A DNA stretch of 63,081 bases, from the IMG/VR virus record IMGVR_UViG_3300024187_000008, positions 1 through 63,081 of that record; one strand, 5' to 3'. Below are positions 1 to 63,081 of this stretch, one piece after another. Positions within the stretch are counted from its first letter, which is position 1. The number at the start of each line of letters is the position of its first letter. This DNA is from a virus. Its lineage: Duplodnaviria; Caudoviricetes. Both the position numbers and the translations under genes were made by a program. The notes beneath the pieces are model-generated. The model was not told the DNA's origin. It did not search any database and saw only the letters and a list, made by a program, of their open reading frames with translations.

Positions 1-126
1 GAGCGTCGTCGCCGACATCCTGTGGTGCGTGCTCAAGCCCGTTGCCGAGATGGCCCGCCGCTACGGTGGCCGCCTCGTGACCACGGTGCACGACTCGATC
101 CTCATCTGCGTCCCGGCGGCTGTCCG
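1..126. repeat. Terminal direct repeat (circular-assembly overlap), left copy
   Basis: 1-126 is identical to 62949-63074; the last 7 nt of the window match 129-135 after a 2-nt gap. The repeat lies inside the DNA polymerase CDS, implying a circular/permuted unit genome of 62948 bp. Confidence 0.95.
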
Positions 127-280
127 CGAAGCGGCGGCTCTGGAGATGCAGCAGATCATGCAGCAGAAGTTCCACTGCGTCCGCAAGAACTTCTACATCC
201 CGGTCACGCTGGAGTTGGGCAACCCCGGCCAGTCGTGGGGCGAGTTGTCGTCCTGGGAGCCGGTCGCGGAGGCCGCGTGA
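2..280 (+). CDS. polA: Family A DNA polymerase, C-terminal part (continues from 60760 across the circular join)
   Basis: In frame with the CDS at the window end; contains motif C TTVHDSILI and a C-terminal G.SWGE, stop TGA at 278-280. Confidence 0.92.
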   Translation, partial: SVVADILWCVLKPVAEMARRYGGRLVTTVHDSILICVPAAVREAAALEMQQIMQQKFHCVRKNFYIPVTLELGNPGQSWGELSSWEPVAEAA

Positions 281-324
281 AGATCGCATGGTGGGACATG
301 TTCCCCGAAGATAAGGAGATTCAG

Positions 325-1218
325 ATGGACCCGAACAAGCCCGAGCCGGCGCCGAAGGGCACCGGACGTGAAGTCACCCCGCTCGTCATCAAGGACCTCG
401 AACTGAGGTCGAAGATGGGCAAGGAGAAGTACGGCGAGACGCTGCGCGCCTTCAACGGCCGCAACGCTCTCGTGGATGCGTACCAGGAGGCGCTCGATCT
501 CGTGCAGTACCTCCGCCAGTTGCTCGAAGAGCAGGCCACCACGGTCGTGCCCACCCAGGTGAAGCCCGAGCCGACGCGCATCGAGGGCATCAGTCCTTGG
601 GATGACGCGATGAACCCGAACCCGGATCGTCAGACGGCTCGCGAGTTTCTGGGACGGCGTCAGAACGCCATCGACCGTGAACTCCTGTCGGAGGCTATCG
701 AGCGAGACGGCACTGCCGACCGGATGACGGCCAGCGAGTATATGGCCCGTCGTCAGGAGCAGGAGGCGAAGGCCAACCAGGAGGGCCTGAGCAAACCGGT
801 GTCCGACATCTCGAAGAGCATCGCCGAGAGCGACAAGTTCTTCACGGCGGCGGCGGGAATGGCGGCTCTCTGGGCGAATCCCAACGTCACGGCGGCTCCC
901 GAGTCGATCGCGCAGGAGGCTCACCGCCTCGTGCTCGGCGACCGGGGTGAGGCGTACGGGCACCCGATCTTCGATATGACGAGGAGCGCAGATATGCTGA
1001 CCGCCCTCCTGCGCGACAAGCTGCGCTCGGGCGTGCGGCTGGAGGCCGAGGACATCGGGCAGGCAATGGTGTGCGTGAAGCAGTCGCGCCAGCGCAACAA
1101 GGCGAAGCGCGACAACCTGACCGACACGGCCGGCTACGCGCTCACCCTGCAAATGATCGCCGAGTGGCGTGAGGCGCACCCCGGGGTGGACCCGCGTGAC
1201 GTGTTCCCCGGGCAGTAG
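325..1218 (+). CDS. Two-domain putative nucleotide pyrophosphohydrolase-related protein (N-terminal MazG-like helical domain, C-terminal DUF6378-like domain)
   Basis: RBS AAGGAG at 313-318 before ATG 325 (alternative GTG 277). N-terminal R..MG.EKYG..L....ALVDAYQEALDLVQYL; C-terminal GDRGEAYGHP...MVCVKQSR...RDNLTDTAGYA, typical of DUF6378. Confidence 0.6.
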   Translation: MDPNKPEPAPKGTGREVTPLVIKDLELRSKMGKEKYGETLRAFNGRNALVDAYQEALDLVQYLRQLLEEQATTVVPTQVKPEPTRIEGISPWDDAMNPNPDRQTAREFLGRRQNAIDRELLSEAIERDGTADRMTASEYMARRQEQEAKANQEGLSKPVSDISKSIAESDKFFTAAAGMAALWANPNVTAAPESIAQEAHRLVLGDRGEAYGHPIFDMTRSADMLTALLRDKLRSGVRLEAEDIGQAMVCVKQSRQRNKAKRDNLTDTAGYALTLQMIAEWREAHPGVDPRDVFPGQ

Positions 1219-1294
1219 ATGCAAGAGTGGGCGGGGGACCTGCCCGCGTTCTCCTGTCCTGGGCTCGCGCTGCGTGCTCCACGGGACGAGGCGC

Positions 1295-1558
1295 ATGGCG
1301 GGCCTCCGCCACATCTACGGTACCAAGTGGTACCACAAGATCGAGAAGACGTTCACGATGGCGCTGGAAGTCCGGTACGACCTGATCGTGTCCGGGCTCC
1401 CGGTGCCGACTGCCGAAGAGTTCGTGCGGGCGATCTACCCTCGCGGCCTCGGGCACATCCTGTCCCTCACGAGCGTCGTGCGGGTCATCGACAAGAGGGC
1501 ACATGAAAGTGCAAACGCAAGCGATCCAGGTCGCGCTGCTCAAGAACTCCCCGGGTAA
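1295..1558 (+). CDS. Hypothetical protein
   Basis: GC3-rich frame from ATG 1295 (MAGLRHIYG...), preceded by GAGG. Confidence 0.5.
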   Translation: MAGLRHIYGTKWYHKIEKTFTMALEVRYDLIVSGLPVPTAEEFVRAIYPRGLGHILSLTSVVRVIDKRAHESANASDPGRAAQELPG

Positions 1559-1730
1559 GTGGGACGTGGCGGTCATCATCAACGGCAAGTTCGTGGGCTC
1601 CCTCGGTGGGGCGAACCCGGTGGACCTCATCGCCTCAGCACTCAGCGTCCACATGCAGATGACGGGCGCCCCGGAAGGCAGCGAGATTCTCGTCAACGTC
1701 ACGACCGAGCGCCCAGGAGCCGAGGGATGA
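1503..1730 (+). CDS. Hypothetical protein
   Basis: Normal codon usage; stop overlaps the next start (ATGA). Confidence 0.65.
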   Translation: MKVQTQAIQVALLKNSPGKWDVAVIINGKFVGSLGGANPVDLIASALSVHMQMTGAPEGSEILVNVTTERPGAEG

Positions 1731-2194
1731 CCGACCCGATCCTGAAGGCACAACTCGTGCGCGACGAGGGCCGGGACAACAAGTCCTACCTCGACAGCGA
1801 GGGCTTCTGGACGGTCGGGATTGGCCACTACCTGGGGCTCGAACGCCGGATTCTCTGGCTGACCGATGAAGAGGTCGAAGCCTTCTACACGGCTGACGTG
1901 GCCGAGGCGATGGCGATCGTCTTCAACATCTGGCCCGAGCTTGGTGCCCGTGAGGGCAAGAGCTTCGAGTTGTGGGCTGACGCCAACGGCCCCGTCTACC
2001 GTGCGCTCGTGAACATGGCGTTCAACCTCGGCGAGACGAAGCTGCGCGAGTTCAAGAAGTTCCGCGCGGCCGTGTCGGCGTACAACTGGAACACGGCGGC
2101 CGTCGAGATGATGGACAGCAAGTGGGCGAAGCAGGTTGGCGCGCGTGCCACGCGGCTGCGTGACCAGATCAGAACCGGAAAGGATGTAGTATGA
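1727..2194 (+). CDS. Endolysin, T4-like/GH24 lysozyme
   Basis: LVRDEG..SYLDSEGFWTVGIGH (E-x8-D-x5-T catalytic triad), ALVNMAFNLG, AAVEMMDSKWAKQVG.RA.RL. Confidence 0.92.
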   Translation: MTDPILKAQLVRDEGRDNKSYLDSEGFWTVGIGHYLGLERRILWLTDEEVEAFYTADVAEAMAIVFNIWPELGAREGKSFELWADANGPVYRALVNMAFNLGETKLREFKKFRAAVSAYNWNTAAVEMMDSKWAKQVGARATRLRDQIRTGKDVV

Positions 2195-2598
2195 AGGTAG
2201 CATTTGACCTCGATGGAACCCTCGACCGGCCCGCCGTGCGCGACCTCGCGTTGGCGCTGCTGGCTGCGGGACACGAGGTGCACATCGTCTCCGGCTGCTT
2301 CCTCGAAGCCGGTGACTGGCAGGACGAGACGGCCAAGCTGGAGAAGCTGGTGCGGCTCGGGCTCGCGCAGGCTGGCCCGACGCCCGGGAAGTTCAAGCTC
2401 CCCGAGAACCTCCGCATCATGATCCTCGAAGCGGTCAGCCATATCGAGTTCGACCGCGACTACCGGCTCGCGGACCTGGGCCTCCGCAAGGGCGCCTACC
2501 TGGAGAAGAACGGGATCAGCCTCATGTTCGACGACAGCGAACTCTACTGCAAGCTGATGCCGGCGTACTGTGGGGCGCAGATCGCGAGGATCGTGTGA
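2191..2598 (+). CDS. HAD-superfamily phosphatase (capless; polynucleotide 3'-phosphatase/nucleotidase-like)
   Basis: Motif I FDLDGTL, motif II IVSG, conserved K, motif IV MFDDS. Confidence 0.8.
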   Translation: MKVAFDLDGTLDRPAVRDLALALLAAGHEVHIVSGCFLEAGDWQDETAKLEKLVRLGLAQAGPTPGKFKLPENLRIMILEAVSHIEFDRDYRLADLGLRKGAYLEKNGISLMFDDSELYCKLMPAYCGAQIARIV

Positions 2599-2783
2599 GC
2601 CGGGGGCATTACCGCATCGACATCAGCACGTACACCACGGTCACCCTGTGGTCGCTCAGTCTTCGCTTCAACAACGACTGGGAGTGGTTCACTCACTCGT
2701 GGATCGTCAACCGTCCGCCAGTGTACTCGTACACCGCGTGGTGGCTGCGGCTCGGCCCGATCGCGATCGCGTGGAGGTGGTAG
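2595..2783 (+). CDS. Small Trp-rich hypothetical protein
   Basis: Fills the gap between overlapping start/stop codons. Confidence 0.55.
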   Translation: MSRGHYRIDISTYTTVTLWSLSLRFNNDWEWFTHSWIVNRPPVYSYTAWWLRLGPIAIAWRW

Positions 2784-3332
2784 ATGAAGCGTAAGCTGCT
2801 CGTAGTGGACACCGAGACCGGCGGGCTCGACCCGTCGATCCACCCGATCGTCTCCATCGCCGCGCTCGTCTACCACGAGGGCGCCGTGATCGACCAGCTT
2901 CACGAGGTCATCAACGAGGGGCCGGGCGTCCTTCAGGACCCCGAGGCGCAGGCCATCCACGGGATCGACGCCAGCCGAGGGAAGTCTCCCCTCCAGGTGG
3001 TCATGGCGATCGAGGCGATGCTCCAGAAGCACGACATGCGCTCGCGCGTGACGATCTGCGCCCACAACGCGGCGTTCGACGTGGGCTTCATGAAGCGGCT
3101 CTGGTTCCACGCTGGCAAGAACTTCGAGAAGACGTTCGACTACCGGCACCTCTGCACGCAGACGGGCGCGCTCCTGCTCGAACAGGCGGGGCGGCTCACA
3201 CTACCGGGCGGCTCGGCGTCCCTGAGCACGCTGACGAAGATGTGGAACATCCCGATCCACGAGCACGATGCGCTGTCCGACGCGCTCGCGACCGTGGCGG
3301 TGCTGAAGAAGGAACTGGCGCTGTTGAGGTAG
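2784..3332 (+). CDS. DEDDh 3'-5' exonuclease (DnaQ/RNase T-like)
   Basis: ExoI VVDTETGG, ExoII AHNAAFD, ExoIII HDALSDA. Confidence 0.9.
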   Translation: MKRKLLVVDTETGGLDPSIHPIVSIAALVYHEGAVIDQLHEVINEGPGVLQDPEAQAIHGIDASRGKSPLQVVMAIEAMLQKHDMRSRVTICAHNAAFDVGFMKRLWFHAGKNFEKTFDYRHLCTQTGALLLEQAGRLTLPGGSASLSTLTKMWNIPIHEHDALSDALATVAVLKKELALLR

Positions 3333-3462
3333 CGGCCGGGGTAGCGCCCCGGATGATGTGGCGAGCACGGAAGTATGGCCCTGGCTAGTGCGCGGGCGAA
3401 CCCACAGAGAATGGCCGGCAAGTGCGCGAGCACGTCGAACGCCGGTAGAGCCCGACCAATGT

Positions 3463-3537
3463 CGCGGGGTAGCTCAGTGGTAGAGCGCCGGACTCATAAT
3501 CCGGTGGTCGCGGGTTCGATTCCCGCCCCCGCCACCA
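3463..3537 (+). tRNA. tRNA with CAT anticodon (Met; fMet/Ile2 identity uncertain), CCA encoded
   Basis: Cloverleaf: acceptor CGCGGGG/CCCCGCC, D arm GCTC-AGTGGTA-GAGC, anticodon arm CCGGA-CTCATAA-TCCGG, T arm GCGGG-TTCGATT-CCCGC, ACCA end. Confidence 0.95.
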
Positions 3538-3541
3538 AGCA

Positions 3542-3609
3542 GCACGGAGGTGGGGGTTCGACTCCCCTCGGTCCCGGTGGCCGTGGTGTAGATGGACAGC
3601 ACACCGTGC
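3542..3609 (+). ncRNA. Circularly permuted tRNA-like RNA (3' half precedes 5' half; YrlA/Y-RNA-like topology)
   Basis: GCACGG(3542-47) + AGGT + T arm GGGGG-TTCGACT-CCCCT + acceptor CGGTCCC-G-GTGGCCG + TG + D arm GTGT-AGATGGACA-GCAC + A + CCGTGC(3604-09) pairing back to 3542-47. Confidence 0.75.
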
Positions 3610-3623
3610 GTTGTAGATACACG

Positions 3624-3661
3624 AAAGGCCGACATCCCTTTGCGGGGGTGCCGGCCTTTTT
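3624..3661. terminator. Intrinsic terminator at the convergence of the two transcription arms (probably bidirectional)
   Basis: AAAGGCCG..ATCCC-loop-GGGGGTG.CGGCCTTTTT hairpin with a T tract on + and an A tract on the 5' side. Confidence 0.85.
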
Positions 3662-3665
3662 GCGT

Positions 3666-3770
3666 TTACATCCGCTTGATGACGATCCCTGCTCCAGCCG
3701 CGAGGCCGGCGCCAACTGCCGCCGCCTTCAGCCCGAGAATCAGGATGTCCAACAGCATCCAGAGAATCAT
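3666..3770 (-). CDS. Small membrane peptide (34 aa)
   Basis: MILWMLLDILILGLKAAAVGAG..., hydrophobic, GGAGG RBS upstream. Confidence 0.55.
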   Translation of the reverse strand: MILWMLLDILILGLKAAAVGAGLAAGAGIVIKRM

Positions 3771-3778
3771 GGTGCCTC

Positions 3779-4039
3779 CTACGCTGACGTGTCCTTGTAC
3801 GTGCGCTTGCGCCGGCCCGGGAGGACCTGTGCGCCGTTGAGAACGGGGCGGCCACCGTAGCCTTCCGCCCGCTCCTTGTTCTGCTGCAACTTCTGCCCGA
3901 TCTGCGCCACGCCCTGCTTGATGGCGCGGCCGAAGAGGGACAGCGTGGACTCCTGGGGCTTCATCGCTTCCTGCGACTGCGCGATCTGCTCGCGCTCCTT
4001 CGCGAGCTTCGTCGGGTCGCTGCGCTTGTAGGCTGCCAT
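3779..4039 (-). CDS. Small basic hypothetical protein
   Basis: MAAYKRSDPTK...; start overlaps the holin stop. Confidence 0.65.
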   Translation of the reverse strand: MAAYKRSDPTKLAKEREQIAQSQEAMKPQESTLSLFGRAIKQGVAQIGQKLQQNKERAEGYGGRPVLNGAQVLPGRRKRTYKDTSA

Positions 4040-4461
4040 TAGCGGTTGCCCTCCGCGCCCTGCACCTTCTCGAACGTGCGGAGCCCGGCCATGCCGAGCA
4101 TCCCGAGCAGGATCGGCGACAGGGTCGCCATGTCCACGACGGGCGCGACGAACGGGTGGCCGTGGAACATCCCCACGAGGGAGATGACCAGGGACACCGC
4201 AGGGCCGGCAACGTATGCCATCGCGAGCCCGGCTGCGCACACCCAACCGACAGCGGGGCGCCAGCCGGAGATGAAGCGGTCGGGGGAGGCCGCCTCGATC
4301 TCGTTGATCTTGGCCTGCATCGCCATCGCTTGGAGTTCGCCGCTCTGCTCCAACTCGGCGAGCTTCTGGATCGCGGCGGCCTTCGCGGCGGGGTCGGGGA
4401 TGACGCGCTCGATTACCTTCCCCGCGAGGTCGAGGATCGAGCCGATGAGTGGGAGTGGCAT
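4039..4461 (-). CDS. Holin (3TM GTA-holin-like family)
   Basis: GWRPAVGWVC...LLGMLGMAGLRTFEK signature with TM segments. Confidence 0.85.
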   Translation of the reverse strand: MPLPLIGSILDLAGKVIERVIPDPAAKAAAIQKLAELEQSGELQAMAMQAKINEIEAASPDRFISGWRPAVGWVCAAGLAMAYVAGPAVSLVISLVGMFHGHPFVAPVVDMATLSPILLGMLGMAGLRTFEKVQGAEGNR

Positions 4462-4462
4462 G

Positions 4463-4714
4463 CTACCTCCGGCGCTCGATCAGTCGGTCGAGCTTGTCGT
4501 TCATGGACTTCTGGCCTTCCTTGATGTCCTTCAGGTCGTCCTTCATGCCGTCCACCTTCGTCTGCACGACGGCGATCTCGGCGGTGTGACGGTTCTCGGT
4601 GGCGGTGGACCACGTTGCCCAGGCTACGGCGCCTGTGAGGATGGTGCCGAACACTGCCTGGAGCAGCCACATGGGGACCTTCTCGATGCTGCGCGACAGT
4701 GCGTTGTGGGTCAT
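4463..4714 (-). CDS. Small TM + coiled-coil protein (lysis-associated?)
   Basis: N-terminal TM helix followed by a heptad-rich tail; adjacent to the holin. Confidence 0.6.
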   Translation of the reverse strand: MTHNALSRSIEKVPMWLLQAVFGTILTGAVAWATWSTATENRHTAEIAVVQTKVDGMKDDLKDIKEGQKSMNDKLDRLIERRR

Positions 4715-7260
4715 TTCTTCTCCATCGCCTGCTTGTTCGCCTCGATGCGGGCGCGGTTGGCCTCGACGTTCGGAGCGGGTGGTTTGTAGCCGGCCGCGCG
4801 TTCGCGCTTCATCTGCTGCTGAAGACGTTGCATCTCGGCGACGGCGTCCTTGAGGTTCTTCTTCGCGTCGAGCACTTGGTCCGGGGTCCCGTTCCGCATG
4901 CTCCAGCGCATCGACTTCTTCGCGTCCTGGATCGCCATCCGCGCCTTCTGGAGGTCGGCGTCGATGAGGGCAGGACCACGGTGCTTGGGCTTCGCGAAGC
5001 TGGCGCCGGACGCCTCGGTGAGGAACGTCTTTGCTCCCTCGCCTGGGCCGTACGTCTGGCCGCGCTCGATCGACTTCGTGATGATGCGCGAGGCGGGGAC
5101 CGTCCGGTTGAGCATGTCCTCCGGGGTCATCTTCTTCCCGGTGAGTTCCGACTTCTGGGTCGCCAGTTCCTTCAGCATCGTCGGGAGCACGAGCATGTCG
5201 CCCAGGCTCTTCTGCATCTGGGCACCCGTGTCCTGAACGAACTTCACCGGGGTGTCGCGGCCCTGGACAACGCGACCCACGCGCTCCGGGAGGTTGGCGA
5301 GTCCAAGCATCTGGGTCACCTGCTCGGGTACGAAGTACTTGAAGCGGAGCACGACGGGGTTGCCATCCACGTCACGCTGCGGCTGGCCGGGGTCTTCCTG
5401 GCTGCCGAGGATGACGTGTGGCAGGTTGCGCTCCTCGGGTGCGAGCGCGTCCTCGACCTGCTTGTAGGCGTCGTTCTGCGTGTTCCACATCCACATGGCC
5501 GCCGGCACTGCCGACAGACCGAGTGCGATGCGGGCCTTGGGGCCGGCCGTCCGTGCACCCGCCATCTCCAAGAACCGGGCAGTGGCTAGACCCATGTACT
5601 GGATGAACGGGTCCATGACCTTGATGATCGGGAAGCTCGCTGCCCTCGGTGCGCCCGCTCCATAGCGGAACGTAATATCACGTCCGACTCGCCCAAACTG
5701 TGACCAGTCACCAGTGCGGTCAACAGCCTCCAGGCCAGCAGCAATCCGAGGAGCAACCTCAGTAGCGAGCCGGTCAGCTTCGAGCGTATGCTTCGTCTTG
5801 GTCCAGTAGTTGGCATGGTTGGTCTCCACCTGCGGATAGAGCCGCGCCAGATCGGGCGGCAGTTCGCGGGTGGTACCCGCCATCTGTTCGGCCACGGTGC
5901 CGGAGGTCATGCCCTGGCGGACGGCTTCGTCCCACAGGTCCACCTCTTTGCCGTGGAGCTTCACGCGGATGCGGCCCTTGCCGAAGGCGCCCTTGTAGGC
6001 TGCCTCCGTGCCCTTGCCCATCCACTTCAGGATACCGAGCGCGTGCGACTTGCCCTCGCCTGGGAATACCATGGCGGTTGCGAGGTCACCAACGCGGTTG
6101 ACGTTCGTGTTCTTCGGGTTGTAGACGGTCAGGTTCTTCATGAGCCCGAGCGCCATGCGGTAGAGCTTGTTCTCTTCACCCTTGAGCCGGCGCGGATGGA
6201 AGTGGTCGATCGCGTCCGCGACCTCCGCCGGCATCACGTAGCCGTTCGTGTTCAGCTTGCCCTTGGGATCGAGAGCCGCGAGGGAGCCCCCGAGGAAGTG
6301 TCCCTCGGGCGACTTCAGGGTGGCGCCGAACCCGCCGGGCACGGGCCGCACGACGCGGACGTTCGACGGGAGGTTCTCGATGAGGTTGCCATCGGCATCG
6401 GTGAAGCGATCGGTCAGGTTGACCTTCGGGTCACTGAGCAGGTTGACGAACGCCTCGTGCTCGGACACCTTCGCGAGGTACTGGCGCCGGACGCCACGCA
6501 GAAGCTCGGGCAGGTCCGTCTCGCGGGGCGCCGACCCACCCTGGCGCTTCCGCTGCGCCGGGAGAATCGCGTCCTTGGCCGCCTGCTCGTCATCGCCCAT
6601 GTACGAGGCGAGCGCCTCGGCGGTCGTGTTGAGCCGGCGGATCGGGGTGTAGTCGTTGAGGTAGCGGTCCTTCGCGATCCAGTTCCGGTCGGCCATGTCG
6701 TTGAACTGCTCGTCGAGGCCGCCACGGATGTTCTGGAGGGTGGCCTGGACTTCCGGGTCCGCGTCCACCTTCGCTTGCAGCTTGTTGAGCGCGTCACGCC
6801 ACACGTCGATGTGGATGTCGCGGATGTGCTCCTTGCCGTACCGCTCGGCCTGTGCGACTTCGTCGGCCGTGGTGAGGTAGTCGCTGACCAGAGTGTTCTG
6901 GTTGACCGGGTCACGCTGGAGCGGCTTGTACCAGTCGGCCACGTCCAGGTCCGCCACGTTGTGCGCGGCCTGCGAGCCCGAGCGACCCTTGAACATGGTC
7001 TCTTCGGTAGCCTTAGAGACGCCCGGGTCGGGGCGGACGAACGACTCCGCCAGCCGACGCAGGCCCATGATCTTCTCGGTGGTGGTCTGAGGCGCCGTGT
7101 TCACCGTGGTTCGCACCGCCTTGCGGACGGGCTCCGGCCCCGGGAACTGGCCCCCCGGGCGCTCGACGACAAGTTCCCTCGGAGGGGTCTCGATCGCCGG
7201 CTTACGGAGCGCCTCGACGCCTTCCATCACGCCCTTGAAGATCGGTTCGAGATTCGCCAT
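4711..7260 (-). CDS. Large internal virion/DNA ejection protein (849 aa)
   Basis: Long alpha-helical ORF at the end of the podovirus-type morphogenesis block; call is positional inference. Confidence 0.6.
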   Translation of the reverse strand: MANLEPIFKGVMEGVEALRKPAIETPPRELVVERPGGQFPGPEPVRKAVRTTVNTAPQTTTEKIMGLRRLAESFVRPDPGVSKATEETMFKGRSGSQAAHNVADLDVADWYKPLQRDPVNQNTLVSDYLTTADEVAQAERYGKEHIRDIHIDVWRDALNKLQAKVDADPEVQATLQNIRGGLDEQFNDMADRNWIAKDRYLNDYTPIRRLNTTAEALASYMGDDEQAAKDAILPAQRKRQGGSAPRETDLPELLRGVRRQYLAKVSEHEAFVNLLSDPKVNLTDRFTDADGNLIENLPSNVRVVRPVPGGFGATLKSPEGHFLGGSLAALDPKGKLNTNGYVMPAEVADAIDHFHPRRLKGEENKLYRMALGLMKNLTVYNPKNTNVNRVGDLATAMVFPGEGKSHALGILKWMGKGTEAAYKGAFGKGRIRVKLHGKEVDLWDEAVRQGMTSGTVAEQMAGTTRELPPDLARLYPQVETNHANYWTKTKHTLEADRLATEVAPRIAAGLEAVDRTGDWSQFGRVGRDITFRYGAGAPRAASFPIIKVMDPFIQYMGLATARFLEMAGARTAGPKARIALGLSAVPAAMWMWNTQNDAYKQVEDALAPEERNLPHVILGSQEDPGQPQRDVDGNPVVLRFKYFVPEQVTQMLGLANLPERVGRVVQGRDTPVKFVQDTGAQMQKSLGDMLVLPTMLKELATQKSELTGKKMTPEDMLNRTVPASRIITKSIERGQTYGPGEGAKTFLTEASGASFAKPKHRGPALIDADLQKARMAIQDAKKSMRWSMRNGTPDQVLDAKKNLKDAVAEMQRLQQQMKRERAAGYKPPAPNVEANRARIEANKQAMEKK

Positions 7261-7263
7261 GGA

Positions 7264-10200
7264 CTACCTCAGCTTGAAGGAGAGTTGATCGAGCAGCGCA
7301 TTGGCGCGGCCGATCGCAGACTTGAACCACGCAGCGCGCTCCGGTCCCTTGCCGGGAGGGAGGAACTGCGGGCCATGCTTCTTGGGATCGTATCCGGTGG
7401 GGTGGCCGGTGACGTAGTTGCCGTCCGGGCCGATCTCACCGATCTCGAACTGGCGGTTCGCCTTCCCGATCGCGATCGCCTTCTCGCGTGCACCGGGGCC
7501 GTCCGGGATCACGACGTTGAGGTCGAGACTCCAGTTGCCATCGGGCAGCTTGAAGGTGCCGATGTTGAGATGGTTGTCGCCGAACGCCTGCACGGTCAGC
7601 AGCTTCTTGACCTGCGACTTGAACTTCGTGAGCGCGTTGGGGTAGAACTCCTTGTTCGGGACCTTGTCGTTGAGGAGCGTGACCACGTAGCCAGGGGTCT
7701 TGTCCGCAGTCCAGTCGCCGGGGTTGAAGGTGTAGCCACCCTCAGCGCGAGCGGAACGGAGCCCGTCGCTCATCGCGTTCAGGTCTTCGAGGCGCATCCG
7801 GTTGTGCTGCACCCACTGGTACGGAGTAAGCTCGCCGAACTCGGCCTTGATGAGGTGCTCCAGGGGACGAGCCGACCCGATCTTCGAGACCGCCCTGATG
7901 CCACCCGACTTCAGCCGCGCGTGGGCCTCGCTCACTCGGGCGCCCTCCCACACCGCAGCCTGGAACTGCCGGGGTGACATCTTGGCATCGCCCGCGAGGT
8001 TGCGGACGATCTGCTCGTAGAGCTTGTAGTCGTTCTCGCCGAGGGAGCCCTTCTTCATCGGGAGCCCGAGCGCGTGGATCATCCAGCGGTCGAGGACCAC
8101 GGCCTCCTTGTCGCCCTTGAGGGCGCGGTAGAAGCTCGCGATCTTGTCGCCGCCGAACTCTTCGCCGCGTGCGGCTTGGTCCAGCATCATGACCATGTGC
8201 TGCCCGCGCATCCCGTCGAACGGGAGGCCCTGCTTCCACTGGCCGAACGCCTTGAGGGCGAGGTTGGCGCCAGCTTCGGTCGAGCTACCCGCGCTGGTGG
8301 CCGCGAGGAAGCGGAGGAACATGTCGGCGTCCTCACCGAACTCCTTCTGCACGTAGTCGTTGGTCTCTTCGTACCAGTCCATCCCGTGCGCCCCGGAGTC
8401 ACGGAGCGATATGAGTTGCCCGAGGCGCCGTTTGGCGTTGCCCTCGGTCTTGAACATCTGGAGTAGGCGCTTGCTCGCGCGCTGAAAGATCGCTTCGGCG
8501 TGCGGGCGAACTTCCTCGCCCCACTTGTCGATCAGCCAGTTGGTGACGGCCGTCTTGGTGCGGAGCCCACGGCTGAACATCTCGGCGGCGGCGACGATCG
8601 ACATGTCGGCGAGTTGCTGTGCACCACCCGTGAACGCTTCGCGGACGCCACCACTGAGCAGGCGCTTGCGTGCGGACTCGGCCTGCTTGTTGAGGAAGTC
8701 CTCCAGGCGGTTGCCCACGGCCCCGTTCGCCAGCGGTTTCCCGTTGGTCACGTTGCCGGCGGCGATCTGCGCCTGTTCGGGGGCGAGCCCCTTGGTGCGC
8801 TCTGCGAGGGCCGGGAGAGCCGGCTCACGCCGCATGAGGACGTTGCCCGCGACACTGGGCGCTCCCTCGATGGGCTCGAAGCCGTGCTTCGCGTACCACG
8901 CGGTCAGCTTCTCGATGGGCATCTTGCCACCCCGCGACATCAGGGGGCTGGCGTCCACGACCATCGGCAGACCACGCTCGTCCGCCATCGCGGTGATCTT
9001 CTCCATCGCGCGCTGGCCGGCGCCACGTTCGCCACCGACGTTGCGGATGTAGTTGAGTTCGAGCGCATCACCGGACGCGGCCGGGCTGACGCGGTACTCC
9101 ACGTCGCCGATCGCGCGGGTGTCGGGCGTGCCGGTCGGCTTGCCCAGGTTTTGGATTTCCTTCGCTGCGGATGCGACCCGCTCGCCCGTGCTCGGCATCG
9201 AGACCGGGTTGGGTTCGAGTGGCATGTTGCGCTTGGCGTATCCTTCGCCAGGACCACGAGTGGCCCCGCGCTGCGCGGCTGCGAACGCTGCCTGCTCTTC
9301 GGGCGTGCCAGACCGGGCCACTGCCTGAGCGAGCGCGTGCTTCATGCCGGGCAACTTCGAGGGCGGCATCGGCTCGGGGCGGATTCCCTCGGTGGGAGGG
9401 ACGCTTTCGAGGCGCGGTGCGATCTCGGGGGCCGCTGACGGCGCCCGCCCACCAGTCTCCACCGGGCCGAGGGGGGCGCTCATCGTCGGGCCGGGTAGAC
9501 CCTCGGGTGGCGCTATTCCTTCGAGCGTGGGCGTGACGGGAGGCGGGGCCGACAGGGGCGCTGCCAACTCGGGTGACTGCGGGATGCCTTGCGGCGGGAC
9601 GAACGCGGGAGGCCCGGGCTCGACCTGCATGTTGCCGACGACGTTCGGCTCGGGCGTGGGGACGCCGGGCTGGCCGCTGACCATGCCCTGCGGGGGCTCG
9701 GCGTTGGCCGGTAGTGGAGCCGAAGGCAGGTCCACCATGCGCCCCTGGAGCTTGCCGGCAGCGATCAGCTTCTCGTACAGCTTCGAGGCTGCCTTCATGC
9801 CGTCCTCGGTGGCGGCGACATCCTCGCCCCAGACGGCCTTGACGATGTTGTTCGCGAGCGCGAGGTCATCCCCCTGCGCGGCGATGCCCTCCTCGTGGAA
9901 CTTCTCGGCCACGTCGGACGGGCGGAACTGTGAGGCGAACTTGGCGAGGTTGATGCGCTGTGCATCGTGCGCGAGCGCGTCCGCGTGCGCCTGCCGGAGC
10001 ATGCTGCCCGTGGCCTTCGTCTCCTTCGCCACGCTGACAGCAGCGCCCGGAGTCGCGAGGGCTCCACTCAGGATCGCGCCAATGGCGGCACCACCCTTGA
10101 GCCCGTGCCAACCACCTTCGGTGATCGCCTTGAAGATGTCGTCGGCACCGAGACCTGCGGCCTTGGCGTCGAGTGCGCGCTGCGTAGCTTCCTGCGTTGC

Positions 10201-10986
10201 GCCGTAGGCACCACCGATCCGCGCGCCCGTGAGGACGTGGGGCACAACCTTACCGGCGATGGCGCGGGCTCCGCCGGCCAGTGTGCGGGCGCCGGCAGCA
10301 GCAGTCTTACCCCCGATCATCTCGCCGAGCTTCTCGAACTCCTTGCCGCCCATGCCCACGGTAGCGAGGTTCGCCACACCTGTGGCGGCCTGCTCACGGC
10401 CTTTCGCAGCGATGTCCTGGAGGTCAGCCGCAAGGGAGGTCTGCACGTCAGCGTAGCCACGGAGGACGTTCGCGATCTGCGCGGGGCTGTAGCCCTTCGC
10501 CTTCAGGACCGCGAGGTCCGGGGGCGGCATATCGTTCATCGTCTTGCCGATGGCTGCACTGCCAGCGTTGGTGCCGGCGAGAGTGGCTGCCGTGTTGACC
10601 GCCATGCCGATCTGGCCCGCGCCGGGCACCTTACCCATAACGGGTATGGCGGCGGCTGCGAACGGGGCGAGTTGCTCCCCGAGGTGCAGCGCGGCCCCGG
10701 GAATCTGGGGCGCGACGTTCTGCACCTTCTCGACGAGGGAACGCTCGGGCGCCGGCTTCGAGGGCTCGAAGCCCTGGCCGTACGCCTTGTCGATGCGGTC
10801 GTAGTACGACTGATCGTCGAGGCCCGAGCCGAACATCTTCCGGTGGGCCGTGATGACGGCAGCGTCGGACATCGTGTCGGGAATCTCCGGGTAGTCACGC
10901 CGCAGGTTGCCCACGACGTGCTTGGCGTACTCGGGTCCGTAGACGCTGTCCTGGTACTCCTTGAGGCGATCTTCGTACGACGACAT
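7264..10986 (-). CDS. Large internal virion/polyvalent protein (1240 aa) with GNAT-like and helical DNA-glycosylase-like domains
   Basis: Ala/Gly-rich N-terminus, Pro-rich linker, GNAT-like ERGAGQRAM...LTAWYAKHGF (~8830-9100), then DWYEE..LAATS..KIASFY..VVLDRWM..QFQAAVW (~7940-8390). Confidence 0.6.
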   Translation of the reverse strand: MSSYEDRLKEYQDSVYGPEYAKHVVGNLRRDYPEIPDTMSDAAVITAHRKMFGSGLDDQSYYDRIDKAYGQGFEPSKPAPERSLVEKVQNVAPQIPGAALHLGEQLAPFAAAAIPVMGKVPGAGQIGMAVNTAATLAGTNAGSAAIGKTMNDMPPPDLAVLKAKGYSPAQIANVLRGYADVQTSLAADLQDIAAKGREQAATGVANLATVGMGGKEFEKLGEMIGGKTAAAGARTLAGGARAIAGKVVPHVLTGARIGGAYGATQEATQRALDAKAAGLGADDIFKAITEGGWHGLKGGAAIGAILSGALATPGAAVSVAKETKATGSMLRQAHADALAHDAQRINLAKFASQFRPSDVAEKFHEEGIAAQGDDLALANNIVKAVWGEDVAATEDGMKAASKLYEKLIAAGKLQGRMVDLPSAPLPANAEPPQGMVSGQPGVPTPEPNVVGNMQVEPGPPAFVPPQGIPQSPELAAPLSAPPPVTPTLEGIAPPEGLPGPTMSAPLGPVETGGRAPSAAPEIAPRLESVPPTEGIRPEPMPPSKLPGMKHALAQAVARSGTPEEQAAFAAAQRGATRGPGEGYAKRNMPLEPNPVSMPSTGERVASAAKEIQNLGKPTGTPDTRAIGDVEYRVSPAASGDALELNYIRNVGGERGAGQRAMEKITAMADERGLPMVVDASPLMSRGGKMPIEKLTAWYAKHGFEPIEGAPSVAGNVLMRREPALPALAERTKGLAPEQAQIAAGNVTNGKPLANGAVGNRLEDFLNKQAESARKRLLSGGVREAFTGGAQQLADMSIVAAAEMFSRGLRTKTAVTNWLIDKWGEEVRPHAEAIFQRASKRLLQMFKTEGNAKRRLGQLISLRDSGAHGMDWYEETNDYVQKEFGEDADMFLRFLAATSAGSSTEAGANLALKAFGQWKQGLPFDGMRGQHMVMMLDQAARGEEFGGDKIASFYRALKGDKEAVVLDRWMIHALGLPMKKGSLGENDYKLYEQIVRNLAGDAKMSPRQFQAAVWEGARVSEAHARLKSGGIRAVSKIGSARPLEHLIKAEFGELTPYQWVQHNRMRLEDLNAMSDGLRSARAEGGYTFNPGDWTADKTPGYVVTLLNDKVPNKEFYPNALTKFKSQVKKLLTVQAFGDNHLNIGTFKLPDGNWSLDLNVVIPDGPGAREKAIAIGKANRQFEIGEIGPDGNYVTGHPTGYDPKKHGPQFLPPGKGPERAAWFKSAIGRANALLDQLSFKLR

Positions 10987-10995
10987 GCTTCCTCC

Positions 10996-12024
10996 TTACT
11001 GCTTCGCGGCAGCCTCCCAGGCTGCACCTGATGGCCGGCCGTTCCCGGAAGACGCGGTCTCCTTGACCGGGCCAGCGTTGGGTGGGCGGGTACCAATCTC
11101 ACGACTCTCGTAGAAGTCGTGGATTCGCATGATCTCCCGGCGGTGGAGTTCCTCCGCTTGGTCGATCACGTCTTGCTCGGGCCGCATCCCGGTGTTCGGG
11201 TCGGCGGCCACCGCCATGTTGAAGCGCCGTGCGGCAGCGGCATACTCCTCGTGCATCTGGGACTTGTCGCTCGGGGAGAGGTTCAGCTTGTCGGACGCGG
11301 ACTTGGCGGCGGCGAGCCTACGCTCGGCGCGATCCATAGCGCCCTGCGCGTTGATGCGCGCAACGTTCGCACGACCGGTGTTCTGGGCCTCGATCTCTTC
11401 GAGCTTGTTCTTGTGCTCCCGCTCACCCTTCAGCCGCTCGGCGGTCAGGTCGTTGCGGGCCTTCACGTCGGCGAGTGCGAGCGCCTTGCGGAACTCGCCC
11501 TGCCCGAGTAGCTGCTGGAAGTGGCCCTCGATGGCGGCCTTCTTCATCTCCAGCGTCTTCTCGAAGTCCGACTGCTCCTGCGCGTGCACGCCCTTCGCGG
11601 TCTGGTCTTCCATCGCGAGGCCGACGTTCGGGGCGTACGGGTTGTTCGGGTTCTGGGTGCCCATCGCGATCGCGAGCTTCGAGAGCGGCGAGAGGTGGCG
11701 CTCCTGCGGAGCCTTCGCCATCTCGGCCTGGATGTCCGCGTAGTGCTTCTGGTAGTCCACGCCCGGGAGCGCCTTGTTGAAGTGCGCGTCGAGCGCGACG
11801 AAGGCGTCGTGAATCTGCTTCTTCTCCGCGTAGTCCGGGTCGTTCGGGTCCAGTTCGGGAAGCTGGAAGCCGGGTGACGCGGGCGCAGGCGCAGCCGCAG
11901 GGGCCGCAGCGGGTGCCGGGGTTCCCTCGACGGGTTGCGCGACCGCTGCCTGCATTGGCGAGGCCACGAGCTTCCCGGCCGACTTGGCCTGGGCGTTGCG
12001 CTTGATGACGTTCAGGAAGGCCAT
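10996..12024 (-). CDS. Putative internal virion protein
   Basis: Coiled-coil-rich, GGAG RBS before MAFLNVIK; located among ejection-type genes. Confidence 0.55.
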   Translation of the reverse strand: MAFLNVIKRNAQAKSAGKLVASPMQAAVAQPVEGTPAPAAAPAAAPAPASPGFQLPELDPNDPDYAEKKQIHDAFVALDAHFNKALPGVDYQKHYADIQAEMAKAPQERHLSPLSKLAIAMGTQNPNNPYAPNVGLAMEDQTAKGVHAQEQSDFEKTLEMKKAAIEGHFQQLLGQGEFRKALALADVKARNDLTAERLKGEREHKNKLEEIEAQNTGRANVARINAQGAMDRAERRLAAAKSASDKLNLSPSDKSQMHEEYAAAARRFNMAVAADPNTGMRPEQDVIDQAEELHRREIMRIHDFYESREIGTRPPNAGPVKETASSGNGRPSGAAWEAAAKQ

Positions 12025-12025
12025 G

Positions 12026-12742
12026 TTATCTCCGGGTGAGTCCCGCACTGCGGGAGTTGGTGAGCGCCGTCATGAAGCGCGGGCGCTTGTAGCCGGTCTG
12101 GAACTCGTTGAGTGCAACGCCGGCCGCCGGCTGGAGGACGGGCTGCTGCACGAGCGCGGTGCCGGCCGGGCCGACCGTGGGGACGTTGGCCGAGGTGCTG
12201 ATGCCGGGCGTCGGGTTCGGCGCTGGACCTGCGGCGGGGAGCGTGGCGGCCGTCTGGCCCGCTGCGGCTCCGATGCGCTGCATCAGGTTCGTGTCGCCGT
12301 TCTGCTGCGCCTGCTGCATGAGCGCGGCCTGCATCCGTGCGGCGGCCATGTCGGCCGCGATCGGCATCGCCGACTGCGTGATGCCCGCGCGCGTCTGCCG
12401 TTCGAGCCCCGCCTGCGCGGCAGCACCCGAGGAGGTGGCGAAGTCGCTCGCGGCGGACTGTCCGCCCGTGTCGGGGCTGAGGCCCTCCGCTGCCGCCTTC
12501 GCGTTCATCTCGTTCTGGAACGTCTGGCCCTGCTCGGCCGCCTGCGCCATGAGTTGCTGGCCGTACGGCGAGTTGAGGATGTACTGCGCCAGTTCGGTCG
12601 TGTCCTTGCCCACGGCGTTGGGGCCGTAGAGTTGGCGGAGCGTCTCGGCATCCATGTACTTCTTCTTCTTGCCGAAGATGCCACCGAGGGCGCTGAGGCC
12701 CTGGAGGACGTACGGAACTGACTTGAGCAACAGGGGTGCCAT
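12026..12742 (-). CDS. Putative internal virion/pilot protein
   Basis: N-terminal hydrophobic GLSALGGIFG followed by KKKK, then Ala/Gln-rich; typical first ejection protein. Confidence 0.55.
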   Translation of the reverse strand: MAPLLLKSVPYVLQGLSALGGIFGKKKKYMDAETLRQLYGPNAVGKDTTELAQYILNSPYGQQLMAQAAEQGQTFQNEMNAKAAAEGLSPDTGGQSAASDFATSSGAAAQAGLERQTRAGITQSAMPIAADMAAARMQAALMQQAQQNGDTNLMQRIGAAAGQTAATLPAAGPAPNPTPGISTSANVPTVGPAGTALVQQPVLQPAAGVALNEFQTGYKRPRFMTALTNSRSAGLTRR

Positions 12743-12751
12743 GGTTACCTC

Positions 12752-13291
12752 TTAGAACTCGATCCACTCCACGTAGACGCTAGCCTTACGGCCGGAGTCC
12801 AGTGCAGCACTGCCGAGGTCAACTGCGAGTCCTTCGGATGTACCGCGAAGGGTGATCGCTTGGGTGATGAGATCGTTCCACGAGTTGAAGACTGTCAGCC
12901 CGGGCGAATCGTGCGAGCTTGGGGGCGTGCTGCCGGCGACAAGAACTGAGGTGATGTTGATCTCGTCGATGCTGCCAACCACCGTGCCACCGCCGCTCGG
13001 GTCTGCGGTCCAGTTGAGCGGGGTCGCTGTTGCCGTCGCATTGTTGGTGTCGTGCTTGACGGGGGTCATCGCGGCACTCGTCCCACCCGTGAGGGCACTG
13101 GAGAGCCGGAGAATCTTGGCGGTGCGGATCGCCTGTGCGGTCTCATAGATGATGACGCGAAGGCGGGTGATCTTGACCACCTTGCTGGCCGAGCCGAAGA
13201 TCGAGAAGATCGTGGTCGGGGTCGCGTCGAGTGCAAACTCGGTGATCGCCGCCGAGTACGACGGCATCACGGTAGGCGGGAAGTAGGACAT
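12752..13291 (-). CDS. Putative tail-associated beta-rich protein
   Basis: Beta-strand-rich, ends VEWIEF; downstream of the tail fibre. Confidence 0.5.
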   Translation of the reverse strand: MSYFPPTVMPSYSAAITEFALDATPTTIFSIFGSASKVVKITRLRVIIYETAQAIRTAKILRLSSALTGGTSAAMTPVKHDTNNATATATPLNWTADPSGGGTVVGSIDEINITSVLVAGSTPPSSHDSPGLTVFNSWNDLITQAITLRGTSEGLAVDLGSAALDSGRKASVYVEWIEF

Positions 13292-14838
13292 CAGATGATC
13301 CCCCAGTTGGCGCCGTCCGAGATGACCTCGATGGCCGTGTACCGCGTAGTGATGACTTGCGTCAAGGAACCGTCGATCGTCTGCGACGAGGTCGTGTCGA
13401 TCGTCAGTGCGTTCGCGGTGCTGTCGATCTTCTTGATCGTGTACCGCTTACCCGTGTTGCCCACGGCCGTGAGGAGCGTGATGGTCACCGCCCCGCCCGT
13501 GCAGTCCACGAAGATGACTTGGTCGGTGATGACGACGCCGTAGTTTGCACTCTTGGAGACGAACGGGCTGGACACCGGCATCGTCTGGTTGGCGGTCCAG
13601 GTGTTGGCGGTGCCATAGATGTTCGCGTTGCCCGTGCCCCCACGCCCGACTGCGAGCGTGCCAGCCCACCCGAGGGTGAGACCAGCCGCGTTGAGTAGTG
13701 CGGTGGTCGGGCTGCCGGTGAGTGTCAGCGTGACGTTCGTGTCGTCGCTCTTCGTGAGCGCGGCCGGTGAGGTCCACGCGCCGAGGCCCCCCGAACTGGA
13801 GCAGCGCAGCCACTTGCCAACGCCCGCCCCCGTGACGAGGGTGATCTCCGGCATATGGAAGCTGCCGGCGTTGTCCACGTAGGAGAGGAGCGTCGGGGTC
13901 GGGTCGTACCAGCGGGTGATGTCCCCGGCGAGCGCGACGATCGCGACGTACGAGACGCAGACGTAGATGCCCGTGGTACCCAGAGCCGCGCTACCCGCGA
14001 GGGAGAAGCCGTTCGGAGTATCGGTGATGCCGCTCGGCGTGCCGGAGCAGGTTACCGTGGCCGTGTACGTCGTTGGGGTCGTTGGCAACCCGTTGAGGTC
14101 GATGTTGGCGGAAAACCAGACGAGGCCGCTGCTATCGACGAGGCCGACCACGAGGCCACCGTCGTCGGGTGAGGCGCCGAGGGCGAACATCGAGATCGTA
14201 ACCGTGTAGGTTACACCGGGAACGATCGTGTCGCTGGCGCCGAGGCGCTCGGGGTTGAGTCCGTTCTCGGTGCCGCTTGCCCCGCCGCCGTTGTGCGCGA
14301 CCCACGAGGTGGTGCCATCGTTTGAGGCGAGCGCGGTGTAGTGCGCGCCCGCGACGGGCGTACCCGCACCCGTGTAGTAGTGGGTCTCGTCCGGCGCCCA
14401 ACCACCCGAGCCGGAGTCGTTGTAGCCCCCGGTGCGGTCGGAACTGGGAACGATCGTACTGGTCGATGCGACCGCGTTCACGATGTGGAGCGTGACTGCT
14501 GGTGTCGTGGTGTTGATGCCCAGGAACTTCTGCGTCTCGTCCAGCGTTACCCGAGCGTTCGGCCAGCCCAGGTAGATGTAGCCCTTCGAGACCGAGGCAG
14601 TGGAACTGAGGTACAGCGTGCCGTTGGGCTCGGTCGCCCCTCGGCCGATCTGACCCCCCGGGCGTCCTGCCAGGAGGAAGAAGCCGGACGTGTCGAGCAG
14701 GGGGCCGCCTGATCCGTCAGGCGATTCCCCCCTACCAACAGCGTCGAGGTTGACCGTGTTCTGCGAGACCCGCACGTCCAGATGGCGCAGGATTTCGTAC
14801 AGCCATCGGGGTGCTTCCTTGTCCGGGACGATCGGCAT
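13291..14838 (-). CDS. Tail fibre/spike protein
   Basis: Gly/Thr/Ser-rich; GINTTTP, LAVGRGGTG and C-terminal T..L.TA....G..Y.IKKID...TIDG...SDGANW fibre motifs. Confidence 0.75.
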   Translation of the reverse strand: MPIVPDKEAPRWLYEILRHLDVRVSQNTVNLDAVGRGESPDGSGGPLLDTSGFFLLAGRPGGQIGRGATEPNGTLYLSSTASVSKGYIYLGWPNARVTLDETQKFLGINTTTPAVTLHIVNAVASTSTIVPSSDRTGGYNDSGSGGWAPDETHYYTGAGTPVAGAHYTALASNDGTTSWVAHNGGGASGTENGLNPERLGASDTIVPGVTYTVTISMFALGASPDDGGLVVGLVDSSGLVWFSANIDLNGLPTTPTTYTATVTCSGTPSGITDTPNGFSLAGSAALGTTGIYVCVSYVAIVALAGDITRWYDPTPTLLSYVDNAGSFHMPEITLVTGAGVGKWLRCSSSGGLGAWTSPAALTKSDDTNVTLTLTGSPTTALLNAAGLTLGWAGTLAVGRGGTGNANIYGTANTWTANQTMPVSSPFVSKSANYGVVITDQVIFVDCTGGAVTITLLTAVGNTGKRYTIKKIDSTANALTIDTTSSQTIDGSLTQVITTRYTAIEVISDGANWGII

Positions 14839-14846
14839 GGTCTACC

Positions 14847-17800
14847 TCACGCAGTGGAACGGTTCGTGTCCGGGCCGCCGTCCGTGACGACGAAGGACAA
14901 CTGATGCAGGCGCATGTTCGTATCCAGGTCTGCGGAGGTCGCCGTGTCGTGGTTCGAGTCGAACGTGAGCGGGACCTTCTCGATCTGTATCTCGAAACCG
15001 CGCTGGATGTTGGCGTTGTACAAGCTGACCAAGTCGCCCACGAGGGTGGAGATGTACGCCGTCTTCATCCCTCCGACAACCGCACCGATCCCGTTGCCCC
15101 TGATCGTGACGCCGAGAGTCCCGGTGTCGAAGGTCAGGGTTGCGGTGCCACTCGCGTTGGCCGCCCGCGAGAGGACGATGGTGCTGCTGTTGGTCTTGGA
15201 GAGGACGATGGTGCCACCGTCGATCCCATTCCCCAGGACGCGCATCCCCGGCAGAACAGAGCCGAAGGCTGCGGACGAGGTGACCGTGGTGCTGTTGATC
15301 GTCGTGGTGCTCGACGCCGTGACCGAGTTCGACCCGTACGACGAGAAGAGGAGGTGTATCTTGTCCTCGAACCCGTCGCGGTCCAGCCCGGCCGGGTAGA
15401 ACCGGCGCGTGCGAATGAGCGGGAGGATCGGTGCAGCGACCAGAGCGTTGGACGAGTTGTGGACCGTGTAGCCGCTGGCCTGCGCGGTGCCGGAGTCCTC
15501 GGTGTAGATGAGGCCCGTGGTCTCGTGACCGGTCAGGATGCGGGGCGAGCCGTTGATGATAGCCTCGCACGATGCGCGTGCGGAGACCGAGATCGGCCCC
15601 GTGCACGGGAGCAGCATGCCCTCCTTCACCTTGTCCACAGCGTAGCTGAACACCAGCGCCCGCGTGTTACGGCCGTGGCTTGCACCTGCCGGGCAGTAGT
15701 AGAGGATGAGCCACTTCTCGCGCGCGTACACGCGGAAGACGCACGAAGAGAGGAAGGCGACGTTGACCGTGTTCTGCCAGTCGAGGTCGATGTTGAGCGG
15801 GCGAATCCAGATGCCGTTCGTCAGGTAGACGCCGGAGTTGGAAGCGTACGCGAGCATCGAGCCCTGGCCGGGCATGTCGAACTTCACCGCCGCGAGCGGG
15901 CCAGGGATGCCGTGATCGACGGTGAGTGGCTCGTGCGCGAGCCCATCCTCAAGGTCGGTATTGGTCTCCCTCGGGAGGAAGTTGATCCGCTCGATGCTGT
16001 TCTCCAGGCCGCAGACGAGAATCTGCCCGAGCGTGGTCAACAGCGTGACCTTGTCCCGACGCTGGCCGGAGTTGAGCCGGAGCACGTAGGGGCGCGGGAA
16101 GTACTCGGGGAAGCCGGGCAGCGAGTAGCGGATGGCGGTGTCGTCACTCAGGTCGTTGGTAACGTACATCCCCATGTTGAAGGTGGCGGTGCTGCAACTG
16201 GGTGGGACGAGGCACGCCGGCTCGGCCTGACTGATGCCGATCTGGTCGCGGTAGACGACGCAGCGGTACGGCTTGCCGTTGAGGTCGATCGTCATCGACT
16301 CACCGAAGATGACGAGGCGGACGGCGTCGATCCATGCCGTCATGTCCGCATCGTTGGCGCCCACGCCGATCACGATGCCGAAGCTGCCGAGGGTGGAGAA
16401 GGCTCCCCAGGTGACGCCCCAGGTCTCGCCGGACCCGCCGAGGACGTACGCCTCGATGCCCCCGTTGTGGAAGAGGAGCGATCGGACGATGCCGTCCTTG
16501 CCAGTGCCGTTGGTCGGGTAGACGAACACGTCAGCGTGCTGCTGGTTGTCACCGGTCGAGTTCGCACGCCCGAAGACCTGGATCGCGATTCCGGTGACGT
16601 TCCGGTTCGCGTTGGGGCCGGTTGCGTCGATCGAGAAGGAGAGCTTCGAGACCGGGTGCACTGCACCGAAGGAGGAGACGCTGCTGTTCGAGACGCCCTT
16701 GGCGAAGCCGGCGCCCGTGAACACGTTCCCGTTCGGGGCTCCGAGCATGGACGAGGAACTGGTCCAGTCCGGGTTGCTCCCGTTCAGGGCGGCGACCGAC
16801 GAGGCGTAGAGCGCCTGGGTCGTGCCGGTGGTCTCGTAGATTTCGATGCTGCCCGGGTCGTTGTGCGTGTTGCTGCCGGCCGCGAGCGTCTTGATCGCCA
16901 TCTTGGCGACCCGGCGGAACGTAGCTAGCGAGGGCCGGCCCGAGGCGTCGTCCGTCTTCTCGGGCGACATGTAGATGCCCCAGTGGGTGGCGATGCGGCC
17001 GTCGAGCCCGACGTTCTTCACGGCGGGGAGCACGACGCGCACGCCGGTCAGGAGGTTCGGGATGCTCACAGCGACCGGCTCGCCTACGAGGTTGGTGCCG
17101 GGGCTGATCGCGAGGTAGGCTGACTCGATCTCGGAGCCTGGGTCGTCGCGAAGGTTGCCGTCCTTCCCCATGACCTGCGGGATGTAGATTTCCGTGGCGA
17201 GGAACCAGAAGTAGCCGGTGCCAAGCGAGGTGCGCCAAGCGTACACGTCGGTCGAGGTGCCGATCACGCCGGAGATCGCGTGGACCTCGATGGGCGTGGT
17301 GACCGCTTCGAGCCCGATCGGGCGGTGCGAGAGGACGGGGTTCGAGGCGAACTCGGTCGGGGTCAGCCACTCGATCTTGCGCGGCTGCGAGTAACCGAAC
17401 TGCGCGAAGTAGGCCGCGCCGAACTGGTGCACGTCGAGGATGTTGTTGCGGGCGGTGACACCGTCCTGGACGAGCGTCTGCGCAACACCGTACGAGAAGG
17501 CGACCGTGATCGAGGCGGACGTGCCGAAGGTCGCGGAGACCGAGGTACCGTCGCGCTGCTTCACGATGACGGCCGGGTAGTAGCCGTTGACCGGCGTGCC
17601 CGTGACCGCCGAGACCATAACGGCCCCGATGTTCGTGTTGTTCAGGGTCGCCGTGTAGATGCGGGCGCCCACGATCTGCGGGAGGAACGGGGTGCCAGAG
17701 TCGGCGGTCAGGACCGTGTGGGTGCTGACGATCGAGGCCGTGACGACGACGGCAGCCGGGCCACCGATCTCGGTCGAGGTCTGCGGAGCCACGTTGTTCG

Positions 17801-18074
17801 CGTCTTCCACCGGCATCGACCAGAGGGTCGAGCTTGCGTAGGCCACGACCTTCGGGGTGAACTTCCGCTCGAAGGGCAGGTACGCCAGACCCAGGACCGG
17901 GCTACCCGAGACGGCAGTGCCGTACTGGGTGCGGCCCGGCGCTCGCCACACGGCCGGGTCTTTTTCTCTGTACACGCAGTCGTCGGTGCGCTGGAGTTCG
18001 CCCGCCTGGAGGAGAGCCGGGTGACGAGCGGTGACGAGGCCACCGTTGAAGAGTTCGAGAATCTGGGTGGACAT
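14847..18074 (-). CDS. Tail nozzle/tubular protein B-like (1075 aa) with inserted beta domains
   Basis: N-terminal FNGGL, IRYS.PG.PEYF beta-propeller-type motif; follows the adaptor gene. Confidence 0.7.
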   Translation of the reverse strand: MSTQILELFNGGLVTARHPALLQAGELQRTDDCVYREKDPAVWRAPGRTQYGTAVSGSPVLGLAYLPFERKFTPKVVAYASSTLWSMPVEDANNVAPQTSTEIGGPAAVVVTASIVSTHTVLTADSGTPFLPQIVGARIYTATLNNTNIGAVMVSAVTGTPVNGYYPAVIVKQRDGTSVSATFGTSASITVAFSYGVAQTLVQDGVTARNNILDVHQFGAAYFAQFGYSQPRKIEWLTPTEFASNPVLSHRPIGLEAVTTPIEVHAISGVIGTSTDVYAWRTSLGTGYFWFLATEIYIPQVMGKDGNLRDDPGSEIESAYLAISPGTNLVGEPVAVSIPNLLTGVRVVLPAVKNVGLDGRIATHWGIYMSPEKTDDASGRPSLATFRRVAKMAIKTLAAGSNTHNDPGSIEIYETTGTTQALYASSVAALNGSNPDWTSSSSMLGAPNGNVFTGAGFAKGVSNSSVSSFGAVHPVSKLSFSIDATGPNANRNVTGIAIQVFGRANSTGDNQQHADVFVYPTNGTGKDGIVRSLLFHNGGIEAYVLGGSGETWGVTWGAFSTLGSFGIVIGVGANDADMTAWIDAVRLVIFGESMTIDLNGKPYRCVVYRDQIGISQAEPACLVPPSCSTATFNMGMYVTNDLSDDTAIRYSLPGFPEYFPRPYVLRLNSGQRRDKVTLLTTLGQILVCGLENSIERINFLPRETNTDLEDGLAHEPLTVDHGIPGPLAAVKFDMPGQGSMLAYASNSGVYLTNGIWIRPLNIDLDWQNTVNVAFLSSCVFRVYAREKWLILYYCPAGASHGRNTRALVFSYAVDKVKEGMLLPCTGPISVSARASCEAIINGSPRILTGHETTGLIYTEDSGTAQASGYTVHNSSNALVAAPILPLIRTRRFYPAGLDRDGFEDKIHLLFSSYGSNSVTASSTTTINSTTVTSSAAFGSVLPGMRVLGNGIDGGTIVLSKTNSSTIVLSRAANASGTATLTFDTGTLGVTIRGNGIGAVVGGMKTAYISTLVGDLVSLYNANIQRGFEIQIEKVPLTFDSNHDTATSADLDTNMRLHQLSFVVTDGGPDTNRSTA

Positions 18075-18083
18075 GAGTACCTC

Positions 18084-19046
18084 TTAGCTGCGGAAGGGAT
18101 CGAACTCGCCGTTGCGCCAGAGCGGCGGCTGCATCGGCCACATCTCGTACTGGGACTTGATGCACTCCTCGGCGTCGGACTCGCTGTTCGGCTGGTCGTC
18201 GTTCTGCTCGGCCTGCTTCATCGAGTCGAGGACGCTGGAGCGGTAGCCCGCCGGGTCGTCCTGCGCCCGCTTCGCTTCGAGGAGCAGCGAGCGGCAGTAG
18301 TCGAGGAACTTGTACAGGACCTCGTCCGGCATGTCGATGTTGGTGCCATCCACCGTGAACCGGCGGAAGTACCGGAGGCGGAGCGTGTCGTTCTGCGCCG
18401 GCACCTTGTCGAACTTCAGGCGGGTGTCACCGAAGTTCTGGGTGAGCGGCGAGTACGGGTTGTAGGTCGTGAACTCGCTCGGCGTACCCTGGAGCGTGTC
18501 ATCGGGCTGGAGCCGGTCCCAGTACTCGGGGGTGCGCCACGCCATCGTCACCGGGTTGGTGAGCAGGCGGGCGGTAGCCGAGGCGTTGTAGTCGTTCGGG
18601 AGCGCGTAGTCGTTCGAGCCAGCGATCACGGGGATGTCGGCGCTGAACGTCAAGGTCGCGCTGGAGTTGGTCGTGCCACCGAAGGCGTTCGAGAGCGTGA
18701 TCGCGGTGACCACGCCACTCGTGTTCCGGGTGACCGAGGAGACCGTGGTGTCGGCCGCCAGGGTCGCCGTGCCGGTGGAGATCGTGACCGTCTGGCCCAC
18801 GTTCACGAAGTCGAACGCGCCAGTCGAGGGAGCAGTGACCGAGGCGCTGGCCCCGGTCGCCGTGATCCCCGACACGGCCGTCGCGATGCTCGTGTCCTTG
18901 AGCAGGAAGCGCCAGAACCGCTGCGCCTGCCAGTCCTGGTACCCTCGCAGGATCGCCTCGGCGGCCATGTCGATGACCTCCTGGTTCTGCGCGCCACCCA
19001 GGACACGGGCGACGTAGATTTTGGCGTTGACGAGGGTCATGCTCAT
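18084..19046 (-). CDS. Head-tail adaptor/tubular protein A-like
   Basis: Helical N-terminus with W.FL, G..DYALP.DY and G.P motifs; position between head genes and nozzle. Confidence 0.65.
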   Translation of the reverse strand: MSMTLVNAKIYVARVLGGAQNQEVIDMAAEAILRGYQDWQAQRFWRFLLKDTSIATAVSGITATGASASVTAPSTGAFDFVNVGQTVTISTGTATLAADTTVSSVTRNTSGVVTAITLSNAFGGTTNSSATLTFSADIPVIAGSNDYALPNDYNASATARLLTNPVTMAWRTPEYWDRLQPDDTLQGTPSEFTTYNPYSPLTQNFGDTRLKFDKVPAQNDTLRLRYFRRFTVDGTNIDMPDEVLYKFLDYCRSLLLEAKRAQDDPAGYRSSVLDSMKQAEQNDDQPNSESDAEECIKSQYEMWPMQPPLWRNGEFDPFRS

Positions 19047-19049
19047 GGG

Positions 19050-20339
19050 CTACCTCTTGATGGGCGAAGCGATCTTCTTGATCTCCTCGATCGTCGCCTT
19101 CTTGATGACGGGGTTGCCGAGTTCACGGCGCTGACGCGCGCGGACCTCGACGTAGAAGTCGAAGAGCCCCGGGATGGTCGCCTTCGGCGTCCGGTTCTCC
19201 ATGACCCAGGTCTTTGCTCCCTCGGCGAGTTTCTTGCGCAGAGGGGCGTTCTCGATGAGGATGCCGAGCTTCTCGGCGAACTCCTCGGGGGTGCTGAAGG
19301 TGAGGCCCGTCTCGCCATCCACGATCTCGGCGTAGGGCGCCGACTTCGAGGCGAGCGTGACTTCGGGCTCCTCCCACAACACTGACTCGTACCACTTGAT
19401 CCCGGACTTGCAGGCCGAGAAGACGTTGTTCACGAGCGGGCACAGGTTGATGTCGATGTTCAGGAGGCCGCGCTTCAGCTTGTAGGCGTCGTACTTGACC
19501 CACGGGTGGTGCTCGACCATGTCGTCGGGGATGTTCTCATGAATCCAGTTGAACCACTCGCCGAAGATGACCCAGGTGATCTGGTCCCGGTACTTCTCCG
19601 AGAGCGCCTTGAGCGCGTGGCGGAGCGGGTACCAGTCGATCCAGTGGGACATGCCACCCTGCCAAAGGATGCGGACCTTCTTGTCCGTGCGGACGGCGCG
19701 AATCTTCTCGTAGTGCTCGGGGACGATCGTGTTCGGGAACACGTACACGTCCTTCACGCCGATCACGCTCTTCATGTAGCGCGCGAGCGTGGGCGAGGCG
19801 ACGGTGACGCCGTGGCAGGTGCGGATGATCTCGTGCCGGACCTTCATCTGGTGGAGGTTGCGGGCCACGTCGAAGGTGATCTCGCCGTACTTGGTCACGC
19901 CATCGCGCCAGCCGGCGATTCCCTTGCCGGTCGAGTCCGTGATGTCCAGGCCCTCGCCGGGCTCCAGGAGCCGGGCATCGGGGTAGCCGCGCACGCCCAT
20001 GTGGGCGAACGAGGTGTTGAACGGGTGCACGAAGTCGTTGTTGTCGTCGATGTCGTAGATCAGGGCGGGCGGGTAGACTTCCTGCCCGTTGCGGATGCCG
20101 GGAGGCATCTTGCGGAGCCGGCGCATCTGGCGCAGGGGAGCCTCGCCGCCGATCGCGTAGTGGTGTGCGATGTCGGAGTAGGAGCGCGCGATCGCGCTGG
20201 TCTCAGAACCGTCGCCCTTGTCCTCGAAGATGTTGGCGAAGTTCATCTTGTCGAGCGACAGCATCGGCACTTCGATGCGGTAGTAGGAGCAGGCGCTCCG
20301 CTCGGCGAAGTTGGTGGTCCAAACGTAGAAGTCAGCCAC
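19050..20339 (-). CDS. GT-B fold glycosyltransferase (GT4-like) embedded in the virion module
   Basis: C.YYRI..P, LIYDIDD, VTVAS..L, VFPN, I.WQGG.SH..D, DINLCPL..N.F..CKS.IKWYE, Y...I.DGETGL. Confidence 0.85.
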   Translation of the reverse strand: MADFYVWTTNFAERSACSYYRIEVPMLSLDKMNFANIFEDKGDGSETSAIARSYSDIAHHYAIGGEAPLRQMRRLRKMPPGIRNGQEVYPPALIYDIDDNNDFVHPFNTSFAHMGVRGYPDARLLEPGEGLDITDSTGKGIAGWRDGVTKYGEITFDVARNLHQMKVRHEIIRTCHGVTVASPTLARYMKSVIGVKDVYVFPNTIVPEHYEKIRAVRTDKKVRILWQGGMSHWIDWYPLRHALKALSEKYRDQITWVIFGEWFNWIHENIPDDMVEHHPWVKYDAYKLKRGLLNIDINLCPLVNNVFSACKSGIKWYESVLWEEPEVTLASKSAPYAEIVDGETGLTFSTPEEFAEKLGILIENAPLRKKLAEGAKTWVMENRTPKATIPGLFDFYVEVRARQRRELGNPVIKKATIEEIKKIASPIKR

Positions 20340-20352
20340 GGTGTGGCTCCTT

Positions 20353-20784
20353 TCAGTGGAGTTGTATCTTGCCGCGCATGTCGCACGGGATGCCCTGAGC
20401 TTCCAGGTACGAGATGATGGCGAAGAAGAAGTCCTTGTTCAGTTTGAGGCAGCCGAGCTTGTGGTCGGTCTTGTACAGGAGGCCGTCGTCCATGAGGGCG
20501 CCCGTGTCGTCGGTCTTGGCAAACATCGCGAGGATCATCAGCCAGACTTCGTTGTCGATGTTCGCGACGTGCTGGAACGTCCGCGTGGGATCGAACCCAT
20601 TCTTGCGGCAGTACGCCCCGAGGGCGCTCATCGAGTCTTCCATGTTGCGGAACTCGACGCGGTTCTCGGCAGCCACGCGCAACTTCGGCAACGCCTCCTG
20701 GGCGGTCTTGACGACTTCGCCCAAGAGGTTCAGTTGCCCCTTGTTCGCCGCCTTGATGCGGTTGATCTTGATGTCAGCGGACAT
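20353..20784 (-). CDS. Hypothetical protein (head module)
   Basis: Clear ORF with AGGAAA RBS. Confidence 0.65.
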   Translation of the reverse strand: MSADIKINRIKAANKGQLNLLGEVVKTAQEALPKLRVAAENRVEFRNMEDSMSALGAYCRKNGFDPTRTFQHVANIDNEVWLMILAMFAKTDDTGALMDDGLLYKTDHKLGCLKLNKDFFFAIISYLEAQGIPCDMRGKIQLH

Positions 20785-20801
20785 GGTTTCCTTTCTGTGG
20801 G

Positions 20802-21017
20802 CTAGCCCTTCTGACCAGCACCACGGTGACCCTTGCGGCCGACTCCGGCCACCTTGGTCAGGTTCGGATTCGCAGCCTTCGCCTTCGCGGAGGCATGCTG
20901 TGCAGCAGAAGCGATCGCCGCTGCCGGGTTACGAGCACCGCTCGCAGCCTCGGCCGCCGCAAAGCCCATGCCCTTGTGCTCGGCAGGGCGTGACGCGGGG
21001 TTGTGACGCTTGCTCAT
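20802..21017 (-). CDS. Small basic protein with KRxNP N-terminus
   Basis: MSKRHNPAS...; tightly packed with neighbours. Confidence 0.6.
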   Translation of the reverse strand: MSKRHNPASRPAEHKGMGFAAAEAASGARNPAAAIASAAQHASAKAKAANPNLTKVAGVGRKGHRGAGQKG

Positions 21018-21019
21018 GG

Positions 21020-21268
21020 TTACTTCTCCGACTTCATCGCGCGGTGAAGCCTCTCGATGTGAGCGCGGGCTGCCTTGGCGTCTTCATCCTCGGCCGGAAC
21101 CATCGACTTGGGTAGGAGCTTGTCGCCCCGTCCGCCGATGGGCTTCCGAATCTTGCTGCCGAGGGTGTAGAGCGCGTCGTGCATCTCGCTCATCATCTTC
21201 TCGTGCTTGTCCTCGTCCATCGGCATGCCGATGTCACGGGCAACAGTGGGATTGGAACGCTTCGCCAT
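21020..21268 (-). CDS. Small protein with KRxNP N-terminus
   Basis: MAKRSNPTVA...; GGAGAG RBS. Confidence 0.6.
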   Translation of the reverse strand: MAKRSNPTVARDIGMPMDEDKHEKMMSEMHDALYTLGSKIRKPIGGRGDKLLPKSMVPAEDEDAKAARAHIERLHRAMKSEK

Positions 21269-21269
21269 G

Positions 21270-21470
21270 TTACATCTCTCCTGCGTACCCGCCGACGCGA
21301 ATCTTGGGGGCGGGCCGCTTGTTGGCCTTGGCCGCCCGTCGAACCGCTTCGAGGGAAGAGTCGGAGTAACCCTTGTCCTTGACGTAGGCGTTCGCCGCGT
21401 CATCGGCAATCTTGGCGTTCTCCTTGTCCTCGCGAGCGGCTGCGGGGTTCCCTCGCTTGCTGGCTGCCAT
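21270..21470 (-). CDS. Small basic protein with KRxNP N-terminus
   Basis: MAASKRGNPAAA... Confidence 0.55.
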   Translation of the reverse strand: MAASKRGNPAAAREDKENAKIADDAANAYVKDKGYSDSSLEAVRRAAKANKRPAPKIRVGGYAGEM

Positions 21471-21472
21471 GA

Positions 21473-21748
21473 CTAGCAGCCGGGCATCGCCGGCCAGGGA
21501 TTCGCGCCACCCGACTTGTCCGGGTTGCGTCCATCCACGCCGTTGGCGAATGAGGGGGTGGGTACATCCTTCTGGTCGCCGTCGTTGGGAGAGAAGCTCT
21601 GGGTGCCGGCAACCGCGCCGTGTCCGGGCATCTCTTCCGCCTGCGCCATCGCCTTCATGTTGACACCGATCGGGTTCGGCAGGTTGTCGATGCCGTCGAT
21701 CGGGCCGGGCGCCGGGGCGACCTTGCTCATCGTGGGATTCTTCCGCAT
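21473..21748 (-). CDS. Small Pro/Gly-rich protein
   Basis: MRKNPTMSK...; GAGG RBS. Confidence 0.55.
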   Translation of the reverse strand: MRKNPTMSKVAPAPGPIDGIDNLPNPIGVNMKAMAQAEEMPGHGAVAGTQSFSPNDGDQKDVPTPSFANGVDGRNPDKSGGANPWPAMPGC

Positions 21749-21770
21749 GGGTACCTCTGAAGACCAGAGT

Positions 21771-21797
21771 GGGGAGGTCCACCGAAGTGGACCCCCC
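21771..21797 (-). terminator. Strong cUUCGg hairpin just downstream of the capsid gene (weak terminator or mRNA stabiliser)
   Basis: Minus strand GGGGGGTCCAC-TTCG-GTGGACCTCCCC; no clear U tract. Confidence 0.55.
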
Positions 21798-21813
21798 GCC
21801 CAGGTTAGTCGTA

Positions 21814-22830
21814 CTACGTGACGCTCGACTTGTTGTTGACGTACTTGATGATGCCGTCGGCCTTCTCCGCGAGAACTTCCAGAGTGACCTCGCCCACCAC
21901 CAGTCCGGCAACGGAGTCGCCGCGCTTGCCGACCAGTTCGTGCTGAACCGGACGCAGCCACGCGAGACGGTTGATCGCGCGCGACAGGAAGAACATCTGA
22001 CCACCGGTCGCGGTCGCCGAGGCGGTCGCGGTCACGGTGTTGGTGCTCTCCGGCACCCAACGGTCGAGGACGATCTGGATCAGACCGAAGTCCGAGTCGT
22101 AGAAGTCGATCGCACCGATGAGCTTCTTGTCCACCGCCGCGATGTTCTTGGCGTAGACGTTACCAGCCGCAGCGCCGGGGACGGCGAACGCGCTGATCTG
22201 ACGCTTGACCTTCGGCGACACATAGACCTGCTCGGGATTGCCACCCGCCGAGTAGATCGTGTTCAGCATGTCGTTGAAGTCGCCGACGCTCAACTGGCCG
22301 TCGTGCGTGGAGTCGCCCGCCGTGCCGGCGTTGTTGCCAGCCGCAGCGGTATTCGTGGTCACGAACGCCTGGAGGCCCTTCATGACGCGCGCGGTGCCGG
22401 AAGCACCGGTAGCGGTCGTGAGTGCACCGAAGACGCAACGCTCCAGCTTGATCGCCAGTTCCTTCGTGGCCTTCTGGACCTCGTAGGCGTACTGGTCGGC
22501 GAAGCCGGCGGTGTCCACCGCACGCTGCGACATCGAGAGACCAACGTCCTTGCGGAGGATCATGGTCACGTTGAAGATGCGCGACGGGGCGGTCGTGGTG
22601 TCCAGCGACCAGTCGGCGCCTTCCACGGCACCGGACAGGTCCGGCGTGGAGAGCGTATCGACCAACCACTGGTGGTAGATGTGGCGGCAGCCGACCTTCG
22701 GAGCCTGCGACACGAACGGCGTGTCATACGGAGAGATATTGGTAATCTGCTCCAGCAGGTCTTCCTTGGCGACTCCCGACTTCAGGTCCGAGCCGTCGAA
22801 GGCGTAGGAACCGAAGTTGAAGGTAGTCAT
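21814..22830 (-). CDS. Major capsid protein (SU10/DUF5309-like HK97 fold)
   Basis: EDL...ITNISP.DTPF, H.W..D.L, EGAD, N.T.I..K, YE..K...EL...LE, M.GL, Y.SDFG, K.GDS..G..VGE.TLE. Confidence 0.9.
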   Translation of the reverse strand: MTTFNFGSYAFDGSDLKSGVAKEDLLEQITNISPYDTPFVSQAPKVGCRHIYHQWLVDTLSTPDLSGAVEGADWSLDTTTAPSRIFNVTMILRKDVGLSMSQRAVDTAGFADQYAYEVQKATKELAIKLERCVFGALTTATGASGTARVMKGLQAFVTTNTAAAGNNAGTAGDSTHDGQLSVGDFNDMLNTIYSAGGNPEQVYVSPKVKRQISAFAVPGAAAGNVYAKNIAAVDKKLIGAIDFYDSDFGLIQIVLDRWVPESTNTVTATASATATGGQMFFLSRAINRLAWLRPVQHELVGKRGDSVAGLVVGEVTLEVLAEKADGIIKYVNNKSSVT

Positions 22831-22889
22831 GGTGAGTACCTCGCCCCTTCAGGGGCGTTGTGGGTTGTAGACGTGTCCTTTCTGGGGTC

Positions 22890-24104
22890 CTACTGGACCC
22901 CGAAGATGGACGGATCGAGGGTGCGGCCGATGACCAGATGACGGAAGCGCATCGCAGCCGGGGAACCCGGTGCATCGCCTTCCATCCGCATCTGAGCCTG
23001 CAACGCCGCGATCTCGGAGGGTGAAGCTCCGGCCGCGTCGGTGCGCTCGTGGATGCCCTGACCACCAGCCGAGCCGTGGATGACGCCCGCGTCGATGCGG
23101 GCCTTCTCCACAAGCTCTTGACGAACTTGCCCCTTGGCCGCCAGATCGGCCTCCTTCAACTGCGCCTGCGCGACTTCCTTCACGGCAGCGCCGGTGCTAA
23201 CGGCGCGCTCGTAGGACTCCCAGGCGAGTTCGGAGGCTTCGATGAGGTTCCCCTGCGCCACGAGGGCGCTGACCGCTTTCTGGAGCAGTGGGTTGGACTG
23301 GATGTGCAGTCCAATCTCGTCGGAGTGCTTCAGCGACTCGGGGTGGTTGGCCTCCATGTAGGAGTCCACCGCGAGCCACTTGTTGCGCTCCGCCTTCTCG
23401 GCGCTCTCGCGCTCGAAGAGGTTCTCCTGCACTCTTACGTCGGCCGCATGCTCCGCCACTTCGCGTGTGATGGAGTTGACTTTCCGAAGAGTCTCCGCAT
23501 CGACAACGTCACCGTTGGCTTCCACGTTCGACAGCACCTCGTCGAGACGGGTCTGCGCCTGCTTGAGGGCCGCTCGCGAAGCGGTCAACGTGGCAGGCGG
23601 AGCAGCGGGAGCCGCCGCCGGGGAGGCGACGGGCTGAGGGCGAGCTTGGACGCTCTCGGAGCCGATGGTTTCGAGACGTTTGATCGCCTCGTCCCGCTCC
23701 TTGAACGACTGCTTCGCCATGGTTGCGAGGTGGCCCATCCCCTGAAACGCAGCGGCAACCGTCTTGTACTTCCCGGCGATGAGGCCGTTGCTGTCACGCA
23801 ACGACTCCAGGTCGGCGACGAGTTGCTCGTACGACGGGGCGTCCGCCTTGGCCGGGGCGACGGCTGCGGGCGCGGGACTCGCGGCACCGGGGGCGGGTGG
23901 TCCGCCAGCGGGCGCGGCCTGCGCGGCAGGTGCCGGGGCCGGTGCTCCCTCGGTCGAAGCGGGTTGTCCGCTGTAGTCCGGGGGCGGTGGCGTACCATGA
24001 GTCCAACCGATTTTCGTCATCGGTTCGATCACTTCTTTCGCCACCAGTGTTCTGGCGAGCAGAGCGGTTAGCTCTTGCTCGGCCTTGTTCTTGCCCATAC
24101 TCAT
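22890..24104 (-). CDS. Probable capsid scaffolding protein
   Basis: Pro/Ala-rich low-complexity segments plus coiled coil, AGKYKT motif, immediately upstream of the MCP. Confidence 0.7.
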   Translation of the reverse strand: MSMGKNKAEQELTALLARTLVAKEVIEPMTKIGWTHGTPPPPDYSGQPASTEGAPAPAPAAQAAPAGGPPAPGAASPAPAAVAPAKADAPSYEQLVADLESLRDSNGLIAGKYKTVAAAFQGMGHLATMAKQSFKERDEAIKRLETIGSESVQARPQPVASPAAAPAAPPATLTASRAALKQAQTRLDEVLSNVEANGDVVDAETLRKVNSITREVAEHAADVRVQENLFERESAEKAERNKWLAVDSYMEANHPESLKHSDEIGLHIQSNPLLQKAVSALVAQGNLIEASELAWESYERAVSTGAAVKEVAQAQLKEADLAAKGQVRQELVEKARIDAGVIHGSAGGQGIHERTDAAGASPSEIAALQAQMRMEGDAPGSPAAMRFRHLVIGRTLDPSIFGVQ

Positions 24105-24475
24105 GTTCTCTCCTTTGCCGAGGTCGTCTCGGGCTTGGATCGAAGATACCGGGCAGCACGATCCAGTAGATTAGGATCGTCGTGGAAGCACCCGAGTGCG
24201 TTGTTGCACCGGGTGCAGAGTAGACCACGAACGTGCCCGGTAGAGTGGTCGTGGTCAACAGCAAGTCGCCGGCTAGCCGGCTCAACTCCGCCACAGAGGG
24301 CACAACAGTTACCCTGTTGACGGAGCCGTTGTTCGTATTCTTCGATACTCATACCGAAGTTTCGCCGGAGCAGAAATCTTCGGGACAGGAGCTTGACCCG
24401 GCATTTCTCCGAGCAACTCCTTTGATGTGATCGGTACGGGCTGAACTGGTGCCCACATTCCCGACACTGTCGCAT
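24101..24475 (-). CDS. Endonuclease VII-type HNH homing endonuclease
   Basis: CxxC..CS..C zinc finger, then Q...CALC..LAVDHDH.TG.VRGLLC..CN..LG; visibly lower GC than its flanks. Confidence 0.88.
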   Translation of the reverse strand: MRQCRECGHQFSPYRSHQRSCSEKCRVKLLSRRFLLRRNFGMSIEEYEQRLRQQGNCCALCGGVEPASRRLAVDHDHSTGHVRGLLCTRCNNALGCFHDDPNLLDRAARYLRSKPETTSAKERT

Positions 24476-24476
24476 G

Positions 24477-24680
24477 TTACTTTCTCCTCTTTCTGGTACC
24501 TTCGAGGGGATTACGCCGATCACCGCCACTGACATAGTGGCCGCCGTGTTCGGCTTCGTTCTGCTTCTCCGAGATTTCGATCGCGACCGCTTGCTTCGGG
24601 TTGGTCACGACCGGGCCGTGTGGGCCGCCACTGTGCAGCTTACCCTTCTTGAACTTCTTGAAGACCTCGCTGGCAGGCAT
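24477..24680 (-). CDS. DUF6496-like small protein
   Basis: FKKGKLHSG..G.VVTNPKQAVAI..SE. Confidence 0.7.
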   Translation of the reverse strand: MPASEVFKKFKKGKLHSGGPHGPVVTNPKQAVAIEISEKQNEAEHGGHYVSGGDRRNPLEGTRKRRK

Positions 24681-24683
24681 GGG

Positions 24684-24872
24684 TTACTCGGACGAAATGA
24701 GGTTGGGGTTGCGGGCCTTGATGCGCTGCGCGGTCGCGCGACGGCGCTTCGCGAGGGCATCGAGGTCGGACTTGACGCCGGAGGTGCCCGCCATGCCGGC
24801 CATCGCTTCGGTGGAAGCGGCAGCACGTTCGGCGAGGGCGACAGCCGGGTTGGGACGTTTGGTGACGCTCAT
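24684..24872 (-). CDS. Small basic protein with KRxNP N-terminus
   Basis: MSVTKRPNPAVA... Confidence 0.6.
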   Translation of the reverse strand: MSVTKRPNPAVALAERAAASTEAMAGMAGTSGVKSDLDALAKRRRATAQRIKARNPNLISSE

Positions 24873-25291
24873 CAGAAGTCCTCCGCAGGGTCATAAGCTG
24901 CGGGTTCGGCGCGCTGATCGAGGCCCACGACGGGCTTCATGTCACCGCGCTGACGGCGAATCTCGTAGAGCATGTCGCTGGTCATGTTCTCCATGGCGCC
25001 ATGCATCCGCTCCATCCGCGTCTCGGATATGATCTGGTCGAAGAACTTCATCAGCCCTTCGCCGAAGACGATCCCACCCGCGAGGAACTCGTCCGGGAAC
25101 TCGTCCTTCCGCGCTTGCGAACGGTCGAGCCACAGCCGGTTCAACTGGGCCAGGATGCCCATCATGTACGGCCTGAACTGGTCCCCGTACGCTGGCGAGT
25201 TGAGCACGAACTCGATGTTGCCGAGTTGCTGCTCGTCCAGCTTCCTGATGTCGAAGAACTTACTGAAGCTCGACGCAACAGTTGGGTCCAT
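24872..25291 (-). CDS. Hypothetical protein downstream of the portal
   Basis: Clear ORF, helical. Confidence 0.65.
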   Translation of the reverse strand: MDPTVASSFSKFFDIRKLDEQQLGNIEFVLNSPAYGDQFRPYMMGILAQLNRLWLDRSQARKDEFPDEFLAGGIVFGEGLMKFFDQIISETRMERMHGAMENMTSDMLYEIRRQRGDMKPVVGLDQRAEPAAYDPAEDF

Positions 25292-25306
25292 GGGGTACCG
25301 CCTTTC

Positions 25307-27259
25307 TTACGCTGCCGCGAGGCGGCTCTGGAGGTCGGGCGGAGCCATGAGTGACTGGGCGCTGCCCTGCGAGCCCGGAAGGCCCGACAGGACGCTGGCA
25401 CCGCCGTTGACGATCTGACCAGAGGTCGGGATGCCGGCCAGCCCTCGGCCCTGCATCATCTGCTGAAGCTCCGGCGACTGCATGAACTGCTGGAGCATCG
25501 GGTTGGTCGTGAAGATTTCGTTGATGTTGGGGACCTCGAACACGCGGAACATGCCACGGAAGAAGTTCACCGCGTTGATCTGGCCCATGAGCGACTGCCC
25601 GAGGGGCGACGAGAGGGCCTGGAGCAGCGACAGAAGGTTCTGCTGCTGCATCTGCTTGCTGAGGCCCATCGAGGCACCGAGCGCCCGGGCCACGTAACTC
25701 GGGTGCATGTCGGCCGCGCTGAGGATTTCGCGCGAGGAGGGGATCGGCTGGTTCGTGACCGGGTCGATCGTCGCACCGTCGCCGAGGATCATCACCTCGA
25801 CAGGCGGCGTGAGGAACTGCTTCGACAGGGCCGAGAACATGTTGCCGATCGCTTCGAGGAAGTTCTCCTCGTAGAGGCGGGACTCCAGCATCAGGCGCGT
25901 CCCGGCTGCCTCGCGGCGGCCGATGAACTCGCGGGCCGTCTGGCGGCTGTCGCCACCGAGGCCCTGCACGGCGTCGTCCACGATGCCGGTGCCCATCTGG
26001 AGGAAGTCTCGAATCTGCGCGATCTTGTTGTCGGCGATCGTGAGGCCGGCCATGATCGGCTGCATCGGCGCGATCACGTTGTTGGGGTTCCCGTTCACAC
26101 CGACGAGTCGGCCCGGGCGCGCGTAGAAGTTGCGCGACACGAGACCGCTTCCACGGTCGTAGAACCACATCGGGTCGATCATCAGGTCAGCCGCATCGAG
26201 CGACTGGTTGATGTACCGGTTGCCGACGATCTGGAGCTTCTCGACGACTTCGGCCTTGCCGGGAGCGTAGAAGTAGTGCGGGTCCGGGGTTGGCGAGAAG
26301 GCGACGAAGGGGAGCATCCCGTGGTTGTACGGGTTCGGCTTGTTCCGCATCAGGTAGCGGCGGTTCGCGACGGTGACGACGCGCTGGAGCACGCCATCGG
26401 GCGAAAGCTCCGAGGGAACATCACCCCAGAACTCCAGCATCTCGATGGGCCGCGAGTACTTGTTCATGAAGCGCGCGGTCTCGTCGTCCATCCCGGTGCG
26501 GGCCTGGAAGCGACGGACGCTCATCATGAGTTCGCCGGTCGTGGCGCCGACCGAGCCGTCCCGTTCGAGGCGGGCGAGTTCGGCCTTGTCGAAGGAGCCG
26601 ATCGAGACGAGGTAGCGGAGATCGTCGAGGTCGAGGAAGTACCGGCGCACGACCCACTTCATGTCGCGGAGGCGAGCCACGCAGGGCTGCGGCAGGAAGT
26701 CGAGAAGGTCGAGTAGGATCGTCTCGGGACCGTCGAAGGAGACCACGTTGGCCTTCTTCAGGTAGCGGACCATCTCGCCGGAGATGGGCATCCTGTCGAT
26801 CTGTTCGAGGATGCGCATCTTCTCGACGCGCTTCCAGCCCACCTGCATCACGGCCACGCCGTAGAGGTCGGCCATGAGGAGGGCGTCCACCTGCTTCGAG
26901 AAGGCGTTGTCGTCCTTCCACTGGGCCGCGTTGAGGGCTTCCTGCTTGCGCGCGATCGCCGCGTCCTCGGGACCGTAGCCCATGAAGTTGAGGATCGGGT
27001 AGGTCGAGAGCGAGGAGGCTGCCTTGCGGGCCGCGTCCGCCCAACAGGCGGAGAAGATCAGGGGGATGTGGACGTTGTTCTTGTGCGGGTGGAAGCGCCC
27101 GTTCCAGGTGCCGCGCCACAGGTCATAGAGACGGGGCCACTTCTGCCGGATACCAGAGAACTGGCGTTCGGAGTAGGCCGCACACTCGACGACCATGTTG
27201 CACATCTGCTCGCGGTATGCGTAGCCAGCGGCAGCACGCTCGATTACCATGGAGATCAT
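25307..27259 (-). CDS. Portal protein (P22/SU10-like)
   Basis: 650 aa; NPY.HG..PF, YAPG, TG, R.TA.E motif and Gln-rich C-terminus; lies between terminase and scaffold/MCP. Confidence 0.88.
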   Translation of the reverse strand: MISMVIERAAAGYAYREQMCNMVVECAAYSERQFSGIRQKWPRLYDLWRGTWNGRFHPHKNNVHIPLIFSACWADAARKAASSLSTYPILNFMGYGPEDAAIARKQEALNAAQWKDDNAFSKQVDALLMADLYGVAVMQVGWKRVEKMRILEQIDRMPISGEMVRYLKKANVVSFDGPETILLDLLDFLPQPCVARLRDMKWVVRRYFLDLDDLRYLVSIGSFDKAELARLERDGSVGATTGELMMSVRRFQARTGMDDETARFMNKYSRPIEMLEFWGDVPSELSPDGVLQRVVTVANRRYLMRNKPNPYNHGMLPFVAFSPTPDPHYFYAPGKAEVVEKLQIVGNRYINQSLDAADLMIDPMWFYDRGSGLVSRNFYARPGRLVGVNGNPNNVIAPMQPIMAGLTIADNKIAQIRDFLQMGTGIVDDAVQGLGGDSRQTAREFIGRREAAGTRLMLESRLYEENFLEAIGNMFSALSKQFLTPPVEVMILGDGATIDPVTNQPIPSSREILSAADMHPSYVARALGASMGLSKQMQQQNLLSLLQALSSPLGQSLMGQINAVNFFRGMFRVFEVPNINEIFTTNPMLQQFMQSPELQQMMQGRGLAGIPTSGQIVNGGASVLSGLPGSQGSAQSLMAPPDLQSRLAAA

Positions 27260-27840
27260 GAGAGACCCTCGATCGGGAGCGAGATGAACTGCCCCCGCAA
27301 ACCGATTAGACCGCCATCGGCGATCAGCTTGTTGTACAGATCGTGCGTGAGGTGAACATCGTCCGCGCAGTAGTTCATGAGCCGACCCCAGTGTCCCTTG
27401 CGGGCAAGCTCCTTGGCGTTGTCGCCGTGGTCGATCTTGCCGCGCCCGAGGTTCTTCTTGGAGATCGTGTCGAGGGTGAAGTCACCCTTCTGGCCGGTGA
27501 TCCCTCGGCGGGCGTACTCTTGGACGAGTAGTCGGTAGATGTCGATGTGCCTGCGGATGCGGAGCCGGCGGTGAGTCAGGCCCTCGATGCAGGGGAGGTC
27601 GAATCGTTCCGAGTTGTAGCCGACGACGATGTCAGCGGCTTCGAGGTGCCGGGCGGCGTTCTCGATCGTGTGGTCGTCGTACAGGTAGAGCCACATGTCC
27701 CGGGTGTCGTAGAGGGCGATCGCGGAGGCGCCCCCCTTACCGCTGCGGAGGTCCTCCCAACCAGCCTCTTCGTCGTCCGGTCGCAGGTCCTTGGCCCAGA
27801 GACGAGTCTCCAGGTCGAAGAAGATGATGCGCGGGGCCAT
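27256..27840 (-). CDS. RNase H-like/DEDDy exonuclease (YprB-like)
   Basis: FFDLET, VVGYN..RFD, L.NYC..DV.LT..LY. Confidence 0.8.
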   Translation of the reverse strand: MAPRIIFFDLETRLWAKDLRPDDEEAGWEDLRSGKGGASAIALYDTRDMWLYLYDDHTIENAARHLEAADIVVGYNSERFDLPCIEGLTHRRLRIRRHIDIYRLLVQEYARRGITGQKGDFTLDTISKKNLGRGKIDHGDNAKELARKGHWGRLMNYCADDVHLTHDLYNKLIADGGLIGLRGQFISLPIEGLS

Positions 27841-27948
27841 ATGGCCGCCTTTCTGAAAGGTGAAGATGCGTGAGGGAACCCGCAACGGCCCCACCGGTAG
27901 CGAACCGGCCCCGACCCTAGCTAGTGGGTTCAGGCCCACGCGCCATCG

Positions 27949-29109
27949 TTAGATGTACTCGTTGTAGTCGCGAGGCCGCAGCTTCTCGGCTCGCTTCGCG
28001 AGGTCCTCACGGCCCATGCCGGAGGCGATCTGCGAGTCGTAGGAGTAGCTCGTGTTCGACCCGACGATGCGGTCGAAGACGGCGAGGAGAGCGGGGCTCG
28101 GAGGGAGCACGTAGTCGTACTCGATCGGGGTGCCCGCGTCCATCGCCACGCCGTAGACGACGCCACCACCTACGATGGGGTCCGCGACGGTGCGCTGGTT
28201 GACGCCGCCGACCTCGAAGCGCGAGGTGCGCTGGCCGTGGCCGGGGCGGATCGTGTAGCGGACGGTCTGGCCCTGCACGGCGTTCGCTACGCTCGCGGTG
28301 ACAGTGCCGCCTGAGCCGGCCGCCTGGGTCGCGGTGACGACGGAGGTGGCAACGATGATCGCGGCGGACGTGACCGAGATCGTGTGATCGGCGGTGACGT
28401 TCGAGAAGGTCTTCTGGTAGGTGGCTTGGCCGGCAGCATCGCCGACCGATACGCCGTCCACCAGCACGTCGGCGATCAGGTAGCCCGAGTCCACGGAGGC
28501 GTTCAGCACGAGGGAGTCGCCGACCGTGACCGTGTTATCACCCTCGTGGTCCCATGCAGAGTGGGCGTCCGAGGAGGCGGTGATCGTCTTGGCGGCAGCT
28601 TCGGTGGCTGTGCCGAGACTCAGGTGGGAGATCAGGAAGCCCTTGGTCTGGCCGACCGCCGGGCCGTACTGGATGGTGAGCCCTTCCTCGGAAACGCTGC
28701 CGGGGCTGTGGAGGGCCTCCTCCGGGTGGAAGCTGTAATCGCGGAACACGCCGTCAGCGGGGATCGCGGTGAGGGCGATTCCGGTTGCCGAACTGAACTC
28801 GCTCTGCGAGTACTTGCCGTCATCAGAAGCGATGAAGACGTAGAGCGCGGCACCAGGGTCCTGCGTGCCCGCAGAGGTGCGCGCGAGCCGGACATTGATG
28901 TACAGGGGAAGGACCGCGAGCGCCGCCGGAATGTTCACGTCCGTGTTGCAGGCCGCCCGCTGCGACGAGCCCGTCGTCCATTCGAGGTACTTGGTGTCGT
29001 CGTAATCGTTGAGCGCGTCGAACATGTCGGTGACGCCGTGCTGCGTATCGAACTCGGCGACCCCGCCCTGGTTGGCGGCTGAGTCTGCACTGGGTCTGTA
29101 GAAGGCCAT
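27949..29109 (-). CDS. Putative virion-surface protein with beta-sandwich and bacterial-repeat (InlB B-repeat-like) domains
   Basis: GY.IADVLVDGVSVG....TFSNVTADHTISV repeat-type motif; Thr/Ser/Gly-rich. Confidence 0.6.
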   Translation of the reverse strand: MAFYRPSADSAANQGGVAEFDTQHGVTDMFDALNDYDDTKYLEWTTGSSQRAACNTDVNIPAALAVLPLYINVRLARTSAGTQDPGAALYVFIASDDGKYSQSEFSSATGIALTAIPADGVFRDYSFHPEEALHSPGSVSEEGLTIQYGPAVGQTKGFLISHLSLGTATEAAAKTITASSDAHSAWDHEGDNTVTVGDSLVLNASVDSGYLIADVLVDGVSVGDAAGQATYQKTFSNVTADHTISVTSAAIIVATSVVTATQAAGSGGTVTASVANAVQGQTVRYTIRPGHGQRTSRFEVGGVNQRTVADPIVGGGVVYGVAMDAGTPIEYDYVLPPSPALLAVFDRIVGSNTSYSYDSQIASGMGREDLAKRAEKLRPRDYNEYI

Positions 29110-29118
29110 TGTTACCTC

Positions 29119-31056
29119 TTACACGGGGTCCCGTGGGGGTAGGAACTCGTCGTCCCAACCGTGACCGGGAGTCATCAGCCCCAGGCCCGCGAGTTCGTCG
29201 CGGTCCATGAGGAACTGGGTGAGTTCCTGGTCGTTCATCGGCTTGCCGACGTTCTTGAGATCGTTGTCCCACGGACGGCGGGGTATTGCTCCCTCGTCGG
29301 ATGGGGCGCCTGGGCGGACGGACGGAGGTGTCCAGCCTGCCTGTTTCGTGAAGCCGTCCGTCATCGCGTCCGCGAGGTCATCATGGCCAACAACGTCGAG
29401 GCGGACGATCTGGTCGATCATCTTGCTGACGATGGGCGGGATGAGGAAGTGCGGGCACTGACGGGGGATGAACTGGTTCTTGACGCGGTCGTACTCGGGC
29501 GGCGGGCAATCGCACGGACCACGGTTGAGGAGGATGCGGACGTGGCCCTCGGCCCAGTGGCCGGCGGCCGTACGGATGCGCGCCTTCTTCTCGGTGGTGC
29601 GGTTGAACTGGATGAACTGGTCCTCGCCGAGCGTGATGCCGGCGGTGCGGAGGATGCCGAGGATGCGGTTCTTGTAGGTGCCCTCCTTGCCGCCGGGCTC
29701 CTTCTCGTCCGTGATGCACTTCAGCATGATCCCGCGCGAGCGCAGGTTCAGGCAGACCTTGACCAGTTCCTTGTTGAAGTCCTCCTCGCGCCACTCGTTC
29801 GAGGCGCGCATCAGGAGGGTGTCGAGGTAGAGGATGCCGTTGTCCTGGTCGCCCTTGATCCAGACCACGATGGCGGAGTCGTCGCCGTCGCCCGCGTTGT
29901 CAATGTTCTTGAACGCGGTGTCGATGTGGACAGTGGCCCACTGTGGCCGGACCTCCCACATGAAGTCCTGGTAGTCCATGTACAGCCAGGGAATCTGCGA
30001 CTCGACGAGGGGAGCCTTCTCGCCCGAGCCAGGGTTGTTCTGCTGCTGGCAGGCGAAGTCTTCGGCATCGCGGGCTTTCGCCTGCGCGATCATGTCCCGG
30101 TCCCACAACAGGGGGTGCGTGGGCTCGCCGGTCTTCTCGTCCTCGGTCTGGTAGAAGAAGACGTGCCAGAGGCCCTTGCCGAACTCCACTTGGTCGAAGA
30201 TCGCCATGTGGGGGCAGGGCATCCCGGACCACGACGCCACGCCTTCCTCGCGGAAGTGCTCGCCGACCACGTCGTTGTCGAGGTAGCGGGTCGCGACGAG
30301 CGACATCAGGCCGTTCGTGTGCAGGGAGTTGTAGGAGGCGTTGACCGCTTCCTTCTGGCCGCGCAGGTACGCGACCTTGTCCTTCTTCAGCTTGGTCTTC
30401 TGGAGCGGGTCGTCCCACCAGCACTGGCGGGGATGGTAGCCGGTCGCGCCGATCGAGGAGGATGACGTATCCAGCGAGGGCTCAGAGATGTTGCGCGAGT
30501 TGCGGTAGCCGTGGTTGACGTACTGCTTGGTCCAGTCCTTGGCGGAGGAGGACCAGTCGCCGTAGAGCCAGCAGAACCACGAGTCGGAGTCTTCACCCGA
30601 CAGCACGGCCTTCTGGGACTTGAGGATGTCAACGGAGAAGTCTTCGGTGCTGGACTGGATGAGGACCGTCATGTTCGGGTCGTCGAGGCCGGACCAGAGG
30701 GTCCCGCACTTCGTCGCTGAGACGGTCTTGCCGTAGCCTCGGGGGAGGATCGAGGCGATGTGCGTCCGGCCAGGGCGGCCGGTGAGTGCGCGCTTCTTCC
30801 ACGCGAGCAGGTGGCCCTGGAGCCACTGCGAGTAGGGGACGTGGATCGGCTTGTAGAGCCAGCGCGGCTCCGAAGGGTTGGAGCGCAGGTATGCTTCTGC
30901 GCCCCACGCCTTCGTCATGAAGTACCAGAGGGAGTAGGGGTGCGTCCCTACCTTGTCGCCCTCGAACCAAGAGTTCGGAGCGCAGATCGAACGCCAGAGA
31001 TCGCGTTCCGCATCCAGGTCCCAAGCCACTGAAGTCTGAACCGTAGCTTGAGCCAT
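29119..31056 (-). CDS. terL: Terminase large subunit
   Basis: Walker A PRGYGKT, TG.H...WWDDP Walker B, ATRY..ND coupling motif, FACQQQNNP, nuclease IDTA/DDSA/HDDLADA. Confidence 0.92.
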   Translation of the reverse strand: MAQATVQTSVAWDLDAERDLWRSICAPNSWFEGDKVGTHPYSLWYFMTKAWGAEAYLRSNPSEPRWLYKPIHVPYSQWLQGHLLAWKKRALTGRPGRTHIASILPRGYGKTVSATKCGTLWSGLDDPNMTVLIQSSTEDFSVDILKSQKAVLSGEDSDSWFCWLYGDWSSSAKDWTKQYVNHGYRNSRNISEPSLDTSSSSIGATGYHPRQCWWDDPLQKTKLKKDKVAYLRGQKEAVNASYNSLHTNGLMSLVATRYLDNDVVGEHFREEGVASWSGMPCPHMAIFDQVEFGKGLWHVFFYQTEDEKTGEPTHPLLWDRDMIAQAKARDAEDFACQQQNNPGSGEKAPLVESQIPWLYMDYQDFMWEVRPQWATVHIDTAFKNIDNAGDGDDSAIVVWIKGDQDNGILYLDTLLMRASNEWREEDFNKELVKVCLNLRSRGIMLKCITDEKEPGGKEGTYKNRILGILRTAGITLGEDQFIQFNRTTEKKARIRTAAGHWAEGHVRILLNRGPCDCPPPEYDRVKNQFIPRQCPHFLIPPIVSKMIDQIVRLDVVGHDDLADAMTDGFTKQAGWTPPSVRPGAPSDEGAIPRRPWDNDLKNVGKPMNDQELTQFLMDRDELAGLGLMTPGHGWDDEFLPPRDPV

Positions 31057-31265
31057 GCGTACTCCTTCAGGGTGAGCGACCCGATGTTCCAGAGGCGGTC
31101 GATGCTGTCCTCGTTGTAGTAGACGATGTCGGGAGAACCACCGTCACGGTAAACGTGAGCGAGCGCCGCGTCGAAGTCTTCCCTCGTGAGCGGTTTGGCG
31201 CACGCCTCGGGATCAGTGGGGTTCGTCGTGATGAACTTGTGGAGACCGTCGAACTGCTTGCTCAT
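30948..31265 (-). CDS. Hypothetical protein
   Basis: MSKQFDGLHK...; start overlaps the upstream stop; 3' end overlaps terL. Confidence 0.5.
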   Translation of the reverse strand: MSKQFDGLHKFITTNPTDPEACAKPLTREDFDAALAHVYRDGGSPDIVYYNEDSIDRLWNIGSLTLKEYAWLKLRFRLQWLGTWMRNAISGVRSALRTLGSRATR

Positions 31266-31771
31266 CGCCCGTACCGCCTGAAGGACCACTTGCCCATGTT
31301 CAGCATGAGGACCCAACCGGCCACGTAGAGGCGGAAGGGCATGCCCGGGCGGACGGAGGAGAAGGTGACGCCACGGCCGCCCTCGTTGATGGTGATGAAG
31401 TGCGGGCCGCGCCGGATGAAGGTGCGGAACGCGCGCTTGACCTTCGCCCACCAGATGACGCGGCGGGCCTGGACCAGGGTCTCGGGCGGCTTGCCGTCCG
31501 GGATTTCCACGGTGTAGGGGCGTTCCTCGTCGAGCCAGTCGGTGACGGGGATGCCGCGCTTGCGCTTCTCGTCGGCCACGGTGGAGATCACGATCGCGCC
31601 CCGCTGCATCAGACGAAGCTGGTCGGCGTGGTTGGCGATGAAGTTGGAGCGGAACTGCTCGGAGGCTTTCGTGCCAACGGGCAGCTTGGCACGGGCCTTG
31701 GCGCGCTCGGCATCCTGCTGTTCGAGGAGCTTCTGCGCGTCGTCCGGGATCAGAGAGCCTTTTTCAGCCAT
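31262..31771 (-). CDS. Hypothetical protein
   Basis: MAEKGSLIP...; AAAGGA RBS. Confidence 0.6.
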   Translation of the reverse strand: MAEKGSLIPDDAQKLLEQQDAERAKARAKLPVGTKASEQFRSNFIANHADQLRLMQRGAIVISTVADEKRKRGIPVTDWLDEERPYTVEIPDGKPPETLVQARRVIWWAKVKRAFRTFIRRGPHFITINEGGRGVTFSSVRPGMPFRLYVAGWVLMLNMGKWSFRRYGR

Positions 31772-32166
31772 GAGACGATTCCTTTCACCCGCGAGCGCCA
31801 AGTGATGGGCGTCGGCAGGGGAGGGGGCGGCGGCACGTTGACCGTGCTGCGCGCGGAGGGTGGGCGGGTCGCGTCGAACTGCATGACGACATCGCCGGGC
31901 TTGTGCATGCTGACCGTGGTCGTGGTGCCATCTTCGAGGGTGATCTCGGTCTCGACGACGTTGTCGCGGAGGCCGGCAGCGTCGAGGTCCGCGCGAATCT
32001 TCACGCGCGTCTCATCGCAGAGCTTCATCTGCGCGATGGCCTTCTTGATCGAGGGGAGCTTGGTCTCGACGCCGTCGATCATCATCCACTCTTCGCCGAA
32101 CTCGTCGATGACGATGTCGCGGCGGTTGGCCTTGCGTACTTCGGGAACGGGGGCGAATGGGTCCAC
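31750..32166 (-). CDS. Hypothetical protein
   Basis: GC3-rich frame. Confidence 0.6.
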   Translation of the reverse strand: MDPFAPVPEVRKANRRDIVIDEFGEEWMMIDGVETKLPSIKKAIAQMKLCDETRVKIRADLDAAGLRDNVVETEITLEDGTTTTVSMHKPGDVVMQFDATRPPSARSTVNVPPPPPLPTPITWRSRVKGIVSWLKKAL

Positions 32167-32177
32167 GGGACTTCCTT

Positions 32178-32474
32178 TCAGACGGTCTTGCCGGTCAGGT
32201 GGCCGGGAGGAATCTCGGAGGTGCGCTTCACGGAGAAGAGCATCGCTCCCGAGAAGGGGATGTGGAGGCAGTAGTCCGAGCCACAGGGCTCACCGGCGTC
32301 GTTGTATTCGATGTGCACTTCGAGGTAGGCGCGCCGGCCGCCGAAGTTGGCACCAGCACTGTACGCCTTCTCCATCAGGGCTTCGAGTTCCTTGTTCGGG
32401 TACACCGGAACGAGTTCGTCGGGGACGTTCTCGTGGATCGGGATTTCCCCGAAGTCACTGCGGTACGTTCTCAC
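32178..32474 (-). CDS. Hypothetical protein
   Basis: GC3-rich frame, coupled start/stop. Confidence 0.6.
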   Translation of the reverse strand: MRTYRSDFGEIPIHENVPDELVPVYPNKELEALMEKAYSAGANFGGRRAYLEVHIEYNDAGEPCGSDYCLHIPFSGAMLFSVKRTSEIPPGHLTGKTV

Positions 32475-32737
32475 CGGGACTCGCCCGGCCGGGGGATCAT
32501 CCCTCGGCTGGCGCCAAAGGTCCGGGGATCGGTGTAGTTCGAGCCCGGGTGGATCGCGCGCTGCTGCATCGCCATGCGGCCCACGTAGAGGAGTTGGTCG
32601 GCGGTGGCGGCGGGATTCTCGGCCGCGAAGTGCTGCTGCGCCTCGTTGTTGAGGGTCTGGCAGGTTCCGCAGACGTTGTTCGCGTACTCGGCCGGGTTCT
32701 TCGGGCCGCCGCAGTTACGGCATGTGCTCGTCAGCAT
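32471..32737 (-). CDS. Small zinc-ribbon protein
   Basis: CRNC...CGTC. Confidence 0.6.
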   Translation of the reverse strand: MLTSTCRNCGGPKNPAEYANNVCGTCQTLNNEAQQHFAAENPAATADQLLYVGRMAMQQRAIHPGSNYTDPRTFGASRGMIPRPGESR

Positions 32738-33039
32738 CAGAAGCTCCTTGGATTCGGATCGTGCGGCGGCAGCAGGGGCGGGGGCGTGAGTGCCCGCGTG
32801 ATCCAGTTGTCGTCGGCGCGATAGTCCGTGGTGGGGTTCAGTCGGTCGCGTTCGCGGCGGCTGAGGATGAGCAGGTGGTTGTCACGCTGCTCGTCGTTGT
32901 GCTCTACAACCAGTGTGACGCCGGGCATGCCGCGCACAACCGCAAGGTAGATGCGTGATGGCTCGCACCAGCAGTCGGTGGACTGCACATGGCCGGTGCG
33001 GTGCTCGGCTACGATGTGGAGTGTTCCTTCGGTCTGCAT
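32737..33039 (-). CDS. Hypothetical protein (H...CWC.P...H putative metal site)
   Basis: HVQSTDCWCEP...VVEHND. Confidence 0.6.
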   Translation of the reverse strand: MQTEGTLHIVAEHRTGHVQSTDCWCEPSRIYLAVVRGMPGVTLVVEHNDEQRDNHLLILSRRERDRLNPTTDYRADDNWITRALTPPPLLPPHDPNPRSF

Positions 33040-33048
33040 GAGCGAGCC

Positions 33049-33483
33049 TCATTTCTCAGGCGGGCGCTCGGCCAGTTCCGCGAGGGGTCGGTCGGGCAGT
33101 AGTGCTTCGGACTCGGCTATCTTCCGGTCGATGATCTTCGTCCACTTCGCGAGGCGCTGCGGACTCTTCTTGATGAAGTCCTGCATATAGTGCTCGAACG
33201 CGAGGATCATGACCTCTTCGAGCGTGGGATCGAACTTGCCCCAGATCAGTTCGGAGAAGACGACGTGGATCAGTTCATGGAGAACGGTGAGCCACGGATC
33301 GCCAGCGTTCGCGTCCACCTCGATCTTGATCCACCTCGGAGGGTAGAAGTCGTCGAAGTCGCACGAGCCGGCGGTGTCGTTACGTTTGGGGACCCGCTTG
33401 ATCGTCACCAGCGGGCGGTCCAGCAGGTTCAGCAGGTGCCGGTGCAGGCTCACCTTGCTCCACGGCTTGCGTGCTTTCGCCAT
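33049..33483 (-). CDS. Zincin-like (HExxH) protein
   Basis: TVLHELIH...LEE. Confidence 0.6.
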   Translation of the reverse strand: MAKARKPWSKVSLHRHLLNLLDRPLVTIKRVPKRNDTAGSCDFDDFYPPRWIKIEVDANAGDPWLTVLHELIHVVFSELIWGKFDPTLEEVMILAFEHYMQDFIKKSPQRLAKWTKIIDRKIAESEALLPDRPLAELAERPPEK

Positions 33484-34141
33484 CGGTCGGCCTCGTGAGG
33501 GCGATCAGCGCGTTGGCGAGGACGGTGAAGCCGAACGACTCGATCATGGCGGCGAGCGCGAGATCGAGGCCGACGGCCGTGTCCATGTCCTTGAGGCGCG
33601 CGATCGCGTCGGCTTGGGTCTTCGGCTTTCCTGGGCCGAGGTCCTTCTTCTTCGCCATGTCGCGCAGCTTGTTCCACATCTGGGACGCGCTCATGCGCGT
33701 GTCCGGGTGGAGGTCTGTGCGGAGCGCGAAGACGATGCACTGCTTGATGAGCATCCTCTGGACGAGTTCGTCGTCGCCAGAGTCCACGACGCCATCGACC
33801 ATGTTCGCCAGGGCGAGCATCGCCTCGTGGTCGAGGACGGTGCCCCCTCGGCTGGCTTTGGGGGCAGCGGCGGGCTTCTCGGGCTCCGGGTCCACCTCGC
33901 CGGCTTCTGCGGCGGCAACGTGCTCGGGCGGTGGGGCGTTCCGGGCGGCGGCGAGCTTGCCCTCGGCGATCAGTTCGCGGCGAGCGCGAGCTACCGTGTT
34001 GTCGGACAAGCCCGTAGCGAGGCAGATACGCGCCTTGCTCCACGTCTGGTGGTCGAGGATGAACTCCTTGGCCTGCCGGAGCTTCGCGCCCTGCATCGAG
34101 AGGTGTGCGCCAGGGGCGCCATCCTCAGCATCGTTTCGCAT
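33380..34141 (-). CDS. HTH protein, candidate terminase small subunit
   Basis: SKARICLATGLSDNTVARARREL helix-turn-helix; first gene of the leftward operon. Confidence 0.5.
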   Translation of the reverse strand: MRNDAEDGAPGAHLSMQGAKLRQAKEFILDHQTWSKARICLATGLSDNTVARARRELIAEGKLAAARNAPPPEHVAAAEAGEVDPEPEKPAAAPKASRGGTVLDHEAMLALANMVDGVVDSGDDELVQRMLIKQCIVFALRTDLHPDTRMSASQMWNKLRDMAKKKDLGPGKPKTQADAIARLKDMDTAVGLDLALAAMIESFGFTVLANALIALTRPTDGESTQAVEQGEPAPAPAEPAGPPAGDDQAGPQT

Positions 34142-34235
34142 AGCCCCCCGCTTTCTGGTATCCCGGCCCCTTCGCCCCCCTTTTCGACCCGCGTTTGGGG
34201 TCGTACCGGGTGGGCCTGCCCTGCTCGCGCCCTGC

Positions 34236-34251
34236 TGGCACGCACCTTGCT
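34236..34251 (+). promoter_or_regulatory. Sigma54-type -24/-12 element
   Basis: TGGCACGCACCTTGCT is a perfect TGGCACG-N4-TTGCW match. Confidence 0.55.
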
Positions 34252-34349
34252 AGCGCCCGCACGTCTCATGCCAACGTGCACCTCGCACGACGCCCAGGCG
34301 CGCATCGGTGGGCCACCTCCGGGCGGTTTCCACCCCGCGAGGGCGCCCC

Positions 34350-34369
34350 TCCAGACTCATCATACCACA
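34350..34369 (-). promoter_or_regulatory. Extended -10 promoter for the leftward (packaging/virion) arm, with conserved AGTCTGGA motif
   Basis: Minus strand TGTGGTATGATGAGTCTGGA; 18/20 identical to each of the sites at 42497 and 57458. Confidence 0.65.
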
Positions 34370-34467
34370 TCCCGCGCCAAGAACCGTGCCAAAGCGTGTC
34401 AATCCTTTGTCAAGAGGCGCCGCGCGGGCACACGTAACCCCTTGAACCGGGCCGAAGTGCGCGCAGG

Positions 34468-34485
34468 TGTCAAGGTACCTTGACA
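34468..34485. promoter_or_regulatory. Perfect 18-bp palindrome (operator/back-to-back TTGACA)
   Basis: TGTCAAGGTACCTTGACA. Confidence 0.6.
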
Positions 34486-34593
34486 GGCGGCACGGCGGCG
34501 CAACCGTGCGGTTTGCCCCACCTGCGAGGGCATTTCGCCCAGTTTGGCGCTCCCTCGGCTGGTCGCTCTGTTGCAGCACAACGAGTTAGCGGC

Positions 34594-34609
34594 TGGCACG
34601 GAGAGTGCA
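34594..34609 (+). promoter_or_regulatory. Sigma54-type -24/-12 element upstream of the early structured leader
   Basis: TGGCACGGAGAGTGCA (one mismatch); predicted start near 34620. Confidence 0.5.
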
Positions 34610-34963
34610 CTACCGTATCGCTGTCGTCGGCAGCGGCCGGCGACCCGAGGGTAGCGCCAAGAGCCCGAAGGGACCCGCAAGGTCCCCGTGGGACGGCAGA
34701 GCGGGCCTTCGACAGCAGGCAGCGGGTGGCGGGAGCCACCTGCGAGTCCAGAACGCCGATGAGGTGTCGCGCTGAACCCAACGCTGAGGTAGGCGCCCAT
34801 GACCGTAGCGGCCGGCTGGACCTGACAGAGTGCGAGGCTCAAGTAAACACGGCCGGAACCCGAAGCCCGGGGCGCACGAATAGCAGGTGGCAGAATCGAG
34901 CGGTGCGCTGGTGAAGCGCGGCCGGAGTCGATTCGGCCTGCACCGCCACCCCAAAGGGTGGCC

Positions 34964-35013
34964 CGGTCGCGTGCTGCACTAGCACGCCTGAAGAGCCCGC
35001 AAGGGCGAAACCG
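34964..35013 (+). ncRNA. Hammerhead ribozyme 1 (type III)
   Basis: CGG-TC (GUC site) / stem I GCGTGCT-GCACT-AGCACGC / CTGAAGA / stem II GCCC-GCAA-GGGC / GAAA / CCG. Confidence 0.9.
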
Positions 35014-35024
35014 AGGAGGACACG

Positions 35025-35174
35025 ATGCACAAGCCGAGCAAGTTCCAGAAGGTGCTGCGCGCCGAGAACCGTTTCTTCGCCGGCAAGACGAAGCGCGGCC
35101 GTGCGTGGCTCGCCAAGAAGGTCGCCAACCGCCTCGCGTGGTTCCGTGCGCACCCGAAGGCCCCGCTGATCTAG
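35025..35174 (+). CDS. Small basic early protein (49 aa), flanked by two hammerheads
   Basis: MHKPSKFQKVLRAENRFF...; RBS GAGGAGG; below the ORF-track size cutoff. Confidence 0.7.
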   Translation: MHKPSKFQKVLRAENRFFAGKTKRGRAWLAKKVANRLAWFRAHPKAPLI

Positions 35175-35176
35175 CA

Positions 35177-35297
35177 GGACGAAACGCCCAACGGTGCATC
35201 GGCCGATGTACCGGCCTGACGGAGCGAAAGCGGCTAGGCGCCGTGAGTAGTAGCCGGCAGGCGGGCGTAGCGCGGTCAAGCCGCGCCTGATGAGTCC
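35177..35297 (+). ncRNA. Hammerhead ribozyme 2 (type II, large stem III insert)
   Basis: GGAC-GAAA-CGCCC..(73 nt)..GGGCG-TA (GUA site)-GCGCGG-TCAAG-CCGCGC-CTGATGA-GTCC. Confidence 0.88.
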
Positions 35298-35315
35298 CAA
35301 GCTGAGGAGGTCCAG

Positions 35316-35504
35316 ATGCATGACGTGCGCTATGAGTCGCACGGTTCGCTGTGCCTGTTCCGGCTCCTGACCGACGCCGCCCGCAACTGGGTGGAGGAGA
35401 ATGTCAACGAGCCCAACTACTTCGGTGGCGCTCTCGTGTGCGAGCCACGCTACGCATACGACCTCGTCACCGGCATGAGGGAGGGCGGCCTTCGGGTCGC
35501 GTGA
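35316..35504 (+). CDS. Small early protein
   Basis: MHDVRYESHG...; RBS GAGGAGG. Confidence 0.7.
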   Translation: MHDVRYESHGSLCLFRLLTDAARNWVEENVNEPNYFGGALVCEPRYAYDLVTGMREGGLRVA

Positions 35505-35506
35505 CC

Positions 35507-35725
35507 ATGACACGCAAGGACTACGTTGTACTCGCCCGTGCTCTGAGCACGACGAAGCCCACCCGCGTTGGTCCCGCCGGCTACGCCTTCGCGAGGATTC
35601 GCGCGCAGTGGGTACACGACCTCATGGTCGTCTGTAACGCACTGGAGGCGGACAATCCCCGCTTCGAACGGAGGCGCTTTCTTCAGGCGGCCGGCTACTT
35701 CACGCAGGAGGCACCAACATGCTGA
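35507..35725 (+). CDS. Small conserved phage early protein (MTRKDY...DNPRF..RF..A type)
   Basis: Recognisable motif pattern; function unknown. Confidence 0.65.
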   Translation: MTRKDYVVLARALSTTKPTRVGPAGYAFARIRAQWVHDLMVVCNALEADNPRFERRRFLQAAGYFTQEAPTC

Positions 35726-36117
35726 CCACTGGGCAGTGTCAGGTCGCTGCATACCTGACGGACGGCGATGTCATCTGCACCGACTGCGCCGAACACCGCA
35801 TCAACTTCAACGAGGAGGACCGCTACGACGAACTCGTGGATGAGGAGCCGGGCGACGAGGCCCCCTCGTGGCACCGCGAGCGCGAACTGCGCAAGCAGGC
35901 CGAGGCAGAGCGGCGTGAGTGCGAGGAGGCCAAGGGCCTTCGCCCCCTGATCCAGTACGAACTGGACAGCGACGAGTGCTGGCAGGAGGACGGCTTGACC
36001 TGCGGCGACTGTGGTGCTATTCTCGTGGAGCCGTACGAGGACCCCGAGGCTGTACTGACCGACGAGGCCGAGGACATGGATGCGTGGCTCGCCGACGAGC
36101 AGAAGGAGAACCTGTGA
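35719..36117 (+). CDS. Acidic protein with split CxxC/CxxC zinc site
   Basis: ICTDC...TCGDCG; GGAGG RBS. Confidence 0.65.
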   Translation: MLTTGQCQVAAYLTDGDVICTDCAEHRINFNEEDRYDELVDEEPGDEAPSWHRERELRKQAEAERRECEEAKGLRPLIQYELDSDECWQEDGLTCGDCGAILVEPYEDPEAVLTDEAEDMDAWLADEQKENL

Positions 36118-36212
36118 ACCTGAACCCGCTTCAGATTGTCATCATCGTGGCAGCCCTCGCGTTCTTGGGCTTCGTCGCGATCATCACCCGGGACCTCCGG
36201 CGGAAGTACTAA
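36114..36212 (+). CDS. Small single-TM peptide
   Basis: GTG start after AAGGAG; NLNPLQIVIIVAALAFLGFVAII-RDLRRKY. Confidence 0.55.
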   Translation: MNLNPLQIVIIVAALAFLGFVAIITRDLRRKY

Positions 36213-36328
36213 GGTCGAAACGTGTGGGACAAGTCGCGGATGCGCTACAAACGGGATAGTCTGCACTGAGCGCCCGTAGTCACCCACGGCCCACACGTCG
36301 CACCGTCAAGCGGTGCCTGATGATGACC
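36213..36328 (+). ncRNA. Hammerhead ribozyme 3 (type II, large stem III insert)
   Basis: GGTC-GAAA-CGTGTGGG..(61 nt)..CCCACACG-TC (GUC site)-GCACCG-TCAAG-CGGTGC-CTGATGA-T-GACC. Confidence 0.88.
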
Positions 36329-36348
36329 CACTACACGGGAGGCACAAG

Positions 36349-36576
36349 ATGCATATCACCGAGCGGGCATGGACCCGCATCACGCCATGGGACGTGGCAA
36401 CGTCGCCCCTCACGGGTGACATCGTCCCGATCCTGTCGTTCCAGTCTCAGGAGGATGCAGCGCGTGCCGTGCGTGAGCACAACATGCTGCTGCCCACCTC
36501 CGCCTTCGGGCCGGCGTATCAGGGACCCTTCGGGCGCTACGACTTCCTCCAGCTTGACAAGGAGGACGAATCGTGA
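36349..36576 (+). CDS. Small early protein
   Basis: MHITERAW...; RBS GGGAGG. Confidence 0.65.
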   Translation: MHITERAWTRITPWDVATSPLTGDIVPILSFQSQEDAARAVREHNMLLPTSAFGPAYQGPFGRYDFLQLDKEDES

Positions 36577-37040
36577 AGGACATCCACGATCCCCTCGACG
36601 CTGCCGTGGTGCTCAAGGTGGCGGTGCACAAGCTGCCCGGTGGTGAGCGCGGCTGGTGGCGGTGTGACACCGACACGATCCACGTCAACCCCGCGTCACC
36701 TTACGCCCTGTGGTCCGTGGGACACGAGGTGGGGCACGCAACAGGTGCAGCGAACCGTCTGAACCGTCGCGCGATGCAGTTCTACTATCGCGAGATGAAC
36801 AAGACCATCTTCGCCTATCTGTTCCAGAAGTACCTCAACCGCACCTGCGTCCGCGCCGAGGAGGCCATCTGTGACCTCGTGGCGTACACCTTGACCGGCA
36901 AGACTCGTGTCGATGCCGTAGGCCACCGGAGTGGCTACGGGCAAGTCACCCCCGGCACCCGCACCGACCGGTACGTCCAGTACCACGCGCAGAAGGCCAT
37001 CGAGTATATCACCGCGCAGGTCCAGCAGGAGGCAGCGTGA
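36573..37040 (+). CDS. Zincin-like domain protein resembling the ArdC C-terminal (MPTase) domain
   Basis: HEVGHATG..NRLNR....EEAICDL. Confidence 0.65.
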   Translation: MKDIHDPLDAAVVLKVAVHKLPGGERGWWRCDTDTIHVNPASPYALWSVGHEVGHATGAANRLNRRAMQFYYREMNKTIFAYLFQKYLNRTCVRAEEAICDLVAYTLTGKTRVDAVGHRSGYGQVTPGTRTDRYVQYHAQKAIEYITAQVQQEAA

Positions 37041-39319
37041 ACAAGAAGCCCGTGCTCACCGTCATGCTGGTCGGCACCGACACCGACGTGCTCGCGCGTG
37101 GTATCAGCGAGGACGAGGACGTGTTCAAGCACCTCCACTTCAAGAGCGTCAACGAGGCCGGCCGCTACCTGTTCACCCGGTACGCACCCGTGTACCGCGT
37201 CATCCTCAACCTCGACCCGAGCGTCAGGAGATTCGCATGAAGACCCGCGTCATCACCATCACCGTCAACCTCCCCAACGACTTCCTCAAGATGCAGGACT
37301 GGGCCGGCACCATGGCGCAGCCCCTCGAACGTGTTGCGCAGCGTGCTGTCGATCAGTACGTCGGGCGACTCGAAGACCTCTACCGGGGCGAGAGCCCCCT
37401 TCTCGACAACAAGGAGGACTAACATGAGCCGACGCAAGGTTCGCGGCTTCGTCAAGCAGCCCGTCGAACGGGTGGTCATCAAGCCCGAGCGGCGGACCAC
37501 CGAGCGCAAGGTGGTGCTGAACCCGAGCACCAACGAGTACGAGGTGAAGTACATCGAGACGGTCACCCCTGCGGTCATCAAGCAGGGCAAGGCCGCCGGC
37601 CCGACCACGAAGGGCGGGAGCACCAACCACCAGCAGAAGGCCCCGAAGAAGGCCACTGCGACCACCGGAGGGAAGAAGTGAGCTACGAGAACGCGCAGCA
37701 CATCCCGTTGCGTGTCGAGGTGTCCGACCTCTGCAAGACCGAGGTTGCGGACCTGATCCACCGCTTCGGAAGCCCCATGATCCTGCAAGCGATGGCCGAC
37801 ACGTTCGAGCAGGACTTCATCGAGATCACCGAGAACGCGCACCGCAACATGTACCCGGCGAGCACGCCTCGCGCCTTCGCGCTCCAGCAGTCGCTTTTCT
37901 CTGCCGTCGCACGCCTCCTCGCACTGGGGGTGGGTGCATGACCAAGCGCACGAACGTCGTGTACCTCCGGTGGGATAGCTACTACTTCACCACCATGGAG
38001 GGTAAGCGGTGGGACGTGAGCCCGCTGCTCGAAGACCTGATAAGGGAACTCACGCGCGACAACACCCGCCCGTTCATCCGCGTCAGCACCGAAGAGAGCC
38101 CCGTCCACTACGGGACCACGATGGACCTCGTGGCCAAGCGCACATGGCCCGGGTTCGACGAGGAGGACCACATCTGCTTCTACGCCAAGCGACACCACCC
38201 GTGGTCCGTCGTAGCCACCATCTGTGAAGAGGCACTCGTCTACCTCTTCGGCCGTGTCCCCAAGCAACTCATCATCACCACATCGGAGACTCCGCATGAC
38301 CAAGAAGGTTCTGACTAAGAACGTCAAGCTGGTGGGCGGTCCCCTCGCAGGTCGTGAGGTGGCCGTCCCTCGCAGCGCCGAGACGTATCGCGTGGGTCGA
38401 GGCGTCGGCTTCTGGACCTACAACTTCGCCGGCCGTGAAGGCAGGCAGGAGTTGTTCGCCATCGTGCCGCCGTCACGCGCAGCGATGCGCCTCATCTGGT
38501 GGTACGTGGGCAAGCATGGGAAGGACCCGCGCGTCGAATCTGAGGCGTTGAAACGCACGCCTGTTCGTGGTACCATCGACCCTCGTGGGCGTGGTGCAGC
38601 GAAGCGGGCAGCGAGGAGAGCGGGCGCATGATGGAACTCTTCCGCCCCAAGCCCATGACCACGCTTCAGGTGGTCGGAGTGCAGAACCTCGTCGGACGCA
38701 AGCACGAGTGGGTGCGCGTCTTCGGCTACAAGGAGGGCGATCCCAACAAGAAGCTGTACGAGGTGGCGCTGAACTCGAAGGACGCTGTCGATCTGATCGA
38801 GGACGCCAACGCAACGAAGACGTTCCCGATGATCGAGGTCCCGAGCAACACAGTCGTCACCATCCTCAACACCTCCGACATCGAGGTCATCCACATGAGC
38901 GACCCGGACAGCGGGAGAATCTCGTGACCGAGAACAAGGACTACGTCAAGCGCCTGACCGACGGCTTCGCGCTCATGCACGCATCGGACGACACTCTTGG
39001 CGTTCAGCACCAGACGTTCAGTGGTGACAAGCTGAACCCGACCGACGACGCGACCGACAACTACCTCAGCCCCTTGCTCGACGCCGAGGTTCATGGTATC
39101 ATCCGCGAAACCGAAGAACTACGCCACCTGGGCAAGCTGAAGCCCTTCACCGAGGGAGAACCGATCGGCGCCTACCCGGGCAAGGCCAAGACCCGGAAGG
39201 TGACCACCACTGAGAACACGAAGTACCTGAACAGGCGCAAGGAGATCGAGCGTGAGATCATGCTCGAACGCCGGGCGCGCAACATCGCCACCATGAAGTC
39301 CATCAAGGAGACGCTATGA
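37037..39319 (+). other. Run of eight translationally coupled small hypothetical early genes (37037-37240, 37237-37422, 37424-37681, 37678-37941, 37938-38318, 38296-38631, 38628-38927, 38924-39319)
   Basis: Overlapping ATGA/GTGA junctions and GC3-rich frames; no recognisable motifs. Confidence 0.65.
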
Positions 39320-39780
39320 GCGCACTCGAACGGCGCAGCGAACTCATGAAGCTGGCCGAGATGCTGAACGACCACCGCAAGGCTCTCGCCGCCACCATCC
39401 ACGAGATCAACGAGGCCACCGCCCTCCTCGTCAACGAGGCCGACAAGCTGCTGCCGGCTGCGGCCGACGAGCGTGAGGGTGGCAAGGCGAGCGTCACGAA
39501 GATGACCTTCGGGCAGGCCAAGGTGGACCCGCAGCTTGAGTACATCGCGGCCGGTGGCAAGCAGCGCACCTGCTCGAACTGCAAGCAGAAGGGGCACACC
39601 GCGCGCACCTGCACGAACGAGCGGGCCATCGAGGTCAACGACGAGGGCGATGTGGTTGCTCCCTCGAAGGGCTCGAAGGCACCAAAGGCGAAGCGCAAGA
39701 TGAAGCCGCTCACACCGGAGCGCAAGGCCGCACTGGCGCAGCAACTCGTCAAGGCCCGCGCAGCGAGGGGGACGAAGTGA
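39316..39780 (+). CDS. Zinc-knuckle (CCHC) nucleic-acid-binding protein
   Basis: CSNCKQKGHTARTC plus a basic C-terminus. Confidence 0.7.
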   Translation: MSALERRSELMKLAEMLNDHRKALAATIHEINEATALLVNEADKLLPAAADEREGGKASVTKMTFGQAKVDPQLEYIAAGGKQRTCSNCKQKGHTARTCTNERAIEVNDEGDVVAPSKGSKAPKAKRKMKPLTPERKAALAQQLVKARAARGTK

Positions 39781-40031
39781 CCGATCACGAGAAGCGTACC
39801 GACAAGGTGGTGGAGTTCCTCACGGAGAGGACCCGCGCCTTCGACCACGGTGACATCACGTTCGACATGCTCGTCAGCGACATGCGTATCGTGGTCGCCG
39901 AGCAACTGGGCATAGCCTACGACCAGGGCTTCGGTGACGGACTCGACTTCGCTGAGGACGACACCGAGGAGCCCACCTACGAGGTGGACTTCGAGGACGA
40001 CGAGGAGGAGGACGATGACCTCTCGTTCTAA
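39777..40031 (+). CDS. Small protein with very acidic C-terminus
   Basis: ...DFEDDEEEDDDLSF. Confidence 0.6.
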   Translation: MTDHEKRTDKVVEFLTERTRAFDHGDITFDMLVSDMRIVVAEQLGIAYDQGFGDGLDFAEDDTEEPTYEVDFEDDEEEDDDLSF

Positions 40032-40575
40032 CCACAAGGTGAAGGTGTACGCCGGGCAGGACTCCGGCTACCTCCCGCACCTCAACGTCGGCAAGCTGGA
40101 CGCCGTGATGGACAACGTGGAGATGGCGCTGCGCGACAAGCTCGACGAGTTCGACTCCGTGCTCGTGCAGGGCATCAGTGGCATCGTGCCCGGGGCCATC
40201 TTCTGCTGGCGCCACGGCAAGAACCTCGTGGTGCTGCGCAAGAACGAGTACAGCCACGGCGCCTGGATGGAGGGTCACCTGACCGAACGCTTCGTCATCC
40301 TTGACGACTTCATGGCGCGCGGTCGTACCGTGGAGCGTCTGCTTCAGGCCGGTGAACTGGCCGGCAAGGGGTGCCCCAAGTACCTCGTGCTCTATTCGGT
40401 GGCGGATGGCCGGCTCGGCTACAACAGACTCGATGAGTACGACATCACCCGCACGCAGGAGGAGGCGGACAAGGCGCTCTGTTGCTTCCGCGTCAGGAAG
40501 CTGACCGACGCCGAGATGAAGTACCGCCGTCGTGGCGAGTTCCGCTCGTTCGACATCGACAACACTGCGCGATGA
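40015..40575 (+). CDS. Type I phosphoribosyltransferase-like protein
   Basis: GISG, VVLRK, PRPP-binding loop FVILDDFMARGRT. Confidence 0.75.
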   Translation: MTSRSNHKVKVYAGQDSGYLPHLNVGKLDAVMDNVEMALRDKLDEFDSVLVQGISGIVPGAIFCWRHGKNLVVLRKNEYSHGAWMEGHLTERFVILDDFMARGRTVERLLQAGELAGKGCPKYLVLYSVADGRLGYNRLDEYDITRTQEEADKALCCFRVRKLTDAEMKYRRRGEFRSFDIDNTAR

Positions 40576-40696
40576 AGTTCGCGTGGCAGAACCCGTGCGG
40601 TGCGACGTACATGTACGCGCGCCGTGGTTTCCGCATCACCATCGCCAGCCTCGTGATCGAGGTCTGGATCAACTACCCACAGAAGAGAGGAAGCAG

Positions 40697-41167
40697 ATGA
40701 CCTTCGACCCGCAGTACGAACGCTTCAAGCAGATCGTCCTCCACCTAATCCGGGTGGAGCACGTTCACCACGTATCCATCTTCGAGGTGCAGACCGAGAT
40801 GGGCACGCTCGACAGCCAGCACGACAACGCGCTCCGCTTCAAGCGCGAGTTCCCCCTGTTCTCCGGCTACCTCAGTCCGCGCGCGAAGCAGCCCAACCGG
40901 GCGAAGCCGTCGCGCAGTCACCGGCCGCTCGCGTTCATCTGGCTGCGCACCCACTGGAACGACTTCCTCACCCTCGAAGCCGTGTGCCTTAGCACCCCGG
41001 GCCGCATTAACTTCAAGCGTGCCCTGCGCGAGGCCGGCATCCGCGAGTACAACAACCTCATCATGCCTACCCTCCGTCGCCTGCTGCTCAAACGCCACCC
41101 GCTATCGTTGGCGGGCCGCGTGAAGATTCGCAAGCGCACGGTTAGTGGCACCCCGGTGCTCGCGTGA
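40697..41167 (+). CDS. Basic hypothetical protein
   Basis: GAGGA RBS; GC3-rich frame. Confidence 0.6.
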   Translation: MTFDPQYERFKQIVLHLIRVEHVHHVSIFEVQTEMGTLDSQHDNALRFKREFPLFSGYLSPRAKQPNRAKPSRSHRPLAFIWLRTHWNDFLTLEAVCLSTPGRINFKRALREAGIREYNNLIMPTLRRLLLKRHPLSLAGRVKIRKRTVSGTPVLA

Positions 41168-41798
41168 TCCGGCGCTCCCTCGCAGGGGCGCTGCTCCTCG
41201 CGCTCGCACTGCTCGCTGGCATCGCCGTCTTCGCGTGGAGTGACGACCCGCTCGGCGGTGTCCCGTTCCCCCGCCACGTCGAGTGGACCCAGTACACGGT
41301 GCCGGAAGACGGCTGGACCCTGTGCAAGCCGGCCACCGACACGACCGAGGTCTGCATCAAGCTGTCCCCGGGCACCGAGGTCTACGTGCCCCGGTGGGTA
41401 CCCGGCGCCGACCCACACGGCGAGGGAGCAGCCCGCATGAGGAAGGCCGCATGGTAGGCTGGTTGAAGCTCGGGCTCGCCATCACCCTGGCCGTGGTCGC
41501 TGGCGCCGCCTTCGTCTTCGTCACCTGCGTCTGGCTCTACTTGCACCTGAAGGGGGTCCAATGAAGAAGGGCCTGCTGATCCACCGTGTCGCCGAGCGCC
41601 TGATCCGCCTCTGGATGGGGCTCGCCGTGGTCCTGCTCATCATCGTCATGATCCCCGTCACCCTGATCGTGTGGTTCTGTGATGGGTGGTAGCTGGCGGG
41701 CCGGCCTCTTCCTCCTCGGGCTCGGGGTGTACGCCCTCGGGTGGACCCTCTGGGCCATCCTTGGACCCCCCATCCTGACCCTGGTCAGGGGCTTCTGA
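41164..41798 (+). other. Cluster of four small secreted/membrane proteins (41164-41457, 41451-41564, 41561-41692, 41682-41798)
   Basis: Each has a hydrophobic segment; the first has a signal-peptide-like N-terminus. Confidence 0.55.
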
Positions 41799-42064
41799 TA
41801 CCTAGGAACTATAACACCTACTCCAGTAAGAAGAATGGCGAGCGGCTACGCCTCGCTCTCGCTCGATCCGCCGTCATTCTATTTCTTACACTGGAGGGAA
41901 GAACAAGAAGAAGTAGCAAGAAGCGGGGGGCGGCCCGAGCACACCCGTGCGACGGCGGCGTCGTGCCCTCCGTAGGACGTGCAGGAAGGGGCCTCGCGTG
42001 CCCGCCTGAGCCCGATCTCCGGGCTCTTGAACATCCACACCATTTACAGTGAAAGGCTACAACG

Positions 42065-42382
42065 ATGACACCCGAACTCCGCACCATGCTGGACCAGATC
42101 GACACCTTCCTCTCCACCGAGGGACCCGACGCGATCTGCCTCTGGGAGATCATGACCGCCCTCCGTGGTCCCGACGACTGGCGGCAGGGTGGCGACAAGC
42201 AGACCTCGACCTCGGTCATCCGCACCGCCGCCTTCCCGAAGACCTCACTCAAGCCGCAGGTCAGCGCCGACTTCGCTGACCCTCGGACGGCGTACATCCA
42301 GCCGAGCTACATCGAGGGTTCGCCCCACTTCGCCAGCCACTCGCGTTGGGCGGCCGTCGCACTGGGGCTGTACACGGGCTAG
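42065..42382 (+). CDS. Hypothetical protein
   Basis: AAAGG RBS; normal codon usage. Confidence 0.65.
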   Translation: MTPELRTMLDQIDTFLSTEGPDAICLWEIMTALRGPDDWRQGGDKQTSTSVIRTAAFPKTSLKPQVSADFADPRTAYIQPSYIEGSPHFASHSRWAAVALGLYTG

Positions 42383-42389
42383 CAATCTA

Positions 42390-42444
42390 CCGGGTTCGAT
42401 TCCCGGCGGGCGTGGGGGCGCCCGAGGGCCGGCAGGTAGCCGGC
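42390..42444 (+). ncRNA. Second permuted tRNA-like element (T arm > closed acceptor stem > D-like arm)
   Basis: CCGGG-TTCGATT-CCCGG, then CGGGCGT-GGGG-GCGCCCG (7 bp), then a hairpin with an AGGTA loop; intergenic. Confidence 0.6.
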
Positions 42445-42478
42445 GAAGCGGGGTCGCTCCCCGTCCCCCATTTTTCCC

Positions 42479-42516
42479 TTGACCCACGCCTCGCCGGGTG
42501 GGATGATGAGTCTGGA
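42479..42516 (+). promoter_or_regulatory. Sigma70-type promoter with conserved AGTCTGGA motif
   Basis: TTGACC-N17-GATGAT-GAGTCTGGA. Confidence 0.6.
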
Positions 42517-42527
42517 GGACCACCACC

Positions 42528-43457
42528 ATGGACCCATTCGATCAACCCGAGCAGCGTCCGTTCGACATGTTCGCGCAGTACCGGGCCGTGACGCCCGGCG
42601 ACAACCGCCGCACCCCGCTCGAAGTGCTGGCCGCCGAGCAGAGGATCATCACCTTCGCCGACGCCCTGCTGACGTGGATGCGGGAGATGCAGCCCGAGCT
42701 TGGGCAGTCGCCCGAGATGGCCGGCTTCTTCACGCACGAGCGAGGGAACCCGCTGGCAGCGCAGCCGGGTGATGGCTACGACCCAGGCTCGAAGGAGCCA
42801 GCGAAGCACATGGTCCTCGACAAGATGGACCGAGACGCCAACCGCCTGATGCTCGACCTCCTGCGCGCAGCGTGGGAGCGCCGGACGTGGCAGGCATACC
42901 ATGGACTGAGGAGCAACGTCACATGAAGAGGAATCCCCTAAAGATCGTTCAGATCGCCGTATCCGTGATGAGCACGGACGAAGGCGACCACGAGACTCTG
43001 TACGCCCTCGACGCAGCGGGTCAAATATGGGAACGGAACTGGAGCTACGAGACCTACGAGAACGAGTGGAAGGCGGTTTCACTCCCGGGAGACCTCAAAA
43101 CGTGAGAACACGCGACGAGGACATCAAGCGACTGGAGATACAGGAGAGCGAGCGCATCAACTACGGGTGGTCGCCCGACGATCTCCTGAAGCTGGCGCTC
43201 TCGCAACTCGCCTACGAGGCGGCCAAGTGGCTCGCCAACCACAGGAGAACGCGTTGACCTACTCGTACCGCTACATCATCCACGTACGCATGGAGGGGAT
43301 GAGCGAGACGTGGTACTGTGACCGCTACGAGCGGGACAGTGACAACGTCTACACCCTCCACGGTGGATGGCAGCCGCACCAGCAGGAACCACCGCCGCGC
43401 CTCGTCACCATCCGGCCCGGTATCACCACCACCGTCACCACGGAGAAGGTCGCGTGA
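42528..43457 (+). other. Four small hypothetical genes (42528-42926, 42923-43105, ~43102-43257, ~43254-43457)
   Basis: Coupled start/stop junctions. Confidence 0.55.
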
Positions 43458-44569
43458 AGAAGCAGAGTCACCCCCTACTGATCGGCATCAACAACGTCAA
43501 GCCGTATCCCTTGGTGGACACGGCGGCGATGTGGGCGGAGAAGGCACCGCCGATGCTGATCGAGTCGTTCCTCCCCGCTGCCGGCGTGATGGGGATCACC
43601 TCGTACCCGGGCGTGGGCAAGACGTGGCTCACACTGGAGATCATCCGGGCCGTGGCTACTGGCTCGAAGTTTCTCGACAAGTTCGTGGTCAACAACAAGG
43701 GCGGCGCCCTCTTCGTGGGCTCTGACTCCTCCGTCTACGACTACGCACGCCAGTGGAAGCGGCTGACCTCCGAGTCCGAGGGAGCAATCGAGTTCGAGGC
43801 TGCCCGCTTCCTGCTCCAGTCCTCCTTCATGCTCGACAACATCGACGAGGTGCGCCGGCTGATCCGCACCTGCCGTGCGTTCGAGTGGGGGCAGGAAGAA
43901 CTGACCGGCGAAGGGACCGAGGACGCACACTTCGCTCGCCGCAAGGGCGTGGACGTGATCGTGTTCGACACCCTCTCGCGCCTTTCGCGTGCGAACCAGA
44001 ACGACAACACCCAGATGGAGGAGGTCTTCCGCAACATCCGGCACATCGCCGAGTTCACCGGGGCAGCCTGCATCCTGCTCCACCACAACGCGAAGAAGTC
44101 CGAGTTCAACGACGGCTCCGACTGGCGTGGTGCCATGTCGCAGATCGGCGCCCTCGACTCGTGGGTGCAACTCGCGTCGGCGCGCAAGGACAAGTCGTTG
44201 GTCGGCGTTCAGTACAAGAAGTTCCGGGGTATCCAGCCCGAGGACTTCGCGTACCGCATGAACGTGGACGATCCCGTGACCGCTCGCCTGCTCGTATCGG
44301 ACGAGACGGTCGGATCGTGGGCGACCCTCGCGGACCCGCTCGCAGTCGCTCTGTTCGAGGAGATCACCCGAGAACCTGGGCGTACCTCACCTGAGCTACG
44401 TGATGCGCTCTGGCCGCGCTTCGAGAAGGAAGGCTTCGGCGACAAGTCGCTCTTCACCAAGGCCGTGAACAACCGCCTCTACACGATGTCCGCCCGCTCC
44501 CGCGTGAGTAAGACCAGTGAGAATGGACGACCGACGTATGGCCCGCCGCAAGCAGCCGCCACTCAGTAG
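43454..44569 (+). CDS. RecA-fold helicase (AAA_25/RepA-like SF4) with C-terminal winged helix
   Basis: Walker A YPGVGKT, Walker B VIVFDT, LLHH..K, WRG.S. Confidence 0.85.
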   Translation: MKKQSHPLLIGINNVKPYPLVDTAAMWAEKAPPMLIESFLPAAGVMGITSYPGVGKTWLTLEIIRAVATGSKFLDKFVVNNKGGALFVGSDSSVYDYARQWKRLTSESEGAIEFEAARFLLQSSFMLDNIDEVRRLIRTCRAFEWGQEELTGEGTEDAHFARRKGVDVIVFDTLSRLSRANQNDNTQMEEVFRNIRHIAEFTGAACILLHHNAKKSEFNDGSDWRGAMSQIGALDSWVQLASARKDKSLVGVQYKKFRGIQPEDFAYRMNVDDPVTARLLVSDETVGSWATLADPLAVALFEEITREPGRTSPELRDALWPRFEKEGFGDKSLFTKAVNNRLYTMSARSRVSKTSENGRPTYGPPQAAATQ

Positions 44570-44620
44570 CCTCATCCACCAGTGCGAGGACCTCGAAGAC
44601 CTCGACATCACGGAGACCCG

Positions 44621-44872
44621 ATGCCCATCTACACCTACCGCTGCCCGAACTGCGGACACGAGTGGGACGAAGTCCGGTCCCTCACGGAAGAGTCGCAAGC
44701 GTCCGTGGACCCGTGTCCGGTTTGTACGGAGAGAGCCTCTGGACCAGCAGGACTCAGTCCGGGGCAACCCGTTCCCGTCGTCGGGACCAAGGTCCCTTCG
44801 TCGTTCTCAGTGAAGTTCATCGGTAGTGGCTTCACCCCCACCTTCTACCCGAACCAGAGAGGTAACAAATGA
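44621..44872 (+). CDS. FmdB-family zinc-ribbon protein
   Basis: MPIYTYRCPNCGHEW...CPVC...F.GSGF. Confidence 0.85.
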   Translation: MPIYTYRCPNCGHEWDEVRSLTEESQASVDPCPVCTERASGPAGLSPGQPVPVVGTKVPSSFSVKFIGSGFTPTFYPNQRGNK

Positions 44873-45027
44873 ACTGGAACAAGTTGCGTATCTGCGTGGC
44901 AAAGATCAGTCTCGGCGTTGGTATCCTCGGCATCATCGTCGGCATCTGGCTCCCGGCCCCGTGGCTCTTCATCATGGGGTTGGGCAATGTCATTCTGGCG
45001 CTCATGCTCGACTCTCGCTGCTGCTAG
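44869..45027 (+). CDS. Small two-TM protein
   Basis: MNWNKLRICVAKISLGVGILGIIVGIW... Confidence 0.5.
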   Translation: MNWNKLRICVAKISLGVGILGIIVGIWLPAPWLFIMGLGNVILALMLDSRCC

Positions 45028-45601
45028 TCTCCTGCTGTGGGCCGCGCCCGTGTCAGGGAGCGTGCTCGTCGAGTTGCACCCGACACTGTGCTCCACCATG
45101 CATGTGGGGCCGGTCGAGGGTCGCATCGACGGGCACCTCCACCTCGGGCTCGGTCAGTCGCTCGCCCTCAACGGCACCCACTTCGGTGCGATCGTTGGCA
45201 CCGACTACTACACCCTCACCATGTGGAGTTCGCCCGATGACTCGGCCCCACGCACGCACATCTGGCAACTCCTCTTCGAGTGCGAGAACGAACGCACGTA
45301 CGCCGGCCGCTCGACGATCACCTCGCGCGTCCACATCATCAGCGGTGGCGGTGACGCCATCGACTTCCTCACCACAGAAGCAGTCCTCCAGGCGGTCCCG
45401 CACTTCGGCGCGGCCAACCGCTCGGGGCAAGTCCCTGTCGAGCAGAAGCGCATCGCCGGATCACTCATCGTTGGACGGCACCTCGGACCCGTCACGCTCC
45501 GGCTCGGCATCACGTCAACGTCGCACTGGCAGGCGTCGATCGCACTGCCACTGCAACTACTGGATCATTATGGCAGTGGGCGGATGCGCCGATTGCCGTA
45601 A
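44987..45601 (+). CDS. Putative secreted beta-rich protein
   Basis: Signal-peptide-like LAAASLLLWAAPVSG; alternating beta strands. Confidence 0.5.
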   Translation: MSFWRSCSTLAAASLLLWAAPVSGSVLVELHPTLCSTMHVGPVEGRIDGHLHLGLGQSLALNGTHFGAIVGTDYYTLTMWSSPDDSAPRTHIWQLLFECENERTYAGRSTITSRVHIISGGGDAIDFLTTEAVLQAVPHFGAANRSGQVPVEQKRIAGSLIVGRHLGPVTLRLGITSTSHWQASIALPLQLLDHYGSGRMRRLP

Positions 45602-45625
45602 CTCCAAACTAAGGAGAACCACACG

Positions 45626-46171
45626 ATGAAGAAGTTCCTCGCCGTCCTCGTCATGCTGCTCGTCACCACCGCCGCACACGCCGCCTCCCTGCAACTCGGC
45701 GCCCAGATCGACCCGATGACCGAACTCCGCAACCCGGTGTCCGGCTCGGCCGCTCTCGAAGTGGGTCACTCCCGCCTCGGCGCCACGCTCGGCCTCCGGT
45801 CCCGCCTCTCCATCTCCGGCGACCTTCTCGCCCGCAACCGCAGCGGACTCTACATCGGCGTCGGCATCGTGGCCGACCGTCTGACGAACGAGGACTTCAC
45901 CACCTCCGAGGGAAGCAGCGACTCGACCGTGACGCATCGGCCGCACGACAGCGGTCTGCACATCGGCGACACGCACGTCCGCAACGGCAAGACGGTCACC
46001 TCGCTTCGCTCATACAACCGCAGCCTCACCGTGTTCGGCCAGGAGTACGGCCTCTCGCCGTCCTTCTTCGTCGGCCTCCCGCTCCCCGGTGGTCTCTTCA
46101 TCGAGTCGCGCGTCCTGTACGACGGCGACGGCGACATGACCAACCGGTCGTCCATCGGCATCCGGTTCTAA
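45626..46171 (+). CDS. Putative outer-membrane beta-barrel protein
   Basis: Sec signal MKKFLAVLVMLLVTTAAHA; amphipathic strands; C-terminal GIRF beta-signal. Confidence 0.65.
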   Translation: MKKFLAVLVMLLVTTAAHAASLQLGAQIDPMTELRNPVSGSAALEVGHSRLGATLGLRSRLSISGDLLARNRSGLYIGVGIVADRLTNEDFTTSEGSSDSTVTHRPHDSGLHIGDTHVRNGKTVTSLRSYNRSLTVFGQEYGLSPSFFVGLPLPGGLFIESRVLYDGDGDMTNRSSIGIRF

Positions 46172-46180
46172 GGAGAACCC

Positions 46181-46911
46181 ATGAAGTTCAAGCGCATCGA
46201 GTTCGACTGTATCAGGCAGCAGGTCATCCCCGGCGTCTGGTGGTGGGGACGCAACATCCACCTCGTCTACTCGGCCGCCCTGCTCCTCGACAAGATGATG
46301 ATCGGAGAGGGCCAGACCTTCACCGTTCACATCCCTGACGTCTTGGAGGAGGCCACGATCCATCGCACGGACGTGGACAGCACGTTCGCCTTCTACTCGG
46401 ACGGCACCGACAAGGTCGGCCTCTGCGTGTGGGAGTTGGTCCGCATCTTCCACTGCCTACCCTCGGCGCTGGTGATCGAGAAGTGACCCACATCAAGACG
46501 CACGAGGAGTTGCTCAACGAGTTGTACGAAGCGATCGCGGCGGACGCCAAGGAACTCGGGGTCTACCCCGAGTACAAGGACCTGACCGACCTCTTCTACA
46601 ACATGAAGACCACCCTCGACCTGTACCACGACGTGACCGCCACACTGCGGGGCAACCCGCCGAAGGAGAACACCATGATCCACCGTGTGCAGGGCGAAGT
46701 CGTCCTCAGAGCCACGAACAACCACGACGACGACATCGCCACGATTCGCCCGGCCAAGTTCGCGCCGGTCGAGTTCAACATCGACACCTCCACCCCCGGC
46801 GGCGCCACGATCCGTCTCCGCTTCTATCTGTACCAGCCCTCTTCGATGCGCCGGCTCGCCGAACTCTTCACCGAAGCCGCCGACGAGGCCGAGATCAGAG
46901 ACGCCCGATGA
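46181..46911 (+). other. Two hypothetical genes (46181-46486, 46483-46911)
   Basis: AAGGAG RBS, coupled junction. Confidence 0.6.
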
Positions 46912-47804
46912 GCGATCCGAACCGCGCTGCCGAGAAGGCGGCCAAGCAGGCGGCCAAGAAGGCCGCGTACGAGGCGCAGATCGCCGCCCTCCCTCCGTTC
47001 GTGGAGTGGCCGAAGATCGCGCGCCTCAACCGTGACATCGTCATCACCGAGAAGATCGACGGCACCAACGCCGCGATCGGTATCGTCGAGGACACCACGT
47101 ACGACGACTCGATCCCGGGTACCCGGATCGCGAGCACGAGCTACCGCGTGTACGCCCAGTCGCGCACCCGCATCATCACGATCGGCAACGACAACTTCGG
47201 CTTCGCCCAGTGGGTCGAGACGCACCGCGAGGCGCTCATCAAGGCGCTCGGTCCCGGCCTCCACTTCGGCGAGTGGTGGGGCGTCGGCATCGGTCGCCAC
47301 TACAACCTGAGCGAACGTCGCTTCTCGCTCTTCAACACGGCACGCTGGAGCCGGCCCGAAGGACAGGCCGCACTGGAGGTCGCACGCTCCGAGGGAGCAG
47401 CCATCTACGTGGTCCCGACCTTGTACGTCGGCCCATGGACTGGCGTCTTCGGGTACAAGGATGGCGACACGGGCGAGTGGCTCACGGCCCCGCAGAACTG
47501 GGACGTGTTCGACGCCGAGGCTGCGAAGCACAAGGCCATGCGTGACGAAATCTACCGGCGCGTGCGCGAGGTCGGCGATCAGGTCGAGGGTGACGAGATC
47601 ATCGAGCAACTCGACGCCGCGCTCCGCTTCAACCCTCGGCCGCGCTTCGCTCCGAACTTCATCATGGAGTGGCTCAAGCGGGTCGGGTCCCAGGCAGCGC
47701 CGGGCTTCATGCAGCCGGAAGGTATCGTCGTGTTTCACCGCGTCTCGGGCACCATCCTGAAGGCGACGGCCGAGCATGACGAAGTGCACAAGGGGGAGGT
47801 CTAA
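46908..47804 (+). CDS. ATP-dependent RNA ligase (Rnl2-like nucleotidyltransferase domain)
   Basis: Motif I TEKIDGTN, QSR, DNFGF, motif III FGEW.G.GI, IIIa F.LFN, VP.LY.G, motif IV PEGIVV, terminal K. Confidence 0.88.
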   Translation: MSDPNRAAEKAAKQAAKKAAYEAQIAALPPFVEWPKIARLNRDIVITEKIDGTNAAIGIVEDTTYDDSIPGTRIASTSYRVYAQSRTRIITIGNDNFGFAQWVETHREALIKALGPGLHFGEWWGVGIGRHYNLSERRFSLFNTARWSRPEGQAALEVARSEGAAIYVVPTLYVGPWTGVFGYKDGDTGEWLTAPQNWDVFDAEAAKHKAMRDEIYRRVREVGDQVEGDEIIEQLDAALRFNPRPRFAPNFIMEWLKRVGSQAAPGFMQPEGIVVFHRVSGTILKATAEHDEVHKGEV

Positions 47805-48111
47805 CATGGTACTGTTCGCGATCGCAACTGGCATGTTCCTGCTCGGTCACCCGGTGGCCGCAGCGTGGTTCCTTATCATCGGCGGCATCATCACCGGGAT
47901 CGCCTTGGCCATCGTCGCGGCGGCGGCGAGGGACAACTGATCCTCCCACCCGATCCGAACATGCCCGGCTACGACGACGAGGGCGCGTGCCTTGATGAGG
48001 CGATGCGCGTCCTCCAGATTCTCAACGCCGCCGGCAAGCACACGCTACAGTCGATCGACCGGCACGTCGCTCTGACGTTCCGGTATGACGCCATCAAGGA
48101 GAAGAGGAAAC

Positions 48112-49133
48112 GTGAAGAAGCGTAAGAAGGCGAAGAAGACGACCGTGCGCGTGAGCGCCCGTAGCTTGGCACGCCTCGAACTGAGGGTGGCCTACTTGCA
48201 GGTGCGGCTGCGCGTAGCACGGCGTCGTGCCGATGCGGCCGAGGCGCGGTGGAACGAGAAGTGTCCGCAGGGCCACCTCGTGCGCCACGACAAGTGCGAG
48301 TTGGGGTTCAGCGAACAAAAGCTGACGGAGACGCCGCTCGCCCCGGGCCGCATCATCCCGGTCAACGGCCCACCGCCCACTGTCGAGCCCCTCGTGGGCT
48401 GGTGGTGGCGCGTGCCGTACGGCTGGTGGCTGGCGTTCAAGGCGTACTGGAGCGCACCGATGGTAGCGGCCAGAGCCGAACGTGCCGCGAAGGAGAAGCT
48501 GCTCGACGAGATCACGGCAGGAGGGTACAAGGGATGAGCTTCCCTACCACGCTCGGCCCCTGGTTCGTGGTCCAGCGTCTTCGCTACGATGACGTGGACA
48601 AGATCCTCGGGCAGGAGTTCTACCAGACCGACGAAGAGGGCGGTGCCATTTGGACCCCCCTCAAGTCCGAAGCCAGCCTCTTCATGTCCCTCGCCGCCGC
48701 CGCCCGTGTTGCGGGCGCCCTGGTGGGCGAGGTGCGCGCACTTACCACGAAGGAAGAAGCGAAGGAGTTCAACCGATGACCCGAGTCACGATCACCCTGC
48801 TGCTCGACGAGACGCAGAGCAACGTCCCGAACGACACCCCGAACTCCCGGTACAACCTCGCCGGGTTCCTCGACCAGATGGGTCTCATGTCCCTCAAGCA
48901 CGGCGAGAGCCTCGAAGACCTGAAGGTCGAGCGCATCAATGACACTACGCCGGCTGCTTGAGCAGATCGGTGGCGTGCCCCTCGACGCCAAGATCATGGT
49001 CAACGTAGGCGGAGGCGCGTGCCGCAGCGCGTACTGTAGCTGCGAGTGCGAGCCGTACACGGACACCATCCTCCCCGCTTCCGACGCCATCGTCTTCAAC
49101 CCGCAGAACCAGACCCTCACACTGGAGGTGTAG
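48112..49133 (+). other. Four small hypothetical genes (48112-48537, 48534-48779, 48776-48961, 48939-49133)
   Basis: Coupled junctions, GC3-rich frames. Confidence 0.55.
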
Positions 49134-49134
49134 C

Positions 49135-49422
49135 ATGTTGCAACCGAAGGGCGCCCGCGTGCTCGTGAAGCGCATCGAGCAGGCCAAGCCCGAGTCCGAA
49201 CTCATCATCATCCCCGACTCCGTCCAGCAGAAGTCGTCCGCCTTCGCGATGGTCTTCGCGATCGGGACGCTCAAGCAGGGTGGCATCGCCATCGGCGACA
49301 TCGTGGTCCTCATGGATTACGTCGGCGCCCCCGTCAACGTCACCCTTCCCGGCGACGAGTCGTGGACCGAGTGCCTCATCGTGAACGAGGACGAGGTGCT
49401 CGCCGTGGTGGAGGGCGCGTGA
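49135..49422 (+). CDS. groES: GroES-like co-chaperonin
   Basis: LQP.G.RVLVKR, mobile loop IIIPDS..K, V.AIG, GD.V, I.NE.EVLAVVE. Confidence 0.9.
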   Translation: MLQPKGARVLVKRIEQAKPESELIIIPDSVQQKSSAFAMVFAIGTLKQGGIAIGDIVVLMDYVGAPVNVTLPGDESWTECLIVNEDEVLAVVEGA

Positions 49423-49700
49423 ACATCACGATCCAGGACGGCATCGAGTACTGGGTGAACGACCGGGGCGTCATCCTCATCAGCAAGAACGCCAGCCTCC
49501 TCAAGGACGAGGTCCTCGGCAAGCTGCTCAAGACGGCGTTCGACCTGTATCCCACGATCGACGTGGCCGAGGTGGACGCCACCACCCTCGGCACACGGGG
49601 TGGCCTCAAGGTGACCTTCTCGGTCTACCTGGACACCGGTGCGATCGCTGCACTCCCGTCCATCTACGACGAGAAGCCGACCAAGCGAGGGAAGAAATGA
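49419..49700 (+). CDS. Hypothetical protein
   Basis: Coupled to groES. Confidence 0.6.
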   Translation: MNITIQDGIEYWVNDRGVILISKNASLLKDEVLGKLLKTAFDLYPTIDVAEVDATTLGTRGGLKVTFSVYLDTGAIAALPSIYDEKPTKRGKK

Positions 49701-50188
49701 AGACCGCGATCACGATCGGCACCTTCGACCTGCTGCACGTCGGGCATCTGAATCTGTTCCGCGCCTGCCGTCTGGTCGCCGATCAGGTGGTGGTGGGCGT
49801 CAACAGCGACGAGTTCGTCGAGAAGTTCAAGGGGCAGCGGCCTGTCATGGATGCGCTTGACCGCGAGTCGCTCGTGCGCGAACTGCGTACGGTCACGTCC
49901 GTCCATCTGCATGATGGCAACACGAGGGACTGGCTGATCCGTCGCAAGAAGTACCTCGACGGGCCGGTCATGCTCGTGGTCGGTTCCGACTGGGCGAAGA
50001 AGGACTACTATGCGCAGATCGGGGTGACGCGCGACGAACTCGCCGAGATGGGGATCACGATGATCTACGTGGACTACACGCCCGGCGTGAGCAGCACCAA
50101 CCTGCGGTTCGAGCGTCAGGCTCGCCTGATGAAGCGCATGTGGGACTGGATGATGAAGGCCGCCCACATCAGCGAGGAGGCACGGTGA
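49697..50188 (+). CDS. Cytidylyltransferase (TagD/RfaE-like, HxGH)
   Basis: GTFDLLHVGH, VGVNSD, KG, VGSDW, YTPGVSST. Confidence 0.92.
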   Translation: MKTAITIGTFDLLHVGHLNLFRACRLVADQVVVGVNSDEFVEKFKGQRPVMDALDRESLVRELRTVTSVHLHDGNTRDWLIRRKKYLDGPVMLVVGSDWAKKDYYAQIGVTRDELAEMGITMIYVDYTPGVSSTNLRFERQARLMKRMWDWMMKAAHISEEAR

Positions 50189-50904
50189 TAGTGACCAACG
50201 GCAAGCTCGCGATCCTGGTCCCGTCGAGGGGGCGCCCGCAGACGTTCCTCCGATTCTTGGAGTCGTTCTACAAGTGTATGACTCCCGGGTTCTCGGACGT
50301 GATCTTGCGGAACGGTCTCTCTGATCCGCTCCTCGCCGGCTACGAGGTGTTCGAGTCGCTCCCCAACGTGCACCGTGTGGTCGGCACCGACGAGGGCTTC
50401 AACTCGACCTGGGCCGGCACGGCCGGCTACTGCCCGGCACAGCAGGACCTCTACACCCGCTTTCCCGGCTACTCGGCGTACCTCTGCATCGAGGACGACA
50501 CGGTCCTCGCCTCGGTCGGCTTCGACCGCTGGCTGCTCGACGCCTTCGACGACTTCGAGGGGCGCAAGGGGATGGTGGAGCTACACGACCGGGCGCAGAC
50601 GATCCACGTCCAGTGCTTTAGCGCCGAGTGGTGCAAGGCACTGGGCTACCTGTGCAAGCCCGAGATCGGCGAGATCGCGTTCCTCTTCGCGCGCTACCTC
50701 GCCGGCAACAACCGTTTCAAGTCGGGCAAGGGCCACGCCGAGTACACCCACATCCCGCTCCTCCGCGCGACGGACACGGAGCGGCCGGGTGCCCTCATGC
50801 AGCCGAAGGTGACGAGCGAGTTCTACCGACAACTCGACGACTACAACAAGAACTGGCTGCCCGAGCACGGGCCGGCCGAGCGCATGAAGTTGGAGGTCAG
50901 GTGA
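50185..50904 (+). CDS. GT-A fold glycosyltransferase (GT2-like)
   Basis: AILVPSRGRP; DxD-like CIEDD. Confidence 0.7.
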   Translation: MIVTNGKLAILVPSRGRPQTFLRFLESFYKCMTPGFSDVILRNGLSDPLLAGYEVFESLPNVHRVVGTDEGFNSTWAGTAGYCPAQQDLYTRFPGYSAYLCIEDDTVLASVGFDRWLLDAFDDFEGRKGMVELHDRAQTIHVQCFSAEWCKALGYLCKPEIGEIAFLFARYLAGNNRFKSGKGHAEYTHIPLLRATDTERPGALMQPKVTSEFYRQLDDYNKNWLPEHGPAERMKLEVR

Positions 50905-51482
50905 AGATTCTACTCTATGGCAGCGCGTACCTGACCGAGTTGGTCGAGGCGCGTCTGCACGGTGAGGGGCACACGATCGTGGGACACATCCCTTGCCACA
51001 ACCCACGGTTCCCCGGCCAGATGCAGTCGCCCGTCGTCAACGAGGACACGCCCCACGACATCCGGCTCTCGGTCCTGTACGACCGGCTCATCAAGAAGAT
51101 CGACAACGGGTACAACATCCACCCGGGGCTGCTCCCTCGGTGGGCTGGCTGCGACATCCTGTACCACCTCGTGGCCGAGAACTCCAAGTACCAGGGCATC
51201 ACGTTCCACAAGCTGTCGGACAAGTTCGACCAGGGTGAGATTGTTCGCACCACGACGTGGACCATCCCGCGCGTGTCGATCGTCGGCCTCTTCGGCCAAC
51301 TCTGCTGGCGGCTCCCCGAGTTCGCGGCGGACTGTATCAACGAGATGGCGATGGGCGAGATGGAGCCCGTCTACTACCACCGTGGTCTGATCGACCGCAA
51401 GGAACTCTTCGAGAAGGGTGGCCGCGACATCGCCTCCTACATCGAGGCCGACCGTGCTGCCCGGAAAGGATACGCCTCGTGA
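50901..51482 (+). CDS. N10-formyl-THF-dependent formyltransferase (sugar N-formyltransferase-like)
   Basis: YNIHPGLLP.W.G, GITFH......FDQGEI. Confidence 0.85.
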   Translation: MKILLYGSAYLTELVEARLHGEGHTIVGHIPCHNPRFPGQMQSPVVNEDTPHDIRLSVLYDRLIKKIDNGYNIHPGLLPRWAGCDILYHLVAENSKYQGITFHKLSDKFDQGEIVRTTTWTIPRVSIVGLFGQLCWRLPEFAADCINEMAMGEMEPVYYHRGLIDRKELFEKGGRDIASYIEADRAARKGYAS

Positions 51483-52582
51483 ACTTCAACCTCGACCCGT
51501 GTGAGGACTCGCTGCCCGAGATACAGGAGGCGATCCAGCACGTCATCCGCAACCGCCAGTTCATCCTCGGCCCCCACGTCAGCAGGTTCGAGCGCGACTG
51601 GGCCGAGTACAACCAGATGCCCTACTGCATCGGGGTTGGTAACGGGACCGACGCGATTCGCATAGCGTTGCTCGCGCTCGGCGTAAAGCCCGGCGACGAA
51701 GTCATCTCGCCCGCGCACAACGTCGCGTATACGGCGCTCGCCGTCGCCTCGATCGGGGCCAAGAACGTCTACGTGGACGTGGACCCGAACACGATGCTGA
51801 TGGACCTCGACGATACGGCGCGGGCCATCACCGACCGCACCCGCGTCATCCTGCCCGTGCACCTCTACGGCCAGATGGTGGACATGGAGCGGTTCGCCCA
51901 ACTCGCGCGCGGCACCGGCGTACTCCTCGTGGAGGACGCGGCCCAGGCGCACGGCTCCACCTTCAAAGGCTGCGGCCCGGGCTGGTGGTCCGACGCGGCC
52001 TGCTTCTCCCACTACCCGACCAAGAACCTCGGGGCCTGGGGCGAGGCCGGCAGCATCGTCACCCGCAGCCCGATCGTGAACGAGCGCGCCCGCCTGCTAC
52101 GTGATGGTGGACGCACCGACCGCTACGTGCACACGCTCCCGGGGATCAACTCGTGCCTCGACGAGATGCAGGCGGCGATCCTCACGGTCAAGCTGCCGTG
52201 GTTGGCGAAGATGAACGCGCAGCGCCGGAGCCTCGCACTCCGCTACCGTGAGGCACTCGCGTACTGCCCGATCCAGTTCCAGCACACCGGGGCCTACGAC
52301 TACGAGGTGGACCACCTGTTCGTGGTTCGCCTGTACAGCCCACACGCGAGGGAGCCCCTCATGGAGAACCTGTCATACAAGGGTATCCCGTCGCTGATCC
52401 ACTACCCGCTCATTCTCCCGCACCAGCCGTTTGCAGTAGCGGACGCGCTCGGACAGGGGCCGTGGCCTATCTCTGAGCGCATCGCAAACTCCTGCCTGTC
52501 GCTCCCGCTCTACCCGGGGATGCCAACTGAGGAGCAGGACGCGGTGATCGCGGCCGTGAAGGAGTTCTTCGGTGTCACCTAA
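51479..52582 (+). CDS. DegT/DnrJ/EryC1/StrS PLP-dependent sugar aminotransferase
   Basis: GVGNGTDA, PVHLYGQ, EDAAQAHG, S.YPTKNLG..GEAG, GINS.LDE.QAA, LSLPLYP. Confidence 0.95.
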   Translation: MNFNLDPCEDSLPEIQEAIQHVIRNRQFILGPHVSRFERDWAEYNQMPYCIGVGNGTDAIRIALLALGVKPGDEVISPAHNVAYTALAVASIGAKNVYVDVDPNTMLMDLDDTARAITDRTRVILPVHLYGQMVDMERFAQLARGTGVLLVEDAAQAHGSTFKGCGPGWWSDAACFSHYPTKNLGAWGEAGSIVTRSPIVNERARLLRDGGRTDRYVHTLPGINSCLDEMQAAILTVKLPWLAKMNAQRRSLALRYREALAYCPIQFQHTGAYDYEVDHLFVVRLYSPHAREPLMENLSYKGIPSLIHYPLILPHQPFAVADALGQGPWPISERIANSCLSLPLYPGMPTEEQDAVIAAVKEFFGVT

Positions 52583-53156
52583 GATCACGATCATAGTGCC
52601 GACGTTCGGTCGGTCTACCCTCGCTCGTGTCATCGGGGAGATCAAGCCCCAGATGCAGGAGGGGGACCAGATGATCGTGGCCTGGGACGGCGTGCCCCCA
52701 CCGTACACACGCGCGAGCGTGGAGAGGACCGGCGTCGAGTTGGTCACGCTCCCCGAACGGGTCGGCGACTACGGCTGCACCCCGAACGACGAGGCGACCA
52801 AGCACGCGACCGGCGACTACATCTGGTACATCGGCGACGATGACCGGTATCCGCCGACCTCGCTCGACCTGATCCGGCTGCTCGTGCAGGAGGACCCGGA
52901 GGCGGTGCACGTCTTCTCGATGCTGCATACGGGGCGCGTGCTCGGCCAGCGGGTCGAGGCGTGTGCGGTCAGCAGTCAGCAGATCGTGGTACCACGTCGG
53001 GACGACATGCCGAAGTGGAAGGACTTCCCGCCGGGGCAGGAGCTACTCTCCGACTGGCACTGGATCGACCGCTGCGTCAAGCACGTCGGCCGGTACCGGA
53101 CGCACGACGACATCATCTGCATCCTCGACCACCAGAACTTCGGGAAGTTCGTATGA
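52572..53156 (+). CDS. GT2-family glycosyltransferase
   Basis: ITIIVPT.GR, A.GDYIWYIGDDD. Confidence 0.85.
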   Translation: MSPKITIIVPTFGRSTLARVIGEIKPQMQEGDQMIVAWDGVPPPYTRASVERTGVELVTLPERVGDYGCTPNDEATKHATGDYIWYIGDDDRYPPTSLDLIRLLVQEDPEAVHVFSMLHTGRVLGQRVEACAVSSQQIVVPRRDDMPKWKDFPPGQELLSDWHWIDRCVKHVGRYRTHDDIICILDHQNFGKFV

Positions 53157-54163
53157 GCAAGAGCCTCGGCATCTTCATCGCAACGCCCGGACGCGCCTCC
53201 CTTTGGAAGACGCTCTACTCGATCTACTACCAGAAGGCACACGTCGAGGACGTGCTCGTGGTCGGGGACGGCTACCACAAGCCGACCGCCGAGCTTGTCG
53301 AGTTCGCGGCCCACGCACTCACGCTCCCGGTGCGCTACGTGGCGACGACCAAGACGCGCGACTACGGGCACACGCAGCAGAACTACGCGCTCCAGCATGT
53401 GCGTGGCGACTACCTGATCTACCAGGACGACGACGACATCTTCCTGCCCCGCGCCCTGACGGAGGCGGCCCGTCTCGTGAACGAGTTCGACAAGCCCAAG
53501 CCCCTCATCGGGCGGGTGAAGTCGCCTCGTCATGGGCTCCTCTGGCAGCGGCCGGGGCCGGTCAACGCGATCCTCGACGGCCACTGCATCGTGGTCCCGA
53601 ACGACAAGCGGAAGCTCGGCTGGTTCAACAGCGACTACAACGGCGACCAGTGCTACATCCACACCTGCCTCCGCAACTACAAGGAGCATGCATGGACCGA
53701 CCGCATCTGGACGCTCACGCGCCCGACGTGGAAGCTCCGGCCGTCGTGGTCCACCGAAGGCGCCACCACCTGGGCCTGCGACCTGTGGCGTGAGGGCATG
53801 ATCGCGGCGACCGTGCTGCTGGAGAAGGACGAGACGTTCGACCTGTACCATGCGACCATCAACGCCATCGCCGACATGACGCCGGCTGAGGCACAGGAGA
53901 CGATCGAGTTCGCGATGTATGCCGCGCAGGGCAACGACGTGTGGCTGAAGACGAACAACGAACTGCTGATGCTGGCCGCGCGCGTCTGCAACTTCAAGGA
54001 CCACATCACCACGAAGGACTACACCGAGATGACCCACGCATGGCCGCCCGACTTCTGGCCGACCGTGCCCGAGTTCAACCAACTCATCGACCCGTCCAAT
54101 GGGACTCCGCTCCCCGACTGGCGTGACGACATCTGGGGCGGGAAGGCGGTGGACGATGAGTAG
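53153..54163 (+). CDS. GT2-family glycosyltransferase with extra C-terminal domain
   Basis: IFIATPGR, VLVVGDG, N.AL....GDYLIYQDDDD. Confidence 0.85.
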   Translation: MSKSLGIFIATPGRASLWKTLYSIYYQKAHVEDVLVVGDGYHKPTAELVEFAAHALTLPVRYVATTKTRDYGHTQQNYALQHVRGDYLIYQDDDDIFLPRALTEAARLVNEFDKPKPLIGRVKSPRHGLLWQRPGPVNAILDGHCIVVPNDKRKLGWFNSDYNGDQCYIHTCLRNYKEHAWTDRIWTLTRPTWKLRPSWSTEGATTWACDLWREGMIAATVLLEKDETFDLYHATINAIADMTPAEAQETIEFAMYAAQGNDVWLKTNNELLMLAARVCNFKDHITTKDYTEMTHAWPPDFWPTVPEFNQLIDPSNGTPLPDWRDDIWGGKAVDDE

Positions 54164-54437
54164 CTTCCGCAAGCAACTCGAAGCGATGGGCAGCGCGCTA
54201 CTGCTCATCGAGAAGCTCCCGGCCGATGCGGTCTGGGCGCTCGAACTGACCAACGACGACGACGCCGAGAACCCCTCGGTGCTGAACGTCTTCGCCGGAC
54301 GTGACGCATGGATGAAGATGCAAGTGTCGCTGCGCCTCGGTACCCCCGTGGACAGTGACCACAAGACCTTCCTGTCGTGGCGACAGGGAACGCTTCTAAT
54401 CAGTTTCATCGAACCACAGGAGAGCAACGATGAGTGA
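54156..54437 (+). CDS. Hypothetical protein
   Basis: Coupled junctions. Confidence 0.55.
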   Translation: MSSFRKQLEAMGSALLLIEKLPADAVWALELTNDDDAENPSVLNVFAGRDAWMKMQVSLRLGTPVDSDHKTFLSWRQGTLLISFIEPQESNDE

Positions 54438-55536
54438 GAACGAGAACGTGACGCCCGAGCAGCCGTTGGAGCAGACCGAGTTGGACCTGTCCCCGGACGA
54501 GGGCGATGCCCGCGCCGAGGCGATCGCCGAAGGTCTGCCCGGCGAGAACGACGCCCCCGCCGAGGAGGCGGTCGCTGTCGATGAGACGCTGCCCGCACCG
54601 CTGCGCGAGGTGGACCCGTCGATCCTGGCCGGCCTGCGCGACAAGCTGAAGAACTTCGTCGAGCGCCAGGGCAAGACCGTGTCGGGTTCCGAAGACCCGG
54701 ACTCGGCGCCCACCAGCGAGGGAGCACCGGCCACCGACGAGGAAGGCCGTCCGCTCGGCAAGGCGATGGAGGGCAAGGACGTGGACTGGGACGAGTACGA
54801 CCTGGACTTCAGCGTCCGTCACCTGTACCAGCGCGCCACCTTCCGTCAGACGGCGCAGGGTCCGAAGTGGGTCGCGGTCCTCGACGAGTTCTACTCGACC
54901 GAGCGCGACCTCCGCAACCACGGCAAGAAGGTGAACGTGCCGGGGACCACGGTCGGCGAGCAGGAGCACGTCAACCTGGGCGAGTACCTGACCGACATGG
55001 TCAACGGCCATGAGGGCTGGTCGATCGCGTCGGTGATGCCGGGCTCGATGGGCAAGGCGGGCGTCCTGCTGCGCAAGCAGTCGGCCGTCATGCTCCCGGA
55101 CCCGCAGCCGCTCCGTCGCACCGAAGAGGTCGAGGCGCCGAAGCCGGCCGACCTGAAGCAGGTCGAGGACGCGGCTCTCGCGTTCGCTGCCGAAGAGGGC
55201 TTGACACCGCCCGCCATCGAGGAGGATACTCAGTCTGGGGAGGCAGCCGTCGAAGCGCAGCAGCAGGGTGAGGACCTGAGCGGTCGCTTCCTGTCGATGA
55301 ACGAGGCGATCGAGCGGGGTGCTTCACTGCCCCAGACGAGCGCCCTCGTGTCGGCCGCGCTCGCGCGTGCACAGGGCGAGACGGTGGATGCGCCGGCCGG
55401 CGAACAGCCGGAGGCGATCGAGACGGGTCGCGTGACGCCGCTCACCCCGAAGGGCAAGCTCGCCCCTGGGCTCGCCAACATCATCGCGGGTCTGCCCGAG
55501 GTCATGAAGCAGGGCGACTTCGGCGACGTGAAGTAA
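54430..55536 (+). CDS. Acidic hypothetical protein (368 aa)
   Basis: GGAG RBS; acidic, low-complexity termini around a globular core. Confidence 0.7.
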   Translation: MSENENVTPEQPLEQTELDLSPDEGDARAEAIAEGLPGENDAPAEEAVAVDETLPAPLREVDPSILAGLRDKLKNFVERQGKTVSGSEDPDSAPTSEGAPATDEEGRPLGKAMEGKDVDWDEYDLDFSVRHLYQRATFRQTAQGPKWVAVLDEFYSTERDLRNHGKKVNVPGTTVGEQEHVNLGEYLTDMVNGHEGWSIASVMPGSMGKAGVLLRKQSAVMLPDPQPLRRTEEVEAPKPADLKQVEDAALAFAAEEGLTPPAIEEDTQSGEAAVEAQQQGEDLSGRFLSMNEAIERGASLPQTSALVSAALARAQGETVDAPAGEQPEAIETGRVTPLTPKGKLAPGLANIIAGLPEVMKQGDFGDVK

Positions 55537-55546
55537 GGGAGGTCCA

Positions 55547-56512
55547 GTGAAGACCGACGTTTCGTCGGAGCCGTTCAAGGTCAACGTCTCAGCGATGCAA
55601 GACTTCATGCAGTGCCGGTTCCGGTACTGGGCGAAGTGGATCATGAACCGGGTGCCCGTGACTGGGGCACCCGCGCTGGACGCGGGCAAGCTGCTGCACC
55701 GCATCTTCGAGGGGCCGTACCTCAAGGGCGAGACGCTCGCCGAGGCGGCCGATCGGGAGTGCGAGGAGTACCGGCTGCTCATCCCCTCGGTGCATCCGGC
55801 AGCGCAGGTGAACGCCATGAAGGCGCTCGTCACCATCATCGACATGAGGGAGGCGTTCCCCCTCTGGCACGACAAGTTCTCGGGGATGGAGACGCTGGAG
55901 GTCGAGGCGGGCTTCGAGTACCCGGACCCCGAGATTCCCTGGCTGATCTGGCGAGGGAGGCCCGACCGGGTGGTCAAGATGGGCAGCCGCATCTGGCACG
56001 TACAGAACCGTGGGCTCGCGGCCTCGACGAACTTCGGCACCTACACGAGGCTCGCCAAGCGCCACTACCACGAGCACCTGTACGGCGAGCACCTGGAGAA
56101 GCTGTACTGCACGCCGAAGAAGCGCGGCGGGCTGACGTACGGCGGCACCATCTTCAACCTCGTCCGCAAGCTGAAGTTCCGCACGAACGTGGGCAAGAAG
56201 AACGAGACCACGAAGACGGCGGAGGAGATGTTCTGGCAGGGCGCCGTGTCGTACGAGATGTCGAGCGGGCTGCACCAGTCGGTGATGGCCTGCATGAGGC
56301 AGCACGCTGTCGCCATGCGGCAGGTCGAGCGCGAGTGGGTGGAGGACAACATCATCCCCGCGCCGAACGAGAAGCTCAACGGCGGATTCTCCGGTAGCTC
56401 GGAGGACCCGTACTTCAAGGTTCTGATCGGGGAGGTATCGCTTGACGACGACTCCGTCTTCACTGCGCGGGAGGACACGTACGCGCTCGACGCCAACACG
56501 GAGACTACCTGA
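55547..56512 (+). CDS. PD-(D/E)XK-fold (RecB/Cas4-like) nuclease
   Basis: S.MQDF..CRFRY, G.LLH..FE, VE..F, GRPDRV; atypical QNR in place of (D/E)xK. Confidence 0.7.
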   Translation: MKTDVSSEPFKVNVSAMQDFMQCRFRYWAKWIMNRVPVTGAPALDAGKLLHRIFEGPYLKGETLAEAADRECEEYRLLIPSVHPAAQVNAMKALVTIIDMREAFPLWHDKFSGMETLEVEAGFEYPDPEIPWLIWRGRPDRVVKMGSRIWHVQNRGLAASTNFGTYTRLAKRHYHEHLYGEHLEKLYCTPKKRGGLTYGGTIFNLVRKLKFRTNVGKKNETTKTAEEMFWQGAVSYEMSSGLHQSVMACMRQHAVAMRQVEREWVEDNIIPAPNEKLNGGFSGSSEDPYFKVLIGEVSLDDDSVFTAREDTYALDANTETT

Positions 56513-57443
56513 TGCGTTCGATGTTCTCTGGTCTCTACTCCCTCATCCTCCGGGTTCGGTCGTTCGTCTGTTCACACGAGCCGGTGACGACCGCGACGGA
56601 GATTTCGCACAGAGTGCAGCGGAGATTAGAAACTTCGCGAAGACGAACAAGGGGCGCAACGTCTACGTCGCACCCAACCCCACCAACAGTACGCGCGGCT
56701 CGCGACATACTGCGGAGGAAGTCACGCACTGGTCTTTCTTTCTGATCGACATGGACCCGATCGAGGAGGAGAACGATCCCGCGAAGGCGCTCGAAGAGGC
56801 GCTGATGTGGCTCGGCGAGTGGTTGGGCAACAACTTCACCAACCGCCGCCCGATCATCATCGACAGCGGGCGTGGGATGCAGGCGTGGATCAGGCTCGGG
56901 GACATCGACCTCGACCAGATGCCGGGCGGTCGGAGCGTGGCACGGCGGGCGAACGGCTACTGGCTCAAGACGCTCGACGAGCGCCTGGGCGTGTGCCACG
57001 GCTGTCGCATCGACACGTCAGTGTCGGACCTCCCTCGCGTGATGCGGTGCCCAGGGACGATCAACGTGAAGACGGGGCGGGCCACGCGGTTCGTGGTTCC
57101 CTCGGCTGAAGTGTTCGACGGGCTCGCCTCGAAGCTCGTCATCGGGACGCCGAAGAAGGCGCTCGAAGACCCGCCGGCACCCGAGGGGATCGAGCCCGGC
57201 CAGCCGTGGCAGAGCGTGTTCCCACACCTGACCCTGATGGCGCAGAACTACCTGCGGGTCGGCCAGGAGGAGCCCGGGCGCCACAAGGTCATGTGGCACA
57301 CGGCCAAGAAGTTCTTCGAGCTTGGCGTCACCAGGAAGGAAGCAAAGAAAGCAATCAGATGGGCCAACCGCCTGCGAGGGAGCAACGCTGAGTTGCCCCC
57401 GGACCAGATCGAGCACGCCCTGGTAACCGCGTACGGGGCTTGA
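56442..57443 (+). CDS. AEP-superfamily primase (RepB-like) with C-terminal helical domain
   Basis: TTG start after GGAGG; YVAPNP, FLIDMD, DSGRGMQAW, D..RVMRCPGT.N.K. Confidence 0.8.
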   Translation: MTTTPSSLRGRTRTRSTPTRRLPDAFDVLWSLLPHPPGSVVRLFTRAGDDRDGDFAQSAAEIRNFAKTNKGRNVYVAPNPTNSTRGSRHTAEEVTHWSFFLIDMDPIEEENDPAKALEEALMWLGEWLGNNFTNRRPIIIDSGRGMQAWIRLGDIDLDQMPGGRSVARRANGYWLKTLDERLGVCHGCRIDTSVSDLPRVMRCPGTINVKTGRATRFVVPSAEVFDGLASKLVIGTPKKALEDPPAPEGIEPGQPWQSVFPHLTLMAQNYLRVGQEEPGRHKVMWHTAKKFFELGVTRKEAKKAIRWANRLRGSNAELPPDQIEHALVTAYGA

Positions 57444-57477
57444 CGGTAGCCCTCCGTTGTGGTACGATAAGTCTGGA
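57440..57477 (+). promoter_or_regulatory. Strong sigma70-type promoter with conserved AGTCTGGA motif
   Basis: TTGACG-N17-TACGAT with extended TG, followed by AAGTCTGGA. Confidence 0.75.
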
Positions 57478-57508
57478 AGAGCTACCCCATCAACCAAAGG
57501 AGCACACG

Positions 57509-57697
57509 ATGAACACGACCACCGGCACCACCACGACCACCGCGACCTACGAGGTCGTCACCGAGTTCGGCAGCTTCTTCGTGCTGAAGAACGGCGAGTA
57601 CCTGCGCGACAAGACCGGCGCGGCGTACAAGTACAACAGCGCCAGCGGTGCCCGCAAGCGGATCACGCGCGACCGCAGCGGCAACTTCCACGCCTAG
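57509..57697 (+). CDS. Small protein
   Basis: AAGGAG RBS; MNTTTGTTTT... Confidence 0.65.
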   Translation: MNTTTGTTTTTATYEVVTEFGSFFVLKNGEYLRDKTGAAYKYNSASGARKRITRDRSGNFHA

Positions 57698-57698
57698 C

Positions 57699-58574
57699 AT
57701 GGGCAAGAACGTACTGGAGTTCCTGCGAGGCTCCGACCTCGACGCGCTGGTCAAGGAGCGCATCATGATCTACGGGCGGGCCGGCGTCGGCAAGACGCGC
57801 TTCGGCCTGTCCGTCCCCGACTCGTGGGGCAAGATCGTGTACTACGCAGCCGACAAGAACTCGTGGCTGCTGCGCTCGATCAGCAAGGCGAAGCGTGAGC
57901 GCGTGCACGTTGTGCGCCCGGATGGCGACGACCCGACCGCGCTCTTCATGCAGTTCGCGATGCAGGACTGGGACGAACTGGACCCCGCGATCGGCACCAT
58001 CGTCGTGGACACCTACTCGAAGGTGGCCCTCGACTCGATCAGCTTCACGGCCAACTCGATGACCCTCGACCGCGAGAAGCACTACGTGGTCGGCGAGGTC
58101 GGCAAGGGTGGCATCGCGATCCCGAACCGGGGCGACTACCAGGGAGTGGACGGTCTCTCGAAGAACTACCTCGACATGATCTTCGACAAGCAGAAGGACA
58201 AGCACATCATCTTCATCTGCCACGAAGAGAGCAAGCAGGTCGAGGGGATGTCGGCAGTCGGTGGCCCGCAGCACCCCGGCCGCCAGATGATCGACTACCT
58301 GCCGGCGCAGTTCAGCACCGTCATCCGGTTGGTCCGCGACGAGATTCTCGTCCCGGGCGCCGACGACGTGCAGCCGGTGGTGGTCGCGATCACGGAGAAC
58401 GACGGCAAGTACGTCGCGAAGCTCCGCACCGATGACGAGGAAGGGCCGAACCCGCTCGCGAAGCGGACCCTCGACCGGAACCCGTCGTCGTGGTGGACCG
58501 AGTACCAGGACTACATCAACGGGCGGACCAAGGTCGCCCCAACCAAGAAGTTGAAGAAGAAAGTGGAGGCGTAA
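57699..58574 (+). CDS. AAA_24/Sak4-like ATPase (recombination)
   Basis: MIYGRAGVGKT, TIVVDT, IIFICHE. Confidence 0.85.
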   Translation: MGKNVLEFLRGSDLDALVKERIMIYGRAGVGKTRFGLSVPDSWGKIVYYAADKNSWLLRSISKAKRERVHVVRPDGDDPTALFMQFAMQDWDELDPAIGTIVVDTYSKVALDSISFTANSMTLDREKHYVVGEVGKGGIAIPNRGDYQGVDGLSKNYLDMIFDKQKDKHIIFICHEESKQVEGMSAVGGPQHPGRQMIDYLPAQFSTVIRLVRDEILVPGADDVQPVVVAITENDGKYVAKLRTDDEEGPNPLAKRTLDRNPSSWWTEYQDYINGRTKVAPTKKLKKKVEA

Positions 58575-58575
58575 G

Positions 58576-59253
58576 ATGGCGAAGCAGACGCAGAGCAAGG
58601 GCAGCACCCCGGTGGTTCCGAACTTCAAGGACGTGGACAAGGCGGCGGTGCAGGCCGCGCAGGCGGCGGTGGCCGGTGGACGGCAGGAGCCGCTCGTCGT
58701 TCCGCAGGGTGCCAAGGTGAGCGTGGCCGGCAACGGTGCCACCTACACGCGCTGGAACGAGCGCGCCGTCATCACGCAGGCGTACCGCTCGGTGACGAAG
58801 AAGGGCCTCCTCGACGTGACCGTGGTCGTGAAGCTCCGCCAGTCGGAGAAGAACAGCGGCCGGAAGGTGTTCGCTCACTTCTACATCAACAACGGCGACA
58901 GCGTGAGCGAGAGCCACGAGAGCATGAACGAGCGTTCGCTCGGCGCCATCACGACGCTGCTCGTCGCGACCAGCTTCATGCCGGCCGGCGGTGCGCTGAA
59001 GGGCACCCTGCTCGACAAGATGTTCCCGCAGAAGGGCCAGCCCGGTACGTCGAGCCCGCTCGCGGACAAGGCGGTCATCGCCAACATCGTGCAGCAGTTC
59101 GGTCAGGCGAAGGACCAGAAGACCCAGAAGCCGATGGTGGACGAGAACGGCGAGAAGGTCATGGAGAAGCGCGACTCGGTCGAGACGTTCCTGCCCGACT
59201 CCGGGCCGGTGGCGGCGGACGAGGACGAGGACGAGTCGTCCGAGGAGGAGTAG
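58576..59253 (+). CDS. Putative ssDNA-binding protein
   Basis: Follows the Sak4-like gene; OB-like strands, GRKVF motif, acidic C-terminal tail. Confidence 0.6.
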   Translation: MAKQTQSKGSTPVVPNFKDVDKAAVQAAQAAVAGGRQEPLVVPQGAKVSVAGNGATYTRWNERAVITQAYRSVTKKGLLDVTVVVKLRQSEKNSGRKVFAHFYINNGDSVSESHESMNERSLGAITTLLVATSFMPAGGALKGTLLDKMFPQKGQPGTSSPLADKAVIANIVQQFGQAKDQKTQKPMVDENGEKVMEKRDSVETFLPDSGPVAADEDEDESSEEE

Positions 59254-59254
59254 C

Positions 59255-59875
59255 ATGTCCGGCGTCGTGTACCCGAAGAACGACTTCACCCAGATGATCG
59301 AGGCGGTATCACGACGCAACGTGGCCGGTGGCGGCATCCCCAACCTTCCTGGGGAGCCGCTCCCGAACGTGCGCTCGGCCGGTCTCGGTCAGCCCGTGGA
59401 GAACGACCCCACCAACCAGCCGCTCTCCGCGCAGGAGATCATGGAGTTGAACGCTGCGGCTGCGGCGGCGGGGGTCAAGGACGAGCGCATCGGGACGGCG
59501 GACGCCGAACCGGTGGGCGGTTATGGCTCCCTCGAAGAGGCGATGGCGGCAGGGATGCCGGTCAACGCTCCCTCGGTGGCGGCGGCAGTGTCGGCGGCAG
59601 AGGTTGTCCGTCAGCGCCAGCCACGCGCGTCCGTCGTGCAGACGGTCGTCCAGCCGCGTCTCCCGAACTTCCGCAACGTCCAGGGCATCGACCTCATTAC
59701 TGGGGTCGTGTACGTGGACGACATGGAGTTCAAGATTCCGGCCGGTGACCTCGCGAGCTTCCGACAGTACGTCGTGGAGATCGCCAAGAACGAGATCATG
59801 AAGCAACTGGAGGAAGCCACAAGCATGTTCGCGCGGAGCGCGGAGACCAACGGTGAAGGAGAGTCGAAGAGCTAA
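59255..59875 (+). CDS. Hypothetical protein
   Basis: Clear ORF with GGAG RBS. Confidence 0.6.
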   Translation: MSGVVYPKNDFTQMIEAVSRRNVAGGGIPNLPGEPLPNVRSAGLGQPVENDPTNQPLSAQEIMELNAAAAAAGVKDERIGTADAEPVGGYGSLEEAMAAGMPVNAPSVAAAVSAAEVVRQRQPRASVVQTVVQPRLPNFRNVQGIDLITGVVYVDDMEFKIPAGDLASFRQYVVEIAKNEIMKQLEEATSMFARSAETNGEGESKS

Positions 59876-60578
59876 GATGCGGGCGTACAACGCCTCGTTG
59901 AAAGGAATCGCTCGGAACCTCCGGGCAGAACACGGGGGATGTTACTGCATGGTGTCGGAAAAACGACGGGAACAAATGCGTGCTGCGTCTGCTCGTTACC
60001 GAGAACGGAACCTCGACGTGGCACGCGAGAAGTCACGGAACTACTGGAAGGCTCACCCCGATAGACTTAAGGCGTACAACGCATCACCGAAGGGTCTCTC
60101 TTGTCGTCTGCGTTGTATCCATGGACTCTCTCGGGAGCAATCAGAGACCTGGGCGGCGATTTTACTGAACCCAGGAACTCGGTGTGCGATCTGTGGCGTG
60201 CCCAACTACATCGTGAAGGTGCTCCGCGAGAAAGGTCCATGGCCGAAGTTCTTCGGACGCCGGCACGGAGCAGGCAGCAAACCACGTCTCACCCTGGATC
60301 ATATCCAACCCGGGTGCAACGAGGGGGGATTTCGCCCCCTCTGCTCCGGGTGCAACAGCCTTCGAGGGGACAACCAGTTCACCGACGAAGAAGTACTCAC
60401 TCAGATGCGTGACAAATGGGCTTGGTTGCTCGCACCCCGCTTTCTGTACTGGCTGAACAGTACTCCCGGGGTCGGCGGCCGTCTACACCGGAGCGTAAGA
60501 TGCGCGAAGCGCGATGCCGAATATGCGGACGGTGCCATCGACCAGCCGAGCCAGCCATCACCGACGAGTACAACTTGA
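59853..60578 (+). CDS. HNH endonuclease
   Basis: CAICG...LTLDHI.P...PLCSGCN..RG; lower GC than its flanks. Confidence 0.8.
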   Translation: MKESRRAKMRAYNASLKGIARNLRAEHGGCYCMVSEKRREQMRAASARYRERNLDVAREKSRNYWKAHPDRLKAYNASPKGLSCRLRCIHGLSREQSETWAAILLNPGTRCAICGVPNYIVKVLREKGPWPKFFGRRHGAGSKPRLTLDHIQPGCNEGGFRPLCSGCNSLRGDNQFTDEEVLTQMRDKWAWLLAPRFLYWLNSTPGVGGRLHRSVRCAKRDAEYADGAIDQPSQPSPTSTT

Positions 60579-60759
60579 CCTTCGCCGACGACGTGTGCGA
60601 GCTATGTGCAGTCACACTGGGCCGCGCGCTGGCAGGGATTCTGGAGCTACTTCGCGACTCACACGGTGAACGGCGCGAGCGCGTCATCGACAGACTCAGC
60701 ACCCGGCTTCGCGGCCAGGGGTTCGAGGTCGGTGACACGTTCCGCCCCCGGAGGGCATC

Positions 60760-63081
60760 ATGATGGGAAAAGCTAGGGGCCGCGCCGATGCTCCGTATCT
60801 GTTCGTGATGGTCAGCGAACCGAGCGAGGGCATGGAGGCGTGGTTCTGGCGTGCTCTGCAAGGCGCCGGCATCAAGAAGACCGAGTGCAGGCTCGTGTTC
60901 ATGATCGACGAGCCGCCGGCCAACGAAGGGAACAAGGCGTCCAAGGCGCAGTTGCGCTCTGCACGCGCGCGGTTCGAGCAGGACGTACGGCGTTCCTCAC
61001 CGCAGGTGGTGCTCCCGATGGGCACCGAACCCTTCTACGCCCTCACCGGCATCAACGAGGGTATCTTCGACGCGCGCGGCTACCTGATACGGAAGCACCT
61101 GTTCCACCCGGTTCCGATCGAGGTGTGGAAGCAGGTCGGCACGTACGTCAACGCGAGCAAGGCTACGGGCGCCAAGAAGGGCGACCCGAAGATGAAGTGG
61201 GTGAAGGAATCGGGGCCGGCGCTTCTGGGCGCTGACTTCGCCGGGACCGTGATCCCAGTCTTCACCCTCGACCACATCCGCACCGAGCAGTTCGCCGTGA
61301 AGCCGGCGTTCAAGGAGGACCTGCTCCGTGCCGTGCGCGCCCACATGGGCACGACGGTCGAGATCGACAAGGACTTCGCGCTCATCACCACCCTCGAAGA
61401 GGTCCCGCCACTCAGCGAGTGGGGACCGATCGTCGCGGTTGACATCGAGACGCACGGGATCGACAACGAGGTGATCGACCTCGTATCCTTCTCGGACGGC
61501 GTCTTCACCGCAGCCCTCGACTGGACCGAGGGAGCACGGCTCTGGATGGAGGCGCTCTTCGCCAGCCCGCGCACGTTCGCTGTTCACAACTCGCCGTTCG
61601 ACATCCCTCGGCTAGTCGCCAACGGGGTGAACATCACGCAGCAGGTGATCGACACGCGCGTGTTCGACACCATGTTCGGTGCCGTCGTCGTGCAGCCCGA
61701 CCTCCACAAGGCGCTCGGGCGCGTGGCCTCGCTCTACCTGGACATGGCGCCGTGGAAGACCTCGTCGCGCAAGCCGAACTCACACTGGCGGGCGATGGTG
61801 CTCGCGGACCCGCGCCGGTACGCCGGCAAGGACGCGCTCGCCACGAAGTGGATCGCCGACTCCCTCATTTCGATCATGAAGTCCCTCGGCTGTTGGGACC
61901 TCTACATGGGGCAGGGCAAGCACCCGGGGCCGGGCGTCATGGCGACGATCCCCGAGCTTACGGCGATGAGTCGTGGCGGCATCCGCACGAACCGCGAGTA
62001 CGCACGCAGGATGTGCGCGCGGCTGGAGACGCGCCTGTTCCGGTACTTGGCGCTCTGGACGCGGATGTTCCCGAACGTGACGCCCTCGTCGAACCCGCAG
62101 GTCAACAAGCTGCTCTACAAGCAGTGGGGCCTGCCGGTCAACCGCTCGAAGAGCGACGGGGTGAGCGCGGACGAACTGGCGCTCGTGAAGTCGAAGGCGT
62201 TTGTCGAGGTCAACAAGGACACCGACTTCCACCCGGGCGCATGGCGTACGGATCAGCGCGCCACGCCCCGGACCTTCGACCTGCTACTGAAGATTCGCAA
62301 GACGAGCAAGATGCTCGGGACCTACGTGCAGCCCGTGATGTTGGGCGAGGACACCTGGGTGCACCCGAGCTACCTGCCGGCCTCGAAGGACGATGAGCGC
62401 GGCGGTCAGAAGATGGACAACAAGGGCAACACGGCCACGGGCCGGCTCGCTGCGTACCACCCGAACATCCAGAACCAGATGAAGGATGTGATCGGTGGCT
62501 ACAGCGTGAAGCACCTCTACGTGCCGGACGACGACACGATGTGCTTCATCCAGGCCGACTACAAGAGCGCCGAGTTGTTCGTGCTCGCCGGGATGGCGGG
62601 CGACAAGAAGCTGCTCGCTGACCTCCTGTCCGGCGACATGCACGGGCGCAACGCGGTGCGGTTCGGGATCAGCCGTAAGGTCGTGAAGAACGTGACCTAC
62701 GCCTCGATGTACCTCGCGAGCCCGGGCAAGCAGTCCGAGATGATCTTGGAGCAGGAGCATATGTACGTGTCCCCGGCTGACTGCCTGACTACGTCGGAGT
62801 CGATCTGGGGCTACTACGAGAAGACCAATGCGTACCGGCAGTTGCTCGTGTCGATGTGCGAGGCGCAGAAGTACATCACCAACCCGTTCGGCCGCACCCG
62901 CTTCTTCCACGACGGGCGCGCTCCTGCGGCGGTGGACTTCATCCCTCAGAGCGTCGTCGCCGACATCCTGTGGTGCGTGCTCAAGCCCGTTGCCGAGATG
63001 GCCCGCCGCTACGGTGGCCGCCTCGTGACCACGGTGCACGACTCGATCCTCATCTGCGTCCCGGCGGCTGTCCGAAGCGGC
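60760..63081 (+). CDS. polA: Family A DNA polymerase with N-terminal UDG-like domain and 3'-5' exonuclease (continues at 2-280; ~822 aa in total)
   Basis: Translated by hand (absent from the ORF track because it has no stop in the window): PQVVLPMG..F.ALTG..GIFDARG (UDG-like), VDIETHG/HNSPFD/YAGKD (Exo I-III), TATGRL..PNIQN, motif A ADYKSAEL, motif B R...KNVTYA..Y, NPFGRTR. Confidence 0.92.
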   Translation, partial: MMGKARGRADAPYLFVMVSEPSEGMEAWFWRALQGAGIKKTECRLVFMIDEPPANEGNKASKAQLRSARARFEQDVRRSSPQVVLPMGTEPFYALTGINEGIFDARGYLIRKHLFHPVPIEVWKQVGTYVNASKATGAKKGDPKMKWVKESGPALLGADFAGTVIPVFTLDHIRTEQFAVKPAFKEDLLRAVRAHMGTTVEIDKDFALITTLEEVPPLSEWGPIVAVDIETHGIDNEVIDLVSFSDGVFTAALDWTEGARLWMEALFASPRTFAVHNSPFDIPRLVANGVNITQQVIDTRVFDTMFGAVVVQPDLHKALGRVASLYLDMAPWKTSSRKPNSHWRAMVLADPRRYAGKDALATKWIADSLISIMKSLGCWDLYMGQGKHPGPGVMATIPELTAMSRGGIRTNREYARRMCARLETRLFRYLALWTRMFPNVTPSSNPQVNKLLYKQWGLPVNRSKSDGVSADELALVKSKAFVEVNKDTDFHPGAWRTDQRATPRTFDLLLKIRKTSKMLGTYVQPVMLGEDTWVHPSYLPASKDDERGGQKMDNKGNTATGRLAAYHPNIQNQMKDVIGGYSVKHLYVPDDDTMCFIQADYKSAELFVLAGMAGDKKLLADLLSGDMHGRNAVRFGISRKVVKNVTYASMYLASPGKQSEMILEQEHMYVSPADCLTTSESIWGYYEKTNAYRQLLVSMCEAQKYITNPFGRTRFFHDGRAPAAVDFIPQSVVADILWCVLKPVAEMARRYGGRLVTTVHDSILICVPAAVRSG
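62949..63081. repeat. Terminal direct repeat (circular-assembly overlap), right copy
   Basis: Copy of 1-135 with a 2-nt deletion near the end. Confidence 0.95.

Follow-up and report, generated by a model that had tools for sequence, protein, structure and literature searches.

What do three hammerhead-like elements do within 1.4 kb of one another among the first genes of an early operon, and would they cut the transcript in which they lie? The window analysed here, the whole stretch of 63,081 nucleotides, comes from a soil phage encoding an SU10-like capsid and portal, a family A DNA polymerase and a lysozyme. The three hammerheads, one of type III and two of type II, are intergenic, lie on the coding strand and flank phage genes, with the following arrangement.

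34964..35013, + strand: HH1, a type III hammerhead; predicted cut after C34968, the 3′ strand of stem III abutting the Shine-Dalgarno sequence (SD)
35025..35174, + strand: gpA, a 49-aa ORF; SD GAGGAGG at 35013-35019, GC3 0.94
35177..35297, + strand: HH2, a type II hammerhead; 86-nt stem III hairpin, predicted cut after A35269
35316-35504, 35507-35725, 35719-36117 and 36114-36212, + strand: gpB, gpC, gpD and gpE, the small ORFs of the predicted 1030-nt unit
36213..36328, + strand: HH3, a type II hammerhead; 80-nt stem III hairpin, predicted cut after C36299
36349..36576, + strand: gpF, the first ORF after HH3; SD GGGAGG at 36337-36342

The earlier note on this DNA had read three complete hammerhead cores at these coordinates on the + strand, and a descriptor scan and MFE folds agree with that reading. 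The descriptor, which demanded CUGANGA, GAAA and UH, a minimum of 4/3/3 bp for the stems and a hairpin span of no more than 130 nt, returned exactly three matches on the + strand and none on the − strand of the whole 63-kb genome, and the same three when one core mismatch or spans of up to 450 nt were allowed. Across 2332 dinucleotide shuffles the mean was 0.154 matches per genome, and only one of roughly 360 shuffle matches, counted by reading the list, had stems of at least 7/4/4. The core (C3 U4 G5 A6 N7 G8 A9, G12 A13 A14 and A15.1-U16.1) is exact in all three elements, whose stems I/II/III measure 8/4/4, 7/4/6 and 7/4/9 bp in HH1, HH2 and HH3, respectively, and each MFE fold forms the three-way junction with the core unpaired, at folding z-scores of −1.88, −3.45 and −1.75 in the same order.

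HH1 has a stem III of CGGU/ACCG, a stem I of 6-8 bp and a 4-bp stem II capped by a GCAA loop; its core reads CUGAAGA, followed by GAAA 3′ of stem II, and the predicted cut, after GUC, falls 57 nt upstream of the first start codon. HH2 and HH3 have an open stem II and loop-closed stems I and III, the topology of type II. In HH2, the CUGAUGA core and a 7-bp stem I are combined with an open stem II of GGAC/GUCC, then GAAA, and a cut after GUA, while HH3 carries a stem II of GGUC/GACC, one extra U between A9 and G10.1 (a variant also found in L007 and L020-L022), and a cut after GUC. The three sites GUC, GUA and GUC are present as the earlier note had listed them, and cuts after 34968, 35269 and 36299 are predicted to give fragments of 301 and 1030 nt.

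The scan with the Rfam hammerhead models that had been proposed as a check reached no cut-off. All three elements stayed below the gathering cut-off in whole-window, E-value and per-family scans, the best scores being 11.2 bits against 48.5 for RF00008 and 13.4 against 52 for RF02275, and RF02276 (cut-off 37) gave no match at HH2 or HH3. This negative was judged uninformative because a control, the compact canonical type II hammerhead in L003, is also without an RF02276 match. The hammerheads of the window share with Hammerhead_II (RF02276) and Hammerhead_3 (RF00008) the core nucleotides, the three-helix junction and the circular permutations, whereas the type II subfamily is set apart from the Rfam families: its stem I, of 7 bp, is closed by G-U, the loop has 3 nt, the open stem II has 4 bp, and A9 is often followed by a U.

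A covariance model, R1, was trained on 38 type II hammerheads taken from other contigs, with HH2 and HH3 left out. It matched HH3 (54.1 bits, E 1.6e-14) and HH2 (54.0 bits, E 1.7e-14) over their full length, with the next-best match at 14.8 bits, scores that are partly circular, as are the pairing statistics, because the training set was retrieved by a pattern from stem I and core of HH2/HH3 and its array members were picked by the descriptor, which demands pairing. With that same partial circularity, the type II alignment (A1) shows 94.4% of paired cells against 65.8% in shuffles (0 of 500 reach it), 165 cells changed on both sides against 47.3 (0 of 500), both-side changes in 12 of 17 pairs, and a covariation score of 0.676 against 0.147 when shuffled. 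A separate R1 match at 42441-42513 (14.5 bits) was rejected as a ribozyme, being a terminator-like hairpin with a promoter-like site. A pseudoknot between loop I and the 3′ tail is reported in most type II hammerheads in the main text of Perreault et al. 2011 (PMC3088659); here, reading the sequence and tails revealed no complement of at least 4 bp to loop I, so that activity at cellular Mg2+ is putative.

HH1 has relatives of its own. HH1-like type III hammerheads are found in 6 of the 11 fully fetched related records (G002, G003, G004, G007, G024 and G010) and at three further loci (G047, G014 and G045), the HH1-type set comprising seven distinct sequences, the window's included. Compensatory changes in stems I and III occur in G002, G003, G004, G007, G010 and G047; a four-base loop II ending in A is kept, being a GNRA loop in 4 of the 7. 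In the relatives the element closes a long leader devoid of ORFs, and the SD and start codon of the first early ORF follow 11-30 nt downstream. Motif, fold and an occurrence beyond chance are shown, as are membership in the family according to an independent model and conservation accompanied by covariation, and the three elements look like genuine self-cleaving hammerheads, for which cleavage is predicted from sequence.

The earlier note had suggested looking for the same layout in related contigs, and it does recur there: the order III-II-II is repeated in G004 and appears as III-II in G007. The number of ribozymes at the same place runs from three (G004) through two (G007) and one (G002 and G003) to none in G006, a complete relative without any hammerhead, because of which the ribozymes are regarded as dispensable. 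Of 25 related records, 4 have R1 matches; 7 of the 25 are at least 90% complete, and R1 matches occur in 2 of these. In a strain from run X3, the cores of HH2 and HH3 are kept and the stem III interiors are replaced (81 nt to 67 nt and 69 nt to 14 nt, so that the stem III of HH3 comes down to 14 nt), the strains with swapped interiors being about 96% identical elsewhere.

No family match was found for gpA and no confident family for gpB to gpE, and gpG, just downstream, has a weak ArdC-like match; in tblastn against the 11 related records, only 2 of the 8 ORFs from gpA to gpH matched at all. Among phages, blastn of 34400-37100 in 'distant' mode and tblastn of gpD gave no match, and an AAA_25 protein had matches at only ~24% identity, in mycobacteriophages. 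No relatives were found in viral contigs via gpD, gpG or the AAA_25 protein, nor in metagenome contigs via gpD; they were recovered with the capsid protein as query.

HH2 is preceded, at a distance of 2 nt, by a stop codon ending at 35174, and HH3, at 0 nt, by one ending at 36212; HH1, HH2 and HH3 are followed by the SDs GAGGAGG, GAGGAGG and GGGAGG, which bears out the cassette layout described in the earlier note. The downstream ORFs start with ATGCAC, ATGCAT and ATGCAT, so that the Met-His start noted before is true for all three ORFs here; it is not general, being present in 1 of 38 outside examples. Among the 38 distinct type II hammerheads from outside, an ORF stop lies within −2 to +7 nt in 34 and an SD with a start codon within 40 nt in 36, both holding in 32, and a stop-ribozyme-SD-ATG layout is the norm for the type II subfamily to which HH2 and HH3 belong. 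Outside type II arrays contain up to 11 ribozymes. The sole pattern match in a genome contig, L026, is not a hammerhead, and L005 and L011 are likewise false.

The locus had been put forward as a candidate new system, a claim that does not hold: it is a good new example, the layout as well as the ideas of processing and of circular RNA having been published in 2011 (PMC3088659). The main text of that paper describes prophage genes, single or in short blocks, that are flanked by multiple hammerheads, proposes processing into operon- or gene-length mRNAs, and reports cleavage of triple arrangements and of clustered hammerheads from prophages, both in vitro and in E. coli; the triple arrangement of A. 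tumefaciens flanks an anti-restriction gene, with which the weak ArdC-like match of gpG may be compared. Alike in those clusters, as far as that text describes them, and in the locus here are the mixed types, the coding strand and the inconstancy of the flanked genes, which vary from phage to phage; the present phage differs in belonging to an uncultured host lineage and in the 80-86-nt, strain-variable stem III of HH2 and HH3. Stop codons and Shine-Dalgarno sequences have no mention in the main text of PMC3088659, whose figures and supplements may show the spacing or the U-insert variant.

For HH1, the closest precedent is the hammerhead of the haloarchaeal viruses HF1/HF2, which according to the same main text lies 13 nt before the first early ORF of a polycistronic transcript, with a mapped 5′ end at most 3 nt from the cut. 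There, however, the host is archaeal and the core a salt-dependent variant, whereas the core of HH1 is canonical and the leader ahead of it bears sigma-54-type motifs. A hammerhead also fills a short intergenic UTR in fungal and plant RNA viruses, as described in PMC13725137, the following start codon lying a few nucleotides beyond the cut; these ribozymes are of type I, belong to eukaryotic RNA viruses and are tied to translation initiation, whereas the phage here has ordinary SDs.

Upstream of HH1, the features that bear on where the transcript might begin are the following.

34236..34251, + strand: sigma-54-type −24/−12 promoter-like motif (TGGCAC-N6-TGC) from a pattern search; upstream candidate promoter of the rightward transcript
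34594..34609, + strand: second sigma-54-type promoter-like motif, ~360 nt before the HH1 cut and positionally conserved in relatives
34610..34963, + strand: leader, strongly structured and without ORFs, which the HH1 cut would remove from the mRNA; conserved block at 34653-34704

The sigma-54-type labels at 34236 and 34594 denote a match to the −24/−12 consensus; the pattern search gave three matches in the window against 0.49 expected. Such motifs, one to six per leader and on the + strand, are present in each of the 5 related leaders checked, and the 34594 motif is aligned in the window, G047, G007, G003, G004 and G002, with the type III cut 292-517 nt downstream of it. A simple scan and a regex found no sigma-70 promoters in 34100-35030, and a sigma-54 activator domain and a sigma-54 DNA-binding domain are absent from the genome. 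The leader at 34610-34963 holds no ORF with coding codon bias, and 34142-34964 has no blastn match among phages in 'distant' mode. Folding of 34500-34968 gives z-scores of −3.62 for the + strand, equalled by none of 100 shuffles, and −1.67 for the − strand.

The reading preferred here, with a rough probability of 0.6, is that these are genuine hammerheads in the rightward early transcript, HH1 removing the leader and HH2 and HH3 cutting units, with altered decay or translation; what we infer is that cleavage takes place in vivo, where the promoter lies and how stability or insulation is affected. The early transcript would probably start at the 34236 or the 34594 motif, which would therefore give it a leader of about 350 to 700 nt. 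The HH1 cut would detach this leader and leave one fixed mRNA 5′ end whichever promoter had fired, in the manner of RiboJ, a synthetic insulator in which a type III hammerhead is placed between promoter and RBS. HH1 likewise lies between candidate promoters and an SD and would leave most of the ribozyme as a structured 5′ end with a 5′-OH, with the difference that it is natural and its insulation putative; RiboJ-like insulation, above all by HH1, is plausible. HH2 and HH3, each between a stop codon and the next SD, would then divide the transcript into gpA, gpB to gpE, and gpF-onward units. Because HH2 and HH3 are of type II, each cut would produce two ends that are both closed by hairpins: the RNA upstream would end in the long stem III hairpin with a 2′,3′-cyclic phosphate, and the RNA downstream would begin with the stem I hairpin, a 5′-OH and no unpaired nucleotide. 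With such hairpin-closed ends, neighbouring cistrons should become uncoupled, and their decay and translation should be altered.

Unmasking of the SD by cleavage was also considered, and folding showed no clear change in accessibility; the idea is unsupported, the mean unpaired probabilities of the SD before and after the cut being 0.56 and 0.63 at HH1, 0.42 and 0.47 at HH2, and 0.26 and 0.29 at HH3.

Among the alternatives, one that is unlikely holds that the ribozymes are active and act to shorten the life of early messages or to time them, with neither protection nor insulation. Cleavage would in that case expose entry sites for host RNases, as with glmS, whose 5′-OH end leads to decay in Firmicutes, and the early genes would therefore be shut off. 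The flanked genes are hypervariable early ORFans, the dosage of which may need limiting, as such a role would have it. The folds speak against it, however, both new ends being closed hairpins without a single-stranded overhang, a form of end that favours protection from 5′-end-dependent RNases and 3′ exonucleases, and so does the strong SD directly after each ribozyme.

Also unlikely, and slightly more so, is the view of the hammerheads as selfish or near-neutral passengers, or as DNA-level linkers for cassette exchange, with little effect on fitness. Their patchy presence among close relatives and the stem III interiors swapped between ~96%-identical strains would fit it, as would the genes between the ribozymes changing from phage to phage while the punctuation stays, which the main text of PMC3088659 also describes. 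Passengers would, however, hardly be expected to keep their catalytic cores intact in every copy, with stems that covary and do not decay, to be held tightly between stop and SD in 32 of 38 outside cases, or, as HH1 does, to occupy a constant position across divergent relatives.

It is rather improbable that type II hammerhead punctuation serves phages generally as a device that does more than cut, joined here to a conserved type III element. Stem II is identical between the ribozymes of several outside arrays (8 of 8 in L008, 3 of 3 in L013 and 8 of 11 in L022), and the descriptor called composite hammerheads around a unit's own ends in L008 and L016; in arrays with identical stems II, a unit may be able to re-form a full hammerhead around its own nick. 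If that were true, reversible ligation and circular or reshuffled mRNAs would be possible. The type III element would, under the same supposition, normalise the 5′ end of an operon with one to several sigma-54-type promoters, and the leader RNA set free by HH1, conserved and structured, would have its own function.

The circular coding RNAs envisaged in the earlier note, in which excised units would be ligated either through reversal of the hammerhead reaction or by a ligase for 5′-OH and 2′,3′-cyclic-phosphate ends, are very improbable at this locus. The whole hammerhead that could re-form around unit ends in L008, L013 and L022 is a point in their favour, as are the RNA ligase domain that the genome encodes and the fact that hammerhead ends are substrates of RtcB-type ligases. 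The ends of the units here do not fit, however: the 3′ end of the 301-nt unit pairs with only two positions of the HH1 stem III strand, and the 1030-nt unit would form a chimeric 4-bp stem II of GUCC/GGUC with a U-U mismatch. There is no RtcB in the phage genome, and the RNA ligase, at 46908-47804 and without a sequence match in PDB, is of the PF09414 type, which needs 5′-P and 3′-OH ends. Of the two enzymes that the note had listed, the ligase is there and the HAD phosphatase is not found, neither PNK3P nor another HAD phosphatase being detected in the genome with four models (HAD_2, PNK3P, Hydrolase and NT5C). Spliced or circular products of such arrangements were, according to the main text of PMC3088659, raised as an idea, sought and not detected. 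That the motifs are chance matches that do not cleave is the least credible of all, the unmet Rfam cut-offs and folding z-scores of only −1.88 (HH1) and −1.75 (HH3) being set against the shuffle statistics, an independent model at E ~1e-14 and homologues with compensatory changes.

Phage and bacterial hammerheads have a biological role that a 2019 review and a 2026 paper still describe as elusive, and this is unchanged by the locus, which provides a compact test case with three ribozymes in 1.4 kb, relatives carrying from three to no ribozymes, and strains in which the stem III inserts are swapped. An abundant metagenomic type II subfamily escapes the Rfam type II model as run here. The stop-ribozyme-SD spacing (32 of 38) and the hairpins expected at both ends of each cut amount to testable predictions on how the ends of phage mRNAs may be protected.

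Three hammerhead ribozymes are found in the rightward early operon at the coordinates which the earlier note had claimed for them, with predicted cuts after 34968, 35269 and 36299:

34964-35013, + strand: HH1, minimal type III hammerhead, read from the sequence
35177-35297, + strand: HH2, type II hammerhead, stem II open, stems I and III closed; stem III hairpin of 86 nt
36213-36328, + strand: HH3, type II hammerhead, stem II open, stems I and III closed; stem III hairpin of 80 nt

Both stem III hairpins are unusually long, and HH3 carries a single additional U between A9 and G10.1. A descriptor that combines three stems with CUGANGA, GAAA and UH, and admits all three permutations, matched only HH1, HH2 and HH3 on both strands of the whole genome, and the same three matches were returned with one core mismatch tolerated or with hairpin spans of up to 450 nt. 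On 2332 dinucleotide shuffles the loose descriptor gave 0.154 matches per genome, only one of which, as read off the printed list, had stems as good as 7/4/4. The minimum free energy fold of each element alone is a three-way junction with an unpaired core. The described layout is likewise present in the sequence, with a stop codon ending 2 nt before HH2 and 0 nt before HH3, a strong Shine-Dalgarno sequence (SD) and an ATG-CAY start downstream of all three, and cut-to-cut lengths of 301 and 1030 nt. HH1-HH3 appear to be a real, well-supported set of hammerhead ribozymes, with cleavage predicted.

Rfam does not place them in a hammerhead family by its own criterion, as none of its hammerhead families reaches the cut-off in the window and none is even listed at HH2 or HH3. 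It has to be noted that a compact canonical 56-nt type II hammerhead on a viral contig (L003, 2162-2217), taken as a control, is likewise without an RF02276 match and gives only a 17-bit partial match to RF00008, so that the negative carries little weight. RF02276, as run, misses an abundant type II subfamily (L003 and the 38 sequences of the alignment A1), characterized by a 7-bp stem I closed by G-U, a 3-nt loop, a 4-bp stem II and often a U after A9, for which A1 could supply a new Rfam seed.

The sequences in A1 were gathered with a retrieval pattern made from the stem I and core common to HH2 and HH3, which was scanned over three public collections. It matched 21 loci, at 17 of which the descriptor finds a complete type II hammerhead; L019 has one with a single stem II mismatch, and L005 and L011 (identical in sequence) and L026 match the pattern but are not hammerheads. 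Counting copies in the DNA around the matched loci, 38 distinct outside type II hammerheads were obtained. In their alignment stems I and III covary strongly, with 94.4% of cells paired vs 65.8% in shuffles and 165 cells altered on both sides vs 47.3, values reached by 0 of 500 shuffles in either case, the array members having been chosen by a descriptor that requires pairing. A covariance model (R1), built from the same 38 with the window's own ribozymes left out, matches HH3 (54.1 bits) and HH2 (54.0 bits; E ~1e-14) over their full length, handling the long stem III as an insertion, and its next-best match in the genome scores 14.8 bits. HH2 and HH3 had themselves supplied the retrieval pattern, so that the score is partly circular; the pattern leaves out the 5′ half, with its stem II strand, GAAA, stem III and cut site. 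The U after A9 in HH3 recurs in L007, L020, L021 and 10 of the 11 L022 copies, and is therefore a natural variant and no defect.

Contigs of a related strain in the sequencing run X3 align over gpA-gpF, the ORFs around and between the ribozymes, at ~96% identity; the HH2 and HH3 cores that flank the swapped stem III interiors can also be aligned. The HH2 interior (35186-35266, 81 nt) is occupied there by 67 different letters and that of HH3 (36225-36293, 69 nt) by 14, making these interiors hypervariable inserts inside conserved ribozymes. Such swaps fit a ribozyme whose distal stem III can vary freely, and the strain comparison shows a fast turnover of the inserts.

A capsid protein search returned 62 related IMG/VR loci (up to 90% identity). 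Among the 11 related records retrieved whole, six (G002, G003, G004, G007, G024 and G010) carry an HH1-like type III hammerhead, as do three loci reached via the leader (G047, G014 and G045); since the G024 region is the same as that of G007, G014 the same as G002 and G045 the same as G003, there are seven distinct HH1-type sequences including the window's. Compensatory changes distinguish their stems I and III, stem II remains 4 bp long and is capped by a four-base loop whose last base is A (GNRA in 4/7), and loop I varies in size between 3 nt and a 122-nt extension. All seven are followed within 11-30 nt by an SD and the start of the next ORF, and in G002, G003, G004 and G007 (with G024) the type III element lies downstream of a divergently transcribed HTH gene, past a long stretch in which no ORF has codon bias. 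The III-II-II order of the window is repeated in G004, and III-II is found in G007, with type II stem III inserts that are also long (81-131 nt in total). No hammerhead occurs in G006, a 99% complete relative, the region is interrupted by the contig end in G005, and G008, G009 and G011 give only weak, chance-like matches. R1 finds a type II match in four of 25 related records and, among the seven with a completeness of 90% or more, in two. With G006 lacking any, the ribozymes are dispensable, their position being conserved where they are present.

Among the 38 outside type II hammerheads, an ORF stop lies within -2 to +7 nt of the first ribozyme base in 34, an SD and start within 40 nt of the last base in 36, and both in 32, so that the stop-ribozyme-SD layout is their norm. 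In the main text of Perreault et al. (PMC3088659) "stop codon" and "Shine-Dalgarno" occur nowhere; that text reports prophages in which several hammerheads border one gene or a small gene group, for which transcript processing is proposed, as well as triple arrangements that cleave in vitro, one from A. tumefaciens also in E. coli, and a hammerhead of the HF1/HF2 virus that lies 13 nt ahead of the first early ORF and whose cut coincides with the mapped 5′ end. What had been proposed as a candidate new system is of a known kind, because its layout is usual in the outside examples and already published. A 2019 review and a 2026 paper call hammerhead roles in bacteria and phages still elusive, and our literature search found no paper settling their function. 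The Met-His start is found in 3 of 50 rightward genes, precisely the three post-ribozyme ORFs (35025, 35316 and 36349), and in only 1 of 38 ORFs after outside type II hammerheads; the gpA start in the X3 strain appears to be Met-Ser-His.

The record (63,081 bases, ~65% G+C, estimated 98% complete, from runs that are soil metagenomes) is that of a tailed phage, with an SU10-like major capsid and portal, a family A DNA polymerase and lysozyme. No close cultured relative was found by nucleotide search of the ribozyme region and leader or by translated searches of early proteins against phages. The polymerase ORF runs off the record end (60760-63081, +) and resumes at 1-1218 (+), so that the record gives the genome in circularly permuted form. 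Genes point leftward between ~4 and 34 kb; beyond 35 kb they point rightward. Behind gpF, gpG (36573-37040, +) matches weakly an anti-restriction PHROG (5.5e-5) and a zincin-like MPTase-PolyVal domain (ArdC-like), which recalls the A. tumefaciens ardA gene flanked by hammerheads. A fragment resembling a tRNA T-arm (42388-42412, +) is followed at ~42451-42510 (+) by a GC hairpin with a U run and a sigma-70-like promoter (TTGACC-17-GATGAT) before the next gene at 42528; this terminator-like hairpin and promoter may end the ribozyme-bearing operon, and early transcription probably gives way to middle transcription at 42388-42510. Farther on are a Cpn10-like co-chaperonin (49135-49422) and a cluster (49697-53156, +) of a cytidylyltransferase-like protein, a DegT-type aminotransferase and a glycosyltransferase fragment, which may make a sugar modification.

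Hammerhead cleavage leaves a 5′-OH and a 2′,3′-cyclic phosphate, and hairpin-closed RNA ends should protect against 5′-end-dependent RNases and 3′ exonucleases. The reading we favor, at a probability of roughly 60%, is that the ribozymes are active and divide the early transcript into defined units with hairpin ends. After a type II cut, one nucleotide would follow the closed stem III hairpin at the 3′ end of the upstream product, and the downstream product would have the first paired base of stem I as its 5′ end. The cut would uncouple the cistrons, and the new ends may be protected; a role as 3′ end caps could explain the long stem III hairpins.

An improbable alternative is a general punctuation device, in which self-re-forming units (religation or circles) and a leader-releasing type III element were joined in this lineage. 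It draws on other arrays, which punctuate nearly every small ORF and keep one stem II while stems I and III differ among copies:

3639-6472, + strand: L008 array, 8 type II copies in 2.8 kb; stem II identical in 8/8
5630-11571, - strand: L022 array, 11 type II copies in 5.9 kb; stem II identical in 8/11
707-1452, - strand: L013 array, 3 type II copies in 0.75 kb; stem II identical in 3/3

Because stem II is identical within an array, the ends of an excised unit could together re-form a complete hammerhead, and in L008 and L016 the descriptor formally calls composite hammerheads spanning a whole small ORF. The circular-RNA model of the earlier note has no support from the sequence of the window, where the ends of the 301-nt unit cannot rebuild a ribozyme (2 pairs only), those of the 1030-nt unit can, at the cost of a U-U mismatch in a 4-bp stem II, and the phage genome lacks RtcB; the RNA ligase cited alongside it is encoded (PF09414), and four HAD models found no HAD phosphatase. 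Spliced or circular products were considered and not detected, according to the main text of Perreault et al.

No coding-type ORF is present in the 883 bases that separate the leftward HTH gene (33380-34141, -) from gpA. TGGCAY-N6-TGCW, which we take to be the -24/-12 form of a sigma-54 promoter, has three matches in the window vs 0.49 expected:

34236-34251, + strand: TGGCAY-N6-TGCW match, pattern search
34594-34609, + strand: TGGCAY-N6-TGCW match, pattern search
12726-12741, - strand: TGGCAY-N6-TGCW match, pattern search

The match at 34594 is aligned in all five relatives compared (G047, G007, G003, G004 and G002), 292-517 nt before the type III cut, and these leaders hold one to six + strand motifs each (six in G007). 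Candidate operator or activator sites beside the divergent HTH gene, at 34468-34485 and also 34398-34416, comprise a perfect 18-bp palindrome with TTGACA on both strands and further TGTCAA repeats that precede the second promoter-like motif by ~100-200 nt. A 22-nt motif (34543-34564), single-copy in this genome, has second copies (95% identity) elsewhere in G002, G014, G004, G027, G016 and G036. The RNA 34500-34968 has no Rfam match and folds with z -3.62 on the + strand (0/100 shuffles as good) and -1.67 on the - strand; its block 34653-34704, in which a GCAA loop caps a hairpin, has 92-95% identity to G002 and G014 and can be recognized in G047 and G004, and the leader may be a structured RNA released by HH1. 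As candidate promoters and a structured, ORF-free leader lie upstream, HH1 would detach a leader of ~350 to 700 nt and set the position of the mRNA 5′ end, regardless of the promoter used. The phage genome encodes neither sigma-54 nor a sigma-54 activator; the motifs hint at a non-actinobacterial host, and a sigma-54-driven phage early operon, if true, would be unusual.

Follow-up and report, generated by a model that had tools for sequence, protein, structure and literature searches.

What would a self-cleaving RNA do directly before the first gene of a phage operon? The question is raised by a short stretch of DNA from an uncultivated soil phage (34964-35013, + strand), which the initial annotation described as a type III hammerhead placed just ahead of the first open reading frame. 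The window, that is, the whole stretch of DNA analysed here, is the entire virus record IMGVR_UViG_3300024187_000008: a linear sequence of 63,081 bp with about 65% G+C and an estimated completeness of about 98%. Matches to a terminase and a DNA polymerase mark it as a phage. Judging from its letters and from those of its relatives, we find that 34964-35013, hereafter HH-A, is very probably a genuine self-cleaving type III hammerhead ribozyme. With two further hammerheads on the same strand, HH-B and HH-C, the locus looks like a processing array and not like a lone leader ribozyme.

The genes around the element are arranged in two divergent arms. The large terminase (TerL) gene lies at 29119-31056 on the - strand (phrog_38, E 1e-31), while the + strand carries, from about 35 kb on, matches to a primase/helicase, an RNA ligase, a Sak4-like protein and a DNA polymerase. 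The periodicity of GC3 indicates coding DNA until about 34070 on the left and again, on the right, from about 34950, and the part in between lacks such a signal; the non-coding region separating the arms spans 34142-34963 (820 nt, + strand) and is devoid of GC3 periodicity. The first ORF of the + strand operon is basic and encodes 49 amino acids (35025-35174, + strand); GC3 in it rises to 0.95. It has no family match; four of its five listed variant sites in related contigs are third codon positions. Its Shine-Dalgarno sequence GAGGAGG occupies 35013-35019 (+ strand), followed by the ATG at 35025. Elsewhere in the genome, a tRNA gene (3463-3534, + strand, 74.4 bits, anticodon loop CAU) is the sole Rfam match at gathering level. 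DNA and protein searches of a phage collection gave no match to this phage, a neighbouring protein of 253 amino acids has no relative among the viral contigs, and a search of genome contigs with TerL returned no prophage relative.

The three stems of HH-A, I, II and III, contain 8, 4 and 4 base pairs, and the predicted cut falls between C34968 and G34969 on the + strand. Stem III (CGGU/ACCG) joins 34964-34967 to 35010-35013. Stem I pairs 34969-34976 with 34980-34987 through seven Watson-Crick pairs and one G-U around a CAC loop, and stem II (GCCC/GGGC, 34995-35006) is capped by GCAA. The core is made of CUGAAGA (34988-34994) and GAA (35007-35009), with A35010-U34967 as the A15.1-U16.1 pair and C34968 as H17. 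At every position it agrees with the hammerhead core given in the methods of PMC3088659: C3 U4 G5 A6 N7 G8 A9, G12 A13 A14, A15.1-U16.1 and an H17 other than G. The pairs adjacent to the core are all canonical, namely G34969-C34987 (1.1-2.1), G34995-C35006 (10.1-11.1) and A35010-U34967 (15.1-16.1). Stems I and II are closed by loops and stem III is open, which is the type III topology. The letters and our descriptor thus bear out the core, stems and cleavage site that had been assigned to the element.

With stems required, the descriptor finds HH-A to be the sole type III hammerhead in the genome. Model R1 gives it 67.8 bits and otherwise yields just a weak echo of HH-B. The MFE fold of the isolated 58 nt is a three-way junction. 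When the 591 nt from 34440 to 35030 are folded, the 5' strand of stem III pairs with 34446-34453 instead; this alternative pairing is no better than that obtained with shuffled queries and is absent in the related loci L001, L002, L004 and L031 (L-numbers denote viral-contig loci). Among 13 copies from the window and its relatives, 11 have a stem I of six pairs followed by a U-purine loop or bulge, and 9 have a stem II of four pairs with a GNNA tetraloop, a geometry that would suit the loop-loop or bulge-loop contact between stems I and II on which activity at physiological Mg2+ depends.

How readily would such an element arise by chance? The bare core (CUGANGA, 6-36 nt, GAAA) is found once, against 2.12 expected occurrences, and is not above chance. 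Once stems are required, a loose type III match appears in 10 of 1500 dinucleotide shuffles and one as good as HH-A in none of the 1500. With all three topologies allowed, 1000 shuffles contain five strict matches. The real genome has two, to which HH-C is added by allowing for an extra nucleotide, and all of them sit on one strand within 1.4 kb. Since the strict shuffle rate amounts to many chance matches over some 250,000 windows, the case for HH-A rests on conservation. Rfam gives no gathering-score match to HH-A and, with 4 kb of sequence as query, nothing at E<=10; presented with 96 nt, its best result is a partial match to HH9 of 13.4 bits, against a threshold of 52.

The comparative data come from a TerL search, which returned 17 related viral contigs with 51-78% identity. 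In eight of them the sequence upstream of TerL exceeds 5 kb; the remaining nine, with at most 3.06 kb there, were left out. A type III hammerhead or a close variant is present in all eight assessable relatives, 3.5-5.0 kb upstream of TerL and on the opposite strand. In the window, HH-A lies 3.9 kb from TerL, likewise on opposite strands. The eight relatives and the window together display five stem I, three stem II and eight stem III sequences, every one of them complementary, and the cleavage triplets GUC, GUU and GUA. The invariant positions are the catalytic ones, while the stems covary. In a seven-sequence alignment of the short-form copies, 98.9% of the cells are paired and 11 of the 14 pairs show double changes, a result that none of 500 shuffles reaches; these seven were chosen by a pairing descriptor, so that the test is partly circular and the set chosen by TerL provides the cleaner argument.

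Three of the eight relatives deviate in the core at the syntenic site. In L012 (4966-5015, - strand) CCGAAGA replaces CUGAAGA, in L014 (6484-6534, - strand) there is an extra nucleotide in CUGAAUGA, and in L009 (3459-3527, - strand) an extra hairpin separates the core from stem II. Given these variants, strict selection for full activity may not operate everywhere. An exact search of the viral contigs with the 25-nt core gave no match. Further descriptor matches, inside TerL of L013 and L017 and at 7632 in L012, have weak stems and long spans, and we consider them false positives.

Scanning all circular permutations of the motif, we found two type II hammerheads on the same strand as HH-A, both missed by the initial annotation. 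HH-B spans 35177-35297 (+ strand), with a predicted cut after A35269. Its stem II is open (GGAC/GUCC), its stem III has six pairs with an insert of about 70 nt, its stem I has seven pairs, and its core and core-adjacent pairs are canonical. CUGAUGAG at 35287 had been considered as a broken type III hammerhead with no GAAA downstream, an idea dropped once the type II permutation was seen. HH-C spans 36213-36328 (+ strand), with a predicted cut after C36299, a stem III of nine pairs with an insert and a stem I of seven pairs. It was found by allowing one extra nucleotide after CUGAUGA, a U between A9 and stem II, and is otherwise canonical; over 27 nt it is 96% identical to the type II hammerhead of L001. 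In both elements stems I and III are capped and stem II is open, which defines type II.

Model R2, derived from type II copies, gives HH-B 60 bits and HH-C 58.3 bits, and the next best score is 13.8 (33000-63081, unfiltered). The type II copies covary as the type III copies do. The stem III inserts, 35185-35267 in HH-B and 36224-36294 in HH-C, are swapped for other, shorter sequence in other soil metagenome contigs; that of HH-C is replaced by 14 nt in related contigs. Because they are replaced while the cores stay, the inserts appear to be dispensable or fast-evolving. By eye, the 3' tails of HH-B and HH-C hold no complement to loop I (UCAAG) that would form a pseudoknot, a contact that PMC3088659 describes in the majority of type II hammerheads and that is common but not obligatory. 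The order of type III followed by type II recurs in L001, L004 and L031. No hammerhead beyond these three was found in the genome.

The two type II elements fill their intergenic gaps exactly, from the stop codon through the hammerhead to the ribosome site. HH-B begins 2 nt past the stop codon of the 49-aa ORF; 6 nt after its end comes a Shine-Dalgarno GAGGAGG (35304-35310, + strand), and then the ATG at 35316 of a 62-aa ORF (35316-35504, + strand). HH-C directly adjoins a TAA stop codon, and 9 nt past it lies GGGAGG (36337-36342, + strand), with the ATG at 36349 opening a 75-aa ORF (36349-36576, + strand). The second ORF past HH-C (36573-37040, + strand) has a weak anti-restriction-like match (phrog_7245, E 5.5e-5; PF18818 below cut-off). 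Three hammerheads, of types III, II and II, are thereby contained in the first 1.4 kb of the + strand operon of early and replication genes, flanking pieces of 301 and 1030 nt.

We looked at the placement of hammerheads relative to ribosome sites in the window and in the loci, counting 44 of them after L022 and L026 (duplicate loci of the same contig) and L028 (near-identical) were dropped. A Shine-Dalgarno sequence and a start codon of an ORF of at least 30 codons follow within 40 nt in 39 of the 44, at a median of 25 nt; the same holds for 11.9% of 8800 random same-strand positions. The gap between hammerhead and Shine-Dalgarno, counted for 43 hammerheads, ranges from -1 to 189 nt and is mostly 0-27 nt. 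Like the motif itself and its conservation with covariation, this fixed position before ribosome sites is directly observed, and it speaks for a main role of phage hammerheads in setting where each mRNA has its 5' end.

One of the loci is rich in these elements. On the - strand of a 43.8-kb viral contig, about 10 kb (L023:3100-13500) hold 18 descriptor-positive hammerheads, of types I and II. In 15 of them the same ribosome site, CCCAAGGAGG, and a start codon follow 8-27 nt later, which puts a ribozyme in front of most of the genes.

Upstream of HH-A, the non-coding region 34142-34963 would serve the + strand operon as a leader, provided that transcription comes in from upstream. Its part next to the ribozyme is strongly structured, with a fold z-score of -4.97 for 34440-35030. 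It contains no Rfam family at E<=10, chance snoRNA and lncRNA matches aside. A sigma-70 scan upstream of HH-A found no promoter, and hand inspection of the TGTCAA boxes and of -10-like boxes gave no convincing start site. Three TGTCAA(G) boxes lie within 34397-34485, the last inside a perfect 18-bp palindrome (34468-34485), and L001, L002 and L004 have similar repeated boxes at the corresponding position. A regulator probably binds these boxes between the divergent gene arms.

The closest relatives share a conserved block of the leader, 34530-34715, the core of which is a hairpin of 66 nt (34646-34711, + strand). The hairpin has invariant internal stretches and, among its 19 pairs, a conserved G-U pair and five pairs with compensatory changes. 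A motif search recovers the hairpin in six distinct viral contigs, the window included. In all five contigs with enough sequence, a type III hammerhead follows on the same strand 250-550 nt downstream; locus L029, near-identical to L030, ends too early to be assessed. Another match, in L032, lies inside a coding region and was judged to be due to chance. At this locus, only the hairpin may be new. As a tentative and rather unlikely reading, it could represent a hitherto undescribed functional RNA motif linked to the hammerhead: either HH-A would release the leader as a stand-alone non-coding RNA, or the motif would gate cleavage. Were this true, the released leader could act, for example, as a regulator or as a decoy of RNA polymerase or of a host factor at the very start of infection; with gating, the hairpin would control ribozyme cleavage and so the expression of the early genes.

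We think it likely that the three hammerheads cut the early transcript co-transcriptionally into separate mRNAs that start with a 5'-OH hairpin. Each ribozyme would fold during transcription and cut itself, after C34968, A35269 and C36299, respectively. The first cut would detach the long non-coding leader, put at ~350 nt in the initial annotation, on the assumption that it is co-transcribed. The cuts would give a 301-nt piece with the 49-aa ORF, a 1030-nt piece with several small ORFs, and the remainder. The downstream products would open directly with the stem I hairpin, its first base bearing the 5'-OH, and would have a strong Shine-Dalgarno sequence 18-56 nt later; at the type II sites, the long stem III hairpin would form the end of the upstream product and bear a 2',3'-cyclic phosphate. 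Messages processed in this way would have ends that are defined and protected by hairpins, and their 5' UTR would not depend on the upstream context. It is known that 5'-terminal hairpins and 5'-OH ends slow decay of the RNase E type. From engineered systems and from this general knowledge of RNase E in E. coli, we infer the gain in stability and insulation, with its effect on translation. The short stem III of HH-A, of only four pairs, counts against the proposal, as do the alternative pairing of its 5' strand in the 591-nt fold, the Rfam scores below threshold and the core deviations in three of the eight relatives.

That the elements are mere look-alikes in GC-rich non-coding DNA is almost certainly wrong. 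The bare core is indeed at chance level, strict matches occur in about 0.5% of shuffled genomes and Rfam makes no call, but the comparative data contradict this reading: synteny and compensatory changes hold in each of the eight assessable relatives, the same strand has two more hammerheads nearby, and the placement ahead of ribosome sites is constant. It is also quite improbable that selection keeps a structured spacer without efficient cleavage, its catalysis weak or lost, a folded punctuation mark that would protect ends made by host RNases or space the cistrons apart. The core variants in three of the eight relatives and the Rfam scores below threshold are in keeping with such a spacer. 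Against it, the three cores of the window are canonical save for a single tolerated insertion, that of HH-C; it is precisely the catalytic positions that do not vary, whereas the stems covary; and comparable prophage clusters are reported to cleave both in vitro and in E. coli (PMC3088659).

The immediate contact of HH-A with the ribosome site had led to the suggestion that ribozyme folding and ribosome loading are coupled. In such a switch, uncut HH-A would hold part of the Shine-Dalgarno sequence in an extended stem III; upon cleavage the 5-nt upstream strand would leave and free the ribosome site, making translation of the first ORF dependent on the ribozyme. The contact itself stands: stem III abuts GAGGAGG, and G35013 is common to its last pair and to the Shine-Dalgarno sequence. 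The MFE fold of the 58 nt even adds C34963-G35015 and C34962-G35016 past a bulged A, the Shine-Dalgarno sequence directly abuts stem III in L002 and L004 too, and a 2026 paper describes some RNA viruses of eukaryotes in which translation cannot initiate without cleavage by a ribozyme (PMC13725137). The coupling does not follow, as the abutment is not conserved and the computed accessibilities disagree. The Shine-Dalgarno sequence lies 4-26 nt past the hammerhead in the other relatives and 6-9 nt past HH-B and HH-C. At HH-A its mean P(unpaired) is 0.66 after cleavage and, depending on the upstream length, 0.31-0.76 before; for HH-B and HH-C the partition function shows no gain in accessibility. 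No anti-Shine-Dalgarno stretch precedes stem III, and the leader offers no conserved long-range mask. We have rejected unmasking by cleavage in view of accessibilities that are inconsistent across upstream contexts, and regard the switch as distinctly unlikely. Still less probable is the conversion of ribozyme-flanked cassettes, such as the 301-nt piece, into circular or re-ligated RNAs, possibly by a phage RNA ligase. Two same-strand hammerheads do flank the 301-nt segment, and the phage encodes an RNA ligase (46908-47804, + strand; PF09414, 43.1 bits with a cut-off of 27; phrog_548). Ligases of the PF09414 type join 3'-OH to 5'-phosphate ends. Hammerhead products, with a 2',3'-cyclic phosphate and a 5'-OH, are unlike these substrates, and a search of the genome for RtcB or for a polynucleotide kinase/phosphatase domain found neither; on end chemistry, a link between the ligase and the hammerhead products is unlikely. 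Perreault et al. report that they sought spliced or circular products of their hammerheads and found none (PMC3088659). Circularization seems very improbable to us, and processing into separate mRNAs stays our preferred reading.

All three window hammerheads share the catalytic core and the three-helix junction of Rfam clan CL00010 (RF00008 for type III, RF02276 for type II and RF02275 for HH9), yet their scores are far below the gathering thresholds, whereas R1 and R2 separate the elements cleanly, with a wide score gap. HH-A, HH-B and HH-C are all missed by Rfam models at the gathering threshold. Since such elements are invisible to Rfam at curated thresholds, these ribozymes are under-annotated in viral metagenomes.

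The layout, with hammerheads before ribosome sites at the head of an operon, is already known in phages since 2011. In the prophages studied by Perreault et al., hammerheads of types I, II and III occur in clusters around single genes. These RNAs were shown to cleave in vitro as well as in E. coli, and the authors proposed that they divide a transcript into mRNAs of one gene each; a triple arrangement surrounds ardA in Agrobacterium tumefaciens (PMC3088659). In the literature on phage hammerheads adjoining ribosome sites, we found nothing more specific than that work. The role of bacterial and phage hammerheads was still considered open in a 2019 review (PMC6765202). The present locus belongs with these clusters: three same-strand hammerheads at 34964-36328 flank short blocks in a phage genome. 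As in the 2011 clusters, mixed types share one strand of a phage early region with small genes that vary among relatives, and in both cases a long transcript is proposed to be cut into mRNAs of gene length. The anti-restriction-like ORF past HH-C, weak as its match is, is reminiscent of ardA, which is found after hammerheads in Agrobacterium and Legionella (PMC3088659). Unlike the elements described there, the type II hammerheads of the window have 60-70-nt inserts in stem III and no pseudoknot evident by eye, and their phage is unrelated by sequence to anything in the collection searched. The locus adds a clean, conserved case to the 2011 picture and leaves the known concept unchanged.

A close parallel in placement is HHphage of the haloarchaeal viruses HF1 and HF2. 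It stands 13 nt before the start of the first early ORF, within a polycistronic transcript, and the mapped 5' end of the major transcript falls within 3 nt of its cleavage site (PMC3088659); HH-A ends 11 nt before the start codon of its first ORF. The hosts belong to different domains, and HHphage depends on salt and has an atypical core, while that of HH-A is canonical. As to the benefit of such an arrangement, the nearest system is RiboJ, in which the sTRSV hammerhead and a hairpin precede the ribosome-binding site, remove the upstream RNA and leave a structured 5'-OH end. In E. coli, the gain is 2- to 10-fold for protein and about 2-fold for transcript (PMC6206723). RiboJ is an engineered element whose extra hairpin was designed and whose effects were measured in E. 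coli, whereas the hammerheads of the window are read from sequence. If they act as proposed, this would make the hammerhead array a natural counterpart of the RiboJ insulator.
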